A DNA stretch of 64,000 bases from Myxococcota bacterium (GTDB taxonomy: Bacteria > Myxococcota_A > SURF-8 > G963677705): NCBI GenBank assembly GCA_963677705.1, contig OY782497.1, forward strand, positions 4,152,627-4,216,626, given 5' to 3'. The translations under genes were made by a program, and so were the position numbers. This document shows, one piece after another, positions 1-64,000 of the stretch. The notes under the pieces were generated by a model, which had not been told where the DNA came from, did no database searches, and was given only the letters and a program-made list of their open reading frames with translations. Numbering within the stretch: the first letter of the stretch is position 1; every line of letters starts with the position of its first letter.

Positions 1-383
1 TGCTCTCTGTCTTTGACTCGGATGTTTTTGATTCTCCTTTACCTCTTTCGTGTTCCTTATTCTGTGACGGTCTGAAACAAATTCTTAGCGTTCAAGGAGG
101 GAATCATCATGTGTTTCCCGGTAACTACGCGAGCTTAGCCCTGGCCTTCACCTCAGAAACCACGAAATCGCCCTTTGATCACTGCCTGAAAAAAAGAAAC
201 GATGTTTCCAGATCGGGAGAGAGGCCAAGGGTTCACAGACTGCCTTGCTTTTTCCGGCCAAGTCCTGCAACATGAGCAAAGGTTCAAGGAAGGTCAGGCC
301 AGGTATCGAACGGTGCCTGGTCCGGCTCACAGACCTGGCAATCGGAAGAGTCTGTCAAGCACAAGGTACAAGGGAGATGATTC

Positions 384-1325
384 ATGGGTGAGGAACAGTT
401 GGTCTGGTTTAACGCGGAGTTGGATCTCACCCTGGAAGCCGTTGAGAACGTTCGCTCTTTCTTCTGGGCAAACGAAGCCGTCGGCGTGGTGACGATTGAC
501 AACGAAGCCCTTCCGCCGGGAATGGACCGCCTTCCGGAGGGTACGGCGCGGATGACCGTCAGTTTCAGTGCTGAGGAGAAAGACAAAGCCGTATTTCAGA
601 AACGTCTGATCCGTGAATGGAAAGCGGCCTCCATCACAATGGGTTTTTCCGCACCCTTGCGTTTTACCGACCTCAACCCGGATGGCTGGCAGGACAAATG
701 GAAGGAGTTTTTCCATCCATTACGCATCGGCAAACACTTGCTCGTCCAACCGACCTGGGAAGAGGCCGATATTTTACCTGATGACGTGGTCTTGACCATT
801 GATCCCGGTATGGCCTTTGGTACGGGAGGACATGAGACGACCTCGATGTGTATGGAATTGCTGGAAAGTCTTTCGGAAACGGTGAACCGGGATCTTCCCC
901 TGCTGGATCTTGGCTGCGGCTCCGGGATTCTGGCGATGACGGCCTACAAGCTGGGCTTTTCCTCCCTTGAAGCCACAGACATCGACCCCGAAGCGATCCG
1001 CGTCAGCCTGGAAAATTTCCAACTCAACGGGATTCCAGAGGGAGCCATTCCCGTTTCTACCAAGAGTTTGGATGACTTGACGGACTCCTTTGAGTTGATC
1101 GTCGCCAACATTCTCGCTGGAACGCTGATTGACCTTGCGCCTCAGATTGTTGCCAAGCTTTCCCCTACAGGACAGCTGGTGCTTTCCGGCATTTTACAGA
1201 GTCAGGGCCAGGAAGTACGCCATGTTTATGAAACTCTTGGATTTTCACTGAAAGACAGTCTTGTTCGCGGGGAGTGGGTTGCTCTGCTCATGCAGCGGGA
1301 AGACCCGAAACCAAGCGCCCAATAA
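384..1325 (+). CDS. prmA: Ribosomal protein L11 methyltransferase
   Basis: Motifs DPGMAFGTGGHETTSMCMELLE and DLGCGSGILAMTAYKLG (SAM-binding) are typical of PrmA. GGGAG RBS upstream of the ATG. Confidence 0.85.
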   Translation: MGEEQLVWFNAELDLTLEAVENVRSFFWANEAVGVVTIDNEALPPGMDRLPEGTARMTVSFSAEEKDKAVFQKRLIREWKAASITMGFSAPLRFTDLNPDGWQDKWKEFFHPLRIGKHLLVQPTWEEADILPDDVVLTIDPGMAFGTGGHETTSMCMELLESLSETVNRDLPLLDLGCGSGILAMTAYKLGFSSLEATDIDPEAIRVSLENFQLNGIPEGAIPVSTKSLDDLTDSFELIVANILAGTLIDLAPQIVAKLSPTGQLVLSGILQSQGQEVRHVYETLGFSLKDSLVRGEWVALLMQREDPKPSAQ

Positions 1326-1331
1326 GGAGCC

Positions 1332-2096
1332 ATGAGCGAATTTCAGGATCTTCCACCTTTGCTTGAAGCCGCCAACCAGTTGGAGGCGATGTACCGTCGC
1401 CTGAAAGGGTTGAGCCAGCCGGATTTCCGTACCCAGCGGATTCTTGACGAACTGGCCCTGTTGGATGAGCTGGAGTTGGCCTATTTCCTGGAGCGGGCCT
1501 ACATCGGAGCGATCCGCCAAGAACGAGCCGGGCAATGGGTTCTGGAAAGCTTGGATGATTTCAGCCTGTTGCGCGAGAAAATGGCCCCCAAAAGGTTGAT
1601 GGAAGTCACCCGCCTGGCCGATCAGGACGAATTGTATTTTGCCGCCGAGAGCCTGAGTCCCGGCATCATGGCCCCCAAAAAGCCACCCCGGATGAATAGC
1701 CACCGGGATCTTTCCGAGCTAACCCTGGGTGAGCGTCGCTTTCTGGCCAAATCCTGCAACATGACTTTGCTGGAGAAACTGCTGGTAGACCCGCAACCGA
1801 TGGTCATTCAAAACCTGTTGCAACATCCCCGGCTTCTGGAACGCCACGTTGTGCAGATCGGAGCCCGCGTACCGACCAACCCGGATGTGCTGATGGTTCT
1901 GGCTCGGCATCCCAAATGGTCACGCCGCTATGCGGTGAAGAAAACCCTGGTACAGAATCCCTATTCACCGGGCTGGTTGGTGATGCGCCTGCTTCCCTAT
2001 CTGGAGCGTCAGGATTTGAAACTGCTTCAGCAAAGCCCCCGTTTTTCAGCCCGATTCATCGAACGCTTCCTTACCATCAAACGCGGACCTCTTTAA
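1332..2096 (+). CDS. Hypothetical protein, co-oriented immediately downstream of prmA
   Basis: 254-aa ORF with natural amino-acid composition, 6 nt after the prmA stop. No recognisable motif. Confidence 0.4.
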   Translation: MSEFQDLPPLLEAANQLEAMYRRLKGLSQPDFRTQRILDELALLDELELAYFLERAYIGAIRQERAGQWVLESLDDFSLLREKMAPKRLMEVTRLADQDELYFAAESLSPGIMAPKKPPRMNSHRDLSELTLGERRFLAKSCNMTLLEKLLVDPQPMVIQNLLQHPRLLERHVVQIGARVPTNPDVLMVLARHPKWSRRYAVKKTLVQNPYSPGWLVMRLLPYLERQDLKLLQQSPRFSARFIERFLTIKRGPL

Positions 2097-2101
2097 GCCG
2101 A

Positions 2102-3103
2102 CTATTGCGGCATGGAACTGATCTGTACCAGGCCGTCGGGCAATTCGCGGGAATGGCGCAGGCCGGTGCAGCAGTGGCGAGCCTGTTCCACGCCTAGAAT
2201 CAATTGAGTAACCACCTGATTCATCGGCGTCGGAATGCCGTACTGTTTCCCCAGTTGCACGATGCGTCCGCTCAGGGTGTGTACTTCCGTGGGGCTATCC
2301 TGGGAAACGTCTTGCAACATGCTCGGTTTGTGCAAGCCACCATTGGCGATGTAGGCCAGACTTTGTTCGACGAACTCGTCTCCGAAATCGTAGCCGTCGG
2401 CTCTGGCCACGGCGAGGCTTTCCCGAAGCAGGTCGGCAATCAGATCCCTGGTGGAAGGGCACTGGGAGACATCCTGCATGTTCTGCCCGGTAAGGGCGCA
2501 AACAGAGTTCACAGCGGCATTCAACAGCGATTTTCGCCAGGTATGCTGACGGATGTCTTTGGTGAAGGCCATCATAAAGCCGCCTTCCGTAAAATCCGCG
2601 GCCAGGTCGCGGGCGAAGTCTTCCCCGTCGGAGTGCATGGCTCCCAGGTAGCTGGGTGGGTTGACGAAGGTGGTTTCCACATGGCCGGGGTTGACCAGTT
2701 GTCCACCGACGTTCAGGACCATGCGCAGGGTGTGTTGATGACCGAACTGGTATCCGGCCAAGACCTCCGGGTCCAGTCCGTTCTGGGCCAGCAGGATTTT
2801 CCGTCCGGCACGATGGACGATGCGCAATTGGTCCAAGATGCCGGAGAGAGTCCAGGTTTTCGTGGCAACGATCACCAGGTCCGGGTCCAGGCTGGTCAGT
2901 TCGGCAATATCTGTAAAGGCGGAGGCTAACGGTTCGTGCATCTCCATCAGGCCCGATACACGAAAACCGTGTTCATTCAAATAGGTTGCTTGTTCTTTGC
3001 GGCGTACCAGGACGTGCAGTTGATGGCCACGGTTTGCCAGGTAAGCGCCTAATAGGCTGCCCATTGCACCGGCGCCGACGAGAACGATATTCATTGGTTT
3101 CAT
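2102..3103 (-). CDS. panE: 2-dehydropantoate 2-reductase (ketopantoate reductase, ApbA/PanE family)
   Basis: N-terminal Rossmann motif MKPMNIVLVGAGAMGSLLGAYLA plus a KPR C-terminal-like region. Start trimmed to the internal ATG at 3103 (MKPMN). Confidence 0.65.
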   Translation of the reverse strand: MKPMNIVLVGAGAMGSLLGAYLANRGHQLHVLVRRKEQATYLNEHGFRVSGLMEMHEPLASAFTDIAELTSLDPDLVIVATKTWTLSGILDQLRIVHRAGRKILLAQNGLDPEVLAGYQFGHQHTLRMVLNVGGQLVNPGHVETTFVNPPSYLGAMHSDGEDFARDLAADFTEGGFMMAFTKDIRQHTWRKSLLNAAVNSVCALTGQNMQDVSQCPSTRDLIADLLRESLAVARADGYDFGDEFVEQSLAYIANGGLHKPSMLQDVSQDSPTEVHTLSGRIVQLGKQYGIPTPMNQVVTQLILGVEQARHCCTGLRHSRELPDGLVQISSMPQ

Positions 3104-3307
3104 TGCTGTTATCCTTTGCTGCCACCCGTGTTGCGGAGTTCCCCCGCCCGGTTGACGCTGAAGTTCGTCTTGACAAACTTCAGCATAAGAACTTACAGCC
3201 ATCATGTCAAGTGTGTCTATGGAAGACAGGGACAATATCCGGCAGATTAGACGAACCCCGGAGGGCAGGGTTTCTCTCTGCCGGCAGTTTGCGGATAAAG
3301 TCTTCGC

Positions 3308-3440
3308 CCCTCACTGGGATGCCTTTCGGCATCCTGTCTCTCCCAGAGGGAGAGACGACATTTCCCTCTTCCGCTCAGGAGAGGGAAGCGAACAATGTGA
3401 GCGAGGGTGAGGGAAACCGGGGTTTGTCAATAACCTCGAA
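3308..3440. repeat. Palindromic GC-rich intergenic repeat module (family shared with 33830-33990, 36840-36960, 40678-40735)
   Basis: The unit cccctcactgggatgcctttcggcatcctgtctctcccagagggagag recurs near-identically at about 40678-40728. The ctcaggagagg / gagggaaaccggggtttg modules recur at 33898-33950 and 36895-36935. Confidence 0.45.
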
Positions 3441-3497
3441 GCGGGTTTCTTTCTGCCGAGATTCTCCATTCAGCAGGCGGTTGTCAGGAAAACCCGG

Positions 3498-4379
3498 CTA
3501 AAAGCGGGTGCGTCGCACCACGACATCGGCCAGCAGACCGAGGAAGGCCAGGTTGATCCCGCCGACGAGCAGGCCGGTTCCGATGGGATTGGTCAAGCCG
3601 CCGGTCAGAAGACCTCCCAGTCCCAGCAAGGTGGCGGGAGGCATGAACACGCGCAGGGGGCGGAACAGGGCGCTGATGCGGATAATCAGGATGATGAAGC
3701 CGGTGAAGTCTTTCAAGGGAGAAATGGCACTTTTGCCCACGCGCTCGAAATAATTGATGGGGATGAACAACACGTCGTAGTTGTTGCACAAGCTGGACAT
3801 GGTGATTGTGGAGGTGAAGCTGAAGCCCTTGGGGTAGAGGCTCATGAAACGCATGGCCAGATCCCGGCTGAAAACCCGGAGACCGCTGTTCAGGTCGGGG
3901 ATCTTCTGACCGGTCAGGGTGCTGGCCAGCTTGGTGATAAACCACTTTGCCGGGCGGCGCACGAAGGGAACATGTACCTCGTCACCGGTGCGCGCACCAA
4001 CGACCATGTCGTACAGATCGGTTTTCTTCAGCAGGTCGGGAATGCGATCAATGGGATAGGTGCCATCGGCATCGGTAATCAATACCCAGGGATGAGTGGC
4101 TTCGCGGATACCGGTCTTCAGTGCTTCGCCGTAACCCCGGTTGATCTCATGGGTGATGACCCGCGCTTTGGCCTTTTTGCACAACTCGGCGGTTTGATCC
4201 CGCGAGCCGTCGTCCACGATCAGGATTTCGTAGGTGAAATCCGTCTTGCCCATTGTTTCATGCACCTGCTCGATGGTCGCCTCAATGGCTCCCTCTTCGT
4301 TGTAGGCGGGAATAACAATGGTTGCGCCGGTCTGGGCAACCGCTTCCGGGCGGGGCTTGCGTGGGTCGTTGTCGTGCAT
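3498..4379 (-). CDS. GT2-family polyprenyl-phosphate glycosyltransferase (DPM1/Ppm1-like) with C-terminal TM helices
   Basis: IVIPAYNEE...ILIVDDGSRD...ITDADGTYP GT-A motifs and a hydrophobic C-terminus. Start trimmed to MHDNDPRK at 4379. Confidence 0.7.
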   Translation of the reverse strand: MHDNDPRKPRPEAVAQTGATIVIPAYNEEGAIEATIEQVHETMGKTDFTYEILIVDDGSRDQTAELCKKAKARVITHEINRGYGEALKTGIREATHPWVLITDADGTYPIDRIPDLLKKTDLYDMVVGARTGDEVHVPFVRRPAKWFITKLASTLTGQKIPDLNSGLRVFSRDLAMRFMSLYPKGFSFTSTITMSSLCNNYDVLFIPINYFERVGKSAISPLKDFTGFIILIIRISALFRPLRVFMPPATLLGLGGLLTGGLTNPIGTGLLVGGINLAFLGLLADVVVRRTRF

Positions 4380-4795
4380 CGGGCTTCCTTGGTCCAAAAC
4401 GGGTTGAACGGGCTGATGGCACGCGGATGCCTTGAGGCTGTTTTCCCGAATCCGATGCAGAGCAATCGACCGGGTGTGAAATCCGCATACATGGGCTTGC
4501 AGGAATTTTGTAGCGATGATGCTCAGGCTTGTCAAGCAAAGCTCTTGTCTTCCCAAGGTGAATGGCGTTGTCGTCCGGGGGATTTGGGTTGATGATCCTA
4601 CGCACCAAGGGGAAAGCCTGGAAGCTCGCAGTATTGCAATGGAAAGATCTGTTCTTGCAGTGTGGCGACAACGCGATAGCCGAGACGCCTTGGTTTTCCG
4701 CTAAAAGCGTTGACGAAACTTCCGTATAAAGCTAGATTTAGAACGCTCCCATTGAACTTGAAATGCTGAATAGTGATTTTGCTGGAGAGAAAACC

Positions 4796-6586
4796 ATGAA
4801 AACCAGGATGCGTTGCCAATCTGGAATGACCAAGGCGTTGTTTCTGCTCTGCGCTGTTTTCTTTGTGATGGCCTGCGATGATGGCAGGTCGAGCAACAAC
4901 CATGACGATGACGACGATGATGATGTTTCCGATGGAGATGGAATGGTTCCGGTTGATGACGACGACGATGATGATAGCTCCGATGAAGATGGAATGGTTC
5001 CGGTTGATGACGACGACGATGATGATAGCTCCGATGAAGATGGCGATGGTTTGGATGGTGACGATGATGATGATAGCTCCGATGGAGATGGAATGCTTCC
5101 GGATGATGACGATGATGATGATAGCTCCGATGGAGATGAGGACGAAGAAAGTGTCGCCACGGAAGATGGAGATGGGGAGGCAACCACTGACGGTGATGAA
5201 GATGGCGATGGTTCGGATGGTGACGAGGAATTGGACACCGACACGGATCAGTGTGAAGGCTGCCTGATTGATGATCTGTGCATCCCTGCCGGGCAGGATC
5301 ACCCGGTCTTCCTGTGTGCCCAGTGCAACCCGGAGCAAAACAATCAGGATTGGTCGCCCAAACTGCAAGGCACCGAATGCCGTCCGGCTGCGGGAATTTG
5401 TGACGTTGCCGAAGTCTGTGACGGCGTGAACGAAGATTGCCCCGCGGATGGCTTTGTCGTGGACGGCGAAATCTGCAATGATGACAACAATTGCACGGAC
5501 AATGATATGTGCTCTGGTGGCACTTGCTCCGGCCAGACGTACATTTGCAATGATCATGGAACCTGCAATAGTGACGATAATCTCTGCACTTGTACTACCG
5601 GCTACACGGGCGATTATTGTGATGCGTGCACAGATAACTACTCGGGTTATCCTGATTGCCAACGAGTTACCACCCCCGGTTTCTTGTTCATCGAGGCAGG
5701 CAGTTTCTGGATGGGATCACCGGCGGGCACCTGCCCGGAGGGGTATCCAGGCTCTTGTACGAGCGAGTTGGGTCGGAATTCGAACGAGACGCTACACTAT
5801 GTGACGCTGACCTATGACTTCGAGATGAGCCGTTACGAGATCACGGAGGCCCAGTTTGAGGGTCTGATGGGCTGGAATGCGATGGATATCTATGATTCGG
5901 ACTGCTCCAATGGCTGCGGTGACGATCATCCGATGAAGTACATAAGCTGGTATGACACACTGGCCTACGCCAACCAGTTATCGTTGGATGCGGGTTTGAC
6001 TGCCTGTTATGTGTTGTCAAATGTTGGCTGTGAAAATGGCGGTAACGTGGGAACGGACTACATGGACTGCTTCGACTCCGATGCGACGTATGGCGGTATC
6101 GATTCGGCAACGGTGATGCTTGCTGGAGATATAACGAAGCCGCAGGATTGCGAGGGCTACCGTCTGCCGACGGAGGCGGAGTGGGAGTATGCGATCCGGG
6201 CCGGAACAACGACAGCGTTTTACAATGGTGGGATTACATATACGGGGTATGATCCTGTTGATCCGAACCTGGACCAGATCGGCTGGTACTATGGGAACAG
6301 CTTCTCCTATGGCACGAAGCCCGTGGGCGGCAAGGAACCGAACGCCTGGGGCTTGTATGATATGAGTGGGAACCTGTGGGAGTGGACCTGGGACTGGTAT
6401 CAAACTGTATATCAAAACGATGTGACTACCGATCCCGTGGGACCGAGTACAGGCTCGTACCGCGTCATTCGTGGCGGCAATTGGAGCGACGTCGCGGGGG
6501 ACTGCCGGTCGGCGACCCGTAGCGGCTTCTCGCCCGGCAATCGCGACCACATCTTCGGTGCCCGTCTCTGTAGCTCTCGCCCTTGA
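4796..6586 (+). CDS. Lipoprotein: poly-Asp linker, EGF-like/Myxococcus-type Cys-rich repeats, C-terminal formylglycine-generating-enzyme (FGE-sulfatase) domain
   Basis: Signal plus lipobox LLCAVFFVMAC. Tandem 17-aa unit DGMVPVDDDDDDDSSDE repeated. EGF signature CTCTTGYTGDYC. FGE motifs RLPTEAEWEYAIRAG, GNLWEWTWDWY, RVIRGGNW. Confidence 0.75.
   Translation: MKTRMRCQSGMTKALFLLCAVFFVMACDDGRSSNNHDDDDDDDVSDGDGMVPVDDDDDDDSSDEDGMVPVDDDDDDDSSDEDGDGLDGDDDDDSSDGDGMLPDDDDDDDSSDGDEDEESVATEDGDGEATTDGDEDGDGSDGDEELDTDTDQCEGCLIDDLCIPAGQDHPVFLCAQCNPEQNNQDWSPKLQGTECRPAAGICDVAEVCDGVNEDCPADGFVVDGEICNDDNNCTDNDMCSGGTCSGQTYICNDHGTCNSDDNLCTCTTGYTGDYCDACTDNYSGYPDCQRVTTPGFLFIEAGSFWMGSPAGTCPEGYPGSCTSELGRNSNETLHYVTLTYDFEMSRYEITEAQFEGLMGWNAMDIYDSDCSNGCGDDHPMKYISWYDTLAYANQLSLDAGLTACYVLSNVGCENGGNVGTDYMDCFDSDATYGGIDSATVMLAGDITKPQDCEGYRLPTEAEWEYAIRAGTTTAFYNGGITYTGYDPVDPNLDQIGWYYGNSFSYGTKPVGGKEPNAWGLYDMSGNLWEWTWDWYQTVYQNDVTTDPVGPSTGSYRVIRGGNWSDVAGDCRSATRSGFSPGNRDHIFGARLCSSRP
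4930..5150 (+). repeat. In-frame 51-bp coding tandem repeat (about 4 copies) encoding DGMVPVDDDDDDDSSDE
   Basis: The unit gatggaatggttccggttgatgacgacgacgatgatgatagctccgatgaa recurs head-to-tail with small variations. Confidence 0.6.
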
Positions 6587-6618
6587 ACCCTTGAACCCTT
6601 TCGCCCTTTGGGCTTCTT

Positions 6619-6645
6619 GTCATTCCCTGGGAGCAGGGAATCCAG
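6619..6645. repeat. Hairpin repeat gtcattccctgggagcagggaatccag (variant of the 31370 and 39823 element)
   Basis: Same flanks (gtcattccc...gggaatccag) as the two copies of gtcattcccgcgaaggcgggaatccag. Confidence 0.35.
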
Positions 6646-6864
6646 GACATGGTTCCCCGGGTCAAGCCCGCGGATGACGGAATTGGCCGCAGTGGAACGC
6701 AGGCTTCACCGGGGAGTTCTGTGGGCTTGTGGAGTAAGGACTATACGTCCCGGATTTCCGCCAGAACGTCAGCGAGTTGCGAAGATGTTGGTCAACGATA
6801 TCTTGTTGATTCCCGGCATGGCGAAGGAAGAGGCTTCCTCGTGAGGCGTCTTGTTTCCTGAAGA

Positions 6865-8874
6865 TCAGTCCTGGGTGGAATGAACGCGGTAGAGCGTCAG
6901 ATCAAGGGTGTGACCGGGGCGGAGTTGGTAAAAGACCAGAAAAGGTAGGCGTTGCTGAGCGATGGGCTCTAAGGTAGCGTGGGCTTTCCATTGCCGACAG
7001 ATCTTGGCGACAAGATGGGCGTCCTTGGCAATTGAGGGGTCGATGATGTTCAACTCTTCAAGGTGGCAGATGGGAGATTCGTAGTAGTAATCACAGGACG
7101 AGGGAATTTCGTTTTCTTCGTTCAACGTTTTGAACCCAATGGGAAGACCCAGGTAACGTTCCGCTCCGGCCAAGGGAAGAAAGGCGGCATTCAAGCTGTA
7201 ATGCGGTCCCGGAAAACGAACATTCATCTGGACATCAGCCAGGCAGACCACGGATTCGGCAGGCTTGTCACGAAGATGCTCGGTGAGGAAATCCGGTTCA
7301 TGACGGAAGATCAGACGGTGTTGCGGGGAAAACAGGGTTTCTGCATCCAGGCACCAGGCGAGAAGAATGAAAAGGACAGACAGTACAGGGACAATACGCT
7401 TGTAGCGCTTGGGAAGACGAGGGATAGGCTGAAAAACTACGGCGACACATAAAAAGGCAAGACAGGCAAGAGGAAGGAAATAGCGAAGAGTCAATTGGTC
7501 GGTCAATACCTTTTCACTCACAAAGCCTGGGCTTATGAAAAGCAGCATGGAAAGCAGGATGCGGCCAGCCTGACTCGTACCTTGCGGATGAACATGTTTC
7601 CTGGTGATCAAAACCAGTCCCAGGATGGTGAGTGCAAAACCCGTCCAGCGAAGAAACGCGGTCGTGGTCAAGGTTCCCCAGAGATCCGTGCGAAAAATTG
7701 CCTGGAAGTCAAACCCGGTTCCTTGTTGATGTAAAGAGGTATAGACAACGGGTAGGCTGAGGGCAAAACCAATCAGCGGACTTGCTGCGAGGAAGAACCG
7801 TTTTTTAGACAGCCAATCCGAGCGACGGGAAACGAGGAGAATCCAACTCAAGATCCAGATAATGGCTTCAATACGGATGGAGGCGATGGCGATGATGAAG
7901 AAGGTCATCGGCAGCATGGGGAACAAGGAACGGAGAGGATGGATTTTTTCCTTCGCTGTCCCATGCAGCAGACGCTGGTAGGAAAGCCCTCCGGCAAACC
8001 AGAGCATCAAGGCTGCGTTATGGGGAGAATCAGTCCGTCCCAGCAAGACCATCAGAGGCCACGCGGCAAGAAAAAGTGCCCAGATGAACCCTACCTTCCG
8101 GGAGAATCCCAAGGCGTCAGCCAAGGGAGCCGCGGCCAGGACAAGGAACACCCAGGCGTAGAGACTTAATCCCAAGGCAAGGTCCAGTCCCGGTGTTGCG
8201 GGAAAGAGGTCATATAGAATCTGAAGGGGAAGCATCAGACCCAGAGAGACGTAACCGAGCCCCAGGTTCATTGTTTCGTTGGGATAAATCGAATACCAGT
8301 TGGAAATCAATCCCGGTTGAAAGGCACGAAGCCCTATAGCAAGTGTTGCCAAGGCCAAGCCCCAGAGCCATCGTGAGCGCCTGCGACGATACCAGGGGAG
8401 AATGCAGCAAGGGGCGAAAAGCAGGGCACCCAAGACGATGATTCCATAAACGGAACGCTTCATGCTCTGAGCCTGATTGCTCGTTGCAAATTTCACCTCA
8501 ACCCAAGGATCTGGGATCGTGCGCTTCTCAAAAAGTTGTTTGAGTCCGGGAAGCAGTTCAGGACAGGCTGAAGGAGGAACCAAAACCTTGAACCATGCGA
8601 GGATCGGTCCTTGCTTGGGGGAGGATGGATGAGCCAGGGTGACAACGAAGGAGGAGTCTCCCTTGAAATGAAGGCTGACGGTTTCCCCCTGAATACGGGT
8701 CTGGCTCAAGGTGCTGCTGCATAGCTCCGGAAACGGCTCGGCCACCAGGCGTTGAATCAGAGCTTGACTTTGTTCAGGGATAACCAAGGCGGTTGCTTGC
8801 GCAAACAGGGGATTGCTAAGCAGGAACAGACCCAAGAAGAGACCCCATGAGAAAATGCGGGAAAGCCCTGTCAT
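6865..8874 (-). CDS. Large polytopic membrane protein (signal peptide, about 12 TM, C-terminal soluble domain); possible GT-C or Wzy-like glycan-handling protein
   Basis: 669 aa with an N-terminal signal, many hydrophobic helices and a 170-aa C-terminal domain. No definitive motif. Confidence 0.55.
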   Translation of the reverse strand: MTGLSRIFSWGLFLGLFLLSNPLFAQATALVIPEQSQALIQRLVAEPFPELCSSTLSQTRIQGETVSLHFKGDSSFVVTLAHPSSPKQGPILAWFKVLVPPSACPELLPGLKQLFEKRTIPDPWVEVKFATSNQAQSMKRSVYGIIVLGALLFAPCCILPWYRRRRSRWLWGLALATLAIGLRAFQPGLISNWYSIYPNETMNLGLGYVSLGLMLPLQILYDLFPATPGLDLALGLSLYAWVFLVLAAAPLADALGFSRKVGFIWALFLAAWPLMVLLGRTDSPHNAALMLWFAGGLSYQRLLHGTAKEKIHPLRSLFPMLPMTFFIIAIASIRIEAIIWILSWILLVSRRSDWLSKKRFFLAASPLIGFALSLPVVYTSLHQQGTGFDFQAIFRTDLWGTLTTTAFLRWTGFALTILGLVLITRKHVHPQGTSQAGRILLSMLLFISPGFVSEKVLTDQLTLRYFLPLACLAFLCVAVVFQPIPRLPKRYKRIVPVLSVLFILLAWCLDAETLFSPQHRLIFRHEPDFLTEHLRDKPAESVVCLADVQMNVRFPGPHYSLNAAFLPLAGAERYLGLPIGFKTLNEENEIPSSCDYYYESPICHLEELNIIDPSIAKDAHLVAKICRQWKAHATLEPIAQQRLPFLVFYQLRPGHTLDLTLYRVHSTQD

Positions 8875-8975
8875 TGGTCTGCCTCAGGAAACCTTACCTA
8901 GAAAGGATGGAAGATAAGACACGTTCATGATCTGGTGAAGCGTCCACGAGGATCAATGGGTACGTGATGTGTTGT

Positions 8976-9953
8976 TTACTCGAAACTATCGTTGTCGCCG
9001 ATGACCCATTGGCGATTTTTCTGCTCCAGGTGGATGCGGTTGCGTCCGCTCTGCTTGGCTTCACTCAGCAGCCGGTCGGCCTGGTCCATGAATTCGGAAA
9101 CGTCGTTCATGTCGCGGTTGAAGGAGACGACGCCAAAGCTGGCCGTGATGAAAATGGACTCGCCAAAGTCGTCTGGAATTTCCTTCCGTGCCAGGTTCTT
9201 ACGCAGTCGATCCAGCCCCAGGGAGGCCGCTTCGATGTCGGTATCGACCAGCACCAGACAGAATTCTTCTCCGCCGTAACGGGCGACGAGATCGGTTTCA
9301 CGCAGGGTGTTTTTAGCCAATTCGCTGAAGGTGGCCAAGACGCGATCCCCGGCAAGGAAGCCGTAGGTCTCGTTGATGTGGCGAAAGTGATCCAGGTCGC
9401 AAAGGGCCACCGTGAGTGGATGGCTGTAGCGTCGGGAACGGCGGGTCAACTCTTCCAGCTTTTCCAGAATCGCTCGCCGGTTGAGCAGGCCGGTGAGGAC
9501 ATCCATGTTGTTCAGACGCTCAAGTTGCTTGCGCTGTTCGTGAATCGTCCGCTTCAGGTTGTGGCGTTTGATGGCGCTGGCAATGGTGTAAAGCAGTTCG
9601 CGGGATTCCAAACCCTCTTTGGGTAGAATATCGAAATCTCTGTCGTTGGCTGAGGGCTGCAAGGGGTTGGATGATTCTTCACCGCTCAGGACAATGATGG
9701 GGAATTGCTGACTCTGGGAGCTTCCCATGACCCGCCGCACGGCATCCGAAGCGCCACGGTCATCTTTCTCTTTACCGAGAAACATCAGGTCCGGTTTGTA
9801 GCTGTCGATCAGCCGCCGAAGTTGGGGGGATTTGTCCGCATGACGAAATTCATACTCTCCCAGGGATGCCTGCTCCAATTTGGAGTGGAACCATTCCCTG
9901 TCTGTTGACGATTCCCCAACAACCAGAATACGTAAAGGCTTGTTCGCCTCCAT
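8976..9953 (-). CDS. Response-regulator (pseudo-receiver) plus GGDEF diguanylate cyclase
   Basis: GGDEF domain with RYGGEEFCLVL. The N-terminal receiver-like domain has Gly at the phospho-acceptor position (PDLMFLGKE). Confidence 0.8.
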   Translation of the reverse strand: MEANKPLRILVVGESSTDREWFHSKLEQASLGEYEFRHADKSPQLRRLIDSYKPDLMFLGKEKDDRGASDAVRRVMGSSQSQQFPIIVLSGEESSNPLQPSANDRDFDILPKEGLESRELLYTIASAIKRHNLKRTIHEQRKQLERLNNMDVLTGLLNRRAILEKLEELTRRSRRYSHPLTVALCDLDHFRHINETYGFLAGDRVLATFSELAKNTLRETDLVARYGGEEFCLVLVDTDIEAASLGLDRLRKNLARKEIPDDFGESIFITASFGVVSFNRDMNDVSEFMDQADRLLSEAKQSGRNRIHLEQKNRQWVIGDNDSFE

Positions 9954-10440
9954 AACTCCCCTTCGTTACCGACAATCGCCCGAACCCGCGAATCCATCCC
10001 CTCATCTGCCGAACACCCGCAAGGGATGTCTCCGCTGAGGATAGAGTACCAATGGCTCTAAAACCAGAATGCGCGATCGTTGTTGCTATGCCTGCCGGGA
10101 TCAACCCTCCATGCTCAGGCCAGGATCAGCCTTGGAAATCAACCCCTGGTCAACCGTAAAATAGCAAAAAAAGATGAAATTTTCAATATCTTTTCCCATG
10201 AAATGCGTTTTAGGCTTCGGCGTTGCTGCGTTGGAAGACGGTCCGTTGTTGAGATCCTTCAACAGGGACTCTTGGGTTTTCACTGAATCCTGAAAGCGAT
10301 TGCATGGATTTGTTCAAGGGCGTGTCGCCCATTGACCCCCTGGACAATTCCGTGTACCCTTTCCTTACGAAAAACCGGCTTGGGCTCGGTACGCTGTTTG
10401 GGTGTGTTTACCGGGAATCAAGGCGCATGGAACACGCATC

Positions 10441-11655
10441 ATGGAACGTTGGGAACAACAAGCGATACGCAAGCAGTCTGGTTTGACCAGACTTTTGCCT
10501 TGGCTTGCCCTGTCTTCGGTGCTTTTCTTTCTGATCCTCGCCCCGTTGATCGCTGTGCTTTTTGATGCGGGCAAGATCGCCGAGCGTACTCCGGTGACCT
10601 TGAAGCGGCTCAGCGCCGAACAATGGGTGGAAAACCGAACCATCAAAAAGACCCAAAGCCAGAAAATGGCCAAGCTTGAACGAAAGCAGGAGCGCAAAAA
10701 ACGGGAAAAGAAAAAAGAGCCGCCGAAACCGGAAAAGCCCAGCGGGCCCATCGTGGATGTCGCTATGCCGGACAAGGAAGAGGTTCCCCAGGATGCTCGC
10801 TATACCAGCCAGTACAACATCAAGGTGAAGAAGGAATCCAAGGCGAAGAACCGCAAAAACTACAAAGAAGCTGCGCCGAAGCATTCGGACAGGGGGCTAA
10901 AAATGCCCAAGCAACAGGTGGCCAGAAAGCCGGATCAAGTCACCGTCACCCCGGACAACAAACCCAAGGGCGAACAGGCGAAACCCCAAACGCCGAAGAA
11001 AACCCTGCTGCCGGACTGGAAACAATCCAGCAAACTGGTGCTGGAGGACGGAGGTAACCGGGCCAGCCACCAGAACCGGGATGATCGCCCGATGGACATC
11101 CAAGGGAACAACCCGGACAAGCTTCAAATGGCCCGACGGGAACCGACCAGCCCGACGATGGAAGATGATGGCCTGGGTTTGCCGAACAACATTCCTTCCA
11201 GCCTGCTACCCAACAGCGAAGATGCCAAGCAGACCGCCGGGGGACCGATGAACGATTACCTCCCGGACGTGGAGGAGGGCGAGGGAACCTGGCTGAACAC
11301 CAGAGCCTTCAAATACGCAACCTACTTCAACCGCATCAAGCGCATGGTATCCGGGAACTGGAACCCACTCACCGTACAGCGTCGTTACGATCCTTACTTC
11401 ACGACCTATGGCTACAAGGATCGTCACACCCGCGTCTGGGTCAGCCTGGATACCCACGGGAACCTGGAGGAAGTGAAGATCATTCAGTCCTGCGGTGTGG
11501 ATTATCTGGACCAGGAAGCCGTTCGGGCCATCGCCGCCGCCGCACCTTTTCCCAACCCACCGGAGGGGATTGTCGAAGAAGGTCACGTGCGTTTTCCTTT
11601 CGGTTTCTACTTGGCCTTGAATCGCAATCGTTTTAATTTGCAGTGGGGAAAATAG
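10441..11655 (+). CDS. TonB-family energy transducer (N-terminal TM, Lys/Pro-rich spacer, TonB C-terminal domain)
   Basis: N-terminal TM LLPWLALSSVLFFLILAPLIAVLF, a KKREKKKEPPKPEKP spacer, and a C-terminal fold typical of TonB_C (VWVSLDTHGNLEEVKIIQSCG...). Confidence 0.6.
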   Translation: MERWEQQAIRKQSGLTRLLPWLALSSVLFFLILAPLIAVLFDAGKIAERTPVTLKRLSAEQWVENRTIKKTQSQKMAKLERKQERKKREKKKEPPKPEKPSGPIVDVAMPDKEEVPQDARYTSQYNIKVKKESKAKNRKNYKEAAPKHSDRGLKMPKQQVARKPDQVTVTPDNKPKGEQAKPQTPKKTLLPDWKQSSKLVLEDGGNRASHQNRDDRPMDIQGNNPDKLQMARREPTSPTMEDDGLGLPNNIPSSLLPNSEDAKQTAGGPMNDYLPDVEEGEGTWLNTRAFKYATYFNRIKRMVSGNWNPLTVQRRYDPYFTTYGYKDRHTRVWVSLDTHGNLEEVKIIQSCGVDYLDQEAVRAIAAAAPFPNPPEGIVEEGHVRFPFGFYLALNRNRFNLQWGK

Positions 11656-11746
11656 GGCATTGGACAAAAGCTTGTGACAAGCGTAAACGGCCCGATCCAC
11701 ACCAAGGTGAATCGGGCCGTGTTGTTCGATGACGAAGAAATCGGGG

Positions 11747-12481
11747 CTAATCGTTGTGGCGATGATCCCGGTAATGGGGTTCATAGAGATCACGCATTTC
11801 ATCGGAAATCTGGTCCAGCAGGAAGCCTTCCTTGGCGTCTTTGATTTCCGACTCGTAGACGATGTCCACGCTGTCCACAATCACGCGGAGGTTACGGGCG
11901 CCGCCACGATCCGTTCCCGGCTCGCCCCGTTGCAGCATGACAAAGTGAACCTGATTGAGTTGATCCTTCACGTATTGCAAGGCCGGAGCGAAATCGTAAT
12001 CGCCGGCCATAATCACCGCCACATCATACAGATTGGTCCGGGTGACCATATCCACGGCCATGCCGACATCCAAGCCCTTTTCACCGAGACGTTCCATGCG
12101 GTAGGGATTGACGCGCAGGACACCGGTATAGCGGAACTCGATGTAGTTGTTGTTCAGGCAGATGGCGTTGTACAGGAAGTCATGCATGTCGCGCAGGCGC
12201 TTGGACTCATCATCATACCAGCGTTTGCAGCGTTCCTCGAACTCTTCAATGCTCATCTCCGGCGGGCAGTTGCGTTCAAACTGGTTGGGATACCATTTGA
12301 TCGGAGACAGGCGGGCTACCTGGTACCAGTAGGCCCGAACAAGGCTGCAATCTTCCGGGGTGATGGCGGTGAAAAAGCGCTCCCAATTGATGTGCTTTTC
12401 CTGAAGACCAATCGCTTTGAGTTGGTTGTGCAGATGCGATCCATCAATAAAAACCACGGCGCGTTTTAAGTTCATGAACAA
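11747..12481 (-). CDS. NYN/LabA-like domain protein (predicted RNase of the PIN-like superfamily)
   Basis: VVFIDGSHL ... GLDVGMAVDMV ... DVAVIMAGDYDFAPALQ matches the PF01936 NYN core. Confidence 0.7.
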   Translation of the reverse strand: MFMNLKRAVVFIDGSHLHNQLKAIGLQEKHINWERFFTAITPEDCSLVRAYWYQVARLSPIKWYPNQFERNCPPEMSIEEFEERCKRWYDDESKRLRDMHDFLYNAICLNNNYIEFRYTGVLRVNPYRMERLGEKGLDVGMAVDMVTRTNLYDVAVIMAGDYDFAPALQYVKDQLNQVHFVMLQRGEPGTDRGGARNLRVIVDSVDIVYESEIKDAKEGFLLDQISDEMRDLYEPHYRDHRHND

Positions 12482-12768
12482 CTCCTTGGCAACAAAAAAG
12501 CAACATCATCTACGCAAGCGCTGCCAGCCTACCCTGCAATGTTCCAGGGAGCAAAACACTTCCATCATCGGGTTCCCCGTAGAAGGCTTTTCCCCATTGG
12601 GCACACCAAGCAAGCCTGCTCCGTGTGTAACAAAGCGGTTAGGGCGTGGCAAGGAATTTATCCAATTTCTTCTGGTTATAACCGCAGGATAAAACCCCGG
12701 ATTCCTCTAGCCGCTACGCGAGATCCGATTAATTTTTCAATGAATTGATGAACTGTGCCGCGAGCTGT

Positions 12769-15582
12769 TTACCAGTTGATATTGTCTTCCATACGTGGGT
12801 CAATGGGACCGGCGAGATTCCAGCTATCAAATTCCCCGGCGTACAGCAGGCGGTAAACCGCCATCGTCAGAAGCACGGTTTTGGTATAATGGCGGGTCTG
12901 GGAAAATCCGATGGATTCAATGAACTCATCCCAGACCAGGTTCTTCCCGGCGTTGAGCCACAACGAAACGTTCTGCGGCCCTCCGTTGTACGACGCAATG
13001 GCCAAGGGAAGTTGACGCTGGAATTTCTTCAACAGGGCCGAGAGATACCAGGTGCCGTAACGGATCGTTACTCTGGGTTGATAGAGCTTCAAGCGATCCG
13101 GGCCGTTGTCTTGAATCCGTTCGGCAATCCGAGCGCCGGTGTGCGGCATGACCTGCATCAAGCCCATTGCTCCGACGTTGCTGGTGGCTTTTGGGAAAAA
13201 GCGGCTTTCGGTACGCATGATGGAAAGCACCAGGTCATCGGGGACATCGTAGCGTTCCGCGTTGCGTTCAATCAGCTTGGGAAAGGCTACGGGATAGAAA
13301 ATCTTCCGGCGCAGATCCAGGGTGATCCCCGGTGCGGCCTTGTAGCTGAAGAACCCTGCAAAGACCTTGTATGCCCAATAGGGTTGTTCGCAATCCATGA
13401 ACAGGGAAACCATATCCATGTAAAAGCGGTCGGAGAATTCGGTCAGGGTGGCTTGTTTCTTCTGACGCAGAGCGAATTCTTCGTCGCTTTCCTCAGTCCC
13501 TCGGCGAAGCGGGCGACGGCGTTCGCGCCACAGCGTCAGCAGTTCCTCGGCAAACCCGGCCATTTCATCCCCGGCCTGGAAGCGGTCGCCAAGATCGCGC
13601 CACATGATTGCACGACGCAGAACGGGAAAGGTTTCCTCATGCTTCTTGGCTTCTTTCCGTAAACGATACAGGGCATACTTGAACGCTCCATCCCGACGCT
13701 CGGTCAACGCGGTTTGGTGTTCGGCAAAGCCTCGGCGCAGGTCCACCAGAGAATAGGGGGGCACCTCACGATCCACGCCGGAAATCTGCTTCCAGACGGG
13801 GCGCGTGTCTTCAGGCTGTTCGCCATCCCCATCCAACAAGGCTGCGGCCTGTTCCTGCTGTTCCAGATCGTGGTCGCCATCGCCATCCAGATCCGTGGCC
13901 GACCAGACATCCATTTCGTTCACCGCCCGACGAACCTGGTCAATCAGCCGTAGGCGCTGCATCGCCGCCAGACGGTAATAGCGGAACTGATCCTCTTCGG
14001 CCAGTTCACGATACAGCACTTCGGCTTCCTGCTCACGCTGTTTTTTCTGCAGACAGCGGGCCGCCCAGTAGGTAGCCTTTCGCGTGGTTTCCGTTTTTTT
14101 CTTTCCTTGCCGCAGGGCCATGAACAAGGTCAGAGCTTGGTCAATATCCCCTTGACGGTAGGTGAACCAGGCACGGAACCAGGAGATTTTATCGCTGAAG
14201 CTCCCCCGGCTGGGATAGGCTTTCTCGTAGAGATCCAAGGCCGTCAAGGCCTTGGTGAACTCATTGGTTTCGGCGTAGGTCCAGGCGACCATGAACAGGC
14301 CTTGATCCCCGGCCCAGTGATCCGGGTAACGCTTATGGATGGTTCTGTACATCGCCAGGGCTTCCTCCGAGCGATCCAGGCGCACCAGGGTTTTGGCAAG
14401 CTGGTTCATCGTCGTCGGTCGCCGGTCGTCCTCGGTTTGAGGCAGTTCTTCAAGCAGCCCGGCGAAATCCTTGCGGGCGTCCTCGTAGCGTTGGAGGAAA
14501 TAGAACGCCCGTCCGCGATGGTAGCGCAGTCGCTGACTGGTTTCCGCGTTGTAGTCCGGAGATTCCGGTGTTACCTTGCTTAAGGCGCTGCTCACTTCAG
14601 CGACCACTTCATCCAAAGACCACACCTGGCGGAGATTTCCCACAAGGCCAAGCAGACTGGGGCCGAAGGGAGGGATGTAATCAACCCCCTGCTCGCGAAG
14701 TTCCACCAGTCGTTTCTCTACCCGGTCACGGTATTGAGCCGCTTTGCCATCCACCAGAATCGCCAGCAGAGTCCGCGCTTCCTTCAAGAACTCCTTGCGC
14801 CCACGATAACCTTGGGCCTTGAGCCAGAGCAGGTCACCCTGCTTTTCATACTCTTCCGGCGTGCGGCAGCGACGGTCCTGTTTGCATTCCGCCTCGGCCT
14901 TTTCTTTCTTTTCCTTCAAGGTACTCCAGACGCGGTTGATTACCGAGCCATAACGGTCCCGTGCAAGGTCACAGGCTACGCTCATCACCAGGGCATCGTC
15001 CACCCACAGGCTGTCCGGGTACTGCTCAATCAGTTTGTCAAAATTGTAGCGGGCCTTGCCGTATTCCCCCTGCCGAAAGCGGGCCTCTCCCAGCAGGTAA
15101 CGAACGCGGTCGCCGATGGTTCGCCAGGAGGGTAAGGCGCTGTTAAAGGAATCCACCGCTTGATCCACCTGGTTCATGTCCAACTGGCAGATGCCGGAAA
15201 TCAAACGCACACGAGCGCGGTAGGAGCGCCCATAGTGGCTGTCTTCTACGGCGTAAAGGCGCGGTAGGGCTTTTTTACATTGCCTTGTTTCAAACAAGGA
15301 TCGGGCTTCGTCGAACAGGGTTTGGACATCCTTGGGCGTCGGTTTTTCCGGCAACAAGGATTGAGAGTCCCCCTCCGCTTCCTCCGTAGCCGTGTCTGCG
15401 TTATCCGATTCCATCGTGTCCGGTCGGGCTTCTCCCGGCACCGGGCCTTGGGCTGGATTCTCCTTCGGCGATGCCTGAACCGCACCGGCTTCCCCAAACA
15501 ACAGGACCAAGAACCCAAGCAAGGCTATCCATGATTGAAGCCTGTCGCGAGTCCCGTTCGTCCCCCTCTTGATCTGCATCAC
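12769..15582 (-). CDS. Soluble lytic murein transglycosylase with N-terminal signal and TPR-like superhelical region
   Basis: C-terminal SLT domain LSIMRTESRFFPKATSNVGAMGLMQVMP...ASYNGGP. N-terminal signal LLGFLVLLFGEAGAVQA. Confidence 0.8.
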   Translation of the reverse strand: MMQIKRGTNGTRDRLQSWIALLGFLVLLFGEAGAVQASPKENPAQGPVPGEARPDTMESDNADTATEEAEGDSQSLLPEKPTPKDVQTLFDEARSLFETRQCKKALPRLYAVEDSHYGRSYRARVRLISGICQLDMNQVDQAVDSFNSALPSWRTIGDRVRYLLGEARFRQGEYGKARYNFDKLIEQYPDSLWVDDALVMSVACDLARDRYGSVINRVWSTLKEKKEKAEAECKQDRRCRTPEEYEKQGDLLWLKAQGYRGRKEFLKEARTLLAILVDGKAAQYRDRVEKRLVELREQGVDYIPPFGPSLLGLVGNLRQVWSLDEVVAEVSSALSKVTPESPDYNAETSQRLRYHRGRAFYFLQRYEDARKDFAGLLEELPQTEDDRRPTTMNQLAKTLVRLDRSEEALAMYRTIHKRYPDHWAGDQGLFMVAWTYAETNEFTKALTALDLYEKAYPSRGSFSDKISWFRAWFTYRQGDIDQALTLFMALRQGKKKTETTRKATYWAARCLQKKQREQEAEVLYRELAEEDQFRYYRLAAMQRLRLIDQVRRAVNEMDVWSATDLDGDGDHDLEQQEQAAALLDGDGEQPEDTRPVWKQISGVDREVPPYSLVDLRRGFAEHQTALTERRDGAFKYALYRLRKEAKKHEETFPVLRRAIMWRDLGDRFQAGDEMAGFAEELLTLWRERRRPLRRGTEESDEEFALRQKKQATLTEFSDRFYMDMVSLFMDCEQPYWAYKVFAGFFSYKAAPGITLDLRRKIFYPVAFPKLIERNAERYDVPDDLVLSIMRTESRFFPKATSNVGAMGLMQVMPHTGARIAERIQDNGPDRLKLYQPRVTIRYGTWYLSALLKKFQRQLPLAIASYNGGPQNVSLWLNAGKNLVWDEFIESIGFSQTRHYTKTVLLTMAVYRLLYAGEFDSWNLAGPIDPRMEDNINW

Positions 15583-15597
15583 AACGTGCCTTCTGCG

Positions 15598-16029
15598 TTA
15601 CAAATGGTCTTCTACAGTGGTTTTGAGTTGTTCCAGCATTTCCGGCAGGTGGACATCCACCAGCTTGGTTGCCACAACCCTGGGTAGAAACCCTTTCACG
15701 GAAAGTGATTGGGTATAGGTGGCGCGGGTGCGGGACTTGTCCAGCGCTTCAAGACGCCAGGAGCCTTCCACACGGGTCAGCCAGTTGGATTCTTTCAGAC
15801 GCCAGCGAATGGCGCGAAAAGGCTCCTCGGTAAGAACCAGGGAATAATAGATCGACAGGCGAAACAGGGACAGGTCAAATTCCGCGATGGCTTCATGGGC
15901 GTTTCGCTCCAGAAGACGGCTGCGGCGCATGGCCGGAAACAAGTCCGTATAGTGGTCATAGTCGGTCAGTGTGTTGTACACCACGCTGGCCGGAGCAAGA
16001 ATGTCAATCGCACGACGTGCCTGGGTCAT
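15598..16029 (-). CDS. SRPBCC (polyketide cyclase/START-like) domain protein
   Basis: 143 aa with the composition and length of the cyclase/dehydrase family. Weak motif support. Confidence 0.5.
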   Translation of the reverse strand: MTQARRAIDILAPASVVYNTLTDYDHYTDLFPAMRRSRLLERNAHEAIAEFDLSLFRLSIYYSLVLTEEPFRAIRWRLKESNWLTRVEGSWRLEALDKSRTRATYTQSLSVKGFLPRVVATKLVDVHLPEMLEQLKTTVEDHL

Positions 16030-16154
16030 GAGCCTTCCGGAATTCTGAGTCGAAATCTATTCAATACAAATTCTTATCGACCCATCCTATCAAAACACGA
16101 TCCATGACGCAAGACGTTGAAAAGGAGGTTTTTCGGGTTCTTTAGGTCTTGCGT

Positions 16155-17276
16155 TTATCCGGCGACAGCTTCCTTGGCAGCCTCTTTCGCTTGTGCGCTT
16201 TTGGCTTCCACCACCAGAAAACAAAGCACCATCACGCATCCCACCACAAAGGCGGCCACGGTAATCGCCTCATTGGCTCCGAACGAGGAGGGCAAGGTAT
16301 TGCTCAGATACAGCGTATGCTCCAAGGCGGTACCCTTGCCGATGAGTTCCTGATGCCGAAACGGCCAGATACTCCACAGGCTCCCCAGCATCAAACCCAG
16401 CAGGAACCCCATCGTGCCATCATGGAAGCGTTGCAGCAGCCAGTTCAACAGTTTGGTGAACACCACCAGCCCGATGCCGCATCCCGCCGCGAAGGTAACC
16501 AGCACGGGAAGATTGAATGCTGTGATCGCCGCGAGGATTTCAAAGTACAAGCCGAAAAGCAGCAAGAGGAAGGAGCCGCTGATGCCGGGAAGAATCATCG
16601 CACTGATTGCAATGGCTCCGGCAACGAAGAGCCAGCCATAGCGCAGCAGGCTGGTTTGTCCATCTCCGCCCAACTGCTTGATGCGTTCCTTGGCGGCCAG
16701 GATTTTGGCTCCGTTTCCCTGGGCCTTGGCTTCTTTCAAGTCCGCCTTGGCCAGTTTGATTTCAACCTTGTCTTTGGCGTTCTGGATTTTCTGCTCAGGA
16801 CTCATCGAAGCATCGACGCCAATCACCAGAACCGCCGCGACAACCAGGGCGATCATCGGTCCTGTGCCGCGCTTCTTCATCATTCGCCAGGGAACCACGG
16901 CACTGATCAGCACCAAGCCGAAGAAGAAACCATACGTGGGGTCGTGCTGCTCTTGCAAAAGGTAGGTCATCAGTTTGGCCAGAGCCACGATTCCCAGCAC
17001 CGCGCCCACGCCCAGTCTTCCCAGAAACCAGATGTCCAGACGCTTGAGTTCTTCCATCAGCGCCGTTCTGGATTCCTTGGAAAACGTCAAGGCCCGAAGC
17101 ATCACCCGCAGCGTATTCCCGGACACGCCTCCCAGCGCACCCAGAATGCGGGCATACAGCCCAAGAATCAGCGCCATCGTTCCACCGGACACGCCGGGAA
17201 TAATGTTGGCGATCCCGATAACCATGCCTTTCAGCACCAGCAACAGATGCTCCATCATCGTGATTTTCTCCCTCAT
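16155..17276 (-). CDS. DUF368-family membrane protein (PopT-like polyprenyl-phosphate translocase) with an inserted Lys-rich amphipathic segment
   Basis: Two halves each carrying PGVSGGT / PGISGSF motifs. Start trimmed to MREKITMMEHLL at 17276. Confidence 0.7.
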   Translation of the reverse strand: MREKITMMEHLLLVLKGMVIGIANIIPGVSGGTMALILGLYARILGALGGVSGNTLRVMLRALTFSKESRTALMEELKRLDIWFLGRLGVGAVLGIVALAKLMTYLLQEQHDPTYGFFFGLVLISAVVPWRMMKKRGTGPMIALVVAAVLVIGVDASMSPEQKIQNAKDKVEIKLAKADLKEAKAQGNGAKILAAKERIKQLGGDGQTSLLRYGWLFVAGAIAISAMILPGISGSFLLLLFGLYFEILAAITAFNLPVLVTFAAGCGIGLVVFTKLLNWLLQRFHDGTMGFLLGLMLGSLWSIWPFRHQELIGKGTALEHTLYLSNTLPSSFGANEAITVAAFVVGCVMVLCFLVVEAKSAQAKEAAKEAVAG

Positions 17277-17352
17277 CAGAGTTGGTGAAACCGAGCGATT
17301 TCGTATCTCGTTCCAAGACCAAGGCCGAGCGGATGCCCGGCCTTGATGGTGG

Positions 17353-18447
17353 TTATTTCGTAAAAGACAATCCCATGATCTCCCGAACGTTCTGCATGGT
17401 TTCTTCGGCCAGATCACGGCAACGCGCCGCCCCGGCGTTCAGAATATCCCGGATCGTGTCCGGGTCTTTGGCCAATTCTGCGCGACGTTCCCGGATGGGC
17501 TCGATGATTTCCGCCATGCGTTGGGCCACTTTCTTCTTGCATTGGAAGCAGCCGATCTCGGCCTTCGTGCAACCCTCATGGGCCCATGCCTGGGTTTCCT
17601 CATCACAGAGAAGTTTGTGCCAGGAATAGACGTTGCATTCTTCCGGCACGCCGGGATCGGTTTTCAGTTTGCGCCGGGTATCGCTGGCTGCCTGCTTGGT
17701 TACCGCTTCCACAATCTCTTTGCGGGTCCAACTCAAAGGAATATGGTTTCCAAGGCTTTTGGACATTTTGTTCACGCCGTCCAAGCCCATGATGCGCGGC
17801 GCTTCCGAAAGCAAAGGCTGGCAGGAACCGAAGACGTCCCCATAGCGCAGGTTGAAGCGCCGGGCGATGTCCCGCGTCAATTCCACATGCTGAACTTGGT
17901 CTTCTCCCACCGGAACCACTTCTGCCTGATAGAGCAGAATGTCCGCCGCCTGCAAGACGGGATAGGTGAACAGGGCCGCGCTGACATGACCGGCTTTGGC
18001 CAGAAAGCTTGAGCGATCGTCCCCGAACAGGTCGCTGAAATCATCGCTGGGTTCATCGGCTCGCACGGAGTTGTCTCCCAGGGCACCCTCGGCGTATTGC
18101 GCGGTTTTGGCCTTGAACTGGGTCATGCGCATCAGTTGCCCCAAGGGCGTGACGCTATTGAAATACCAGCACAACTCCATATGCTGCGGAACATGGCTCT
18201 GCACGAAGATCGTGCATTTCTCCGGGTCCAGACCTCCGGCGATGTAATCCATCGTCGCATCAAGAATGCGTTGCTGCATGATCTTGGAATCGTAGGGCGA
18301 GGTGATGGCGTGCCAGTCTACAATGCAGAAAATCGCTTCGTAGTCCTCTTGCAGACGAACCCAGTTTTGCAACGCGCCCAGATAATTCCCCAGGTGTAAC
18401 GACCCGGAGGGCTGCATTCCCGAAAACAGGCGTTTCTTCGTCATCAT
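17353..18447 (-). CDS. trpS: Tryptophan--tRNA ligase
   Basis: Class I signatures SGSLHLGNYLG (HIGH-like) and KMSKSLGN. Confidence 0.9.
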   Translation of the reverse strand: MMTKKRLFSGMQPSGSLHLGNYLGALQNWVRLQEDYEAIFCIVDWHAITSPYDSKIMQQRILDATMDYIAGGLDPEKCTIFVQSHVPQHMELCWYFNSVTPLGQLMRMTQFKAKTAQYAEGALGDNSVRADEPSDDFSDLFGDDRSSFLAKAGHVSAALFTYPVLQAADILLYQAEVVPVGEDQVQHVELTRDIARRFNLRYGDVFGSCQPLLSEAPRIMGLDGVNKMSKSLGNHIPLSWTRKEIVEAVTKQAASDTRRKLKTDPGVPEECNVYSWHKLLCDEETQAWAHEGCTKAEIGCFQCKKKVAQRMAEIIEPIRERRAELAKDPDTIRDILNAGAARCRDLAEETMQNVREIMGLSFTK

Positions 18448-18938
18448 CGCTCCTCTCTGCCGGGTAGAATGTCCGGCATGGTCTGACGCATGGCCTCAAA
18501 CAATACGATGGCCACGGAATTGGATAGGTTGTAGCTGCGCACCTTCCCTAGAATGGGAATGTTGATCGTCCGCTCGGCGTGGGCCTCCAGGATGGCTTCA
18601 TCCAGCCCCACGGTTTCCTTACCGAAGATCAGAAAGTCATCGGGTTGGTAGGCCACCGAGCTATACACGCGGTGCGCTTTCTTCGTCGCGAACCATCCCC
18701 GGTTGTGGGCTTCCGGATAGGCCTTCCAGAAGTCTTCCAGGCTTTCATGAACCACCAGGGTCAAATGGGGCCAGTAGTCCAATCCGGCACGACGCATATA
18801 GCGGTCATCCAAGCTGAAACCAAGGGGTTTGACCAGATGCAGTTCGGCATCAGCCCCTACACACAAACGACCGATATTTCCCGTATTGGGAGGTATTTCC
18901 GGTTCGATCAATACAACACGAAACATCCGGCACCACAC
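18444..18938 (-). CDS. trmL: tRNA (cytidine/uridine-2'-O)-methyltransferase, SpoU/TrmL family
   Basis: VVLIEPEIPPNTGNIGRLC ... SYNLSNSVAIVLFEA SPOUT motifs. ATGA overlap with the trpS start. The true start may be the M at 18926. Confidence 0.75.
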   Translation of the reverse strand: MWCRMFRVVLIEPEIPPNTGNIGRLCVGADAELHLVKPLGFSLDDRYMRRAGLDYWPHLTLVVHESLEDFWKAYPEAHNRGWFATKKAHRVYSSVAYQPDDFLIFGKETVGLDEAILEAHAERTINIPILGKVRSYNLSNSVAIVLFEAMRQTMPDILPGREER

Positions 18939-19116
18939 TTTTTTCTAGGGAACCACACAGAACGGACCCTGGCTTTCGACGAAGGAACCATCCCCCTTCT
19001 AGCTGCCGGAATCCGAACCTTGGCGGTATAGCACCGACGGGCGGTAAACACAAGAAATCCACGGCGGCAACCATCGACAAAGGTGCCGTTTTCTCTCTCT
19101 TGCACTCTGGCCCGGC

Positions 19117-19782
19117 TTAAAATTCGTGGGGCTTCATCGGTAAGACATACCAGAGCATGGCAAAGAAATGGCTGATGCTTCCTCCCAGCACGAAAAGATG
19201 CCAGATGGCATGGCCGTAGGGAAGCTTCTTCCAGAGGTAGAACACAACTCCCAGGCAATAGCACAAGCCGCCGATGGCGATCCAAACCAGGCCGCCTGTG
19301 GGGATGGCCTCGAACATCGGCTTGGCGGCAATCGTCACAAGAAAACCCATGCCCACATAGACAAACACACTGACCAGACGGTACTTGTCAATGAACAGTG
19401 CTTTGAAGACAATTCCGGCGATGGCCAGGCCCCAGATCACGCCGAAGAGGCTCCATCCCCACGGGCCACGCAGGCTGACCAGGGTGAAAGGCGTGTAGGT
19501 TCCGGCGATGAGCAGAAAGATGGCCGAGTGGTCGAAGATGTTGAACAGGCGCTTCAAGCGCATGGACTGAAAACTGTGGTAGAGGGTGCTGGCCAGGTAC
19601 AACAGAATCAGGGTTGTCCCGTAAATGCTGAAGCTGACCACGCGCCAGGCATCCCCATACAAACCGGCCAGAGTAACCAGAATCGACAAGGCGGCGACAC
19701 TCAGCCCCGCACCGATACCATGAGTAACACTGTTGGCGATTTCTTCACCGAGGCTCTGCCCGGAATAAGGATGTTTTTCCAT
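19117..19782 (-). CDS. Hemolysin III / PAQR-family membrane protein
   Basis: Seven TM helices and a HxxxH-type motif (EIANSVTHGIGAG). Start trimmed to MEKHPY at 19782. Confidence 0.75.
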   Translation of the reverse strand: MEKHPYSGQSLGEEIANSVTHGIGAGLSVAALSILVTLAGLYGDAWRVVSFSIYGTTLILLYLASTLYHSFQSMRLKRLFNIFDHSAIFLLIAGTYTPFTLVSLRGPWGWSLFGVIWGLAIAGIVFKALFIDKYRLVSVFVYVGMGFLVTIAAKPMFEAIPTGGLVWIAIGGLCYCLGVVFYLWKKLPYGHAIWHLFVLGGSISHFFAMLWYVLPMKPHEF

Positions 19783-19839
19783 CAGATTTCTCCACAGCAA
19801 CAGACTAGACGCAACATTAACCGAAGGGTGGACCAACCA

Positions 19840-20503
19840 ACATCAAACACACCTGCCGTCTTCTATTTTCAGACAAGGATTCAGGCAGGTTGTGGAAAAC
19901 GTCAGAAAGTATTTCAAGGATATGTCCAATGACAATCCCAGATTCATGTTCATAGCTTCTCGTTGAATTGTCCACGACCCGACATCCCCCCAAGGCAGTG
20001 GTGCCCAGCGACCCTTACGAACCGCTTGGCTGAGGCTAGGTTGTAGCAAATTCGCCCAAGAAATCCAGCAAAGATCATCAACGAAATCGAAAAAGACTCC
20101 CTTTCACGCTATTTTTTCCCGCCGTGCAAGGATTCGTCTACCTTTTGTTCGGCGACTGAACAGAAAACAGAAGGTTCTTCAGCGACAATGTTATCATATA
20201 TAATTCTGGTATCCTTTGGTCCTGTAGAGGATATTCATCCAGTTATTCCAGGTTCCTAGCGAACACATCACAGGTTCTAAACGCTCAATTCCATAAGACA
20301 TTCCCTTTCTGATACACCATAAAAGGGCTTTCGCCGACCACTAGATAAACGGAAAAACAAAGCGTCATGGTAAGGAAGAAAAAAGCTAGGATATGATATG
20401 CTTCTTGTGTTATAGCATATCCCACCTGTGCTGCTTTGATTCACAATCCGGGTACTCCGGAACTCAGTGTATTGTTGGATGTATTGCCTGAAAAGGAAGG
20501 GTC
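19840..20503. promoter_or_regulatory. 660-bp AT-rich non-coding region upstream of the Rrf2 regulator; contains the palindrome ggatatgatat-N12-atagcatatcc (20389-20422)
   Basis: The GC content falls sharply relative to its surroundings. A 10/11 inverted repeat lies about 80 bp upstream of the Rrf2 start codon, and a GGAAGGG RBS precedes the ATG. Confidence 0.35.
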
Positions 20504-20941
20504 ATGAAACTCACCGCGCAGATCGAGTATGCCTACTGGGCTTTGCTGGACATCACCGAGCGTTTCTCGCTTGATTTTCCCATCAACCTTAATGAGATTT
20601 CTCACCGAAACGGTATTCCGGAGAAGTATCTTCTGCAAGTCATGCTGAAATTGAAAAAGCAGGGGATTGTCACCAGCCGTCGCGGCAGCGGTGGAGGCTT
20701 TCAACTGACCCGCAAACCGGAGGAGATCCGTTTTGCCGAAGTGGTGGAGGTTCTCTCCGATGGGTTGGAACCGGCCACGTCCCGTTGTTTCGATAAAGAC
20801 AGCTGTGCCCTTCCCAGTATTTGGGCTCAGGCCAACCAGGCCTTTTACAAGGAACTACGTCAGTTCAACCTGAAGCAGCTTCTGCAAAAGGAAAAGCGCC
20901 TGAGAGGGAAAAAGACACAAGGCAAAGTCCGCGCGGTCTGA
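20504..20941 (+). CDS. Rrf2-family transcriptional regulator
   Basis: wHTH region LNEISHRNGIPEKYLLQVMLKLKKQGIVTSRRGSGGGFQL is typical of Rrf2/BadM. Confidence 0.8.
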   Translation: MKLTAQIEYAYWALLDITERFSLDFPINLNEISHRNGIPEKYLLQVMLKLKKQGIVTSRRGSGGGFQLTRKPEEIRFAEVVEVLSDGLEPATSRCFDKDSCALPSIWAQANQAFYKELRQFNLKQLLQKEKRLRGKKTQGKVRAV

Positions 20942-21188
20942 TTCCAACCTAGAGGGCGCAGGTTGCGTTTCTTGCCTTACCTGTGACAGCCTGTCTGTCA
21001 GCGGGATGGTTTCCTGTTGATTTTATCCAAGCCTCGCGCCCTTTCTCTTCTTTGGCTTCCCTTTCTTTTCAGCGTTGTTTGATTGCTTCAACATCCGCGG
21101 CATGGACGCCGCGGGGTGTCGCATCGTTTTTCTATCGTGAACCTGAAACGATCCGTGATGGATCGTTTCAAGGCGCCATTCCGTCCTG

Positions 21189-22083
21189 TCAACTTTTTAT
21201 CCATCGAACCGTCAATACCTGCTTCTCCGTCGGGAGTGGTGTCTGAGCCAGGAACTGAGAGAACGCCTCATCCCAGGTCGGTAGGGGAGGCAGTCCAAGT
21301 GAGCGTAAGCGATCCATTGACAACAAACCATTCCGGGGTCTTGGGGCCGGACGGTTCAGTTCTTCCGTGCTTTGCGGATGGATTCTCGCCTGCATCCCTG
21401 CGGCACGGAGGATCTCTTCGGCAAAACCGAACCAGCTTGTGCGCCCTTCACAACAGGCGTGAAGCACCCCGGATAGATCCGGCCTTTCCACCAACGCGAT
21501 GCAAAGGTGAGCCAGTGAAAAGGTCCAGGTCGGTTGAATCCATTGATCGTTGACCACCCGACGCGTCTTGCCGGAGCGGGCTTGCTCCAGAATGGTGGAA
21601 ACGAAGTTCCCGGTTCCATAGCGGCCATACAGGGCGCTGGTGCGCAGAATCAGACAGTCCCGATGAATCGCCATCGCCTTGTGTTCGCCTGCCAGCATCG
21701 TCTGACCATAAACCGAGAATGGCTCGGCCTGGTCTTCTTCATGATAGGGTGAGGTTCGTTCACCGGAAAACACATAGTTGGTAGAGAGCGTGATCAGCCG
21801 GATTCCTCTGGCCGCGCAGGTACGAGCCAGGTTGGCCGGGCCGTCTTCATTGATTCGGCGGGCCTGCTCCGAGTTTTCTTGGCAGTCATCCACCTTGTTG
21901 TAGGCCGCCGTGTTGATCAGCACATCGGGGCGGGTATGTTCGAGGGTGCGTTCCACGGCCTCGGCTTGTTCAATGGGCATCTCTGCGTGGCTCACCCCTT
22001 GACCCTGGTGCGGGCTTCGCGCCAACAGCGCCAACAGCTCACCGGCCAGTTGCCCAGCACTCCCTGTAACCAGTACCTTCACA
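21189..22083 (-). CDS. rfbD: dTDP-4-dehydrorhamnose reductase (RmlD/RfbD)
   Basis: VKVLVTGSAGQLAG Rossmann motif plus an RmlD substrate-binding-like C-terminus. Probable GTG start at 22083 with an AAGGA RBS. Confidence 0.65.
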
Positions 22084-22127
22084 AGCGTTCCTTTCACCCT
22101 GAAGATGAAGGATTTCTTTCTCACATT

Positions 22128-22169
22128 TTTGCAACGAAAACAAAAGGCCGGTTGCAAGCAACCGGCCTT
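22128..22169 (-). terminator. Rho-independent terminator downstream of tsf
   Basis: Stem ggccggtt / aaccggcc with a 6-nt loop, followed on the minus strand by uuuuguuuucg. Confidence 0.5.
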
Positions 22170-22201
22170 GAAGATCCATTCTTGAGGCTGTCACGCAGGC
22201 A

Positions 22202-23140
22202 TTAGCCCTTGTTGAGCTGTTCGGCGACTTCGCTGGCCAGATCGTTGGAGCGTTTCTCCAAACCTTCACCCAATTGCATACGGGCGAAGCGACGCACGGT
22301 CACGGTGTCGTCCAGTTCCTTACCGATGGTGCCAAGAAGACCTTTCACCGTGGTGTTGGTGTCATGCACCCAGGCTTGTTCCAGCAGGCAGGCATCTTTG
22401 AAGTATTTCTTCATTTTGCCATCGACGATCTTGTCCCACATTTTTTCCGGTTTACCGGACTGGGCTACCTGATCTTTGTAAATGGCGCGCTCACGCTCCA
22501 CGGCATCGGCGGGGACTTCGTCCTCGGTCACGGCCACGGGCATCGCGGCGGCGATCTGCATACCCATCTTGTGGGCCATATCTTTGATCGTGTCGTTCTT
22601 CGCCGTGTCGGCTTTGGTGGTGCCGACTTCCACCAGCACGCCCAGCTTGCCACCCATATGGACGTAAGCATCCAACAGGCCTTCACCCTGCACTTCATAC
22701 ATTTCAAAGCGGCGGGGGCTGATGTTTTCACCGATCACGCCCACCATCTGCGCGGCGGCATCTTTCACGGTGACGCTGGCATCGCCGATCCAGGTCTGAG
22801 CCAGGCACTCATCCATGTTGGCCGGTTTGTTCTCGATGATGTGTTTTTGCAGATCCTCGGTGAACTTGATGAAGTCCGGGTTCTTGGCCACGAAATCGCT
22901 TTCGCAGTTGACTTCCACCACCACACCTTGTTTGCCATCTTCGGTAACCATCGCGCTGACCAGACCTTCGCTGGTGATGCGACCGGCTTTTTTCGCCGCA
23001 GCGGCCATCCCTTTTTTACGAAGATAATCCACGGCGGCTTCGATATCGCCGTTGGCTTCGGTAAGAGCTTTTTTGCAATCCATCATCCCTGCGCCGGTTT
23101 TCTCACGCAGTTCTTTGACCATACTAGCGGTAACCTGCAT
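22202..23140 (-). CDS. tsf: Elongation factor Ts
   Basis: N-terminal UBA-like MQVTASMVKELREKTGAGMMDCKKALTEANGDIEAAVDYLRKKG and EF-Ts dimerisation domains. Confidence 0.9.
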   Translation of the reverse strand: MQVTASMVKELREKTGAGMMDCKKALTEANGDIEAAVDYLRKKGMAAAAKKAGRITSEGLVSAMVTEDGKQGVVVEVNCESDFVAKNPDFIKFTEDLQKHIIENKPANMDECLAQTWIGDASVTVKDAAAQMVGVIGENISPRRFEMYEVQGEGLLDAYVHMGGKLGVLVEVGTTKADTAKNDTIKDMAHKMGMQIAAAMPVAVTEDEVPADAVERERAIYKDQVAQSGKPEKMWDKIVDGKMKKYFKDACLLEQAWVHDTNTTVKGLLGTIGKELDDTVTVRRFARMQLGEGLEKRSNDLASEVAEQLNKG

Positions 23141-23253
23141 TGTTCCTTCCTTTCCTTGAAAAGACCGGAGTTTTGCTCCGTATCTTGCTTTCTTCGGTCT
23201 TGCATACCCCATAGGATCAACAAGGGCCGGTTACCCGGCCCGTGTCATCGGGA

Positions 23254-24144
23254 TTATTCGCCTTTGGCTTCGCCCTCGGCGGGCTTGGCTTCCGCCTTGG
23301 GCGCGGCGTCGGATTGGGCCGGAGCGGGGGTTTCGCTACCGGCACTTTGTCCCTTCGGGCTGGGGCCTGTTTTCTTCACATGCTTCACAGCAGGACCACG
23401 ACGGCCACCGCCACGACCCTGACGCGGATCGCGATCTTCAGGCGCTTTTTCTTTGTACAGAGCCTGGCCTTCCAGGCAGGCATCGGCGATGCGGCTGGCG
23501 AAGAGTTTCACCGAGCGGATGGCATCGTCGTTACCGGGGATGATGTAATCCACGCCCGCCGGGTCGCAGTTGGTGTCGCAGATGGCGATAACCGGGATAC
23601 CCAGGTTCTTCGCTTCACGCACGGCGATGTTTTCACGGTGCGGGTCAATGACGAAGATCATGCCGGGCAGACGACCCATTTTGCGGATACCGGACAAGTT
23701 GCGGGCCAGTTTCTGGCGCAGCTTGTCTTTCATCATCGATTCTTTTTTGGTGCGCACGCGGTAGTTGCCTTCCTCGTGCTGCTTTTCCAACTCGTTGTAT
23801 TTTTCCACGCTCTCACGGATGGTGCGGTAGTTGGTCAACATACCACCCAACCAGCGGTTGGTGACGTAGAATCCGTTGCAGCGTTCGGCTTCAGCCTGGA
23901 TGGTTTCTACGGCCTGGCGCTTGGTGCCGACGAAGAGAATCTGTTCGCCGTCGCTGGCCCGCTCACGCACGAATTCAAAGGCGTCTTTGAACATCGTCAC
24001 GGTCTGCTGCAAGTCGATGATATGGACTTTGTTGCGGGCGCCGAAGATGTATTTTTTCATCTTGGGGTTCCACTTGCGGGTTTGATGCCCGAAATGGACG
24101 CCGGCTTCCAACAGTTCTTTCATGGAGATAGGTAGGCTCATCAT
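23254..24144 (-). CDS. rpsB: 30S ribosomal protein S2, with Ala/Lys/Glu-rich C-terminal extension
   Basis: LLEAGVHFGHQTRKWNPKMKKYIFGARNKVHIIDL matches the S2 signature. Confidence 0.9.
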   Translation of the reverse strand: MMSLPISMKELLEAGVHFGHQTRKWNPKMKKYIFGARNKVHIIDLQQTVTMFKDAFEFVRERASDGEQILFVGTKRQAVETIQAEAERCNGFYVTNRWLGGMLTNYRTIRESVEKYNELEKQHEEGNYRVRTKKESMMKDKLRQKLARNLSGIRKMGRLPGMIFVIDPHRENIAVREAKNLGIPVIAICDTNCDPAGVDYIIPGNDDAIRSVKLFASRIADACLEGQALYKEKAPEDRDPRQGRGGGRRGPAVKHVKKTGPSPKGQSAGSETPAPAQSDAAPKAEAKPAEGEAKGE

Positions 24145-24403
24145 CGTTCCTTTCGTGTTAAGCCTCCACCCTGTTCATCCGCAAAGTTCACGACGTTTTT
24201 TCGGTCGTCGCACACGGCTTTGCGTCCGAGGGTGTGCGTGATCAAAGTACCCCGAAACCTTCTTCCGGAGTTTCAAAAGACGCGCGTGTGTAGCACGCCA
24301 TGAAGGATTAATCAAGCCTTTGTCCGCGATTTTACGAATTTTTTACCGGATCTTGACCATGCCGGAAGGCCGGTTGGTCACAACGGCTCGCCCTTTCGGT
24401 TTA

Positions 24404-24967
24404 TCAAGATATACGCTCTTGATATTCTTCCAGAAATTCAAGAATCACCGGCAATTCATGAAGCGAAAGCCTCACGGGAAGCTCGGCGGGGAAATCCTGT
24501 AAAAAAGTCTGGTTGACCGTGGTCAAAAGCAGGTTGAAGGTGTCCAGATTGACGAACTCCCCGGCGTCCAGGCCGTCCAGATCCAGGGTTTCGTAGTTCA
24601 ATTCGCAACTGGTCACACGGATCGGCGGGTCATCCGGCGATTCCCTTACCACAAAGGCCAGGCCATGACTTCGGCAGAGCAAGGGGCGATGTTCGTAGAC
24701 CAGGCAGCGCTTGTTCACCAACAAAGGGCAGGGGCCTTCGGCCTGGGGATCACTGGCGGCCAGAGCTTGACGAACCGCCACGGATGCCGTGTCATCCCCA
24801 AGCAAGCGGGAGGCGATGTATACCAGTTCCACGGCGGAAAAACTCAGGGCATAGCGGCAGCAATCCGCGCAACCCTCCCCGCAGCGCAGGTGCTTTTGAT
24901 GAGCCTGTTCCAGTTTCCGGCACAAGGTATCCACTTTGCTTTGAAGATGCAGGTAGCTGTCAAACAT
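24404..24967 (-). CDS. YkgJ/UPF0153-family putative Fe-S or Zn-binding protein
   Basis: CGEGCADCC cluster motif and further conserved Cys. Confidence 0.55.
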   Translation of the reverse strand: MFDSYLHLQSKVDTLCRKLEQAHQKHLRCGEGCADCCRYALSFSAVELVYIASRLLGDDTASVAVRQALAASDPQAEGPCPLLVNKRCLVYEHRPLLCRSHGLAFVVRESPDDPPIRVTSCELNYETLDLDGLDAGEFVNLDTFNLLLTTVNQTFLQDFPAELPVRLSLHELPVILEFLEEYQERIS

Positions 24968-25072
24968 CGAGGCTCCATTCCATGCAAAAACCCCCGCCTG
25001 AAGGCGGGGGACATTCGATTGATCTTTCGCTCGTTCTCATCGGATACCTTGGGGTATCCCGGAGAAGGATTC

Positions 25073-26884
25073 TCAGGCAACGGTCTGACGACGGCGCATT
25101 ACGGCAGCCAGACCCAGCAAGCCCATTAACAGGGTGGCCCCAAGGCCGGTTTGCGTACAGCCATCGGAACCGCCGCCATCGGCTTCTGCACCATCGGGGG
25201 CTTCGGTATCCCCATCGGTCGCCGTCCAACTATCGTCGTCATCATCGGTGAGGGAATCATCATCATCGTCGTCGGTGGCGTCATCGTCGTCGTCGGTGAC
25301 ATCTCCATCGCTCAGGTCGTCGTCGTCATCATCGCTGACTTCCTCATCGCCGTCCTCATCGCCGTCTTCATCTCCATCGGGTTCTTCGGGGCATTCCCAA
25401 ACGCAGACCTGTTCCTGGCAGGAATAGGCGCCGCCCGTGCAATCGGTCGCCGGGCTTAGGGCTTCACAATCGCTGTCCTGGGTGCAGACGCGCTCTTCGG
25501 GGCAGATCCACTGGCATTCGCTGGTTGCCGTGGCGCATTCCCAATGACCCCCGCTGCAATCGGACAGCCCTTCGCCGGTACAGTCGGCGTTGGTGGTGCA
25601 ACTCTGTTCCGGATCACAGACCCAACCGCATTCGTTGCTCAGGCATTCCCAGTGGCCATCGCAGGGAGCGGGAGGATCTCCGGAGCAGTCATTATCACTC
25701 TGGCAACTGGGGCGCACGCCCAACTCGAAGTAATCCAACACAGTGCCGTCAATTTCTTTCACCGTAAACTTCATCACGGTGTCCTGCACTTCAACCATGA
25801 TGTAGTGATAGGCTTTATGCTGGAGTTCCACTTCGTGAACGTAGAGCTGGTCCAGCAGTTCGCCATCGGGTTCTTCCAGTTCCGCACCACCGCCACCGGT
25901 GTTGATGTAGGGAAGGCCGTTCTGAGCCAGCCCGCGTTCATAGAACGCATCGTTGCCGGAAAGAAGCAGATCCACCTTGTTGACGCGGAAATCGAAAAGA
26001 AGGCCGCGAATCTCCGCCGAACCGCTTCGGCCATCCGCGCCGCTGTATGCGCCTTCGTGAGACAGCACCAGAATGTGGTCGATATTCGTGTTGGCGGCGG
26101 CATTCACCAGTTCCGTGTTCAGCCATGCCGCCTGGTTTTCATTGAGGCAGCGGGAAAGGAAAAGGATGTCCGGGCAGAGCCACTGAGGCAGGGTGTTGAC
26201 CACATCGTCAATGACGATCACATGCACGTTGGCATAGGTGAAGCTGTAGTATTCTTCGCGCCCGCTGCTCTCATGGGGAATCTCGAAGGCATCAATGAAG
26301 TTGCTGCCGGATTGGCTTTCGCCCTGGTCCGTTTTCCCGATCACCGGATAAATGGCATGGCCGCTCATCAAGGGCTCTTCAATGTCGAAGAATTCGGCCC
26401 ACTGCTCGGCATTGTCGCCTTCCGCGACCAGGTTTCCGGCGTGGATGTAGAAGTCGAAGGTTTCCGTCGCCATACGCTGCACCACCTGCCGGTGCTTTTC
26501 CGCATCGCCCTGGGTGTTGCCGAGAATAAGAAAACGGAAGGTGCTTCCGGCCAAGGGCATGGCCTTGAAGGTGGTCGTTTCGGTGATCGCGGCCCCATCC
26601 ACCCATACTTGGTAATCATAGCGACTCCCCGGCGTCAAACCTTCCAGGGTGATCCGGTGACGGAAGGCTGCCGTGCTGGAAACGCTTTGTGCCATTGCCT
26701 GCCCTTGAGGACCGTAATGGACTTCGGCGGCCAGCGCGTCATCCAGATCGAAGACGAGCATCACCGAGGTGGGAAGCATACGTTGCACAAAGGGGCCGCG
26801 GGTTACCTCAGCGGCTTGGGCCAGTGCCGAGGCACAGAGGAGGCATAAGGCCACCAGGAGGCCGGTCAGACGAGTGGGTGCCAT
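25073..26884 (-). CDS. Secreted purple-acid-phosphatase-like metallophosphatase with triplicated Cys-rich modules, a poly-Asp tract and a MYXO-CTERM-like C-terminal sorting tail
   Basis: Signal peptide, calcineurin-like motifs (GNTQGD, HAGNLVAEGD), 3x (C..DC..G..C.GGHWEC...EC.W.C.PE), then DDDDD tracts and GCTQTGLGATLLMGLLGLAAVMRRRQ. Confidence 0.65.
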   Translation of the reverse strand: MAPTRLTGLLVALCLLCASALAQAAEVTRGPFVQRMLPTSVMLVFDLDDALAAEVHYGPQGQAMAQSVSSTAAFRHRITLEGLTPGSRYDYQVWVDGAAITETTTFKAMPLAGSTFRFLILGNTQGDAEKHRQVVQRMATETFDFYIHAGNLVAEGDNAEQWAEFFDIEEPLMSGHAIYPVIGKTDQGESQSGSNFIDAFEIPHESSGREEYYSFTYANVHVIVIDDVVNTLPQWLCPDILFLSRCLNENQAAWLNTELVNAAANTNIDHILVLSHEGAYSGADGRSGSAEIRGLLFDFRVNKVDLLLSGNDAFYERGLAQNGLPYINTGGGGAELEEPDGELLDQLYVHEVELQHKAYHYIMVEVQDTVMKFTVKEIDGTVLDYFELGVRPSCQSDNDCSGDPPAPCDGHWECLSNECGWVCDPEQSCTTNADCTGEGLSDCSGGHWECATATSECQWICPEERVCTQDSDCEALSPATDCTGGAYSCQEQVCVWECPEEPDGDEDGDEDGDEEVSDDDDDDLSDGDVTDDDDDATDDDDDDSLTDDDDDSWTATDGDTEAPDGAEADGGGSDGCTQTGLGATLLMGLLGLAAVMRRRQTVA

Positions 26885-26995
26885 GAGAATCTCCTTTTCT
26901 TCGGATCGGGGGTTTTTCTACAAACCACGATCATACACTGCTTCGTTCAAAACAATGCCCAAGTGTACCAATCCGTCGAAAAAACTCAAGGTTTT

Positions 26996-28204
26996 TCAGT
27001 CTTTTGCGAACGATTCCAAGCGGCGTTCCGGATTGTCTCCCCAACCTCGGCCCACTTCGTAAAGATACAGTTGGGTTGCCAGGGGGCCATTGTGCCAGGG
27101 AAGGACATGGTAGGGTTTCATGGAAAAGCGCTTGCGGAAGTGCGGATGCGCACAGAACATCGCCGCCCGGAAATGGCCAAGCCCTTTCCAGGTTTCGCCA
27201 AGGGCTTCATACAGATCCAGCAGTTTGCCTTCAGGCGGGTCCATACGCTCACCATAGGGAGGGTTGGCCACCAGCAGGGTGTGCAGATCCGGCAGGGTAA
27301 TCTGGCGGGCGTCTCGTTTCATCACCCGCACGATACCGCCTACTCCGGCATGTTCACAGTTGCTGATGGCCAGACGGACCGCTTTGGGCTGCACGTCCGA
27401 GCCGATAATCGGCGCCGCATTCCGTCTCTTGGGAATGCCGCCTTCGCGTTTTTTCTCATCCAGTTCACGCTTTGCAGCGCGGCTCATCTGCGGCCAGCGT
27501 TCAAACCCGAAGGTCTGCCGACGCCCCGGAGCCAGGCCCAAGGCCCACTCCGCCGCTTCAATCAGGAAGGTTCCCGAACCGCACATCGGGTCAAGCAGGG
27601 GTTCTTGTCCGGTGTACCCCGCAGCGGCCAAAATGGCAGCGGCCAGGTTTTCCTTCAAAGGCGCTTTGTGACCGCTGAGGCGGTAGCCGCGACGGTGCAG
27701 GCTGTCGCCGGAGAGATCCAGGCTGAGGGTGCAACGCCCTTTGAAATCTAGGCGCACGGTAACGCGAATATCTGGATCATCCTTGTTGACATCGGGACGA
27801 CGTCCCGTTTTGTCACGCATCTTATCTGCCATCGCATCTTTCACCCGCAGCGCCAGATACCCACTGTGGCGAATCTCTCCGTACTGCCCGTTGCCTTCCA
27901 CGGCAAAGGTGGCATGGCTGTGCAGGTGTTCTTCCCAGGCGATGGCCTTGGTGTTCTCGTAGAGATCATCGCGGTTGCTGGCATGGAAGGTCGCCAGGGG
28001 TTGCAGCACACGGCTGGCCAGTCGGGACCACAAGCAGGCGTCGTATCCATGATCCGGGTTATCACCGAACCACACGCCCTGATCTCCGATCTTGACCGGC
28101 TTCAAGGCAAGCCGTTGCAGTTCTTCAAAGAGGAAGGGTTCACATCCTTTGAAACAGGTGGCAAAAAAACTGGCTGGATGCTGGGTCATGGCAGGAGTCT
28201 CCAC
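26996..28204 (-). CDS. THUMP-domain class I SAM-dependent RNA methyltransferase (RlmL/RlmK-like, N6-adenine/N2-guanine family)
   Basis: LLDPMCGSGTFLIEAA SAM motif and VANPPYGERM catalytic motif. Confidence 0.7.
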   Translation of the reverse strand: METPAMTQHPASFFATCFKGCEPFLFEELQRLALKPVKIGDQGVWFGDNPDHGYDACLWSRLASRVLQPLATFHASNRDDLYENTKAIAWEEHLHSHATFAVEGNGQYGEIRHSGYLALRVKDAMADKMRDKTGRRPDVNKDDPDIRVTVRLDFKGRCTLSLDLSGDSLHRRGYRLSGHKAPLKENLAAAILAAAGYTGQEPLLDPMCGSGTFLIEAAEWALGLAPGRRQTFGFERWPQMSRAAKRELDEKKREGGIPKRRNAAPIIGSDVQPKAVRLAISNCEHAGVGGIVRVMKRDARQITLPDLHTLLVANPPYGERMDPPEGKLLDLYEALGETWKGLGHFRAAMFCAHPHFRKRFSMKPYHVLPWHNGPLATQLYLYEVGRGWGDNPERRLESFAKD

Positions 28205-28391
28205 AAGGTTCAGTCAACGCCCGGCGTTCTAGCGGATTTTCGATCCGGGTGCAATAGTTATCGGCGAATTCCTGCAAAAGATGGGATCTCGGCCTGATCC
28301 TCTGATACGTTTTCCGGTTCCTGCCCAAGAAAAACCCCGCAGGATTGCGAGGCTCTCTGCGGGGGTTGAAGCTTGTCGGAACTCTGTGAAA

Positions 28392-29303
28392 TCAGATCAG
28401 CGCCGTACTGAAATAGCGCTCGGCTCGGTCGGGCAGAAGGGTGACCACGTTCTTGCCTTCGCCCAATTCTTCCGCCACACGCATGGCGACATGCACGTTG
28501 GCACCGGAACTGGTTCCCACAAGAATACCGTGGCGTCGGGCCAATTGCCGCGTCATGTAAATGGCGTCGTCATCGCTGGCGCAGATCACCTGGTCAAAGA
28601 GGCTGGTGTCCAACACGCCGGGGACAAAGCCATCGCCGATGCCCTGAATCTGGTGGATTTTATGCAGGCCGGGTTCCTGACCCAACAGGGCGCTGGCTCC
28701 TTCGGGTTCAATGGCGACCAGTTTGACCTTGGGGTTCTTTTCCTTGAGGAATTTTCCCACACCCTGCAAGGTTCCACCGGAACCGACCCCGGCGACGAAG
28801 GCATCCACCTTGCCATCCATCTGTTTCCAGATTTCCGGGCCGGTGGTTTCATAATGCACTTCCGGGTTGTGCGGGTTATTGAACTGATCGACCAACCAGC
28901 AGTTGCCGTTTCGGGCGATGATTTCCTGGGCTTTGTCTACCGTGCCGGAGATGCTCAGTTCCGCCGGTGTGGGAACCAACTCCGCACCCAGGGCACGGAT
29001 GATTTTCTTCCGTTCCTCGCTCATGCTCTCCGGCATGACGATCACCACGCGGTAGCCTTTCTGTCTACCGACCAGAGCAATGCCGATTCCCGTGTTGCCG
29101 CTGGTGGCTTCCACAATCACCGTGTCTTTGGTCAGCTTGCCTTCTTTTTCCGCGCATTCAATCAGATGCTTGGCAATGCGGTCTTTCACCGAGCCACCGG
29201 GGTTGAGAAACTCCGCTTTGGCGAAAATCGGTGGGCTTACCGTATTGGGAATCTTGATCATCGGGGTGTTGCCGATCAATTCCAGAACCGAGTGGGTATC
29301 CAT
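28392..29303 (-). CDS. cysK: Cysteine synthase (O-acetylserine sulfhydrylase)
   Basis: PLP motifs SVKDRIA, TSGNTGIGIA and GTGGT-like glycine loops. Confidence 0.85.
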   Translation of the reverse strand: MDTHSVLELIGNTPMIKIPNTVSPPIFAKAEFLNPGGSVKDRIAKHLIECAEKEGKLTKDTVIVEATSGNTGIGIALVGRQKGYRVVIVMPESMSEERKKIIRALGAELVPTPAELSISGTVDKAQEIIARNGNCWLVDQFNNPHNPEVHYETTGPEIWKQMDGKVDAFVAGVGSGGTLQGVGKFLKEKNPKVKLVAIEPEGASALLGQEPGLHKIHQIQGIGDGFVPGVLDTSLFDQVICASDDDAIYMTRQLARRHGILVGTSSGANVHVAMRVAEELGEGKNVVTLLPDRAERYFSTALI

Positions 29304-29713
29304 AAGTCGCCTCCCTGGGCAGAAATGCGCTGGAACAAAGGTTCAGCCTGCGTTGAATGGCGGGGATTATCGCCAAGTCACCCCCTTGGGTCAAAGAAAT
29401 TCCACACCTGTTGTGTTTTTTGAGCGTGTCCATAGATTTTCAGGATGATTGGATGAATCTTCCCAAGCGGAGCATGATCTGTTGATCCTTGAAAAAAGCA
29501 AGTGCTTTCCGGCAGGATTTCCCCCTGGAATCAGGCGCTCCTGCTCTGTGATCCCTTCTTTCATGGCGGGATTTCCCTTGCGTCCATTTCGTTCGTATGC
29601 TAGATTGGTGCCAACTTGGAGGGCGAACTCTACAGAATGGACGATCGGTCGAAAGACCAAGGCGATTGCAGGTACGACAGAAAACCTCTTGTGGACCGTG
29701 AGGGATAGACAAC

Positions 29714-31273
29714 ATGGCATTGCGCCTGGGACAAACCTTAAAATTACAACAAAGCCTGGTGATGACGCCTCAGCTTCAGCTTGCCATCAAGCTGCTGCAA
29801 ATGACGAGGCTGGAGTTGCAGGAAACCATCCAGACCGAGCTTTTGGAAAACCCCACGCTGGAATTGAGTGAAAGCGAGGCGGAAGCCCAAACCTCTACCG
29901 AGGATCTGCACAAAGACCCGGAGTTTCAAGGCAGCCTGGAAGACAGCGTTCCCGATGCCGCTCAACTCAAAAAGCTGGACTCCAACGAGCAGCTCAACCA
30001 GGATTTCAAAGAGGATCTTCACGAGAATCTGGACAGCGCGAAGAACGACCAGAACAGTGAGATGGACTGGGACGCCTACTTCGATTCCTACGATGACAGG
30101 CCAACGCCCAGCGCCCCCAGAGATCCCAACGCGGAAGAGGACGCGGTCAACCTGGAAGGCGTGCTGACCCAGGAACACTCGATGTATGATTTCCTGCATT
30201 GGCAGGTCAAACTCAGCAATTACACCGAGCAGGAACAGGCCATCGCCGAAGAGATCATCGGCAACATCAACGAAGACGGCTACCTCCGTATCGAAGATGA
30301 AAAGGGGCGCTTCCAACCCGTCTCGCTGGAAGACATGGCCGAGCGCCTGGAGGCTCCGCTCTCTGAGGTGGAACGCATCCACAAACGCATCATGCGCCTG
30401 GACCCCATCGGCATCGGTGCGCGGAATCTGCGTGAATGTCTGTTGATGCAGGCCCGCTTTTCTTCCAACCGCAGCAGCCTGGTGGCGCGGATTCTGGAAC
30501 ACCACTGGGATCTGGTGGAGAAACGGGACATCGCCAAAATCGCCAAGGTGTTGAAGATCAGCAAAGACGAGGTGATTGAAGCCTTCAAGGTGATGACCAC
30601 CTACGATCCCAAGCCCGGCCTGGGCCACAGTTCGGAACATACGGAATACGTCACACCGGATATCTACATCACCAAAGTCGGTGACGATTACCATATCACC
30701 TTGAATGATGACGGAATGCCCAAGCTGAAAATCAGCAACTATTACAAGCAGGCGCTGCGCAACAAGAAAGGGCCCAACGAGGCACGGGAGTATATCAAAG
30801 ACAAGCTGCGCGGAGCGAGTTGGTTGATTAAAAGCATTCAGCAGCGCCAGCGGACCATCTACAAGGTGGCCGATTCCATCGTCAAACAGCAACGGGATTT
30901 CCTGGATTACGGTGTAGACCACTTGAAGCCGATGGTTCTGCGGGACATTGCCGAGGACATCGGGATGCACGAATGCACGGTCAGTCGTGTAACCACCAAC
31001 AAGTACATCCATACGCCCCAGGGAATTTTCGAGCTGAAATACTTCTTCAACAGCGGGATCACCAACAGCGAAGGCACGGACATCGCTTCGGAAACCATCA
31101 AGAACAAGATCCGCCAGATCGTCAGCCAGGAAAACCCCAAGAAACCCTTCTCTGACCAGAAACTGGTGACCATGCTCAAACAGGATGGTGTGGATGTCGC
31201 CCGGCGGACCGTAGCCAAATATAGAGATATGCTGGGGATTCTTTCTTCTTCCAAGCGAAAGAAAGCCTTCTGA
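29714..31273 (+). CDS. rpoN: RNA polymerase sigma-54 factor
   Basis: N-terminal LKLQQSLVMTPQLQLAIKLLQMTRLEL activator-interacting region and a C-terminal RpoN box RRTVAKYRDMLGI. Confidence 0.9.
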   Translation: MALRLGQTLKLQQSLVMTPQLQLAIKLLQMTRLELQETIQTELLENPTLELSESEAEAQTSTEDLHKDPEFQGSLEDSVPDAAQLKKLDSNEQLNQDFKEDLHENLDSAKNDQNSEMDWDAYFDSYDDRPTPSAPRDPNAEEDAVNLEGVLTQEHSMYDFLHWQVKLSNYTEQEQAIAEEIIGNINEDGYLRIEDEKGRFQPVSLEDMAERLEAPLSEVERIHKRIMRLDPIGIGARNLRECLLMQARFSSNRSSLVARILEHHWDLVEKRDIAKIAKVLKISKDEVIEAFKVMTTYDPKPGLGHSSEHTEYVTPDIYITKVGDDYHITLNDDGMPKLKISNYYKQALRNKKGPNEAREYIKDKLRGASWLIKSIQQRQRTIYKVADSIVKQQRDFLDYGVDHLKPMVLRDIAEDIGMHECTVSRVTTNKYIHTPQGIFELKYFFNSGITNSEGTDIASETIKNKIRQIVSQENPKKPFSDQKLVTMLKQDGVDVARRTVAKYRDMLGILSSSKRKKAF

Positions 31274-31336
31274 GCTATGTAGATTCTTTCCGCTTGAATG
31301 GGCAGGGAGGATGGTCGCTGGTGCCGGCTATTAACC

Positions 31337-31396
31337 CGGCAGCAACAAGTTAGACGGAGCATCCATTTTGTCATTCCCGCGAAGGCGGGAATCCAG
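31337..31396. repeat. About 60-bp dispersed repeat ending in the hairpin gtcattcccgcgaaggcgggaatccag (second copy at 39790-39849)
   Basis: cggcagcaacaagttagacggagcatccattttgtcattcccgcgaaggcgggaatccag vs cggcaacaataagttagacgaggcaccggttttgtcattcccgcgaaggcgggaatccag. Confidence 0.55.
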
Positions 31397-31435
31397 TCTT
31401 GGTTTCTTGTTGGTTTTCTTTTCAGGAAGGATGTC

Positions 31436-32626
31436 ATGATGAACGGTTCTCGGTACCCTGCTTTTACGCGACGTTTTCGTTTCCCTTTTTGTTTCCTTTT
31501 TCTTTTCCTTTCCCTCTTGGCTTACGCCTGTGATTCCGGGTCTTCCGATGTGGATTCCCAACTCGACGGCGATCTGGAGCAGGAGGAGGAAGCCTCCATA
31601 CCTCAGGAGATTCACCATTGCTTCGGGGGAAACAAGCAGGCGGATCGCTGTGAAACGGCAAGCGACTGTGAAGCAGAAAGCCGTTGTGGGGAAGCTCCCC
31701 AAGGTGTGAGTTACACCTGCTCCGAAGGTGTCTGCCGGGTAAAACCGCTTGATGGTGAAGATGGGGATGAAGACCAGGCAATGGACTACGAACAACCTGA
31801 TTGTACGGATGAACAAACGGGGCGGGCCAAGATTGATTGTCTTCCCACCTGTTGGACTGGAAATGCGACACCTAGACCCTGCAAGCTGGACTTCCATTTC
31901 AAGTACCTGGATGACGAAGGCCGTTTTGAGATCGGTCAGCCGGGGGGGTATAGGATTACGGGGATTGATGCATGGAATGGTTGGGCTGCGTTCTATTACA
32001 GTCATCTTGAGAGTGGAGAACCCACAGGGTTGATGCTATTCGATTACCCCACCAAACAAACCGCTCGCTTTTCCATCCCCGGTGATTCTTCGTTCTGGCC
32101 TTCGTTGGGCGGCAATCGACTTGCCTGGACCAAACATAACTCAGGCAGGGGGGATGATCTCTACACCACGCGCCTGGATAACTGGGAAACCCGGCTGGCA
32201 GTGGGAGTTGATACCTACATCGGCAAAACAGCGATCAGTGAGCGGGGAGTGTTCTGGGATGATGGCCGTACCGGTGAAGGGAGTGAGCGGGTCTATACGA
32301 TCAACGAGGAAACCGGAGAAGAAAAGCTCCTCAGTTCCAAGGCGATGAAGTGTTTCGATGTCTATGACAACATGCTGGTCTACCTGTTCCTGAACGATGT
32401 CTTGATGGGCTATAACCTGGACACGGGCGTAGAAGAAGCAATGATGGCCGATGAGGATTCCTACTACGCCAGAGCCAAAATGAAACTATGGGAGCGAAAG
32501 GCTTACTTTTCCAACGTCAGTCTGGCTACCACGAACCCGGATTGCAGCTATTCGGTGATGGAAGTGGACTTGGATACCAAGACCACCCGTGTGGTAGTAC
32601 CTAGGCAGTGTCGTCATGAGATATGA
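31436..32626 (+). CDS. Lipoprotein with an N-terminal Cys-rich module (paralogous to the 35496-36539 gene) and a beta-propeller/TolB-like region; 3' end abuts the IS5 element
   Basis: Lipobox LLAYAC. Module IHHCFGGNKQADRCETASDCEAESRCGEAPQGVSYTCSEGVC. Start set at MMNGSRY (31436). Confidence 0.6.
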   Translation: MMNGSRYPAFTRRFRFPFCFLFLFLSLLAYACDSGSSDVDSQLDGDLEQEEEASIPQEIHHCFGGNKQADRCETASDCEAESRCGEAPQGVSYTCSEGVCRVKPLDGEDGDEDQAMDYEQPDCTDEQTGRAKIDCLPTCWTGNATPRPCKLDFHFKYLDDEGRFEIGQPGGYRITGIDAWNGWAAFYYSHLESGEPTGLMLFDYPTKQTARFSIPGDSSFWPSLGGNRLAWTKHNSGRGDDLYTTRLDNWETRLAVGVDTYIGKTAISERGVFWDDGRTGEGSERVYTINEETGEEKLLSSKAMKCFDVYDNMLVYLFLNDVLMGYNLDTGVEEAMMADEDSYYARAKMKLWERKAYFSNVSLATTNPDCSYSVMEVDLDTKTTRVVVPRQCRHEI

Positions 32627-33099
32627 AGCCATAGGGCTAGACAGCGGATATGTACCGCAGCGAGGAAAGACGCGGTGTTCTTCGCATAACGCGTTGCAAC
32701 ACCACGCCAACGTTTCAGCTTTTCAAAGGCATTTTCAACCAGATGGCGTTCACGGTACAAGTCTTTGTCGTAGTTACGTTGAACCGTTCGATTCTTCTTT
32801 GGAGGAATCACCGGACACGTATCGTTTTTCTCGCATAGGCCAATGATGCTATTTGTATCATAACCACGATCAGCCAGTAAATTAGAGGCTGGTAGCCCTT
32901 CAATCAGATTTTCAGCCTCTTTGCAGTCAGCTTGGGTACCTTTTGCAAGAAGGACTCGGATCGGAAACCCATGCGCATCCACGGCCAGGTGTACCTTGGA
33001 ATTGAGCCCCCTTTTGTTTGACCCGCGTCCTGCGTTCCGCCTCGGGCACCCGTGGCATCGTGGTGGACTTTGACATGCGTGGCGTCGATCATCAGCCAT
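32614..33099 (-). CDS. IS5-family transposase OrfB (DDE catalytic part)
   Basis: LADRGYDTNSIIGLCEKNDTCPVIPPKKNR...HLVENAFEKLKRWRGVATRYAK. Confidence 0.7.
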   Translation of the reverse strand: MADDRRHACQSPPRCHGCPRRNAGRGSNKRGLNSKVHLAVDAHGFPIRVLLAKGTQADCKEAENLIEGLPASNLLADRGYDTNSIIGLCEKNDTCPVIPPKKNRTVQRNYDKDLYRERHLVENAFEKLKRWRGVATRYAKNTASFLAAVHIRCLALWLHIS

Positions 33100-33377
33100 T
33101 CGTAGTCGGGATCATCAATCAAAATATCCAGTAAATTCTCCCAGATGCCTTTATCTCCCCAACGAATAAACCGGCGATGGGTATTGTTCCAACTGCCATA
33201 ATCGGGCGGTAGGTCGCGCCAATGTGCACCGGTTCGCAAGATCCAAAACACACCATTAATGAATCGTCGATTGTCTCTGGCAATCCCGCCCCATTGGCCT
33301 TTCTTCCCCGGTAAATGTGGCTCCAAGAGTTCCCAAGCGTGGTCGGAAATATCATGACGGTGATAAGTGGCATCCAT
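32904..33377 (-). CDS. IS5-family transposase OrfA (HTH/N-terminal part)
   Basis: MDATYHRHDISDHAWELLEPHLPGKKGQWGGIARDNRRFINGVFWILRTGAHWRDLP is the canonical IS5/IS427 OrfA. Confidence 0.7.
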   Translation of the reverse strand: MDATYHRHDISDHAWELLEPHLPGKKGQWGGIARDNRRFINGVFWILRTGAHWRDLPPDYGSWNNTHRRFIRWGDKGIWENLLDILIDDPDYEWLMIDATHVKVHHDATGARGGTQDAGQTKGGSIPRYTWPWMRMGFRSESFLQKVPKLTAKRLKI

Positions 33378-33453
33378 TGTATTCCTCTGAATAGTTTCTA
33401 TTTAAAGGAATGTAGACCAGCAGAGTCGTCTTGTCCAGGAAAATCTATAACTC

Positions 33454-33828
33454 ATGTCGACACCTCCTACGGAGAATAACATCAACAAGCTGTTCTATGA
33501 TGTCTGGGAAGACTGGATTGTCTATGGGGATTATGATCCTGAACGCAGTCCGGATACCCGTTCTACCTGTGGTTATAACAACCAAGCCGCCGCAGAGATT
33601 ATCCTTCGTTACCTACCTACGGGCGAGGAATGGAACCTGAGTAAGAAAGCTGGAGAACAACTTGATGCCCGAATGTGGGGGCCTTTGGTGGTCTGGGCCG
33701 ATTACCCCTGGAAAGAATACGACGATGGAAGTAGCTACATCAGCCCGATTCAAGATGTCAACGGTATTGATCTGTGTATGCACCCGGAGTTGAAAGACAG
33801 ATTCCCGGAGTGCGCCGGGAGAAAGTGA
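33454..33828 (+). CDS. Hypothetical small protein between the two IS elements
   Basis: 124-aa ORF of moderate composition. No motif. Confidence 0.3.
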   Translation: MSTPPTENNINKLFYDVWEDWIVYGDYDPERSPDTRSTCGYNNQAAAEIILRYLPTGEEWNLSKKAGEQLDARMWGPLVVWADYPWKEYDDGSSYISPIQDVNGIDLCMHPELKDRFPECAGRK

Positions 33829-33829
33829 A

Positions 33830-33990
33830 GGCAGGTCGCTGGAGAATCGCCCTCACCCTGCTTCGCTGCGCTCGCTTCCCTCTCCCGGAGGGCGAGGGAC
33901 AATTCACCTCTCCCTCTCAGGAGAGGTCGGAAACCAAGGGTTTCCGGGTGAGGGAAATTCTCCAGCGACCTGACTCCCTTGCCCGACCTT
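33830..33990. repeat. Palindromic repeat module (cggaaaccaagggtttccgggtgaggg; ctctccctctcaggagagg)
   Basis: Shared with 36895-36935 and 3370-3430. Confidence 0.4.
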
Positions 33991-34105
33991 GTATTATACC
34001 TTCCAGTGCGTTTGTCTGTATAATCGAGCGACAATAGGAGCCCGCGAGACCCTCAAAAATCTCGCGGGCGGTGGACGGCGAGATCGTCCCGACCTTGGGT
34101 CGTAA

Positions 34106-35200
<1,095 letters not shown>

Positions 35201-35299
35201 GTTGCTTACGCCGACGCCCACCGACCTGCCGAACTCTATCGTGTCCAGCATTTTCAGGCCCACGGCGGGGCGGTCACCTATGCCGCGCATCAGGGTGTT

Positions 35300-36185
35300 T
35301 TTCAACACCCTGTCAGCCCCTTCGGCTGCTGGCGAATTTACAGGCAGTTATTGGTATAGCTGTAACTCTGACAAGAGTCCGGCGTGCCGTCGCAGTCATC
35401 ATCATAGCTAGAAGTCAACCGGTTGCCGTCTTCGTCATAGGTATAGCTGTGACAAGAGTCCGGCGTGCCGTCGCAGTCTGAATCATTACGATGGCTCAAC
35501 TCATTGCCGTTTGCGTCATAGGTGCGGCTGTAACAACCGTAGTCTGCCGTGCCGTCGCAGTTATAAAGCTCAGCTCATTGCCGTTTGCGTCATAGGTATA
35601 GCTGTAACAACCACGATCCGGCGTGCCGTCGCAGTATGAATCTTCGCTAGAGCTCAACCGGTTGCCGTTTGCGTCATAGGTGGAGGTGCGACAATAGTCC
35701 GGCGTACCGTCGCAGTCATCATCTTCACGATTGCTCAACTCATTGCCGTTTGCGTCATAGGTGTAGTTGTGACAAGAGTCCGGCGTGCCGTCGCAGTCTG
35801 AATCATTACGATGGCTCAACACATTGCCGTTTTCGTCATAGGTATAGCTGTTGTAACAAGTATCCGGCGTTCCGTCGCAGTCTTCATCCCGGCTATAGCT
35901 CCTCTTATTGCCGTCTTCGTCATAGGTATAGCTGTAACAATCGGCGTCCGGCGTACCGTCGCAGTCATCATCCCGGCTGTAGCTCAACTTATTGCCGTCT
36001 TCGTCATAGGTGTAGCTATAACAACCCTCGTCCGGCGTACCGTCGCAATCATCATCTTCACGATAGCTCAACTCATTGCCGTCTTCGTCATGGGTGCGGC
36101 TGGTACAACCATGATCCGGCGTGCCGTCACAGAGCAGATCATAATAATAAACCTCAATATAACAGCCGTCGGTGGTGTCATCATC
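35300..36185 (-). repeat. About 81-bp coding tandem repeat array (YD/Rhs-like unit C-DGTPD-xxCYSYTYDxxGNxLSxxxDDD), 10 or more copies, extending past the annotated stop
   Basis: The repeat continues from 36185 down to about 35335, although the ORF stops at 35496. Confidence 0.65.
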
Positions 36186-36539
36186 ATCATCGTCATCTGC
36201 TGTGTCGCCGTCGGTAGTGTCATCATCATCGTCGCTGGAGGTGTCTCCGTCTGCGCTGGCTTCGCCTTCGCTGTTGCAAACACCGTCGGTGCAACTGTAA
36301 CTCACACCGTCGGGAGCTTCTCCGCAGCGGCTTTCCGTTTCACAATCCGCCGCCGTTTCGCAACTGTCTCCTTGCTTGTTTCCTTCATAGCAATGGTGAA
36401 TCTTCTGAGGCAGGTAATCTTCTTGCTCTGCTTGGTCAAAATCGCCGTCAGCCTGAATCAAGACTAGCGAACCGGAGTCGCCACAGGCAACAAAAACCAA
36501 CATAGATAGCAAAATAAAACTATTCATGATATAATTCAC
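35496..36539 (-). CDS. YD-repeat lipoprotein with poly-Asp linker and N-terminal Cys-rich module; probably frameshifted (repeats continue in another frame to about 35335)
   Basis: Lipobox LVFVAC. Module IHHCYEGNKQGDSCETAADCETESRCGEAPDGVSYSCTDGVC, paralogous to the 31436 gene. The alternative frame after about 35500 translates to further CDGTPD..YTYDxDGN repeats ending ...SYSYTNNCL. Confidence 0.6.
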   Translation of the reverse strand: MNYIMNSFILLSMLVFVACGDSGSLVLIQADGDFDQAEQEDYLPQKIHHCYEGNKQGDSCETAADCETESRCGEAPDGVSYSCTDGVCNSEGEASADGDTSSDDDDDTTDGDTADDDDDDDTTDGCYIEVYYYDLLCDGTPDHGCTSRTHDEDGNELSYREDDDCDGTPDEGCYSYTYDEDGNKLSYSRDDDCDGTPDADCYSYTYDEDGNKRSYSRDEDCDGTPDTCYNSYTYDENGNVLSHRNDSDCDGTPDSCHNYTYDANGNELSNREDDDCDGTPDYCRTSTYDANGNRLSSSEDSYCDGTPDRGCYSYTYDANGNELSFITATARQTTVVTAAPMTQTAMS

Positions 36540-36839
36540 AGGAACCTCCTATCTGTTTCCGGCTTTTGTATGCTTCGTTCCTTAGTTTGAGCGGCGGGCG
36601 TGAGGATGTCAAGGAAATTTCGTTGGCTTGCCTTTCTTTGCCCGACACTCTTCCCCTCCTTGGTGTGGTGGACATGCAGGGTAGAATGCCTTGATGAAAA
36701 ACTTGAGACGGCTATCTATCGAAGGGGATGGACGGTTGGGGTAGCAATGACAACCGGCATTTGTGGGATCGCCTCAACGATGAATGGTTCAATCCGACTT
36801 TCGGGAAAGTTTGAAGATACACGCCCGTCAACGATGGAT

Positions 36840-36960
36840 AACGGTTCGCAAGAAACCCATGTCGGGCAAGGAATTTGCCCGACCAAGCGGGTAGAATCGC
36901 CCTCACCCGAAAACCAAGGGTTTCCGGGTGAGGGGCTTGGGATGACACCCGGCAAGAAAT
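36840..36960. repeat. Cluster of palindromic repeats (gtcgggcaaggaatttgcccgac; cccgaaaaccaagggtttccgggtgagggg)
   Basis: The gtcgggcaaNNNNNttgcccgac hairpin recurs at 39716-39738 and 40636-40658. Confidence 0.45.
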
Positions 36961-37240
36961 TTGCCCAGTTTCTTGGGCCATCTTTCCTGATGGACCTTTT
37001 TCTGAAAATGTGTTAAATAAGTAGGTATTGGGAGTATTTCCAAGTCTATGATTTTATACGTTCTATTCAGTGGAAGAAACTCCTGATAATCTGTCGGGTC
37101 GGGGAAAGGCTGAGGTGCGGTCGGCGGATCGCACCTGGGGTTGAACGGACAAGTTCCTGAAACATCGAAGGGTTCCTGAGAAGAAAAGAGTGGATTTAGG
37201 TAGATAAAAGATTGACAATATAACTCCAATTAAGTAAAAT

Positions 37241-39619
37241 TTGATTAAATTTAGGAGAGCAAAACTCGTTGTCCTTCGGAGGCGCTCAATGGAGAAGCCA
37301 ACATCTACCTCGTATTTTGATCCGCTGCTGGAGCGTGGCAAGCAGTTGTCCGCCCTGGTCAATGATACTCGCGGCCTGCAAAGCGCCGGTCCGGCGGGAC
37401 GGTTTTTCTTTTCCGCCCTCTTGGCCGGTCTGGGGCTGTTTCTCTGCGAGCAGCTTCTGGTGCTGCTTTCGGGAAGCCGTCCCTTCGTCTCCGGAGCCCA
37501 GGCGGTGCGCTTTGCCTTCTTTTCCGCCTCGCTGCTTGGCGTGTGGCTTCTGCCTTACGCCTTCTTTGGTGGAACCCTCTTCGGCCTGGTGCAGGAACAC
37601 CTGGACCCCTTCACCCGGTTGTGGGATTGGTTTCGTATCAGCCGCCTGGATGCCCGTGCGGATCGTCGTCACGCGGCAAGTCTTGTCGCCTTCATCAGCG
37701 CCTTCGGCTTTCTGCTGGCCAGCCAGTTTCTGGTCAACGTCTATCTGAGTAGCAACTACAACGCCAAGGCTTTGGCCGGAATCGTCTTTACCCTCGGCCT
37801 GCTCTTTCTGCTGGGCTTGTCCATCGTTCTGTATGCCAGCCTAAACCATGTGCTTCGCCGTTGGTTCATCAAGCTCCCCGATGTCTTTGACGGCGGCTTG
37901 ACGCTGTTGATTCTGCTCGTGGTGGGGGGCGTGGCTCTGTTGGGAGCCGGTGTGATGGTCCGCCGCAGTTGGGCCACGCTGGAGTTGCTGAATCTCAAGC
38001 CCCTGATGGTCGTCGGTGTTTTCCTGGTGCTGCAAGCCATCGGCTTGCGCCTGCTTCATCATCCCTTGCTGGATGACTTCACCCGTTATGTGACGCGCCC
38101 CATTCACCGGGTGAGCCTGGCCGCCTCCTGGGTCTTGCTGCTTGCCTTGACCATCTACAACTTCAATCAGGACCCGCATTCCGCCTTTGTGATGCGCCAC
38201 TACGCGCCCTTGTCTCAACTGGCCGTGCGTGCCGTGCAAACCCTGGGGGATCGTGACGGCGACGGCTATGCCTCCATTCTGCTGGGTGGGGATTGCAACG
38301 ACCGAAACCCCGGTATCAACCCCACCGCCAGGGATATTCCCGGTAACGGTGTGGACGAAGACTGCCTCGCCGGAGATGCCGCCATTCCCGCCGCCAAACG
38401 CTACGACTGGTTGGACGAGGAAACCCAACTGCGTCTGGCCAGCCTGCGCAGCGAATGGAACATTCTCCTGATCACCATCGACGCCCTGCGCGCCGACCAT
38501 ACCGGTTTCGGTGGCTACGATCGCCCCACCACGCCGGAGTTGGACCAGCTCGCCGAGGAATCCGTGGTGTTCGAGCGGGCCTATACCCAGGCTCCCAACA
38601 CGCCCCAGGCCATTCCGGCCTTGATGAGTGGCCGCTATCCCTCCGAGATCGACTGGAGCCATTACCACAACTTCCCCCGCGTGAAGGACGACACCCCGCT
38701 GCTGCATGAACTCTTCCAGAAGGAATTGGGCTATCAGTTCACCGGCGTATTTGGCTATTGGTATTTTGAAAACCGCAATCTGGAACGGGGTGCGAAAACC
38801 TGGGACAACCGTGTCTGGGACCGGAACGCCCACCCGGAAAGCCACGTCACGGCCAACAAAATTACGGACAACGCCCTGGAACACCTTCATGCTCTGGGCA
38901 ACGATCCAAGCAACCCGCAGTTCTTCTGGCTGCACTATTTCGATCCCCATTTCCTCTACAACCGGCACAAGGGGATTCGCAACTTCGGGGAACGACCGAT
39001 GGATCGTTACGACCATGAAATCCTCGGCACCGACCGTGAGGTGGGACGTTTTCTGCGTGAGTTCCGCCAGACGAAGCTTTGGGACCATACAGTGGTGGTG
39101 ATTACCGCCGACCACGGTGAGGAATTCGGCGAACATGGCGGGCGTTTCCACGGAGCGCACCTGTATGAAGAAGTGGCTCACGTTCCTTTGATGATCCGCA
39201 TTCCCGGCGTGACGCCGCGCCGTGTTTCCAAGCCGGTTTCCAGTGTGGATCTCGCCTCGACCCTGGGGCAACTCTGCGGGCTGGCACCCCACGCCGACCC
39301 GACGCAGGGGAAATCCCTGCTGCCTCTGGCCTTGAATGTGGAAGGCTACGATCACGGCCCGGTGTTCAGTGAAAAACTCAAGCTTCCCGCCTTCCCTTAC
39401 ACGCTGCGGACCTTCATTGACGACAACTGGAAGCTGGTGGACCGCCCCGACGAGATGCGCTTTGAACTGTACAACCTGGATGTCGATCCGATGGAACAGG
39501 ATGATCTTTCCGACCGTCTTCCCGAACGATTGGCACGGATGAAAAAGCAGTATGCCGACTGGAAAGCCGAACACCTCACCGGCAAGGCCGATTGGTATAA
39601 ACTGGCCGCCGGGATGTAG
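37241..39619 (+). CDS. Membrane-anchored sulfatase-fold (alkaline-phosphatase superfamily) hydrolase/transferase, with Thr/Asn in place of the FGly-forming Cys
   Basis: N-terminal multi-TM region. Catalytic domain ILLITIDALRADH...APNTPQAIPALMSGRYP...DHGEEFGEHG. The alternative start MEKPTS at 37289 is plausible. Confidence 0.7.
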   Translation: MIKFRRAKLVVLRRRSMEKPTSTSYFDPLLERGKQLSALVNDTRGLQSAGPAGRFFFSALLAGLGLFLCEQLLVLLSGSRPFVSGAQAVRFAFFSASLLGVWLLPYAFFGGTLFGLVQEHLDPFTRLWDWFRISRLDARADRRHAASLVAFISAFGFLLASQFLVNVYLSSNYNAKALAGIVFTLGLLFLLGLSIVLYASLNHVLRRWFIKLPDVFDGGLTLLILLVVGGVALLGAGVMVRRSWATLELLNLKPLMVVGVFLVLQAIGLRLLHHPLLDDFTRYVTRPIHRVSLAASWVLLLALTIYNFNQDPHSAFVMRHYAPLSQLAVRAVQTLGDRDGDGYASILLGGDCNDRNPGINPTARDIPGNGVDEDCLAGDAAIPAAKRYDWLDEETQLRLASLRSEWNILLITIDALRADHTGFGGYDRPTTPELDQLAEESVVFERAYTQAPNTPQAIPALMSGRYPSEIDWSHYHNFPRVKDDTPLLHELFQKELGYQFTGVFGYWYFENRNLERGAKTWDNRVWDRNAHPESHVTANKITDNALEHLHALGNDPSNPQFFWLHYFDPHFLYNRHKGIRNFGERPMDRYDHEILGTDREVGRFLREFRQTKLWDHTVVVITADHGEEFGEHGGRFHGAHLYEEVAHVPLMIRIPGVTPRRVSKPVSSVDLASTLGQLCGLAPHADPTQGKSLLPLALNVEGYDHGPVFSEKLKLPAFPYTLRTFIDDNWKLVDRPDEMRFELYNLDVDPMEQDDLSDRLPERLARMKKQYADWKAEHLTGKADWYKLAAGM

Positions 39620-39649
39620 CGGGTAGGATGCAGGCCGCTTGTTGCCTGT

Positions 39650-39860
39650 TGTTTATCGTAAATCGGGCAAGGCATTGAATCCGATAGGCCCGAAGATTCC
39701 AGCCTTCAACAATCATAGTCGGGCAACTTCCTTGCCCGACAAGGCTTGTGACGGCTTGTGAAGTCTGTAGCGACAAGAAAATATCAACCCGGCAACAATA
39801 AGTTAGACGAGGCACCGGTTTTGTCATTCCCGCGAAGGCGGGAATCCAGAGTAAATTCAT
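39650..39860. repeat. Composite repeat cluster (hairpins atcgggcaaggcattgaatccgat, gtcgggcaacttccttgcccgac, and the 60-bp gtcattcccgcgaaggcgggaatccag element)
   Basis: Direct comparison with 31337-31396, 36843-36870 and 40600-40660. Confidence 0.5.
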
Positions 39861-39951
39861 CCGGCTGGATCCTCCGCCTGCGCGGAGGATGACGATTCTT
39901 AAGCTCGGTTATAATCGCCGGGTTATTGCAACAAGATCAAAGGATGAACTC

Positions 39952-40596
39952 ATGAGTTGCCACAATTTCCTGTTTATACCTCTGATGCTACTACTCTGCC
40001 TAGGTCAGGTCTCGTGTTTTGAGTTCCCTAAAAATACCGAGGGTCAAGAAGGTGGACGTTGTACAGATGACGGAAAATGCGATCCTGGTCTGTCTTGCTG
40101 TGTAAATCATAGATGTCGAACAACTTGTGTGTGGGAAGATGGAACCACGGGATTGATGTGGATGAACCCTCCTCCATCGGAGCAAATGAATTGGACCCAG
40201 GCCGAAGAGTTTTGCGAAACCTGGAATTACCAAGGTATGAATGGTTGGCGTTTGCCACGAATGGATGAGTTATGTAGCCTTCTTGATGGATGCCCAGAGC
40301 TTGGAGAAGAAGAGAAATGTGGATTCGGTGCGGATTATTCACGGATGACACTCATGGATGCGATAAATTGCTTTTATAGTAGCCAATGTGAATCATCTTC
40401 AGAGGCTTGCTATGTATCGGAAGATTTGGTTGAGGCATCAAGCGTATCACCCGGATCACCAAATTATTGGTCGTCTGATACATACATAGAAGATGATAAC
40501 GAAATGTGGAAAGTTAGCTATACTCATCAAGGATCTGCGATCATCGCAAGAATAGAGACAGCCACAGGTTATGTCCGCTGTGTTCGTGATAATTGA
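39952..40596 (+). CDS. Secreted Cys-rich DUF1566 (Lcl C-terminal, C-type-lectin-like) domain protein
   Basis: Signal peptide. GLMWMNPPP...MNWTQAEEFCETWNYQGMNGWRLPRMDEL...YWSSDTY...RCVRDN is characteristic of PF07603. Confidence 0.6.
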   Translation: MSCHNFLFIPLMLLLCLGQVSCFEFPKNTEGQEGGRCTDDGKCDPGLSCCVNHRCRTTCVWEDGTTGLMWMNPPPSEQMNWTQAEEFCETWNYQGMNGWRLPRMDELCSLLDGCPELGEEEKCGFGADYSRMTLMDAINCFYSSQCESSSEACYVSEDLVEASSVSPGSPNYWSSDTYIEDDNEMWKVSYTHQGSAIIARIETATGYVRCVRDN

Positions 40597-40599
40597 TGG

Positions 40600-40735
40600 T
40601 AGGAAGGCCCGAAGAGGAGCCTTCAACAATCGTAGTCGGGCAAATTCCTTGCCCGACACGTCTTGCACACAAGCCCTTGCCCCTCACTGGGATGCCTTTC
40701 GGTAGCCTGTCTCTTGTGAGAGGGAGAAGGGCTTC
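40600..40735. repeat. Repeat cluster (ccttcaacaatcgtagtcgggcaaattccttgcccgac plus cccctcactgggatgcctttcggtagcctgtctcttgtgagagggag)
   Basis: The first half matches 39690-39740. The second half matches 3308-3355. Confidence 0.5.
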
Positions 40736-40895
40736 CGAATAGCCGATTAAGGCTCATCCTTTCCTTCTTTTCTGACGATCCATGCTTGCCAGGTTTCCAC
40801 CGTGGAGTATACTCGGCCCACGGTGGCGTTGTGGTTTGTTGGTCTGTTGAATTCCTGTTGTCCGCTACCACGGTAGGTTTTTTGCCTACGAAGGA

Positions 40896-41813
40896 TTGGA
40901 TCTGATGAAAAAGTACGTCGATATCCTCTGGCCTCTTCTGGCAATCAGCGCAATGATCGCTGTCGCCCTGGGTTTATCTCACGCGGAATTTCTCCCTGAA
41001 ACCGGACGGCATTTGTCCTCCTTGATGGTACCCAACCTTCTGGTCGGTGCCGCCGCCGGGGTCTTGGCCGGCCTGTTGGGGATTGGCGGAGGGCTGGTCA
41101 TTGTTCCGATGTTGGTGTTCACCCTGGAACCGCAGGGGATCTCTAAAGAACTGGTGATGCACCTGGCGCTTGGAACCAGCATGGCCAGCATCATTTTCAC
41201 CTCCGTGTCAAGTTCCCTGGCCCATCATCATCGGGACGCCGTTCGTTGGGATGTGGTCAAGCGGATCAGTGTCGGCATTCTATTGGGTAGCTTTCTGGGC
41301 ACCTTCATCGCCGGAGTGATGAGCATGGAGATGCTGAAGATTATCTTCGTCATCTTCGTGTATTACGTGGCGGTACAGATGTTGATGGATTTCAAACCCA
41401 AGCCGACGAGGGAGCTTCCCTGCGGCGGAGGTCTGTTCTGCTCCGGCGGGGTGATCGGCGCGGTATCCAGTCTGGTGGGGATCGGCGGCGGGACGCTTTC
41501 CGTCCCGTTTATGGTGTTCTGCAACCTGCCCATTCATACCGCCATCGGAACGGCCTCGGCCATTGGGTTTCCCATTGCCGTTGCGGGAACCATCGGTTAT
41601 GTGGCCAACGGCCTGACCGTGGAAAGCCTTCCTCCCTTCTGCCTGGGCTACATCTACCTTCCGGCGTTGTTCGGTATTATCTGCGCCAGCGTGTTGACTG
41701 CTCCCTTGGGCGCCCGTCTTTCCCACAGCCTTCCCGTTCCACAACTGAAGAAGGTCTTTGCCGTGTTGCTGATCCTTGTCGGCTCGCGGATGATTTACGG
41801 TCTGATTGCCTGA
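40896..41813 (+). CDS. TauE/SafE-family (DUF81) sulfite/anion exporter
   Basis: Two internal repeats with GLLGIGGGLVIVPMLVF and LVGIGGGTLSVPFMVF. Confidence 0.75.
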   Translation: MDLMKKYVDILWPLLAISAMIAVALGLSHAEFLPETGRHLSSLMVPNLLVGAAAGVLAGLLGIGGGLVIVPMLVFTLEPQGISKELVMHLALGTSMASIIFTSVSSSLAHHHRDAVRWDVVKRISVGILLGSFLGTFIAGVMSMEMLKIIFVIFVYYVAVQMLMDFKPKPTRELPCGGGLFCSGGVIGAVSSLVGIGGGTLSVPFMVFCNLPIHTAIGTASAIGFPIAVAGTIGYVANGLTVESLPPFCLGYIYLPALFGIICASVLTAPLGARLSHSLPVPQLKKVFAVLLILVGSRMIYGLIA

Positions 41814-42053
41814 ATCGGCTCGAACCGATTCCTCTTCGATGAATCACTCGCCAGGAGTATCTGCGGGGTATACCCTGCCGTAGGGCGGTGGTTCGAGGGC
41901 ATCTCGACTTCCTGCCCGATGGGGGGCTTTCATGAGAATGGATTACCCCTGAGATCATCAAAACCTCTTCTTCACAATTTCCTAGCTCTATGCTAATGGG
42001 TGTGTTTCGTAGGCAAACAATGTGGTTGAGTGCGTTCATGCTGGAGAAACACA

Positions 42054-43094
42054 ATGAAAACGCGACGTAGTCTTGGTTTGGTGCTGCTGGCTTGTCTGGT
42101 CTTTACGCTGGCTCTTTCGGCTTGTTCGGAAGATTCAGACGATGATTCCACCGTGGATGGAGACGACTCCCAGTCTGACGGGGATGATCCCAGTGACGAT
42201 GACGATGACGAGGAGGATGGCGACGAAGAGCAAGCCGATCCGGACGCCCTTGAACTGACCGTGATGACGTACAATATTCTCTGCTACTTCTGCGACACGG
42301 TGAACTACGATCCTTGGGAAGATCGCATCGGCTACCACCGTGAAACCTTTGTGCGGCACAATCCGGACCTGATCGGCATTCAGGAACTGTTTCAGTTGGA
42401 GGATCTGGACCAACTGCTGGAACCCAACCCGGAGTATGAAGCGATTTATTACGTGGATGATGGGGAGGGGATTTTTGATACCTATACCGACGCTGCGATT
42501 TTCTACAAGAAAGACCGCTTTGACGTGGTGGAAACCGGGTTTTACTGGCTGAGCGACGATCCGGATACGCCCTTCACCGGCTTCAGTTCCGAGGAAGAGC
42601 AGGGCAGCCGGAAAGCCTCTGCCTTCTGGCGTATGGTTGCCTGGGCCGTGTTTACCGACCGCGCAAGCGGAAAAGACTTCTATTTTTCAACGACCCACTT
42701 TGACAACAACACCCCGCATCAAGAGCAGAGCGCTCCCATTGCCTTGTCTTACATTCAACCCTATGCGGAACGGATGCCCGTGGTCTTCGTGGGGGATTAC
42801 AACTCCAAGCCGGATACCATCGCCTACGGCTTGTTAACCGAAGGGGTGGAGGGCTCGGACTTCTCTCTGGTGAACAGCTTCGATCTCGCCGAGCAATGGT
42901 CCGTGTCCTCCAATCTGGAACCCACGCCGGAATATGACCCGAACGATCGCATTGACCATATCTTCCTGCAAGGCCCATCCGATTGGACGGTTTCCTCCTG
43001 GGTGGTGGATATGACCAGCTACGGAGAGTCAGGCCGTTATGCCTCGGACCATTTCGCAATGATTGCTACGCTGCGCTACGCCTTGGATGAGTGA
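42054..43094 (+). CDS. Lipoprotein with poly-Asp/Ser linker and endonuclease/exonuclease/phosphatase (EEP) domain
   Basis: Lipobox LALSAC followed by SEDSDDDSTVDGDDSQSDGDDPSDDDDDEEDGDEE. EEP motifs LTVMTYNI ... GIQE ... SDHFAMIATL. Confidence 0.7.
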   Translation: MKTRRSLGLVLLACLVFTLALSACSEDSDDDSTVDGDDSQSDGDDPSDDDDDEEDGDEEQADPDALELTVMTYNILCYFCDTVNYDPWEDRIGYHRETFVRHNPDLIGIQELFQLEDLDQLLEPNPEYEAIYYVDDGEGIFDTYTDAAIFYKKDRFDVVETGFYWLSDDPDTPFTGFSSEEEQGSRKASAFWRMVAWAVFTDRASGKDFYFSTTHFDNNTPHQEQSAPIALSYIQPYAERMPVVFVGDYNSKPDTIAYGLLTEGVEGSDFSLVNSFDLAEQWSVSSNLEPTPEYDPNDRIDHIFLQGPSDWTVSSWVVDMTSYGESGRYASDHFAMIATLRYALDE

Positions 43095-43126
43095 ATCTCT
43101 GTCTGAATCCTGATTCCGAAATCATG

Positions 43127-43167
43127 GCCCGAATGGAAAGAAACGCCTTTCCATCGGGCTTTTTTGC
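43127..43167 (+). terminator. Rho-independent terminator after the EEP lipoprotein gene
   Basis: gcccgaatggaaag-aaacg-cctttccatcgggc followed by tttttt. Confidence 0.55.
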
Positions 43168-43291
43168 ATCATGCGGGATGTTGCCATTCCAGGCTTGAGG
43201 TGGTATCCTCCGCAGGATTTTTCGCGCCCTGTTTTCCTGGAGTGGAGTCAGGGATGTTCATGCTTCTTTAGGTAACGTTCGAGGTCTGCCG

Positions 43292-45916
43292 ATGAAGTCA
43301 CCGCGCCTGTGGCAATCTTTCACGGATTGGTATACCAAGCTTTCCTTCCGTCATCCTTTTCTGATTCTGGGTATCTTTCTACTCTTGACTGTTGCCGGGG
43401 TGTTTATCTCCAAAGGGCATATCAAGATCGTGACCAACCTGGCCGCTCTGCTTCCCGAAGGAACGCCCAGTGTTCTGGCCTTGGATGAAAGCAAGAAACG
43501 CATCGGTTCCACGGATTTCTTCACCATCGCCATCAAGAGCGAAACCAACAGCGCCCATGCCATTGCCAAGATGCAGGATCTGCTGAAAGAGCGCATCGAA
43601 AAGGAATGGGATGATGCTGACTGGGTGCAGGTGGGCCGGGATACCTCCTTCTTCCATAGCCATGCCTTGTATTACCTGCCGGTCAACGAACTGCTCGACC
43701 TTCGCGACACCCTGCAAATGGAGTTGGTCAAGGCCAGCGCCAAGAAGGGTTTCACCGTCAACCTGATGGGCGATGACGACGACGACGATGACGATGATGG
43801 CATTGACAAATGGTATGATGAAGAACTTCCCCGGCGCTTGGGCCTTCCGCCCCAGGTGCAAAAGGAGTTCAACAGCTTCTTTGCCGCACGAGAGAAAAAA
43901 GAAGGGGATACGGACGGTCTCCCCCGTGAGTTGAGCCACCGCCTGATCGGTCCCAAAGGTGATGTCGGTGTGATTTTCGTACAATTGGCCAAGCCCAGCA
44001 CAGACTTGGAATACGCGGAAAAAGTATTGCTTCGCGGGGAAAAGCTGATTGCGGAGATCAACCCCAAGAGCATTGACCCAAGCCTCATTGCCCAGGTTGT
44101 CGGTGCTTACCGCAGCTTTATGGAAGTGGATGCCGTGTCCAAAGACGGCACCGTGGCCACCAGCATCAGCCTGGTCTTGATCCTCTTCATGATGTTCATT
44201 TTCTTCCGTAGCTTCCGCACCATCGTGGTGGTCGTTGTTCCGCTGCTTACTGCCGCTGCGGTGACGATGGCGGTCACGGCGGGGGTTTACGGGCGCCTGA
44301 CGGTGCTGACCGTGTTTATTCTGGCGCTCCTGGCGGGGATGGGTATTGACTACGGGATTCACCTGTTCGGGCGCGTGATTCAGGATTTCCGTGGTGGACG
44401 CAGCGTGGAAGACAGTGTGCATCAAAGCTTGCTGCATACGGGCCGCGCCTTGTTCGCCGCAGCGGGAACCACCATCGCCAGCTTCCTGACCTTGCAGGCC
44501 GGACACTTCCAAGGCTTCAAGGAGTTCGGCATCGTCGCCAGCTACGGCCTGTTCATTGCCGTTCTGGCCAGTTTCCTGGGTATTCCTCCTCTGGTGGCGA
44601 TGATGGAACGCATCCGCCCCCTGACGCGCTCGGAGAAGGAACTGAAACAGAGCGAAAAAGATCCGGACAAATTCTTGGGTACCTCAGCCCGCAAGCTTGC
44701 CTTCTATGGATTTGTCATTTCTGCCGTGGTTACGGTGGGGCTTTCCGTGTTCATGCCCCGCGCCATGTTTGAATATGATTTCCGTAACCTGCGCGCACCC
44801 AGCACCGGAGCGACCATCGGCTACGGTCGCGCCATCGGTAAAGACGCCAGCAGCACCCCGGCGGTGATGTTGGCCAAAGATATGAAGCAGGTGGAGGCCG
44901 CCCACGAATTTCTGCGCAACAAATTGAGCGTGGAAAAAGACCCGATGCTCAAGAGCTTCATCACCTATTACACCTTTGTTCCCCAGGCCAAGAAGCAGGA
45001 AACGCGGCAGATGGTCATCGGTGAGATCGGTGACATTGTCAAAAAAGAAGCCATGCGCAAACTGACCGGCGAGAAAAAACGCATGATTGACGAGTTGTTA
45101 CTCATGGTGGATGCCAAACCCTTCACGGAAAAAGACCTGCCGGATTGGGCCTTGAAGGTGGTCACCGAGCGTGACGGCACGGTCGGTCGCGTGGGCCATA
45201 TGTACGGTCATGTCGAAAAATGGAATGCCAACAGCGTGCGGGATTATCAAGACCGCTTCGGCTATCTGTTCTTCAAGAATGACGGCACGGTTTCTCACGG
45301 AACCGACGAGGAAGCCAAATTGAGCCTACAGGGCAAAGATACGGGCAAAGGCACCTGGCTGCCCATCGCCTCCAGCAACTTCATTTTGTCTGATGTGGTC
45401 AAGATGGTGCAGGAAGATGGTGAGATCCTGGCCGTATTCGTCTCTCTGGTGTTGTTGGTGATTCTGCTCCTGTATTCCCGCAGTGTGGTGGGAATGATGC
45501 TGCTGATGGCCGTAACCGGCTCCATCGTTATCTGGACGGTGGGTATCATGGGCCTGTTTGATATTCGTATCGGCCTGTACAACCTGATTACCATTCCCGT
45601 CATCCTGGGTGTGGGTATTGATGGCGCGATTCACATGTTCCACCGCTACCTGGAGTTGGGACCGCAGCAGTTGGGTAAAGCGATGCGTACCACGGGCTTG
45701 TCGATCACGGCCTCGTCGTTTACCACCATTGCCGGTTTCTTCGGGCTGATCTTCGTGGCTCACAAGGGCTTGCGCACCATCGGCGTGCTGGCTTCCATCG
45801 GTATTCTGTTGGCCTGGATGGCCAGTGTGGTGCTGCTTCCCTGGTTGATGGCCCGTTTCGTGAAAACGGAGAACACCACGAAGTCAGAGACTGAGGTGGA
45901 AAAAGAAAACGCCTAG
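43292..45916 (+). CDS. MMPL/RND-superfamily exporter (COG1033-like, two SSD/MMPL halves) with a poly-Asp insertion in the first periplasmic domain
   Basis: 874 aa with 2 x 6 TM. LALLAGMGIDYGIH and ITIPVILGVGIDGAIH motifs typical of MMPL. DDDDDDDDDG at about 43780. Confidence 0.75.
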   Translation: MKSPRLWQSFTDWYTKLSFRHPFLILGIFLLLTVAGVFISKGHIKIVTNLAALLPEGTPSVLALDESKKRIGSTDFFTIAIKSETNSAHAIAKMQDLLKERIEKEWDDADWVQVGRDTSFFHSHALYYLPVNELLDLRDTLQMELVKASAKKGFTVNLMGDDDDDDDDDGIDKWYDEELPRRLGLPPQVQKEFNSFFAAREKKEGDTDGLPRELSHRLIGPKGDVGVIFVQLAKPSTDLEYAEKVLLRGEKLIAEINPKSIDPSLIAQVVGAYRSFMEVDAVSKDGTVATSISLVLILFMMFIFFRSFRTIVVVVVPLLTAAAVTMAVTAGVYGRLTVLTVFILALLAGMGIDYGIHLFGRVIQDFRGGRSVEDSVHQSLLHTGRALFAAAGTTIASFLTLQAGHFQGFKEFGIVASYGLFIAVLASFLGIPPLVAMMERIRPLTRSEKELKQSEKDPDKFLGTSARKLAFYGFVISAVVTVGLSVFMPRAMFEYDFRNLRAPSTGATIGYGRAIGKDASSTPAVMLAKDMKQVEAAHEFLRNKLSVEKDPMLKSFITYYTFVPQAKKQETRQMVIGEIGDIVKKEAMRKLTGEKKRMIDELLLMVDAKPFTEKDLPDWALKVVTERDGTVGRVGHMYGHVEKWNANSVRDYQDRFGYLFFKNDGTVSHGTDEEAKLSLQGKDTGKGTWLPIASSNFILSDVVKMVQEDGEILAVFVSLVLLVILLLYSRSVVGMMLLMAVTGSIVIWTVGIMGLFDIRIGLYNLITIPVILGVGIDGAIHMFHRYLELGPQQLGKAMRTTGLSITASSFTTIAGFFGLIFVAHKGLRTIGVLASIGILLAWMASVVLLPWLMARFVKTENTTKSETEVEKENA

Positions 45917-45961
45917 TCATGGCGCATCCGTGACAAGAAGACCGAGCGATCCGTAACGAAG

Positions 45962-45995
45962 ACCCCCGGCTTTTCCAGAAGGAGAAGCCGGGGTT
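45962..45995. terminator. Possible bidirectional terminator hairpin between convergent genes
   Basis: ccccggctt ... aagccgggg 9-bp stem. Weak T tract. Confidence 0.3.
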
Positions 45996-46030
45996 TGGCG
46001 TATGAGATCCTTGAAGATGGGTGTCAGAAA

Positions 46031-46666
46031 CTATTCTTCGGTGAAGGGAATCACACAGCTTGTGGTATCCAGGCAATCCATGAAGGAATCACAGGCGTCT
46101 TCGTTCAGGCAATCGGCAAGGTTGTTGAACCCGTCGGAGGTCATCATACCGCCCAAGCTCAAACAGAAGCCATCCATGTCACTTTCAAAGCCGGAGACAT
46201 CGGTGATGTCCTGGCACAATTCCAGACCTTTGCTGGCCAGATCGGCACAGGTGGCTTCCACATCGCTCCCCACCTGTGTGTTGGTCAGCACTTCCTGCAT
46301 ACAAGGAGCGACGATTTGCCCATCGGTGCAGACCTCGCCGCCCAGGCAATCTTGAAAGGCGTTGGCAAACTCATCGTTCCATTCCCAGGTCAGCAGGCGG
46401 CAACTCTCAACGCAGTTGTTGTCACCTTCGCAGGCTTCGATCACTTCGCAGGCTCCTTCGCAGATACCACTATAGTCCGAGGCCTCTTCGGTTTCACGGC
46501 TGGCACAGATCTGCTCGAAGCTCTGGTCGGTGTTGTTGTCATCGTCGTCATCGTCACCGTTGTCGTCACCGCCGCTACCATCATCATCGTCGCCACAACC
46601 ACTGACGAAAGCCACAGACAGACCCAGCAGAACAATCAGAATAAACAGACTCGGTTTGAATTTCAT
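46031..46666 (-). CDS. Cys-rich lipoprotein with poly-Asp linker (unknown function)
   Basis: Lipobox AFVSGC then GDDDDGSGGDDNGDDDDDDNN. About 20 Cys in the mature domain. Confidence 0.55.
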   Translation of the reverse strand: MKFKPSLFILIVLLGLSVAFVSGCGDDDDGSGGDDNGDDDDDDNNTDQSFEQICASRETEEASDYSGICEGACEVIEACEGDNNCVESCRLLTWEWNDEFANAFQDCLGGEVCTDGQIVAPCMQEVLTNTQVGSDVEATCADLASKGLELCQDITDVSGFESDMDGFCLSLGGMMTSDGFNNLADCLNEDACDSFMDCLDTTSCVIPFTEE

Positions 46667-47002
46667 CGCAACTCTCCTCCTTGACCAACAGCCGTTGGTC
46701 GTTTAATGGCCCAACATGGAATCCGTTTCCCCAAAAGGGTGGCGAATTTTACCACGTTTGTCGTGTTCTGGCAATTTCGTGCATGGTAAGATGGGGTGAT
46801 TCCCTGTTTGAGTTTCCCTGATACTGCGTGACCGTTTAGGCTGCATACCAGGTACTGGAAACGCGGGTGGCGGTCCTCCTCCGGTTGATGAATGGCGAGA
46901 AATTTGATATGAAAGGGTGGAGAGGCTAGGATTTCCTGTCCAACATGGAAAAGGGATGATACTTCCTCCGGTAAACACCGATCATACGACGATGAGGTAT
47001 GG

Positions 47003-48712
47003 ATGAGCAATGCACTGACTCTTGATCCTACGATCAGCCAAGGATGGGCAGCCTTGGCCTGTTCATCCATCTGCTCGTTTTCCTGCCCTTCCTGTCAGTA
47101 TCTTGGTGAAGGAGGGAAACATGCTCTTGAAGAAAACCTCTTTGCCATTCAGCATCTTGCCGAAAAAGGGTTCACGTCTTTGCTGCTGATGGGAGCCGAT
47201 CCGTTGAAGCTGCCTCATCTCTCAACACTGATTGATGAGGCTCGTCAGCTTGGATTCAATACGATCTGGGTTAGTGATTGCGGGTATGCTCTGGGTGATC
47301 CGGAGCGCCCGCTGGAAACTCTTGATCTTGATGGGGTTCTGTTGCTTTCGCGAGGGCTTTCCACCTCGAAAATCAATTTCTTCACAAAAAATGCTGCCGA
47401 TGAATCCTCCGTCATCAAGAGCCTTGCCCGTTTGAAACAAGCGGGGATCCCGTGGCACGGACTGGTGGAAATGGTACGTCCTGTCTTACCGGAGGTGCCG
47501 AAGATCCTGCAAACCTTTGCAGAGTATGGAGCCGCTGGCGTTTCGTTTCACATTCCGCAAATGGAACGCTTGGAGGCTTTTCAGATGGCGGTTCCGGTCC
47601 CGTTGGTTGTACGGGTTATCGAGAGACTTCGTCCGCAAATGGACTCGATGGGTTGGAAGAAAGAAGCGCATCCGGCCGTTCAGGCATGGACTCGTACCGT
47701 CACGCCGTCAACCTTGATGAAAGCCCAAGGATTGGAACCTGCGCAGCTTCGTGTCCTTATGACCGGTGAAGCGGAAGATTTTCTTGCAGTCAACCTGCTC
47801 CCACAACGTGAAGGAAAGGTCCGTGGGGAGATTTTGATGCGTATCCAGGGACGGTGCAACATGGCTTGCTCGTTTTGTTGGTTGTATCGCAAGGGAGGGC
47901 CGGTTCCCCGCAAGAAGATTCTGGATGTGGCCGAGGAGCAGCGGCGCGTGTTGAAGGAGCAGGGAGCCGAAGAGATCCATCTTGTGTTGACCGGTGGCGA
48001 GCCAACCCTGCATCCGGATCTTGTTTTTCTGATCGAGCAGTTCAAGACCTGGCCGGAAGCAACCATAGAAATTCAGAGCAACGGTTACAAATTGGCGGAA
48101 CCGGGACTGGCTCGTGCTCTCTGCCAAGCGGGGATGACATCGGCCCAGATTACCTTGCTAAGCCACGATGCCGCCATCTCCGATGGGCTTACGCACTGCA
48201 AAGGCGGATGGGAAAAGACCGTGGCAGGCATTGATGCTCTTTCCAAGGAGAACGTCACAGTGAACCTGAGCCTTGTGGTCAGTCGTGACAATATGAAAAC
48301 CGTTCCTGAGACCGTGGCGTTCATTGTCAAACGTTGGGGTCAGTTGAAAGAGCGCTTGTCCATCAACCTTTTGCTGGCAGTCCCAATGGGTCGGTTGCGC
48401 GACAAAGCGGTTCGTCTAATCTCTCCCTCGGTGGGAGAGGCGCGTCCCTACTTGGAAAAAGCCTTTATAGATGGGCGTTTACGGGGCCTTCATTTCGGGG
48501 CTTTTGACGTTCCTTGCGGCTTTCCACTGTGTGCTTATGGGAAGGCGGCAGTGGATCTTCCCCGGTCTCCTGGAGACGAAGCGATGAATCTTGAAGGCTT
48601 CGCGAAACCACCGGAAAAATGCGGCCATTGTTCCCTTGTCAATCATTGCCCCGGTTTGTTTGAGAGCCTTGCACAAGAATACGGCACAGAGGACTTGACT
48701 CCCATTCGCTGA
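47003..48712 (+). CDS. Tandem radical-SAM protein (degenerate N-terminal rSAM core plus canonical rSAM core) with a C-terminal SPASM domain
   Basis: First CxxxCxxC (CSFSCPSC) with LLLMGADPL. Second CNMACSFCW with LVLTGGEPTLHPD. C-terminal Cys cluster CGFPLCAYG ... EKCGHCSLVNHCPG. Confidence 0.7.
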   Translation: MSNALTLDPTISQGWAALACSSICSFSCPSCQYLGEGGKHALEENLFAIQHLAEKGFTSLLLMGADPLKLPHLSTLIDEARQLGFNTIWVSDCGYALGDPERPLETLDLDGVLLLSRGLSTSKINFFTKNAADESSVIKSLARLKQAGIPWHGLVEMVRPVLPEVPKILQTFAEYGAAGVSFHIPQMERLEAFQMAVPVPLVVRVIERLRPQMDSMGWKKEAHPAVQAWTRTVTPSTLMKAQGLEPAQLRVLMTGEAEDFLAVNLLPQREGKVRGEILMRIQGRCNMACSFCWLYRKGGPVPRKKILDVAEEQRRVLKEQGAEEIHLVLTGGEPTLHPDLVFLIEQFKTWPEATIEIQSNGYKLAEPGLARALCQAGMTSAQITLLSHDAAISDGLTHCKGGWEKTVAGIDALSKENVTVNLSLVVSRDNMKTVPETVAFIVKRWGQLKERLSINLLLAVPMGRLRDKAVRLISPSVGEARPYLEKAFIDGRLRGLHFGAFDVPCGFPLCAYGKAAVDLPRSPGDEAMNLEGFAKPPEKCGHCSLVNHCPGLFESLAQEYGTEDLTPIR

Positions 48713-48809
48713 AAAATCCAATCCTAAGTCTGCCATCGAAACAAGAAAACCCAAGCCCCTGCGTTTATTGACGCGCAGAGGCTTGGGTTTGAATGGATAG
48801 CTCTTACTC

Positions 48810-51539
48810 TCAGTCTTTCTTGGCTTGCAGTATCTCCAGGGCAATGGTCAGGGCTTTCGAGGCTTTCACGCGCATTTCTTCGTCATGCTTGATGCGATGG
48901 AAGGCTTTCACCACACGCTCTTCATTCTGGGCGTTGGTGCCGTGCAGGGCTTCCAGTTCCTCTTCCAACTCCGCCAGACGTTGTTCGTATTGCTGGCCGA
49001 TCTCTTCAAGCTGCTGTTGTAGGTCTTCGCGGTCTTTCTCTAAAACCTCCAGGTCTTTTTCCCACTGCGCCACGGTGGTCTTGGCCGCTTGCAGATCCTC
49101 TTTGGCTTTGACCTTTTCATTGTTGGCCTGTTGCAGGTCTGCCTGGGTCGTCGCGAGGGTTTCCTCACGCTGTTTGAGGGTTTCTTCCTGTTGACGAAGC
49201 TTCTCGTTCAATCCGGCCAGTTGCGCAGCCTGATCGTCCAAGAGTTTGTTGGCGTCACTGAGATCCTTGCTTTGTTTCTGGTGGGTGCTTTCCAACTCAG
49301 TCAACTTGCTTTGAGCTTCCGTGGCCTGAGTTTTGGCCAGGTCGCTTTCGTCACGCAAGGTGCCCAGTTCCTCTTTGGAGGCTTGAAGTAGGGTGGTTTT
49401 GGTTTCCAGATCCTGCTTCGTCTGCTCAAGCTGAGCGGTCAGTTCTTCGATGTTTTCATCTTTTTCATCCAACTCAGCATCTTTCAGGGCCAACTTGCTG
49501 TTGGTTTCGTTCAGTTGAGCTTCTTTGTCGGCGAGCGCTTGCTGTATGTTGGCCGCTTCATGGTTTCGCGTCTGGATGCTCTGTTCCAACTCGGTAATCT
49601 GGGCGCGCAAAGCCTCTACCGTCTGGGCCTGCTCGCCGGATTGGTTCTGCGCCGTCGTCAGTTGTTGGCGGGTCTGCTCGTGGTTACGACGTTCCTCATC
49701 CAAGGCGGCTTCCAGCTCGCTTCGTTCGGCTTGTTGGGCATCAAGAGTGCTGTGAAGTTCTTCCAGTTCGCTGTCTTTTTGTTGAATCTGGGCGTTGAGG
49801 GTCGAGAGTTCCTTTTCACGATCCCCCAGGCTTTTCGCCTGTTCCTGGCTTTCATTGAGCTTTTGCGTGTAGCGCTTGCTGAGCTTCTCGAAGCTCAGTT
49901 TTTTATCTTCCAGGGTTTTGCGCAGTTTTTCCAGTTCGCCTTCCAACTCGTTCTCACGCAGGGTCAGGGCTTGCTGTTTTTCCTCTACGCGACGACGGGC
50001 GGCCTGCTCCTGTTCGTCCAACTCCTGTTGCAGGGCGCTAACCTGGTTTTCCAGTTCGGCCAGGGTGCTGTCTTTCTGGCCCAACTGCGACTGCAAGCCT
50101 TCAAGAGTCTGTTGGTGTTGTTCTTGGGCTTGGGTCTTGGCGTTTTCAACAACGGTCAATTGGTTCTTCAAGTCCTCCATGCGTTGGGCTAAGGCATCCA
50201 TCTCAGCCTGCTTCCGTCGGAGAAGTTCGTCTTTTTCGTTGAGCGCTTCACTCCATTCCCCTTGTTGTCGTTCCTGGTCGCTTTGCTGGCGCTGCTGGGA
50301 GTTCTGCAACTCCTCGTTTTGCTGACGCAGGGTGCTTGCCTGGTGCTGGGTCTGCTGAAGCTCCTCGCTTGTTTTGTTGAGTTCCTGTTCCAGACGGGTG
50401 AACCGTTCTTCAAGCGAGGCTAGGTTTTGATCGGTTTCATTCTTCTGGGCCGTCAGTTCAGAAAGCTTGGATTGCAACTCATTGTGATTCTGGGTGAGGG
50501 TCTGAAGCTCCTCGCGGGTGCGAGCCAACTCATCTTCCCTGCCGGCCAGTTCCTGCTTGAGTTGAAGCCCCTGGGCAGAGAGTGTCTGGCGTTCATCGGC
50601 CAGTTTCTGCAATTGCGCTTCCACCTCGCCGATGCGTGCTGCGTCCCGTTCAGCCTGTTTTTGCAGGGTGGAACGCTCTTTTTCCACCACATCCAGGCGG
50701 GCTTTGGTTTCGTTCAGTTCGTCGGTCAGCCTGGCCTTGGCCTGGGAAAGCTCTTCTTTCTCCCGTTCGCGTTTGAACAGCAGTTGTTTCATCCGCTGGG
50801 TTTCCGCGTTGCCGCCCCCGGAAGAAGGCACGGGAATCTCGGATTGCCGCAGGCCGGATTGCTCGGCGGGAGGCACCTGGTATTCTTCACTCAATTCCCC
50901 CAGAACGTCGTCCATTGCGTCATCCATGTTGGGGAATCCCAGGTCGTCGTCATCATCGAGGGGAGAAGCCTGGGTTGAGCTTGGCGTCCCGGCCAACAAA
51001 CTGTCGATGTCATCCATCGGTGGCGCGGCGACCGTCTGGCTTGGGATCTCGTCGGCAAAGTCTTCCGTTGGGATGGGGTACTCGTCCGTGGAAGGTTCGG
51101 CCAGCATGTCATCCAACATATCCACTTCGCTGGTGGGAACCGCAGGAGGATGAGCATCGGCAGCCCAACCCAGCATGGAGGCCAATTCCTGGTAGAGTTC
51201 ATCCGGTTGGAAAGGCTTGTGGTAATAGAGGTCCGCGTGTTTTCTGAGCTTCTGGTGCTTCTGGAAGGTTTCCGGTGGCACGTTGGCTCCGACGATCACG
51301 CTGCTTGCCTGGCCTAAGACCGGGTCGTGCTTGATCGCTTTGAACAAGGCGAAGCCGCTGGTATCGGCCAGTTGCACGTCAATGACAAAGGCATCGGGCA
51401 GCCATTGCCTTGCAGCACTTAAGGCAGCCTCGGCGTTGTCGACAAAATGGATTTCACAGCCGCGCTCATTGGTCAGAAACTCTGCCAGGGTTTGCGCGAA
51501 GGAAATGTCACCATCAGCGATGAGGATTTTCTGAGACAT
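48810..51539 (-). CDS. FrzS/AglZ-like protein: N-terminal receiver domain plus a coiled-coil of about 750 aa
   Basis: Receiver ILIADGDISFAQTL...DAFVIDVQLADTSGF...KP. The remainder is heptad-rich (QQLEE..., ELEEL...), Gln/Glu/Leu-biased. Confidence 0.7.
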   Translation of the reverse strand: MSQKILIADGDISFAQTLAEFLTNERGCEIHFVDNAEAALSAARQWLPDAFVIDVQLADTSGFALFKAIKHDPVLGQASSVIVGANVPPETFQKHQKLRKHADLYYHKPFQPDELYQELASMLGWAADAHPPAVPTSEVDMLDDMLAEPSTDEYPIPTEDFADEIPSQTVAAPPMDDIDSLLAGTPSSTQASPLDDDDDLGFPNMDDAMDDVLGELSEEYQVPPAEQSGLRQSEIPVPSSGGGNAETQRMKQLLFKREREKEELSQAKARLTDELNETKARLDVVEKERSTLQKQAERDAARIGEVEAQLQKLADERQTLSAQGLQLKQELAGREDELARTREELQTLTQNHNELQSKLSELTAQKNETDQNLASLEERFTRLEQELNKTSEELQQTQHQASTLRQQNEELQNSQQRQQSDQERQQGEWSEALNEKDELLRRKQAEMDALAQRMEDLKNQLTVVENAKTQAQEQHQQTLEGLQSQLGQKDSTLAELENQVSALQQELDEQEQAARRRVEEKQQALTLRENELEGELEKLRKTLEDKKLSFEKLSKRYTQKLNESQEQAKSLGDREKELSTLNAQIQQKDSELEELHSTLDAQQAERSELEAALDEERRNHEQTRQQLTTAQNQSGEQAQTVEALRAQITELEQSIQTRNHEAANIQQALADKEAQLNETNSKLALKDAELDEKDENIEELTAQLEQTKQDLETKTTLLQASKEELGTLRDESDLAKTQATEAQSKLTELESTHQKQSKDLSDANKLLDDQAAQLAGLNEKLRQQEETLKQREETLATTQADLQQANNEKVKAKEDLQAAKTTVAQWEKDLEVLEKDREDLQQQLEEIGQQYEQRLAELEEELEALHGTNAQNEERVVKAFHRIKHDEEMRVKASKALTIALEILQAKKD

Positions 51540-51644
51540 ACAACTAACCTCGGTCACGGGCCCGTGGGCGTTCGAAAACGGGGTGGCTTGAATCCGTCTG
51601 ATTGAACAACAGCTACAGCAAACAGGACAGCTTTCAGCGTTACG

Positions 51645-52190
51645 CTACTTCTTCTTCACCATATCTTTCACCGCTCCCATGATTTTACTCATGGAACCGA
51701 AACCCTTGCGGGCCAGGAAACTCATGACGTCAGGTCCGCCTAAAAGCAGGATCTTGAATACGCCCATCCGGGTCAGGCCGATTACGCCGACATGCAGGTC
51801 TACCTTCAGAGTGACATCGGGATCGTCACTGACCATCAGGCTGAAAAACTTCACGCCGAATTCCCCAATGTTCGCGGATTGAAATCCGGCGAGTGCGCCG
51901 ACGGCCTTGGGGCTGATGGTAAAGGTGATCTCCGGATCTTTGGGCGGAGGACTATCTCGTAAAAACGTCTGTTTTTTCTCACGAATCACATGGTAAGGCG
52001 TGCTTTCCTCACCGGTAATCAACATCTGGAAAACGGTTCCGTTTTTCAAGGGACCGGCGGCGCGGAGAGAAATTGGGCGAACCTCCAAAAACTCTTGCAA
52101 TTGCTCAAAGGCTGGAGTCGTCAAGGTGGTTTCCTTTCCTTGGTTTCCTCGTTGATACGTGGCCGCGAAGCGCCACAACATCTGTTCCAT
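51645..52190 (-). CDS. Hypothetical protein adjacent to the FrzS-like gene
   Basis: 181-aa ORF with protein-like composition. No motif recognised. Confidence 0.4.
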   Translation of the reverse strand: MEQMLWRFAATYQRGNQGKETTLTTPAFEQLQEFLEVRPISLRAAGPLKNGTVFQMLITGEESTPYHVIREKKQTFLRDSPPPKDPEITFTISPKAVGALAGFQSANIGEFGVKFFSLMVSDDPDVTLKVDLHVGVIGLTRMGVFKILLLGGPDVMSFLARKGFGSMSKIMGAVKDMVKKK

Positions 52191-52362
52191 TCTAGCGACC
52201 TCTTTTCATAGCACAAGCGGCTATTGGGAGCAACTTCTTAAACCATTCCCGTATGTTAGATATTGAATGGATTCTTTCGCATCATTCACGGGTTGCCTTT
52301 TCTCTTCGCCTGGGGTAGAGAAAACAGGCGAGATGAAATGCTCTAAACCTGTGAGGTTACCC

Positions 52363-53394
52363 ATGAAAACGGCATTCGGTGTTATCGTTCTTATCAGCTT
52401 GATTGCCTTTCTGGCCATTTCAACGAACGTCTTTCACTCTGGCCCGCGAATCGAAACCCTGGCTCCGCAACCGGTGCGACCGGGCGAAGCCCTGACCCTT
52501 ACCGGCAGCGGCCTGGCTCCCCAAGGTGGTCCGGTGATGGTTCAATTCAACGGGCAGGCGGTTTCGGCCACGGAAGGCGGTGAGCGCTACGTCGTGGTGC
52601 AGGCTCCTCAAGGATTGCAGGCAGGCATGGTTACGGTGACGGTTGGCGCAGAGACCAGCAACCCGCTGTTTTTCGAGGTTGCCGGAGCGGGAATGGGCAA
52701 GGGTATGGCCGGGATGCCCGCCGGACATCCGATGGTTACCGGGAAACAGGTTGTGGAACCGGGCCAGGGAGGCATGATGGGCCAAGGTACGGAAGGTGGT
52801 TCCACCGCCGGAGCGCATCAGTTTTTCAGTGGGGACGAGATCCGCCCCGCGCCGGATTTTACCTTGACCGATCTTCACGGCAAAAAGGTTTCTCTGTCTG
52901 ACTTCAAAGGGAAGATCGTGCTGCTTCATTTCTGGGCGACCTGGTGCCCGCCCTGCCTGGAGGAAGTGCCCAGTCTGGAGCGCTTGACCCAACGCACGAA
53001 GGACAGCCTGAAGGACTTTGCGGTTCTGGCGGTGAGTGTGGATAAGAACACCGATGACATCAAAACCAAGCTTCCCAAGCTCAACTTGGATGTCTATTCG
53101 GACCCGGAAGGCGAGCTGGCCAAAACCTACGGCACGGAAAAATTCCCGGAAACGTATATCCTGAACAAAGAAGGTAAACTGGTCGCCAAGTTCATCGGCT
53201 CGCGTAACTGGGATAACCCCTTGTTCGAGCGCCTGTTCGGTCTATTGCTGAAGCAGGGGCATCTGAGCATGGACGGCATGATGGGTGGCGGAATGCCCAA
53301 GTCCCAGGAAACTGCCGCGGAGAAGGAACAACCCGCCGAGCAGGCTTCGCCCACCGAGCAACCCTCGAAGGCTGGGGAGGGAGACCATGAGTAA
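52363..53394 (+). CDS. Membrane-anchored TlpA/ResA-family thiol-disulfide oxidoreductase with an IPT/TIG-like domain
   Basis: N-terminal TM helix. Ig-like region PVRPGEALTLTGSGL...MVTVTV. Thioredoxin fold KIVLLHFWATWCPPC. Confidence 0.7.
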   Translation: MKTAFGVIVLISLIAFLAISTNVFHSGPRIETLAPQPVRPGEALTLTGSGLAPQGGPVMVQFNGQAVSATEGGERYVVVQAPQGLQAGMVTVTVGAETSNPLFFEVAGAGMGKGMAGMPAGHPMVTGKQVVEPGQGGMMGQGTEGGSTAGAHQFFSGDEIRPAPDFTLTDLHGKKVSLSDFKGKIVLLHFWATWCPPCLEEVPSLERLTQRTKDSLKDFAVLAVSVDKNTDDIKTKLPKLNLDVYSDPEGELAKTYGTEKFPETYILNKEGKLVAKFIGSRNWDNPLFERLFGLLLKQGHLSMDGMMGGGMPKSQETAAEKEQPAEQASPTEQPSKAGEGDHE

Positions 53395-53734
53395 GCCGGA
53401 TTGGGTGACGGAATTCCCTTTTCCCGTCACGGTATGTGATCAAAAGGGGACCGTGGTTCAAATGAATCGGGCCAGCCGGGAGTTGTTTGCCAAGTCCGGC
53501 GGAGAAAAGCTTGTGGGAACGGACCTGCGCGACTGTCATCCGGGCAAGAGCCGTGAGCGCCTGGAAAGCCTGCTTACCGATCCGCGAAGCAATATCTACT
53601 CGATTGTGAAAAACGGACAAACGAAACTGATTGTGCAAAGCCCCTGGTACGAAGATGGAACCTTTGCCGGTTTGGTGGAGCTTTCCTTCCCTTTGCCGGA
53701 TGTCATGCAGGTGATGGATAGGGATAAGGGCTGA
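53387..53734 (+). CDS. Small PAS-like domain protein (start overlaps the TlpA stop)
   Basis: 115-aa ORF starting MSKPDWVTEFPFPVTVCDQKGTVVQMNRASRELF, with a PAS-like beginning. Weak support. Confidence 0.35.
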   Translation: MSKPDWVTEFPFPVTVCDQKGTVVQMNRASRELFAKSGGEKLVGTDLRDCHPGKSRERLESLLTDPRSNIYSIVKNGQTKLIVQSPWYEDGTFAGLVELSFPLPDVMQVMDRDKG

Positions 53735-53843
53735 GTCTCATTCCGGGTTTCGGAGGAAACGTCCAATCCACTTGTACGGAGCCAGGGTGAGGGAAGCTGG
53801 GGGTTGTCAGTCGTCTCAAGCAGAGCTTGTCAATTACCCAGAG

Positions 53844-54605
53844 TTAGGCGTCGTTGACGATCCCGATGAAGGAAAGCATCCGTCCGCAGAGGGTCTGCTC
53901 CCGCCGCCAGCTATCATAGCGCGTGGCATTGGCCGGGTCCAGGGTGCAAGCACCAACGGTCAGGATGCGTGTCAGACCCAGGCGCTCCAGGTGCAGGCTG
54001 TTGGCACGGATCAAGTCCACGTGGGCTTTCGGTCCCAGATCCCGCCTTACGGCAGGGGATAGATCCGCCGTGACAAAGGCACGGGCCACGTCCTCACCCA
54101 CCTCGTAGCGTTCCACACGGGCGCACGGCCCCAACAAAGCCGTCAGGTTTTCCGGTTTGCATCCCAGTTGAGTCATCAGCGCAACACCTTCGCGGACGAT
54201 GCCGTCTACCGTACCACGCCATCCGGCATGGATCGCCGCCACCACGGGCCGGGTTTCATCCATCAACAATACAGGAAGGCAATCCGCCGTTTTAACCGCC
54301 ACGGCCATGCCCGGCTGTGGGCAGACCAGGCCATCGGCCACCGTTCCAGGCAGGCTTTGCGCGTCGTGAGGGGCATCGGCCAACAAAACCTTGGTGGTGT
54401 GGCGTTGAGTCACGGTAAGCAGGCAGGTCAAACCGGGATGGGTTGTGAGGGCTTGCTGATGGGCATAGGCCACGCTTTGTTGCTTGGTTCGTTCCAGTTC
54501 CTCCACCGACAGTCCGGCGTAGCTCAAGGGTGCCTTGGTGCCAAAGCCGTAACGAATCCACGAGGGCGGCTGATACTCTGTTGCCGTTTCAAAAAAGCTT
54601 GCCAT
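53844..54605 (-). CDS. pgeF: Peptidoglycan editing factor PgeF / YfiH (laccase-domain, DUF152)
   Basis: ADGLV...AVKTADCLPVLL...AAIHAGWRGT motifs. Start trimmed to MASFFE at 54605. Confidence 0.75.
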   Translation of the reverse strand: MASFFETATEYQPPSWIRYGFGTKAPLSYAGLSVEELERTKQQSVAYAHQQALTTHPGLTCLLTVTQRHTTKVLLADAPHDAQSLPGTVADGLVCPQPGMAVAVKTADCLPVLLMDETRPVVAAIHAGWRGTVDGIVREGVALMTQLGCKPENLTALLGPCARVERYEVGEDVARAFVTADLSPAVRRDLGPKAHVDLIRANSLHLERLGLTRILTVGACTLDPANATRYDSWRREQTLCGRMLSFIGIVNDA

Positions 54606-55554
54606 GATGCTGCTCCAGGAAATCAAGCACATCGGCCATATCGCTGGGGAGGTCGCATTCAAAGCGCAGCATTTCTCCCGTGCGGGGATGGCGAAAGCCC
54701 AGGGTATGAGCATGAAGCGCCTGACGGCTGAAGTGGCGCAGGCGGTCCCGTACTGCCTTCTGCTGAATGCGGTTCAATTTGCGTTCGCCCCCGTAGACCG
54801 GATCTCCCAGGAGCGGAAAGCCTTCATCGGTGAAATGTACGCGAATCTGATGGGTGCGCCCCGTTTCCAGGCGAGCGGAAATGAAGCTCATTTCTGCATA
54901 GCGCCGCAAAACCTTGAAATGGGTTATCGCCCGTTTGCCGTTGTGCCCTTGGCTGGTATAGCGTTTGCGGTCGGTGGGATGCCGGGTAATCGCCCGGTCG
55001 ATGGAGCCTTCGTCCTGCTTCGGCGCACCGATACACAAGGCCAGGTATTCCCGTTCCAGACTATGGGCCGCAAACTGTAAGGAAAGTGCTTCGTGGGCCC
55101 GGTCGTTTTTGGTCACGACCAACAGGCCGCTGGTGTCTTTGTCGATGCGATGCACGATGCCTGGCCGCAAGACCCCGCCGATGCCGCTGAGGTTGTCGCA
55201 ATGATGGAGTAGGGCGTTGACCAGGGTTCCGTCCCGGTTGCCTGCCGCCGGATGAACCACCATCCCGACCGGCTTGTTGACCACCAGTACATCTTCATCT
55301 TCGTAATAAATATCCAGCGCGATGTCCTGGGCCAGCACATCCAGGGGAACCGGGTCGGGGATCTCCACATGCAGGGTATCGCCCTCTTTCAAGCGAGCGT
55401 TGGCCTTGACGGTTACACCGTTGAGCGTCACCGCACCATCATGGATCAGCCCTTGGGCCTGATTGCGCGAGACGGAACAAAAGAGAGCCAGAAAGCGGTC
55501 GATCCGCTCTCCGGCCTGCTCTTTACCAAGCGTGGTTTCGTGAATCGTGGGCAA
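54589..55554 (-). CDS. rluD: 23S rRNA pseudouridine synthase, RluA family with S4 domain (RluD-like)
   Basis: S4 region RIDRFLA. Catalytic HRIDKDTSGLLVVTKN. Confidence 0.85.
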   Translation of the reverse strand: MPTIHETTLGKEQAGERIDRFLALFCSVSRNQAQGLIHDGAVTLNGVTVKANARLKEGDTLHVEIPDPVPLDVLAQDIALDIYYEDEDVLVVNKPVGMVVHPAAGNRDGTLVNALLHHCDNLSGIGGVLRPGIVHRIDKDTSGLLVVTKNDRAHEALSLQFAAHSLEREYLALCIGAPKQDEGSIDRAITRHPTDRKRYTSQGHNGKRAITHFKVLRRYAEMSFISARLETGRTHQIRVHFTDEGFPLLGDPVYGGERKLNRIQQKAVRDRLRHFSRQALHAHTLGFRHPRTGEMLRFECDLPSDMADVLDFLEQHHGKLF

Positions 55555-55556
55555 GA

Positions 55557-55823
55557 TTACCAGATGGTGCTGTCTACGTGGGCGCGGTATTTGAGGATGA
55601 TGTCAATCAGGGCGCGGTCAAAGTAGTTGCTTTCCCGGCGGACGGTTTCATCCACACGGCTTTCATACAACTCCCGGCCTTCCTGAATCTCTTCAGCCAG
55701 GGCTTCCCAGAGGTTGTCATCCAGGATGGACTGGTCGATTTTATCCTTGTTGTACAAGGAAACATCACTGGCGATGGCTCGCGCCAAGCGCTTGGCCGCT
55801 TCGGGACGTTCGATCAGGGCCAT
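55557..55823 (-). CDS. Hypothetical small protein, translationally coupled upstream of rluD
   Basis: 88 aa. The stop lies 3 nt before the rluD start. Confidence 0.4.
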   Translation of the reverse strand: MALIERPEAAKRLARAIASDVSLYNKDKIDQSILDDNLWEALAEEIQEGRELYESRVDETVRRESNYFDRALIDIILKYRAHVDSTIW

Positions 55824-56079
55824 GATTTACTCCTCACGAATACACATTGATTCTTCAGCTCACAGACAAGCGGAGTATACCGAAGCTTTGCCGGAAAGTA
55901 AACCGAAAATGCCATGCTTTCCCGGAAAGAACGCACAGGAAGACTCGAACCCCCTGTTTCGTTTCAGGTCATCTTCCTGGGCGGAAAAGGTTGATTTTTA
56001 CCCTCGTTTCTCTACAATGAGCGTGGTCGTTGCCCTCGCAAACATAGAACTTTCCCTTCATTCCTCTTAGGAGAACTCG

Positions 56080-58518
56080 ATGGTCCGTCAATCCTTCGGC
56101 CTGATACTGGCTCTGTTTCTTTTGCTTCTGCTCCTCGTTGCCTGTTCTTCATCCAGTGAGGGTGACCCGGACCCGGATGGGGATACAAGCGATGGAGATA
56201 ACCCGACAGACGACGATGACGACGACGACGATGATGATGACACCCTGGATGGAGATACCGAGGAAGATGGCGATGAGCCGAACCCCCTCGTTCCGCGAGA
56301 TCCGCCGGCTTTCGCCAACCCGCTGATGGATGAACCCTATCTTCAGGAGTTCAACCATACCAGCAACGAGGTGGAAGCGGGCCTGGAAAACCTGGTGTCC
56401 GTACTGCTGCCTCCGGCAGACTTCACCACCTTTGATGAACCGACTCAAATTACCCCACGCGGCGTGGTACGTCACACCACCGAAGGAAACGTTGAGGTAC
56501 TTTCCATTCTGGAAGCCGAGGCCGACCTTGTCGCTGCGGCAACCAATGCGGATACAATCTTCCTTGTCTCTGGAACCACGGTTTATACCGTCAACGCCGA
56601 AGGCACCGTGCAAAGCCTGGCCGCACTCCCCGACGCTTGCCAGACACCGGGGCTTTCCAACGGTAGCGCGCAGGCTTACCTGTTCTGTGAAAGCGGACTC
56701 TACCTGCTCAGCGCGGACGCCCTGACGCCGGTGGACTTCATCAACCAGGCCGTCACGGCGGTTACCGAAAGCCTCAACGGCTTGTATATCGCCGGTGAGG
56801 GGTTCGTCAGCCTGTACGATCCCTCCGATTCCACCACCCAAGCCACGTGGAGCCTTGGCACCAACGATAACCTCCCCGACGCACCGGTAGTCGCCGTGCT
56901 GGAAAATCTCAGTCTGCCGGAAGCCTTGGATCTGGTCGTTGTTACAACAACCCAGACCGTGGGTGTTCGCCTCAGGGATGGACAGGCCAGCGTGCTGACA
57001 GACATCGAAGCCTTCCAAAGCGACCGCATTCCGCTGATGCCCGTTCGTGGTGCGACGAAAACCGGCGACGGCGGATTCATTCTCTATACCGCCGAAGGCG
57101 GAGCCTGCCGGATTATGGAACGTGGTCACGGCCCGGAATGGCGTGTGTACAACTGGGAGCGTTGGCTGCCTAACGAGAACGTTCGTGCCGTGGTAACCCC
57201 GGCGGACAGTGACACCGCACCCATCTGGTTTGCCACCGCCGGAGGTCTGGCGACCGTGACCGCCCAACGGATGACTCTGCAAGAAAAAATGGCTTTGTTT
57301 GACGAACGCCTGGAATTGCGTCACGACCGCGACGGAGCGGTGGCCGACAGCCGCTTGAGCGTCAAAGGAGATTTGTCCACCAGCGTTCCCTATGACAGTG
57401 ACAACGACGGCGGCTGGACCTGCTATCAAGTCTTGGCTCAGTGCTATCAATACCGCACCACCGGGGACGAACGGGCCAAGCAACGCTTTGACAAAGCCTT
57501 GGACGCCATGCTCAACCTGCATGACCTTACCGGTACGGACTATTTCCTGGGCCGTTCGGTGATCCGCAAAGAAGGCTGCCAGTTGGATGACTGCGACAAC
57601 CCCGATGATGGCGAGTGGTTCACCAGCCCCGATGGAGAATGGTGGGTCAAGGCCGACACCAGCAACGATGAAGTGACCAGCCACATGTTCATGATGGGCC
57701 CGGCCTATGATCTTTGCGCCGATGACGAGCAGAAAGAGCGCATTCGTCGCCATGTGGGAGACATCATCGGCGGTATCGTGGAGAACAACTACCAATTGGT
57801 AGACCTGGATGGCGAAGTCACCACGTATGGACAACTCGGTCCTGATTACGTCAACGATAGCATTCAGGGGCAGTTCGGAGATGGCGGAAGGCGCAGTGCG
57901 CAGATGATCGCCAACCTGAACCTCGCCTATTACCTCACCGGCGAACAGCGCTTTGCCGATGCCAAAGCGGATCTTTTGGATAACCATCATTATGCAGAGA
58001 ACATCCTTGGTGAAGCGGATTATCCCTTCCGTGCCGGTCATGGCAGCAATGACGGCAATGAACTGGTCACCCAGGCGTACATGATCCTCTTGCGCTATGA
58101 GCAGGATAACGAACTGTACGAAACCTGGAAAGACGCCTGGGCCAACAGCTATAGCTATATGCGTCCCCAGCAAGCCAGCCTGTGGGATGTGGCCAACGCC
58201 ATCCTGGACGGGCCGGAGCCGGATATGGCGATGACCCGCCGTTGGCAACGTCTGGCCCCGGTGGATATGATTCGCTGGACCGTGCACAATGGCCACCGTC
58301 AAGACCTGGCCGAGCCGACGGAATATTATCAGGATCTGGGCTTCATTCGCACGGATGGCTTCATTCTTCCCTACGATGAGCGTCCCTGTGACCGCTTCAA
58401 CCAAAGTCAGCTCAACTATGACGGCGGGAACAACGGTATGAAGGAAATGGATGGTGCCGAGGCGCTTTCCACCTACTGGATGGCCCGTTACTACCAGTTG
58501 ATCGTACCGGCGGAATAA
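56080..58518 (+). CDS. Large lipoprotein (812 aa) with poly-Asp linker; unknown function
   Basis: Lipobox LLLLLVAC, then SSSSEGDPDPDGDTSDGDNPTDDDDDDDDDDDTLDGDTEEDGDE. The antisense ORF 56149-58722 is a shadow. Confidence 0.6.
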   Translation: MVRQSFGLILALFLLLLLLVACSSSSEGDPDPDGDTSDGDNPTDDDDDDDDDDDTLDGDTEEDGDEPNPLVPRDPPAFANPLMDEPYLQEFNHTSNEVEAGLENLVSVLLPPADFTTFDEPTQITPRGVVRHTTEGNVEVLSILEAEADLVAAATNADTIFLVSGTTVYTVNAEGTVQSLAALPDACQTPGLSNGSAQAYLFCESGLYLLSADALTPVDFINQAVTAVTESLNGLYIAGEGFVSLYDPSDSTTQATWSLGTNDNLPDAPVVAVLENLSLPEALDLVVVTTTQTVGVRLRDGQASVLTDIEAFQSDRIPLMPVRGATKTGDGGFILYTAEGGACRIMERGHGPEWRVYNWERWLPNENVRAVVTPADSDTAPIWFATAGGLATVTAQRMTLQEKMALFDERLELRHDRDGAVADSRLSVKGDLSTSVPYDSDNDGGWTCYQVLAQCYQYRTTGDERAKQRFDKALDAMLNLHDLTGTDYFLGRSVIRKEGCQLDDCDNPDDGEWFTSPDGEWWVKADTSNDEVTSHMFMMGPAYDLCADDEQKERIRRHVGDIIGGIVENNYQLVDLDGEVTTYGQLGPDYVNDSIQGQFGDGGRRSAQMIANLNLAYYLTGEQRFADAKADLLDNHHYAENILGEADYPFRAGHGSNDGNELVTQAYMILLRYEQDNELYETWKDAWANSYSYMRPQQASLWDVANAILDGPEPDMAMTRRWQRLAPVDMIRWTVHNGHRQDLAEPTEYYQDLGFIRTDGFILPYDERPCDRFNQSQLNYDGGNNGMKEMDGAEALSTYWMARYYQLIVPAE

Positions 58519-58781
58519 GCCTGTTCTCAACCGATAGAATACCACTGCAACCAGATGCCCTGGAAATCCGAATCGGTTTCCGGGGCGTTTTTCTTGGGCG
58601 GAGAGATTCCACCAACCACGCTTCAGCATCCGGTTCACGGTCACCCTGAAAATGGGTCTTGAAGGGGGCTGCGGTCCTGGGTAGACTGTTTTGTCATCGC
58701 GGAACGATCCCAGAAGGCACAATCTCCTGGTTCATCATGATAAACACAGCCTCCGCGAGACAGAACACAAAGGGAACTGCC

Positions 58782-59600
58782 ATGAAACCCAATGGAATCA
58801 TCACCCTGACCACGGACTTCGGGTTTGAACTGGGGTATGTCGGTCAGATGAAAGGCGAGATGCTGGCGATCAATCCCAAAGCCAGCCTGGTGGATATCAC
58901 CCATGCTGTTCCACCCTGGGATATTCCCCATGCGTCCTATATTGTGGAACGGGCCTGCCCGCGTTTTCCGGAGGGAAGTATTCATCTGGTGGTGGTCGAT
59001 CCCGGCGTGGGCACCTTCCGGGCGGAGCTTCTGGTTCAAACCAGTTACGGGTGGTATATCGCACCGGATAACGGCGTGCTGGCCTTCTTGAAGGAAAACG
59101 AGATCGACGGCATCTGGCGTTTGGAAAACCCCTCTCTGGCCGCCAGCCGTGTTTCACGTACTTTCCACGGGCGGGACATTTTCGGCCCGGCAGCGGCCCA
59201 TTTGAGCCGTGGCGTGCATCCTTCGGAATTCGGCGGGGAGCATTCCAAGCTGGTGCGTCTGCATGGGTATGAACCCAACGAATTGGATGACGAACTGGCG
59301 GGAAAAATCATCGCCATCGACCGCTTCGGCAACCTGATTACCACCCTTAGCGCCGAAGATGTTCACCAATTTGTGATGGATGAGCCTCACCGGAAGGTGC
59401 GGGTCAAGGTGGGTTTGCGCACGTTGAATTTCGCGGGGACGTTTGGCGATGTTCCGATGGGCGAAGCGCTGGCTTACATCGGCAGTGGTGACAGGCTGGA
59501 AGTGGCCGTCAACGGTGGCATTGCCGCTCGGACCTTTTCGGTGAAGGTCGGAGATGCCGTGTCTTTGATTCGGCTTCCCTTACCCGATGAGGATGAATAA
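58782..59600 (+). CDS. SAM hydroxide adenosyltransferase (DUF62; fluorinase/chlorinase SalL-like family)
   Basis: IITLTTDFG...DITHA...VVVDPGVGT...HGRDIFGP are family signatures. Start trimmed to MKPNGI. Confidence 0.75.
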   Translation: MKPNGIITLTTDFGFELGYVGQMKGEMLAINPKASLVDITHAVPPWDIPHASYIVERACPRFPEGSIHLVVVDPGVGTFRAELLVQTSYGWYIAPDNGVLAFLKENEIDGIWRLENPSLAASRVSRTFHGRDIFGPAAAHLSRGVHPSEFGGEHSKLVRLHGYEPNELDDELAGKIIAIDRFGNLITTLSAEDVHQFVMDEPHRKVRVKVGLRTLNFAGTFGDVPMGEALAYIGSGDRLEVAVNGGIAARTFSVKVGDAVSLIRLPLPDEDE

Positions 59601-59623
59601 GCCGGAAAGCCTCACCTGGTTCT

Positions 59624-59875
59624 TTAGTGGTGGTGGTGACCACCGCCACCGCAACAGCAGGAACACCCCGCCGTGTGGGAACTGTCTCCACCGATACCGC
59701 ATTGACTGCTTGCGCTGCCGTAGGGTGTCGCGCTCTGGCCTCCCACACTGAAGGCGCTCAGTCGCCGCTTCGCACTTGCTTTGCCGCAGGCGCACGGGAT
59801 TTCCGTGGTACCGGCAGAGGCGATTTCTTCGGTGATTGCACCACAGGCAGGGCATTGATATTCGTACAAGGGCAT
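59624..59875 (-). CDS. FmdB-family zinc-ribbon protein with Cys/Gly/His-rich C-terminal tail
   Basis: MPLYEYQCPACG ... CACG zinc ribbon. Tail CSCCCGGGGHHHH. Confidence 0.65.
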   Translation of the reverse strand: MPLYEYQCPACGAITEEIASAGTTEIPCACGKASAKRRLSAFSVGGQSATPYGSASSQCGIGGDSSHTAGCSCCCGGGGHHHH

Positions 59876-60174
59876 GGAAGACTCCTTGATGGCATCCGCT
59901 CACAAAACGGTATGTTCGGATAAGGAACCCAAGGCTCCTGTTCGTTTGGCTGAAAAGGGTAAACGGTGAGCAGGTCTACGTCAAGTCTATCGTATGGCCC
60001 ATTGGTCAATTATCACGTCAAATATTGAAGCAGGGAGCAGATTCACGCCCATCTTCGGTTCAGGAACCCCTTGTCCTGCGTTGACAGAAAGGTCTTCGGC
60101 GGATAGCATAAGGCCACGACATCAGAATTTGGTCCGCAAAACAGATCAACACGTGGCACGCGAAGGAGGGTAGG

Positions 60175-61575
60175 ATGGAAACCAAGGCCATGCAAACGGA
60201 TGTGGTGGTTGTCGGCGCAAGCCCTGTAGGAAGTTCAACGGCCTTGAATCTGGCCCGCTGCGGCCTTCATGTCATTCTGCTTGAAGCTCAGTCCATCGAC
60301 CGCGCCGGACCGCAGTGGAACAACTGCCTGCCTCCGTGGATGTTCGATCGTGCCCAGGTAGACCGCCCCGTTCCGCCGGAGCGTCTTTGCGGCGAGCGGA
60401 TGGGGTTTCTGTTCTACGGGCCGAAGGGCAAAGGGCACATGGCGATTGAAGATAGCCCGATGCACCCCTTGGATATGAAACTGTTCAATGCTCGCCTTGT
60501 GAAACGCCTTGAATCCCATCGCAAACGAGTTACCGTCTATGACCACTGCCGGGCGGGCACGTTGGAGTTTCAGGGGGACAGGCCCGTGCTGCTTCATGCG
60601 GAGCGCTCCACGCCGGAAGGCGAGCAGACCGCCTTGGAGTTATCGGCCAAGCTTTTTGTGGATGCTGCGGGCCTGGAAGGGCACCTGCTTCGGCAAAGCC
60701 CGCAGTTGCGGCTTATCTGCCCGGAGTTGGCTCCCCAAGACACCTGCTCGGCGATGCAAGAAACCTGTACGGTTCTTGACCCGGAGGGAGCCCAAGGCTT
60801 CTTGAATCGCTACCGCGCCAAACCGGGAGAGATGATTTCCATCGTTGGCTCGGAGGGCGGATACTCCACCTTGAGCATCAATGTCGCAGAAACGATGGAT
60901 AGCGTGGAACTGCTTACCGGAACCATTCACGATGGCCAGCACCTCAGTGGACCGGGCTTGATGAAACGCTTCAAAAGCGAAGAACCCTGGATCGGTGTGG
61001 CTCAAGCCAGCGGCGCGGGACTGATTCCCATCCGCAGACCCTTTGATCGTTTCACCGCGCCGGGCATTGCGGCGATCGGAGACGCCGCGAGGCATGTGAT
61101 TCCCATTCACGCATCCGGTGTGGGAGGGGGAATGATTGCCGGGCGTATTCTCGCCGAGCGGGTCAGCCGGTATTATGATCCGGGTAGTCTGGATGCCACC
61201 TGGGACGCCTTGCAGGCGTTTCAACGGGAACTGGGCTCGGTCTTCGGTGCCTACGATGTCTTTCGCCGCTTGAGCCAGACTTTGCGCGGCGATCAGATTG
61301 ACAGCATGTTGGACGCCGGACTGCTCAATGCCGGGAATTTCAGTTGGGGAATGGCGCAGAAGATGACGCGCATCGGCTTGGCCGATATGCTGCAAACGGC
61401 GAAGGGTTCCTTGGCTCATCCGGGATTGGCTGCGAAATTCGGTCCGGTGGTGGCGAGGATGTTCCGTGTTCATGCCCACTACAAGCATTTCCCCAAAAAG
61501 CCCAGCTTGAAAAAACTTCGTGCCTGGTCCCACAAGCAGGCAAGACTTTCCGGCGGGCAGGCGGATATTCCCTAA
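60175..61575 (+). CDS. FAD-dependent oxidoreductase (geranylgeranyl-reductase-like family)
   Basis: DVVVVGASPVGSSTALNLARCGLHVILLE dinucleotide-binding motif. GGAGG RBS. Confidence 0.55.
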   Translation: METKAMQTDVVVVGASPVGSSTALNLARCGLHVILLEAQSIDRAGPQWNNCLPPWMFDRAQVDRPVPPERLCGERMGFLFYGPKGKGHMAIEDSPMHPLDMKLFNARLVKRLESHRKRVTVYDHCRAGTLEFQGDRPVLLHAERSTPEGEQTALELSAKLFVDAAGLEGHLLRQSPQLRLICPELAPQDTCSAMQETCTVLDPEGAQGFLNRYRAKPGEMISIVGSEGGYSTLSINVAETMDSVELLTGTIHDGQHLSGPGLMKRFKSEEPWIGVAQASGAGLIPIRRPFDRFTAPGIAAIGDAARHVIPIHASGVGGGMIAGRILAERVSRYYDPGSLDATWDALQAFQRELGSVFGAYDVFRRLSQTLRGDQIDSMLDAGLLNAGNFSWGMAQKMTRIGLADMLQTAKGSLAHPGLAAKFGPVVARMFRVHAHYKHFPKKPSLKKLRAWSHKQARLSGGQADIP

Positions 61576-61627
61576 GCCTGTCTCTTTGCAACAAGGGATG
61601 GTGATTTGGATCTGTCTTAGAAAACGG

Positions 61628-62653
61628 TCAGAGCTTGTCTGCCTCGTCCTCATCCTCTGCGCCGTCAATGACCGTGGCGGCGGTTTCGTCGGTGAGGCTC
61701 AAGGAATTCAAGTCCGGCATGGAAATCAGTTGTTGCAGATGATCTTTGAACAGGATGGCGGAGTCTACTCCCTGCATACGCAACAGATGATTTCGGGCCG
61801 CCAGTTCAACGATGGTGGCCATGTTGCGGCCTTGGCTGACCGGAATGACCAGCATGGGCAGTTCGACATCCAAGATGGGGAAACGGTGATGCTCCAGGCC
61901 CAGGCGGTCGTATTCGGCGTGGGGGTCCCATTCCACCAGTTCCAGTACCAGATCAATCTGCTTTCGTGAGCGTGTGGCACTGACGCCGAAAAGCATGGAT
62001 ACATCAATGATGCCCACGCCACGGATTTCCATGTGGTGTTTGATCGCTTCCGGTGCCTTGCCGATGATGCTGCGTGGATACATTCTGCGTACTTCCACAA
62101 TATCGTCGGCCACCAGACGAAACCCGCGTAGCACCAGGTCCAGCGCCGTTTCGGATTTTCCAACGCCGCTTTTACCCAACATCAAGACGCCCGCGCCGTG
62201 GACATCCACCAACACACCATGAACCGTGGTGGTGGGCGCAAGGTGGTTTTCCAGGTACTTGTTCAGCAGGATAATCGCCTGGCTGGATGTCTGGGTGGTC
62301 AGTAACAAGGGGATGTTCTGTTCGTTGCACAGGCGGACAAGGGGCTCTGGAGGAGTCATGCCACGGGTCAGCACGATACCCGGCACCCCACGGGACAGCA
62401 CGTCAAGAATGGTCTGGCACTGAGCATACTCCGAAAGGGTGTTGAGGTAGGAACACTCGTTGTCTCCAAAAACCTGGATACGTTCGGCTTTGATCTTGTG
62501 GGGCAGTCCGGCCAGGGCCAATCCGGTTTTCTGAATGCGCTCGTAACCGATCAGTCTGCCCATGCCCTGCATACCGGCAAGGACGGTAAAATCCATCTCG
62601 GCGGTCAAGCCTTCCATCATCATCGAAATGCTGACCGGATTCATGTCCCGCAT
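61628..62653 (-). CDS. hprK: HPr kinase/phosphorylase
   Basis: Walker A GVLMLGKSGVGKSETALDL and the HprK signature. Confidence 0.85.
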   Translation of the reverse strand: MRDMNPVSISMMMEGLTAEMDFTVLAGMQGMGRLIGYERIQKTGLALAGLPHKIKAERIQVFGDNECSYLNTLSEYAQCQTILDVLSRGVPGIVLTRGMTPPEPLVRLCNEQNIPLLLTTQTSSQAIILLNKYLENHLAPTTTVHGVLVDVHGAGVLMLGKSGVGKSETALDLVLRGFRLVADDIVEVRRMYPRSIIGKAPEAIKHHMEIRGVGIIDVSMLFGVSATRSRKQIDLVLELVEWDPHAEYDRLGLEHHRFPILDVELPMLVIPVSQGRNMATIVELAARNHLLRMQGVDSAILFKDHLQQLISMPDLNSLSLTDETAATVIDGAEDEDEADKL

Positions 62654-62675
62654 GGCCCCTCCTTCATCCGCGCTG

Positions 62676-63143
62676 CTAATCCACCTTTTTGGCGTAATTC
62701 AGCAATACCGAATACATCGCCGAGGCTTCGGCGGCGAGAAGATCCTGAATAAAGCCTTCCTGTTTACAGAGCTTGGCAATCTTGGCCAGCACCTTCAAAT
62801 GAATGGCATCAGCCCGCTCCGGGGCAACCAGGAGAAAGAGCAGAAAGACGGGTTTGTCATCCACGGCCTGATAATCAATGCCGGTAAGGCTGCGGGCCAA
62901 AACCAAACGGGGGACATCCACTTCCAGGGTCCGACAATGGGGAATGGCCACGCCCTCACCGATGCCGGTACTGGAAAGCGCTTCGCGCTGCATCAGGCGA
63001 TCCCGGATTTCCGTATCGTCCAGAATGGGATAATTGGCGCTGAGGGCTTGCACCATTTCATGCAACACCGCTTGCTTGGATGTCGCGCTGACCTGAGGAA
63101 GGATTGCCTCTTTGGGCAACAACGATTGAATGCGTAAATCCAT
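62676..63143 (-). CDS. ptsN: PTS EIIA-Ntr (nitrogen regulatory IIA protein)
   Basis: GIGEGVAIPHCR active-site His motif. Start trimmed to MDLRIQ at 63143. Confidence 0.8.
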   Translation of the reverse strand: MDLRIQSLLPKEAILPQVSATSKQAVLHEMVQALSANYPILDDTEIRDRLMQREALSSTGIGEGVAIPHCRTLEVDVPRLVLARSLTGIDYQAVDDKPVFLLFLLVAPERADAIHLKVLAKIAKLCKQEGFIQDLLAAEASAMYSVLLNYAKKVD

Positions 63144-63507
63144 GACGACCCATCTTCCACTTGTGGAATCGCGGGGAAAACCCCTGTGGGTACCCCTGGG
63201 TTCCGGTATTCCTCTCGCGTCCGATCTGACATGCCAGCCGGGCGCGATACACCAATGACCAAGGCTGCTCTCACACCCTTGCGAAGACCGTTGAACCCTT
63301 GCACATCTGCAACGAAAAGGCAATAGCGAGCTTGGAGAGCGGAAACTCCAGGGCGCAGGTGATCTTGTTCTATTTCAAAGTCTTTGATTCCAAGTCACTC
63401 TTGTTTCACCCGATCTCTTTGTTGTATACATGGAAGTGACAGAATCAGGAGGCTGCGGTGTTCTAGTTATTACGCAGGTTTCAACGCTTCAGCCCTAGGG
63501 AAAGTCT

Positions 63508-64000
63508 ATGTCCGGCATCATGAGTATCCACCTATCGAAAGCATCCAGAAGGCATCTTCGGTGCTTTCTTTCCATCCTGTTGCCGGCCAGCCTGCTTGTT
63601 TGCGGTCAACCGGCCTGGGCGGAATCGGAGTCAGATCCGCAAGAGTCAACGCAGGACAACGTGCTACGATCAACGGACAAGGAACGTTCTTCTCCGCTTG
63701 AAAGCCAGACCTCGGAGACGCTTCCCAAAGAAAAGCCGCAAGAAACCAAGCAACCCAATCCGGCCCGATCTCCTCTGTTTGTTACCAGCAACTATTCCTT
63801 TCAATCCGGGACCAACCATGCCTCGCATTCCCGACTGGGGTATCGCAACTTGAAGGTCCAAGGGGGCGCGCCGCTCTTTTTCAAGGAAAAGGCTTTCAGT
63901 TTTCTGAGTCTATCCTACAGCCTGACCAGCCCCAAGAGCAATGATCCACGTTTGGACTTCGTTGCGACCTTCCTGCACAACCTTACTTTGACCTCCACCT
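63508..64000 (+). CDS. Partial (5') gene for a secreted protein, runs off the window
   Basis: MSGIMSIHLSK...LLPASLLVCGQPAWA signal-like N-terminus. Open frame to 64000. Confidence 0.3.
   Translation, partial: MSGIMSIHLSKASRRHLRCFLSILLPASLLVCGQPAWAESESDPQESTQDNVLRSTDKERSSPLESQTSETLPKEKPQETKQPNPARSPLFVTSNYSFQSGTNHASHSRLGYRNLKVQGGAPLFFKEKAFSFLSLSYSLTSPKSNDPRLDFVATFLHNLTLTST

Follow-up and report, generated by a model that had tools for sequence, protein, structure and literature searches.

Relationship to described radical-SAM systems

Some of biology's most difficult chemistry is carried out by radical-SAM (rSAM) enzymes, the majority of whose families have no known function. The nearest characterised relatives of the protein described here, designated P0001, are the enzymes of the HXS antiphage system, recently characterised maturases in which two rSAM enzymes jointly act on a protein substrate and active-site substitutions in HxsB or in HxsC abolish both HxsA cleavage and defence (PMC13128918). 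The homology that ties P0001 and its family to these enzymes is distant. P0001 is the product of a single gene in a 64,000-nucleotide stretch of DNA from a Myxococcota bacterium, referred to below as the window, and an identical protein is on record in an NCBI genome.

47003 to 48712, + strand: tandem two-module radical-SAM protein P0001, complete open reading frame of 569 aa in the ORF list and its translation

The HXS system uses HxsB paired with HxsC, whereas P0001 consists of two fused rSAM modules that are both HxsC-like. Its best NCBIfam match is HxsC (TIGR03977) at 82.9 bits, below the cutoff of 267.9, in an alignment that spans the whole C-terminal module and Cys tail (residues 281-555 against positions 31-291 of the 292-position model). 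HxsC4 (NF038332) scores 68.5 bits (cutoff 500), and both halves of typical tandem members of the family match HxsC and HxsC4. Single-module relatives occur in loci that also encode true HxsB (409 bits, cutoff 370), HxsA4 (82 bits, cutoff 55) and HxsD (55 bits, cutoff 50), and the HxsC-like paralogs found there reach 76-95 bits against HxsC, the range in which P0001 also falls. No HxsA-, HxsB- or HxsD-like genes were found in the window, and no HxsB or HxsD in the locus of the closest ortholog, P0002 (locus L001). HxS-repeat ORFs were absent from the window and from loci L001, L082, L085, L086 and L088, and a search of the L001 proteins against the window gave no match to a second rSAM protein. 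Models of defence systems from PADLOC detected only generic viperin-level rSAM similarity.

As originally predicted, P0001 does not match a described family, since its scores against the NCBIfam models all fall far short of the respective cutoffs. Neither anSME (TIGR03942, model cutoff 349 bits) nor HpnH appears among the best 25 NCBIfam matches, a list that extends down to 35 bits. The PF00884 'sulfatase' of the window (37241-39616) was considered as an anSME substrate, but NTPQA replaces C/S-x-P-x-R and the N-terminus is multi-TM; the anSME/sulfatase link was rejected because these features indicate a membrane-anchored protein of the LtaS/EptA type. An FGE-domain protein is encoded elsewhere in the window, at 4763-6583.

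Two CX3CX2C rSAM domains in one polypeptide are known from FbiC, which is a fused CofG/CofH, and from MJ0619 of methanopterin biosynthesis. However, these belong to unrelated rSAM subfamilies without the HxsC-type Cys tail, and neither is among the best 25 NCBIfam matches. Literature searches on tandem or double rSAM proteins found no paper on the family described here, and those for 'two radical SAM domains' returned only a study of how F420 precursors are produced (PMC11917521) and one, not related, about a pathogenic fungus.

A large family of tandem rSAM proteins

Members of the family were defined by a length of approximately 540-680 aa, two homologous rSAM modules, and a C-terminal module with CX3CX2C, GGEP and the tail pattern PxC...CX2CX5CxG. 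P0001 can be aligned over its full length to P0003, P0004 and 97 family sequences, and was recovered together with hundreds of tandem proteins in a profile search. This search yielded at least 1,484 cluster representatives (50% identity) at E<=1e-30, mostly from Myxococcota and dominated by tandem forms of about 600 aa. In a genome scan from which 80 loci were kept, the best came from Polyangiaceae, Myxococcales, Chondromyces, Nannocystis and Archangium. Public names are generic, and only 'MoaA/NifB/PqqE/SkfB family radical SAM enzyme' is in use. The presence of tandem rSAM cores in one 569-aa protein was borne out by the motifs, by internal duplication and by the predicted folds. Calling a duplicated core unusual was an overstatement, as it is the rule in this family, and the reported oddity is one member among well over a thousand sequence clusters.

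P0001 and its sole close relative P0002 (51% identity) form a divergent branch that currently has two members. Among 93 tandem-size proteins, 66 have two full modules, 17 lack the CX3CX2C of the N-terminal module and 8 have the layout of P0001. Members thus differ in whether the first module is complete, cluster-only or cluster-less, and the series amounts to a natural experiment in the conversion of a catalytic rSAM domain to an accessory one. On balance, P0001 appears to be a cytoplasmic two-module rSAM enzyme that diverges from the bulk of its family, a large tandem HxsC-like group centred on Myxococcota and so far uncharacterised.

The full-length AF2 model of P0001 (pLDDT 90.5, pTM 0.71) predicts the rSAM partial-barrel fold in both modules. 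The best fold matches of the whole protein are rSAM enzymes, headed in Foldseek by SkfB (6efn, E=2.7e-9), BlsE (7vob) and MoaA (1tv7) at sequence identities of 12-19%.

The C-terminal module and Cys tail

47813 to 48412, + strand: C-terminal canonical rSAM core, approximately residues 271-470, with CNMACSFC, GGEP and N360
47855 to 47878, + strand: CNMACSFC with C285, C289 and C292, invariant in 98/98 family sequences
47993 to 48004, + strand: GGEP of the C-terminal module, G331, G332, E333 and P334 invariant in 98/98
48485 to 48709, + strand: C-terminal Cys tail, residues 495-569, C505-x4-C510 ... C540-x2-C543-x5-C549-PG

The second core had been described as canonical, and its CNMACSFC and GGEP motifs, together with N360, are indeed invariant in all 98 family sequences. 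PF04055 matches this module at 82.3 bits (cutoff 29.5) over residues 281-441, which places it in the superfamily. We infer that catalysis takes place in the C-terminal module, which carries every family-invariant residue. SAM would be cleaved at the [4Fe-4S] cluster of this module to give the 5'-deoxyadenosyl radical, which in turn would take a hydrogen atom from the substrate, and a single auxiliary Fe-S cluster would be bound by the tail.

The SPASM label originally given to the tail could not be sustained. The SPASM motif comprises seven Cys, CX9-15GX4C...CX2CX5CX3C...C, and holds two auxiliary clusters. SPASM maturases (anSME, PqqE, SuiB and CteA) have 7-8 Cys, whereas the P0001 tail has 4-5 in the arrangement CX4C...CX2CX5C, and the position of the fourth Cys of CX2CX5CX3C is occupied by F553 in P0001 and by R in 81/98 family members. 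Neither PF13186 nor TIGR04085 matched the whole protein or the C-terminal half (E<=1), or the isolated tail (E<=10). Twitch-type enzymes (SkfB, MoaA, BlsE and BtrN) resemble P0001 in that the rSAM core leads into a short C-terminal extension that contains few Cys. However, they have a single rSAM core, and the pattern PxC ... CX2CX5CxG is the family's own. Four of the tail Cys are near-universal (C510 and C549 in 98/98, C540 and C543 in 97/98), while C505 is present in 71/98. The four conserved Cys and the top fold matches of the predicted structure, SkfB, MoaA and BlsE, are compatible with the twitch type, a domain for which there is no HMM. The tail probably provides one site for an auxiliary Fe-S cluster, of the HxsC-like or twitch-like kind and not of the SPASM kind.

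The N-terminal module

47030 to 47692, + strand: N-terminal rSAM-fold module, approximately residues 10-230, a (beta/alpha)6 core with the cluster cysteines kept, its own Cys tail absent and motif positions altered
47060 to 47062, + strand: C20, a clade-specific Cys just upstream of the CX3CX2C of this module
47072 to 47095, + strand: CX3CX2C of the N-terminal module, C24, C28 and C31, with Ser at position 30 instead of the usual aromatic residue
47192 to 47203, + strand: GADP, degenerate counterpart of GGEP (G65 in 82/98 family sequences, A in P0001; E66 in 85/98, D in P0001)
47273 to 47281, + strand: SDC, residues 91-93, in place of the family ETN (T92 in 84/98, D in P0001; N93 in 71/98, C in P0001)
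47693 to 47812, + strand: inter-module linker, approximately residues 231-270, the site of the N-terminal module's own Cys tail in most family members, deleted here

The two halves, both originally taken to be rSAM cores, differ in their response to PF04055. The N-terminal half reached 16.8 bits (E=0.0078, residues 21-154), below the gathering threshold of 29.5 that the C-terminal half exceeds. Nevertheless, the N-terminal half has a partial (beta/alpha)6 barrel with CX3CX2C after strand beta1, and a search with its predicted structure alone returned rSAM enzymes as the best matches, in keeping with an rSAM fold. Divergent members that share the layout of P0001, at 20-24% identity, all retain C24, C28, C31, G64 and P67.

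The description of this core as degenerate is supported by GADP in place of GGEP and by changes at further family-conserved positions. An aromatic residue, F or Y, occupies position 30 in 74/98 family sequences, where P0001 has S, and position 65 has changed from G to A or T in the P0001/P0002 branch, with E66 retained in P0002. We take the positions of the F30 to S, GGE to GAD and ETN to SDC changes to correspond to SAM-contact motifs of rSAM enzymes. Overall, 10/19 conserved positions of the family alignment are kept in the N-terminal half against 38/51 in the C-terminal half. The branch has also gained Cys at or near the motifs of this module, C20 and C93, and a Cys at position 20 occurs nowhere else in the 98-sequence alignment. 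The family columns C...CxxCx5CxG are gaps in both P0001 and P0002, and pLDDT in the linker falls below 50 at residues 254-258 (AF2).

The N-terminal module would be expected to bind an Fe-S cluster still, as judged from the retained cysteines and the modelled fold. Loss of the tail, the motif changes and the gain of C20 and C93 argue that it is most likely a partner that does not cleave SAM, contributing electron transfer or substrate docking, and not a second active site. Retention of the rSAM fold after decay of the catalytic motifs has a precedent in the 'pseudo-SAM/SPASM' proteins of TIGR04347; this model matches family members weakly (62-92 bits, cutoff 525), and the N-terminal module of P0001 differs in retaining the three cluster Cys.

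Some rSAM enzymes are active despite a variant GGE motif or a non-aromatic residue in CX3CXPhiC, and the N-terminal module could therefore still cleave SAM. Both modules would then be active, with two SAM-cleaving sites that act on one substrate in radical steps taken either in sequence or as a pair. Two active sites seem likely for the two-thirds of the family that have two complete modules (66/93). In P0001 itself, the CX3CX2C, G64 and P67 are strictly conserved, and D66 is a conservative replacement for the E66 that P0002 keeps. The N-terminal halves of P0001 and P0002 are 46% identical (54% for the C-terminal halves), indicating that the N-terminal half is still under constraint, and HXS requires intact active sites in both HxsB and HxsC (PMC13128918). 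However, the changes at positions 30, 65, 92 and 93 (F to S, G to A/T, T to D and N to C) have occurred together in this branch, which has also lost the auxiliary-cluster tail of the module, and the 17/93 members without the N-terminal cluster motif indicate that the family tolerates an inactive N-terminal module. For P0001 we consider two active sites possible but doubtful. The reading that we favour, with confidence a little better than even, is that of a divergent tandem HxsC-like rSAM enzyme in which the C-terminal module would be catalytic and the N-terminal module accessory, and to which the neighbouring genes are not linked.

Candidate substrates and neighbouring genes

Because the nearest characterised relatives, the Hxs enzymes, mature a protein, our best guess for the substrate is a protein or peptide, though this is held weakly given the distance of the homology behind it (83 bits against a cutoff of 268). 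Among the structural neighbours, the small-molecule and lipid enzymes MoaA, BlsE and GDGT-MAS score on a par with peptide maturases.

An alternative is that P0001 acts on a lipid or another small hydrophobic molecule and that its product is passed to the MMPL/HpnN-like transporter encoded nearby, by analogy with Tes/GDGT-MAS or with HpnH and HpnN. The window MMPL protein scores 189.5 bits against the HpnN-type model TIGR03480 (cutoff 751.85) and 114.9 bits against NF052374 (cutoff 1100). P0001 scores 54 bits against the Tes model (cutoff 450), its similarity to GDGT-MAS is no better than that to viperin or NifB, and no SCP2-like gene is present in the window. A cassette of SCP2-like and multiple rSAM genes does occur at loci L088, L091 and L092, and its conserved partner makes it a more accessible starting point for work on the wider family. 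An opposite-strand gene lies between the MMPL and rSAM genes, which therefore do not form one operon. Apart from the window, only 2 independent loci of approximately 85 have an MMPL gene within 10 kb of the rSAM gene, roughly the level expected by chance; in a tblastn search with the window MMPL protein against all loci, only L080 and L082 matched, L083 and L084 being copies of L082. No MMPL gene is present at the closest ortholog, P0002, which is encoded between recA and a ribosomal-protein operon. A lipid substrate handled in this way is accordingly rated unlikely.

The original prediction was that P0001 could belong to a modification and export module with the adjacent Cys-rich lipoprotein (46031-46666) and the MMPL/RND protein, and this failed each of the conservation tests run. 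A SPASM-type maturase would, under this proposal, crosslink or otherwise modify the lipoprotein or a small peptide, and the MMPL/RND protein would take part in export. Maturation by an rSAM enzyme of a protein that is exported afterwards has a precedent in anSME. The lipoprotein and rSAM genes diverge from a common 336-bp promoter region, and a different Cys-rich acidic lipoprotein gene follows the closest ortholog, so that such a gene adjoins the rSAM gene in both close orthologs (window 46031-46666; L001 12022-13143; n=2), a pairing that may be more than chance. HXS is a further example of rSAM maturation of a later-exported protein (PMC13128918). However, the two lipoproteins show no homology to each other (E=1), and that of the window is an ORFan for which a search of 5.8 billion proteins returned only the query. 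Lipoproteins with acidic linkers are common locally (3 in 64 kb), and tandem rSAM genes show no enrichment of lipobox ORFs beside them (11 observed against 8.6 expected, P=0.25). In addition, a SPASM match is absent, the MMPL gene is not conserved with the rSAM gene, and the intervals 46667-47002 and 48713-48809, suggested originally as places to look for small precursor genes, contain only short, random-looking ORFs with no plausible precursor among them. Taken together, we regard this proposal as highly improbable.

A further variant is that C20 or C93 closes the SAM-binding iron and has converted the N-terminal module to a fully Cys-ligated Fe-S partner, which would feed electrons or present substrate to the C-terminal module, the fused enzyme maturing Cys-rich lipoproteins before their export. 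If true, this would represent a new way in which proteins are matured by rSAM enzymes, separate from the Hxs, anSME and RiPP systems, and it is a long shot. Most likely the adjacent lipoprotein and MMPL genes have no more than their position in common with P0001. P0001 is a reasonable target for biochemistry, and its neighbourhood should not guide guesses at the substrate. Gene calls by longest ORF are unreliable in myxobacterial loci of 70% GC, and neighbour families derived from them were for this reason used only as leads.

Transcription of the rSAM gene

46904 to 46932, + strand: sigma-70-like promoter match, TTGATA-17-TAGGAT, from a consensus scan (pattern match only)

The rSAM gene is flanked by one divergent and one convergent gene and appears to be transcribed alone. 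The sigma-70-like match is located 5' of the rSAM gene in the 336-bp spacer that it has in common with the divergent lipoprotein gene; the spacer upstream of P0002 is only about 105 bp. No Rfam elements were detected at E<=1 between 40000 and 54000. A second sigma-70-like match from the consensus scan, again a pattern match only, is on the minus strand (46774 to 46746) and directed toward the lipoprotein gene.

Two radical SAM modules in one protein

The only long ORF at the site starts with ATG and predicts a 569 aa protein, P0001, in which every motif quoted in the original prediction of a double radical SAM (rSAM) protein is present.

Gene and motifs of P0001
47003-48712, + strand: rSAM gene, P0001
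CSFSCPSC: N-module, C24, C28 and C31
LLLMGADPL: N-module
CNMACSFC: C-module, C285, C289 and C292
LVLTGGEPTLHPD: further quoted motif
CGFPLC: C-terminal tail, C505 and C510
CGHCSLVNHCPG: C-terminal tail, C540, C543 and C549

Residues 281-441 form a strong Pfam Radical_SAM domain (82 bits), and residues 21-154 match the same model below threshold (16.8 bits, cutoff 29.5). BLASTP aligns the N-half with the C-half (E=3e-5), placing CX3CX2C opposite CX3CX2C and GADP opposite GGEP. The AlphaFold2 model of full-length P0001, built from a 98-sequence alignment of the family, is confident (pLDDT 90.5, pTM 0.71) and its N-half is a regular beta/alpha repeat. C24, C28, C31, G64 and P67 are invariant among family members only 20-24% identical to P0001. 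Because of the internal duplication, the full-length model and the conserved positions, the N-half is a true rSAM module despite its weak Pfam score. The predicted tandem architecture is thus borne out, and the possibility that the N-half might lack an rSAM fold is removed.

The C-terminal cysteine tail

The C-terminal region had been labelled SPASM-type, a label that proved wrong. Neither SPASM model (PF13186, TIGR04085) matched the full-length protein or its C-half, nor, at cutoffs as loose as E≤10, the tail on its own. The tail cysteines are spaced CX4C, a 29-residue gap, then CX2CX5C, and the position of the next SPASM cysteine is occupied by F553 in P0001 and by R in 81 of 98 relatives. 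Of the 98 aligned family sequences, all have C510 and C549, 97 have C540 and C543, and 71 have C505. Judged by the four most conserved cysteines (C510, C540, C543 and C549), the tail would fit a twitch-like extension carrying one auxiliary cluster. The best Foldseek matches of P0001 (SkfB, BlsE and MoaA) agree with this reading, as does the best NCBIfam match, HxsC, which aligns through the tail (residues 281-555 with model positions 31-291 of 292). However, P0001 scores only 83 bits against HxsC, for which the cutoff is 268.

A large family of tandem rSAM proteins

A word-indexed search found one close relative, P0002 (573 aa, 51% identity), and a few distant tandem proteins. A full HMMER profile search against 1.84 billion representatives gave 53,448 matches at E≤0.001, of which 1,484 reached E≤1e-30; the best-ranked were mostly ~600 aa proteins that cover the profile end to end. 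The duplicated core, originally considered unusual, is therefore a family trait, and the tandem rSAM family to which P0001 belongs, as a divergent member, is large and undescribed. The best loci in species-representative genomes are overwhelmingly from Myxococcota (Polyangiaceae, Myxococcales, Chondromyces apiculatus, Nannocystis, Archangium), with remoter relatives in Elusimicrobia, CPR bacteria and DPANN archaea. Their only name in public sources is 'MoaA/NifB/PqqE/SkfB family radical SAM enzyme', and a full-text literature search with tandem and double rSAM phrases found nothing on this family. Uncharacterised rSAM families are common. In typical tandem members both halves weakly match HxsC and HxsC4, and the N-module occurs in three main states.

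N-module states in 93 tandem-size representatives
66/93: CX3CX2C motif and Cys tail present in both modules, the rSAM-plus-tail unit being cleanly duplicated
17/93: N-module CX3CX2C lost, both tails kept
8/93: two CX3CX2C motifs, C-terminal tail only, the layout of P0001
2/93: other N-module/tail combinations

This three-state series, together with the distant link to Hxs systems described below, makes the family, more than the single gene, worth study.

Departures of P0001 from the family

The C-module of P0001 retains all invariant family residues (C285, C289, C292, GGEP and N360), as well as F291 and the tail cysteines. A near-invariant S-L-H motif (S in 92 and H in 91 of 98 sequences), at C-module residues 384-386, is T-L-L in both P0001 and P0002, which suggests that the active site or the substrate of this branch may differ from that of the main family. 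Family-conserved positions are kept at 38 of 51 sites in the C-module versus 10 of 19 in the N-module, which retains its three cluster cysteines but has lost its own Cys tail by deletion.

N-module substitutions in P0001, counted against the 98-sequence alignment
Position 30 (aromatic of CX3CXPhiC): F or Y in 74/98, S in P0001
Position 65 (GGE): G in 82/98, A in P0001
Position 66 (GGE): E in 85/98, D in P0001
Position 92 (ETN): T in 84/98, D in P0001
Position 93 (ETN): N in 71/98, C in P0001

In rSAM enzymes the CX3CXPhiC aromatic and the GGE motif contact SAM. Two cysteines distinguish the branch: C20 is found in P0001 and P0002 only, and C93 is shared with just one other aligned sequence. 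Identity between P0001 and P0002 is 46% in the N-half, against 54% in the C-half, and the N-module is therefore maintained, not decaying. On balance, these substitutions favour an N-module that serves as a cluster-binding accessory and has departed from canonical SAM handling. The most likely arrangement would pair such a module with a catalytic C-module bearing one auxiliary cluster.

Relationship to Hxs systems

The loci of distant single-module relatives of P0001 also encode (His-Gly-Ser)n repeat proteins. These loci often hold several HxsC-like rSAM paralogs and belong to Elusimicrobia, CPR bacteria and Myxococcota.

(His-Gly-Ser)n repeat proteins (HxsA4-type), by locus
L018, 4717-4842
L042, 3415-3477
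L044, 18171-18533
L056, 5973-6134
L060, 19434-19577
L067, 731-838
L073, 1-42
L074, 7227-7583
L076, 17786-17929

The loci rate as genuine Hxs systems: HxsB, HxsA4 and HxsD matches in L044 and L063 exceed the model cutoffs.

Hxs components above cutoff
L044, 16701-18155: HxsB, 409 bits (cutoff 370)
L044, 18171-18530: HxsA4, 82 bits (cutoff 55)
L063, 17244-17678: HxsD, 55 bits (cutoff 50)

Against the HxsC model, the HxsC-like paralogs in Hxs loci reach 76-95 bits, the range of the P0001 C-module. Recent work identified HXS as an antiphage system and HxsD, a small protein, as a binding partner of HxsC (PMC13128918). By analogy, P0001 might work like HXS, with two rSAM modules working together on a protein. 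However, P0001 is not assigned to HXS because the window contains no HxsA, HxsB or HxsD and none of the P0001 scores comes near its cutoff. Groundwater Elusimicrobia reportedly carry large rSAM suites adjoining a novel nitrogenase paralog (bioRxiv 10.1101/765248); here, NifH-like and NifD/K-like ORFs were seen in L041, L064 and L079, and Hxs components were placed in L044 and L063.

Other contexts of tandem members

One such context is a cluster of several rSAM genes in L085: besides B12-rSAM and DUF483-like genes, it encodes an epimerase-rSAM fusion together with an FG-GAP/ASPIC protein. Proteins with the pattern 'LGYPxCCxDA ... PCxxDC', which match DUF483 weakly (22 bits, cutoff 25), recur beside tandem rSAM genes in multi-rSAM clusters. 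A different, conserved cassette, from three independent metagenome loci (L089 is the same contig as L088), consists of one or two small SCP2-like proteins and, directly after them, a run of 2-3 tandem rSAM genes (529-560 aa).

Recurrent partners of tandem rSAM genes
L085, 10550-11545, − strand: 'LGYPxCCxDA ... PCxxDC' protein
L003, 13736-15430: 'LGYPxCCxDA ... PCxxDC' protein
L007, 8038-9828: 'LGYPxCCxDA ... PCxxDC' protein
L088, 4600-10310: SCP2-like/tandem rSAM cassette
L091, 155-3778: SCP2-like/tandem rSAM cassette
L092, 4176-8239: SCP2-like/tandem rSAM cassette

The SCP2-like proteins match PF02036 (E=4.5e-5), are 53% identical between L088 and L091, and are fused into one 254 aa protein in L092. 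In L088 a U32 peptidase gene lies upstream, and 3HCDH and ECH genes downstream. The SCP2-like proteins hint at hydrophobic substrates, and the cassette looks like an undescribed system acting on one. Given these differing contexts, the tandem family is functionally heterogeneous, and homology does not yield the substrate of P0001.

Genes surrounding the rSAM gene

Genes in the window
4763-6586: FGE-sulfatase-domain protein, 607 aa
37241-39619, + strand: 'sulfatase' (PF00884), 792 aa, multi-TM N-terminal half, MopE-type metal-binding motif
40896-41813, + strand: TauE/SafE-family membrane protein, 305 aa, farther neighbour
42030-43094: Exo_endo_phos lipoprotein, acidic linker, farther neighbour
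43292-45916: MMPL/HAE3 RND protein (HpnN model, 189 bits, cutoff 752)
46031-46666, − strand: lipobox lipoprotein, 211 aa, poly-Asp linker, 17 Cys
48810-51557, − strand: receiver and coiled-coil protein, 915 aa, farther neighbour, convergent with the rSAM gene
52267-53394, + strand: TlpA/ResA-like thiol-disulfide oxidoreductase, 375 aa, N-terminal TIG/IPT domain
56080-58518: acidic-linker lipoprotein, 812 aa, no Pfam

Flanked by the divergent lipoprotein gene (46031-46666) and a convergent gene (48810-51557), the rSAM gene appears to be transcribed alone. A GAGG site lies ~6 nt upstream of its ATG, and the 336 bp upstream spacer contains sigma-70-like matches in both orientations. No Rfam elements were found across 40000-54000, and the spacers flanking the gene, proposed as a place for precursor ORFs, contain no convincing small ORFs.

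The MMPL/RND protein and Cys-rich lipoprotein match their original descriptions, but no neighbour could be tied to the rSAM gene, which leaves the suggested modification and export module unsupported. In tblastn the window MMPL protein matched only L080 and L082, 2 other independent loci of ~85, roughly estimated as chance level. The P0002 locus (L001), with cinA and recA on one side and smr and a ribosomal-protein operon on the other, lacks an MMPL gene and, apart from the ortholog, has no further matches to the window. There, the P0002 gene is followed by a Cys-rich acidic lipoprotein gene (12022-13143), whose product is unrelated to the window lipoprotein (E=1). The latter is a complete ORFan, with no homolog beyond itself among 5.8 billion proteins. 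A Cys-rich lipoprotein adjoining both members of the branch is a lead, not evidence, because there are two cases and the proteins are non-homologous. Acidic-linker lipoproteins are frequent in the window (3 in 64 kb), and lipobox ORFs within 1.5 kb of tandem genes show no enrichment (11 observed, 8.6 expected, P=0.25, 39 loci).

The active-site stretch of the 37241-39619 protein is NTPQA where sulfatases have C/SxPxR, the site that is converted to formylglycine (FGly), so that this protein is probably a transferase of the LtaS/EptA type rather than a sulfatase. An anSME-type rSAM/sulfatase pairing in the window was rejected on the same ground. No link to the rSAM gene was found for the TlpA/ResA-like and TauE/SafE genes, both within 6 kb of it.

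Host lineage

All window proteins that were looked up and are on record belong to singleton or two-member 90%-identity clusters from a single NCBI genome. Sigma-54 (RpoN; 29714-31273, + strand) shares 84% identity with one ENA metagenome protein and ≤57% with all others, its best named matches being from Myxococcales, Polyangia, Haliangium and Kofleriaceae. These comparisons place the host in a sparsely sampled lineage, within or close to Myxococcota. The acidic-linker lipoproteins agree with such a host, as does the fusion at 48810-51557, in which an N-terminal response-regulator receiver domain and an acidic linker precede a ~650 aa coiled coil that matches SMC, Rad50 and crescentin rod models, an arrangement resembling that of myxobacterial FrzS-type proteins.
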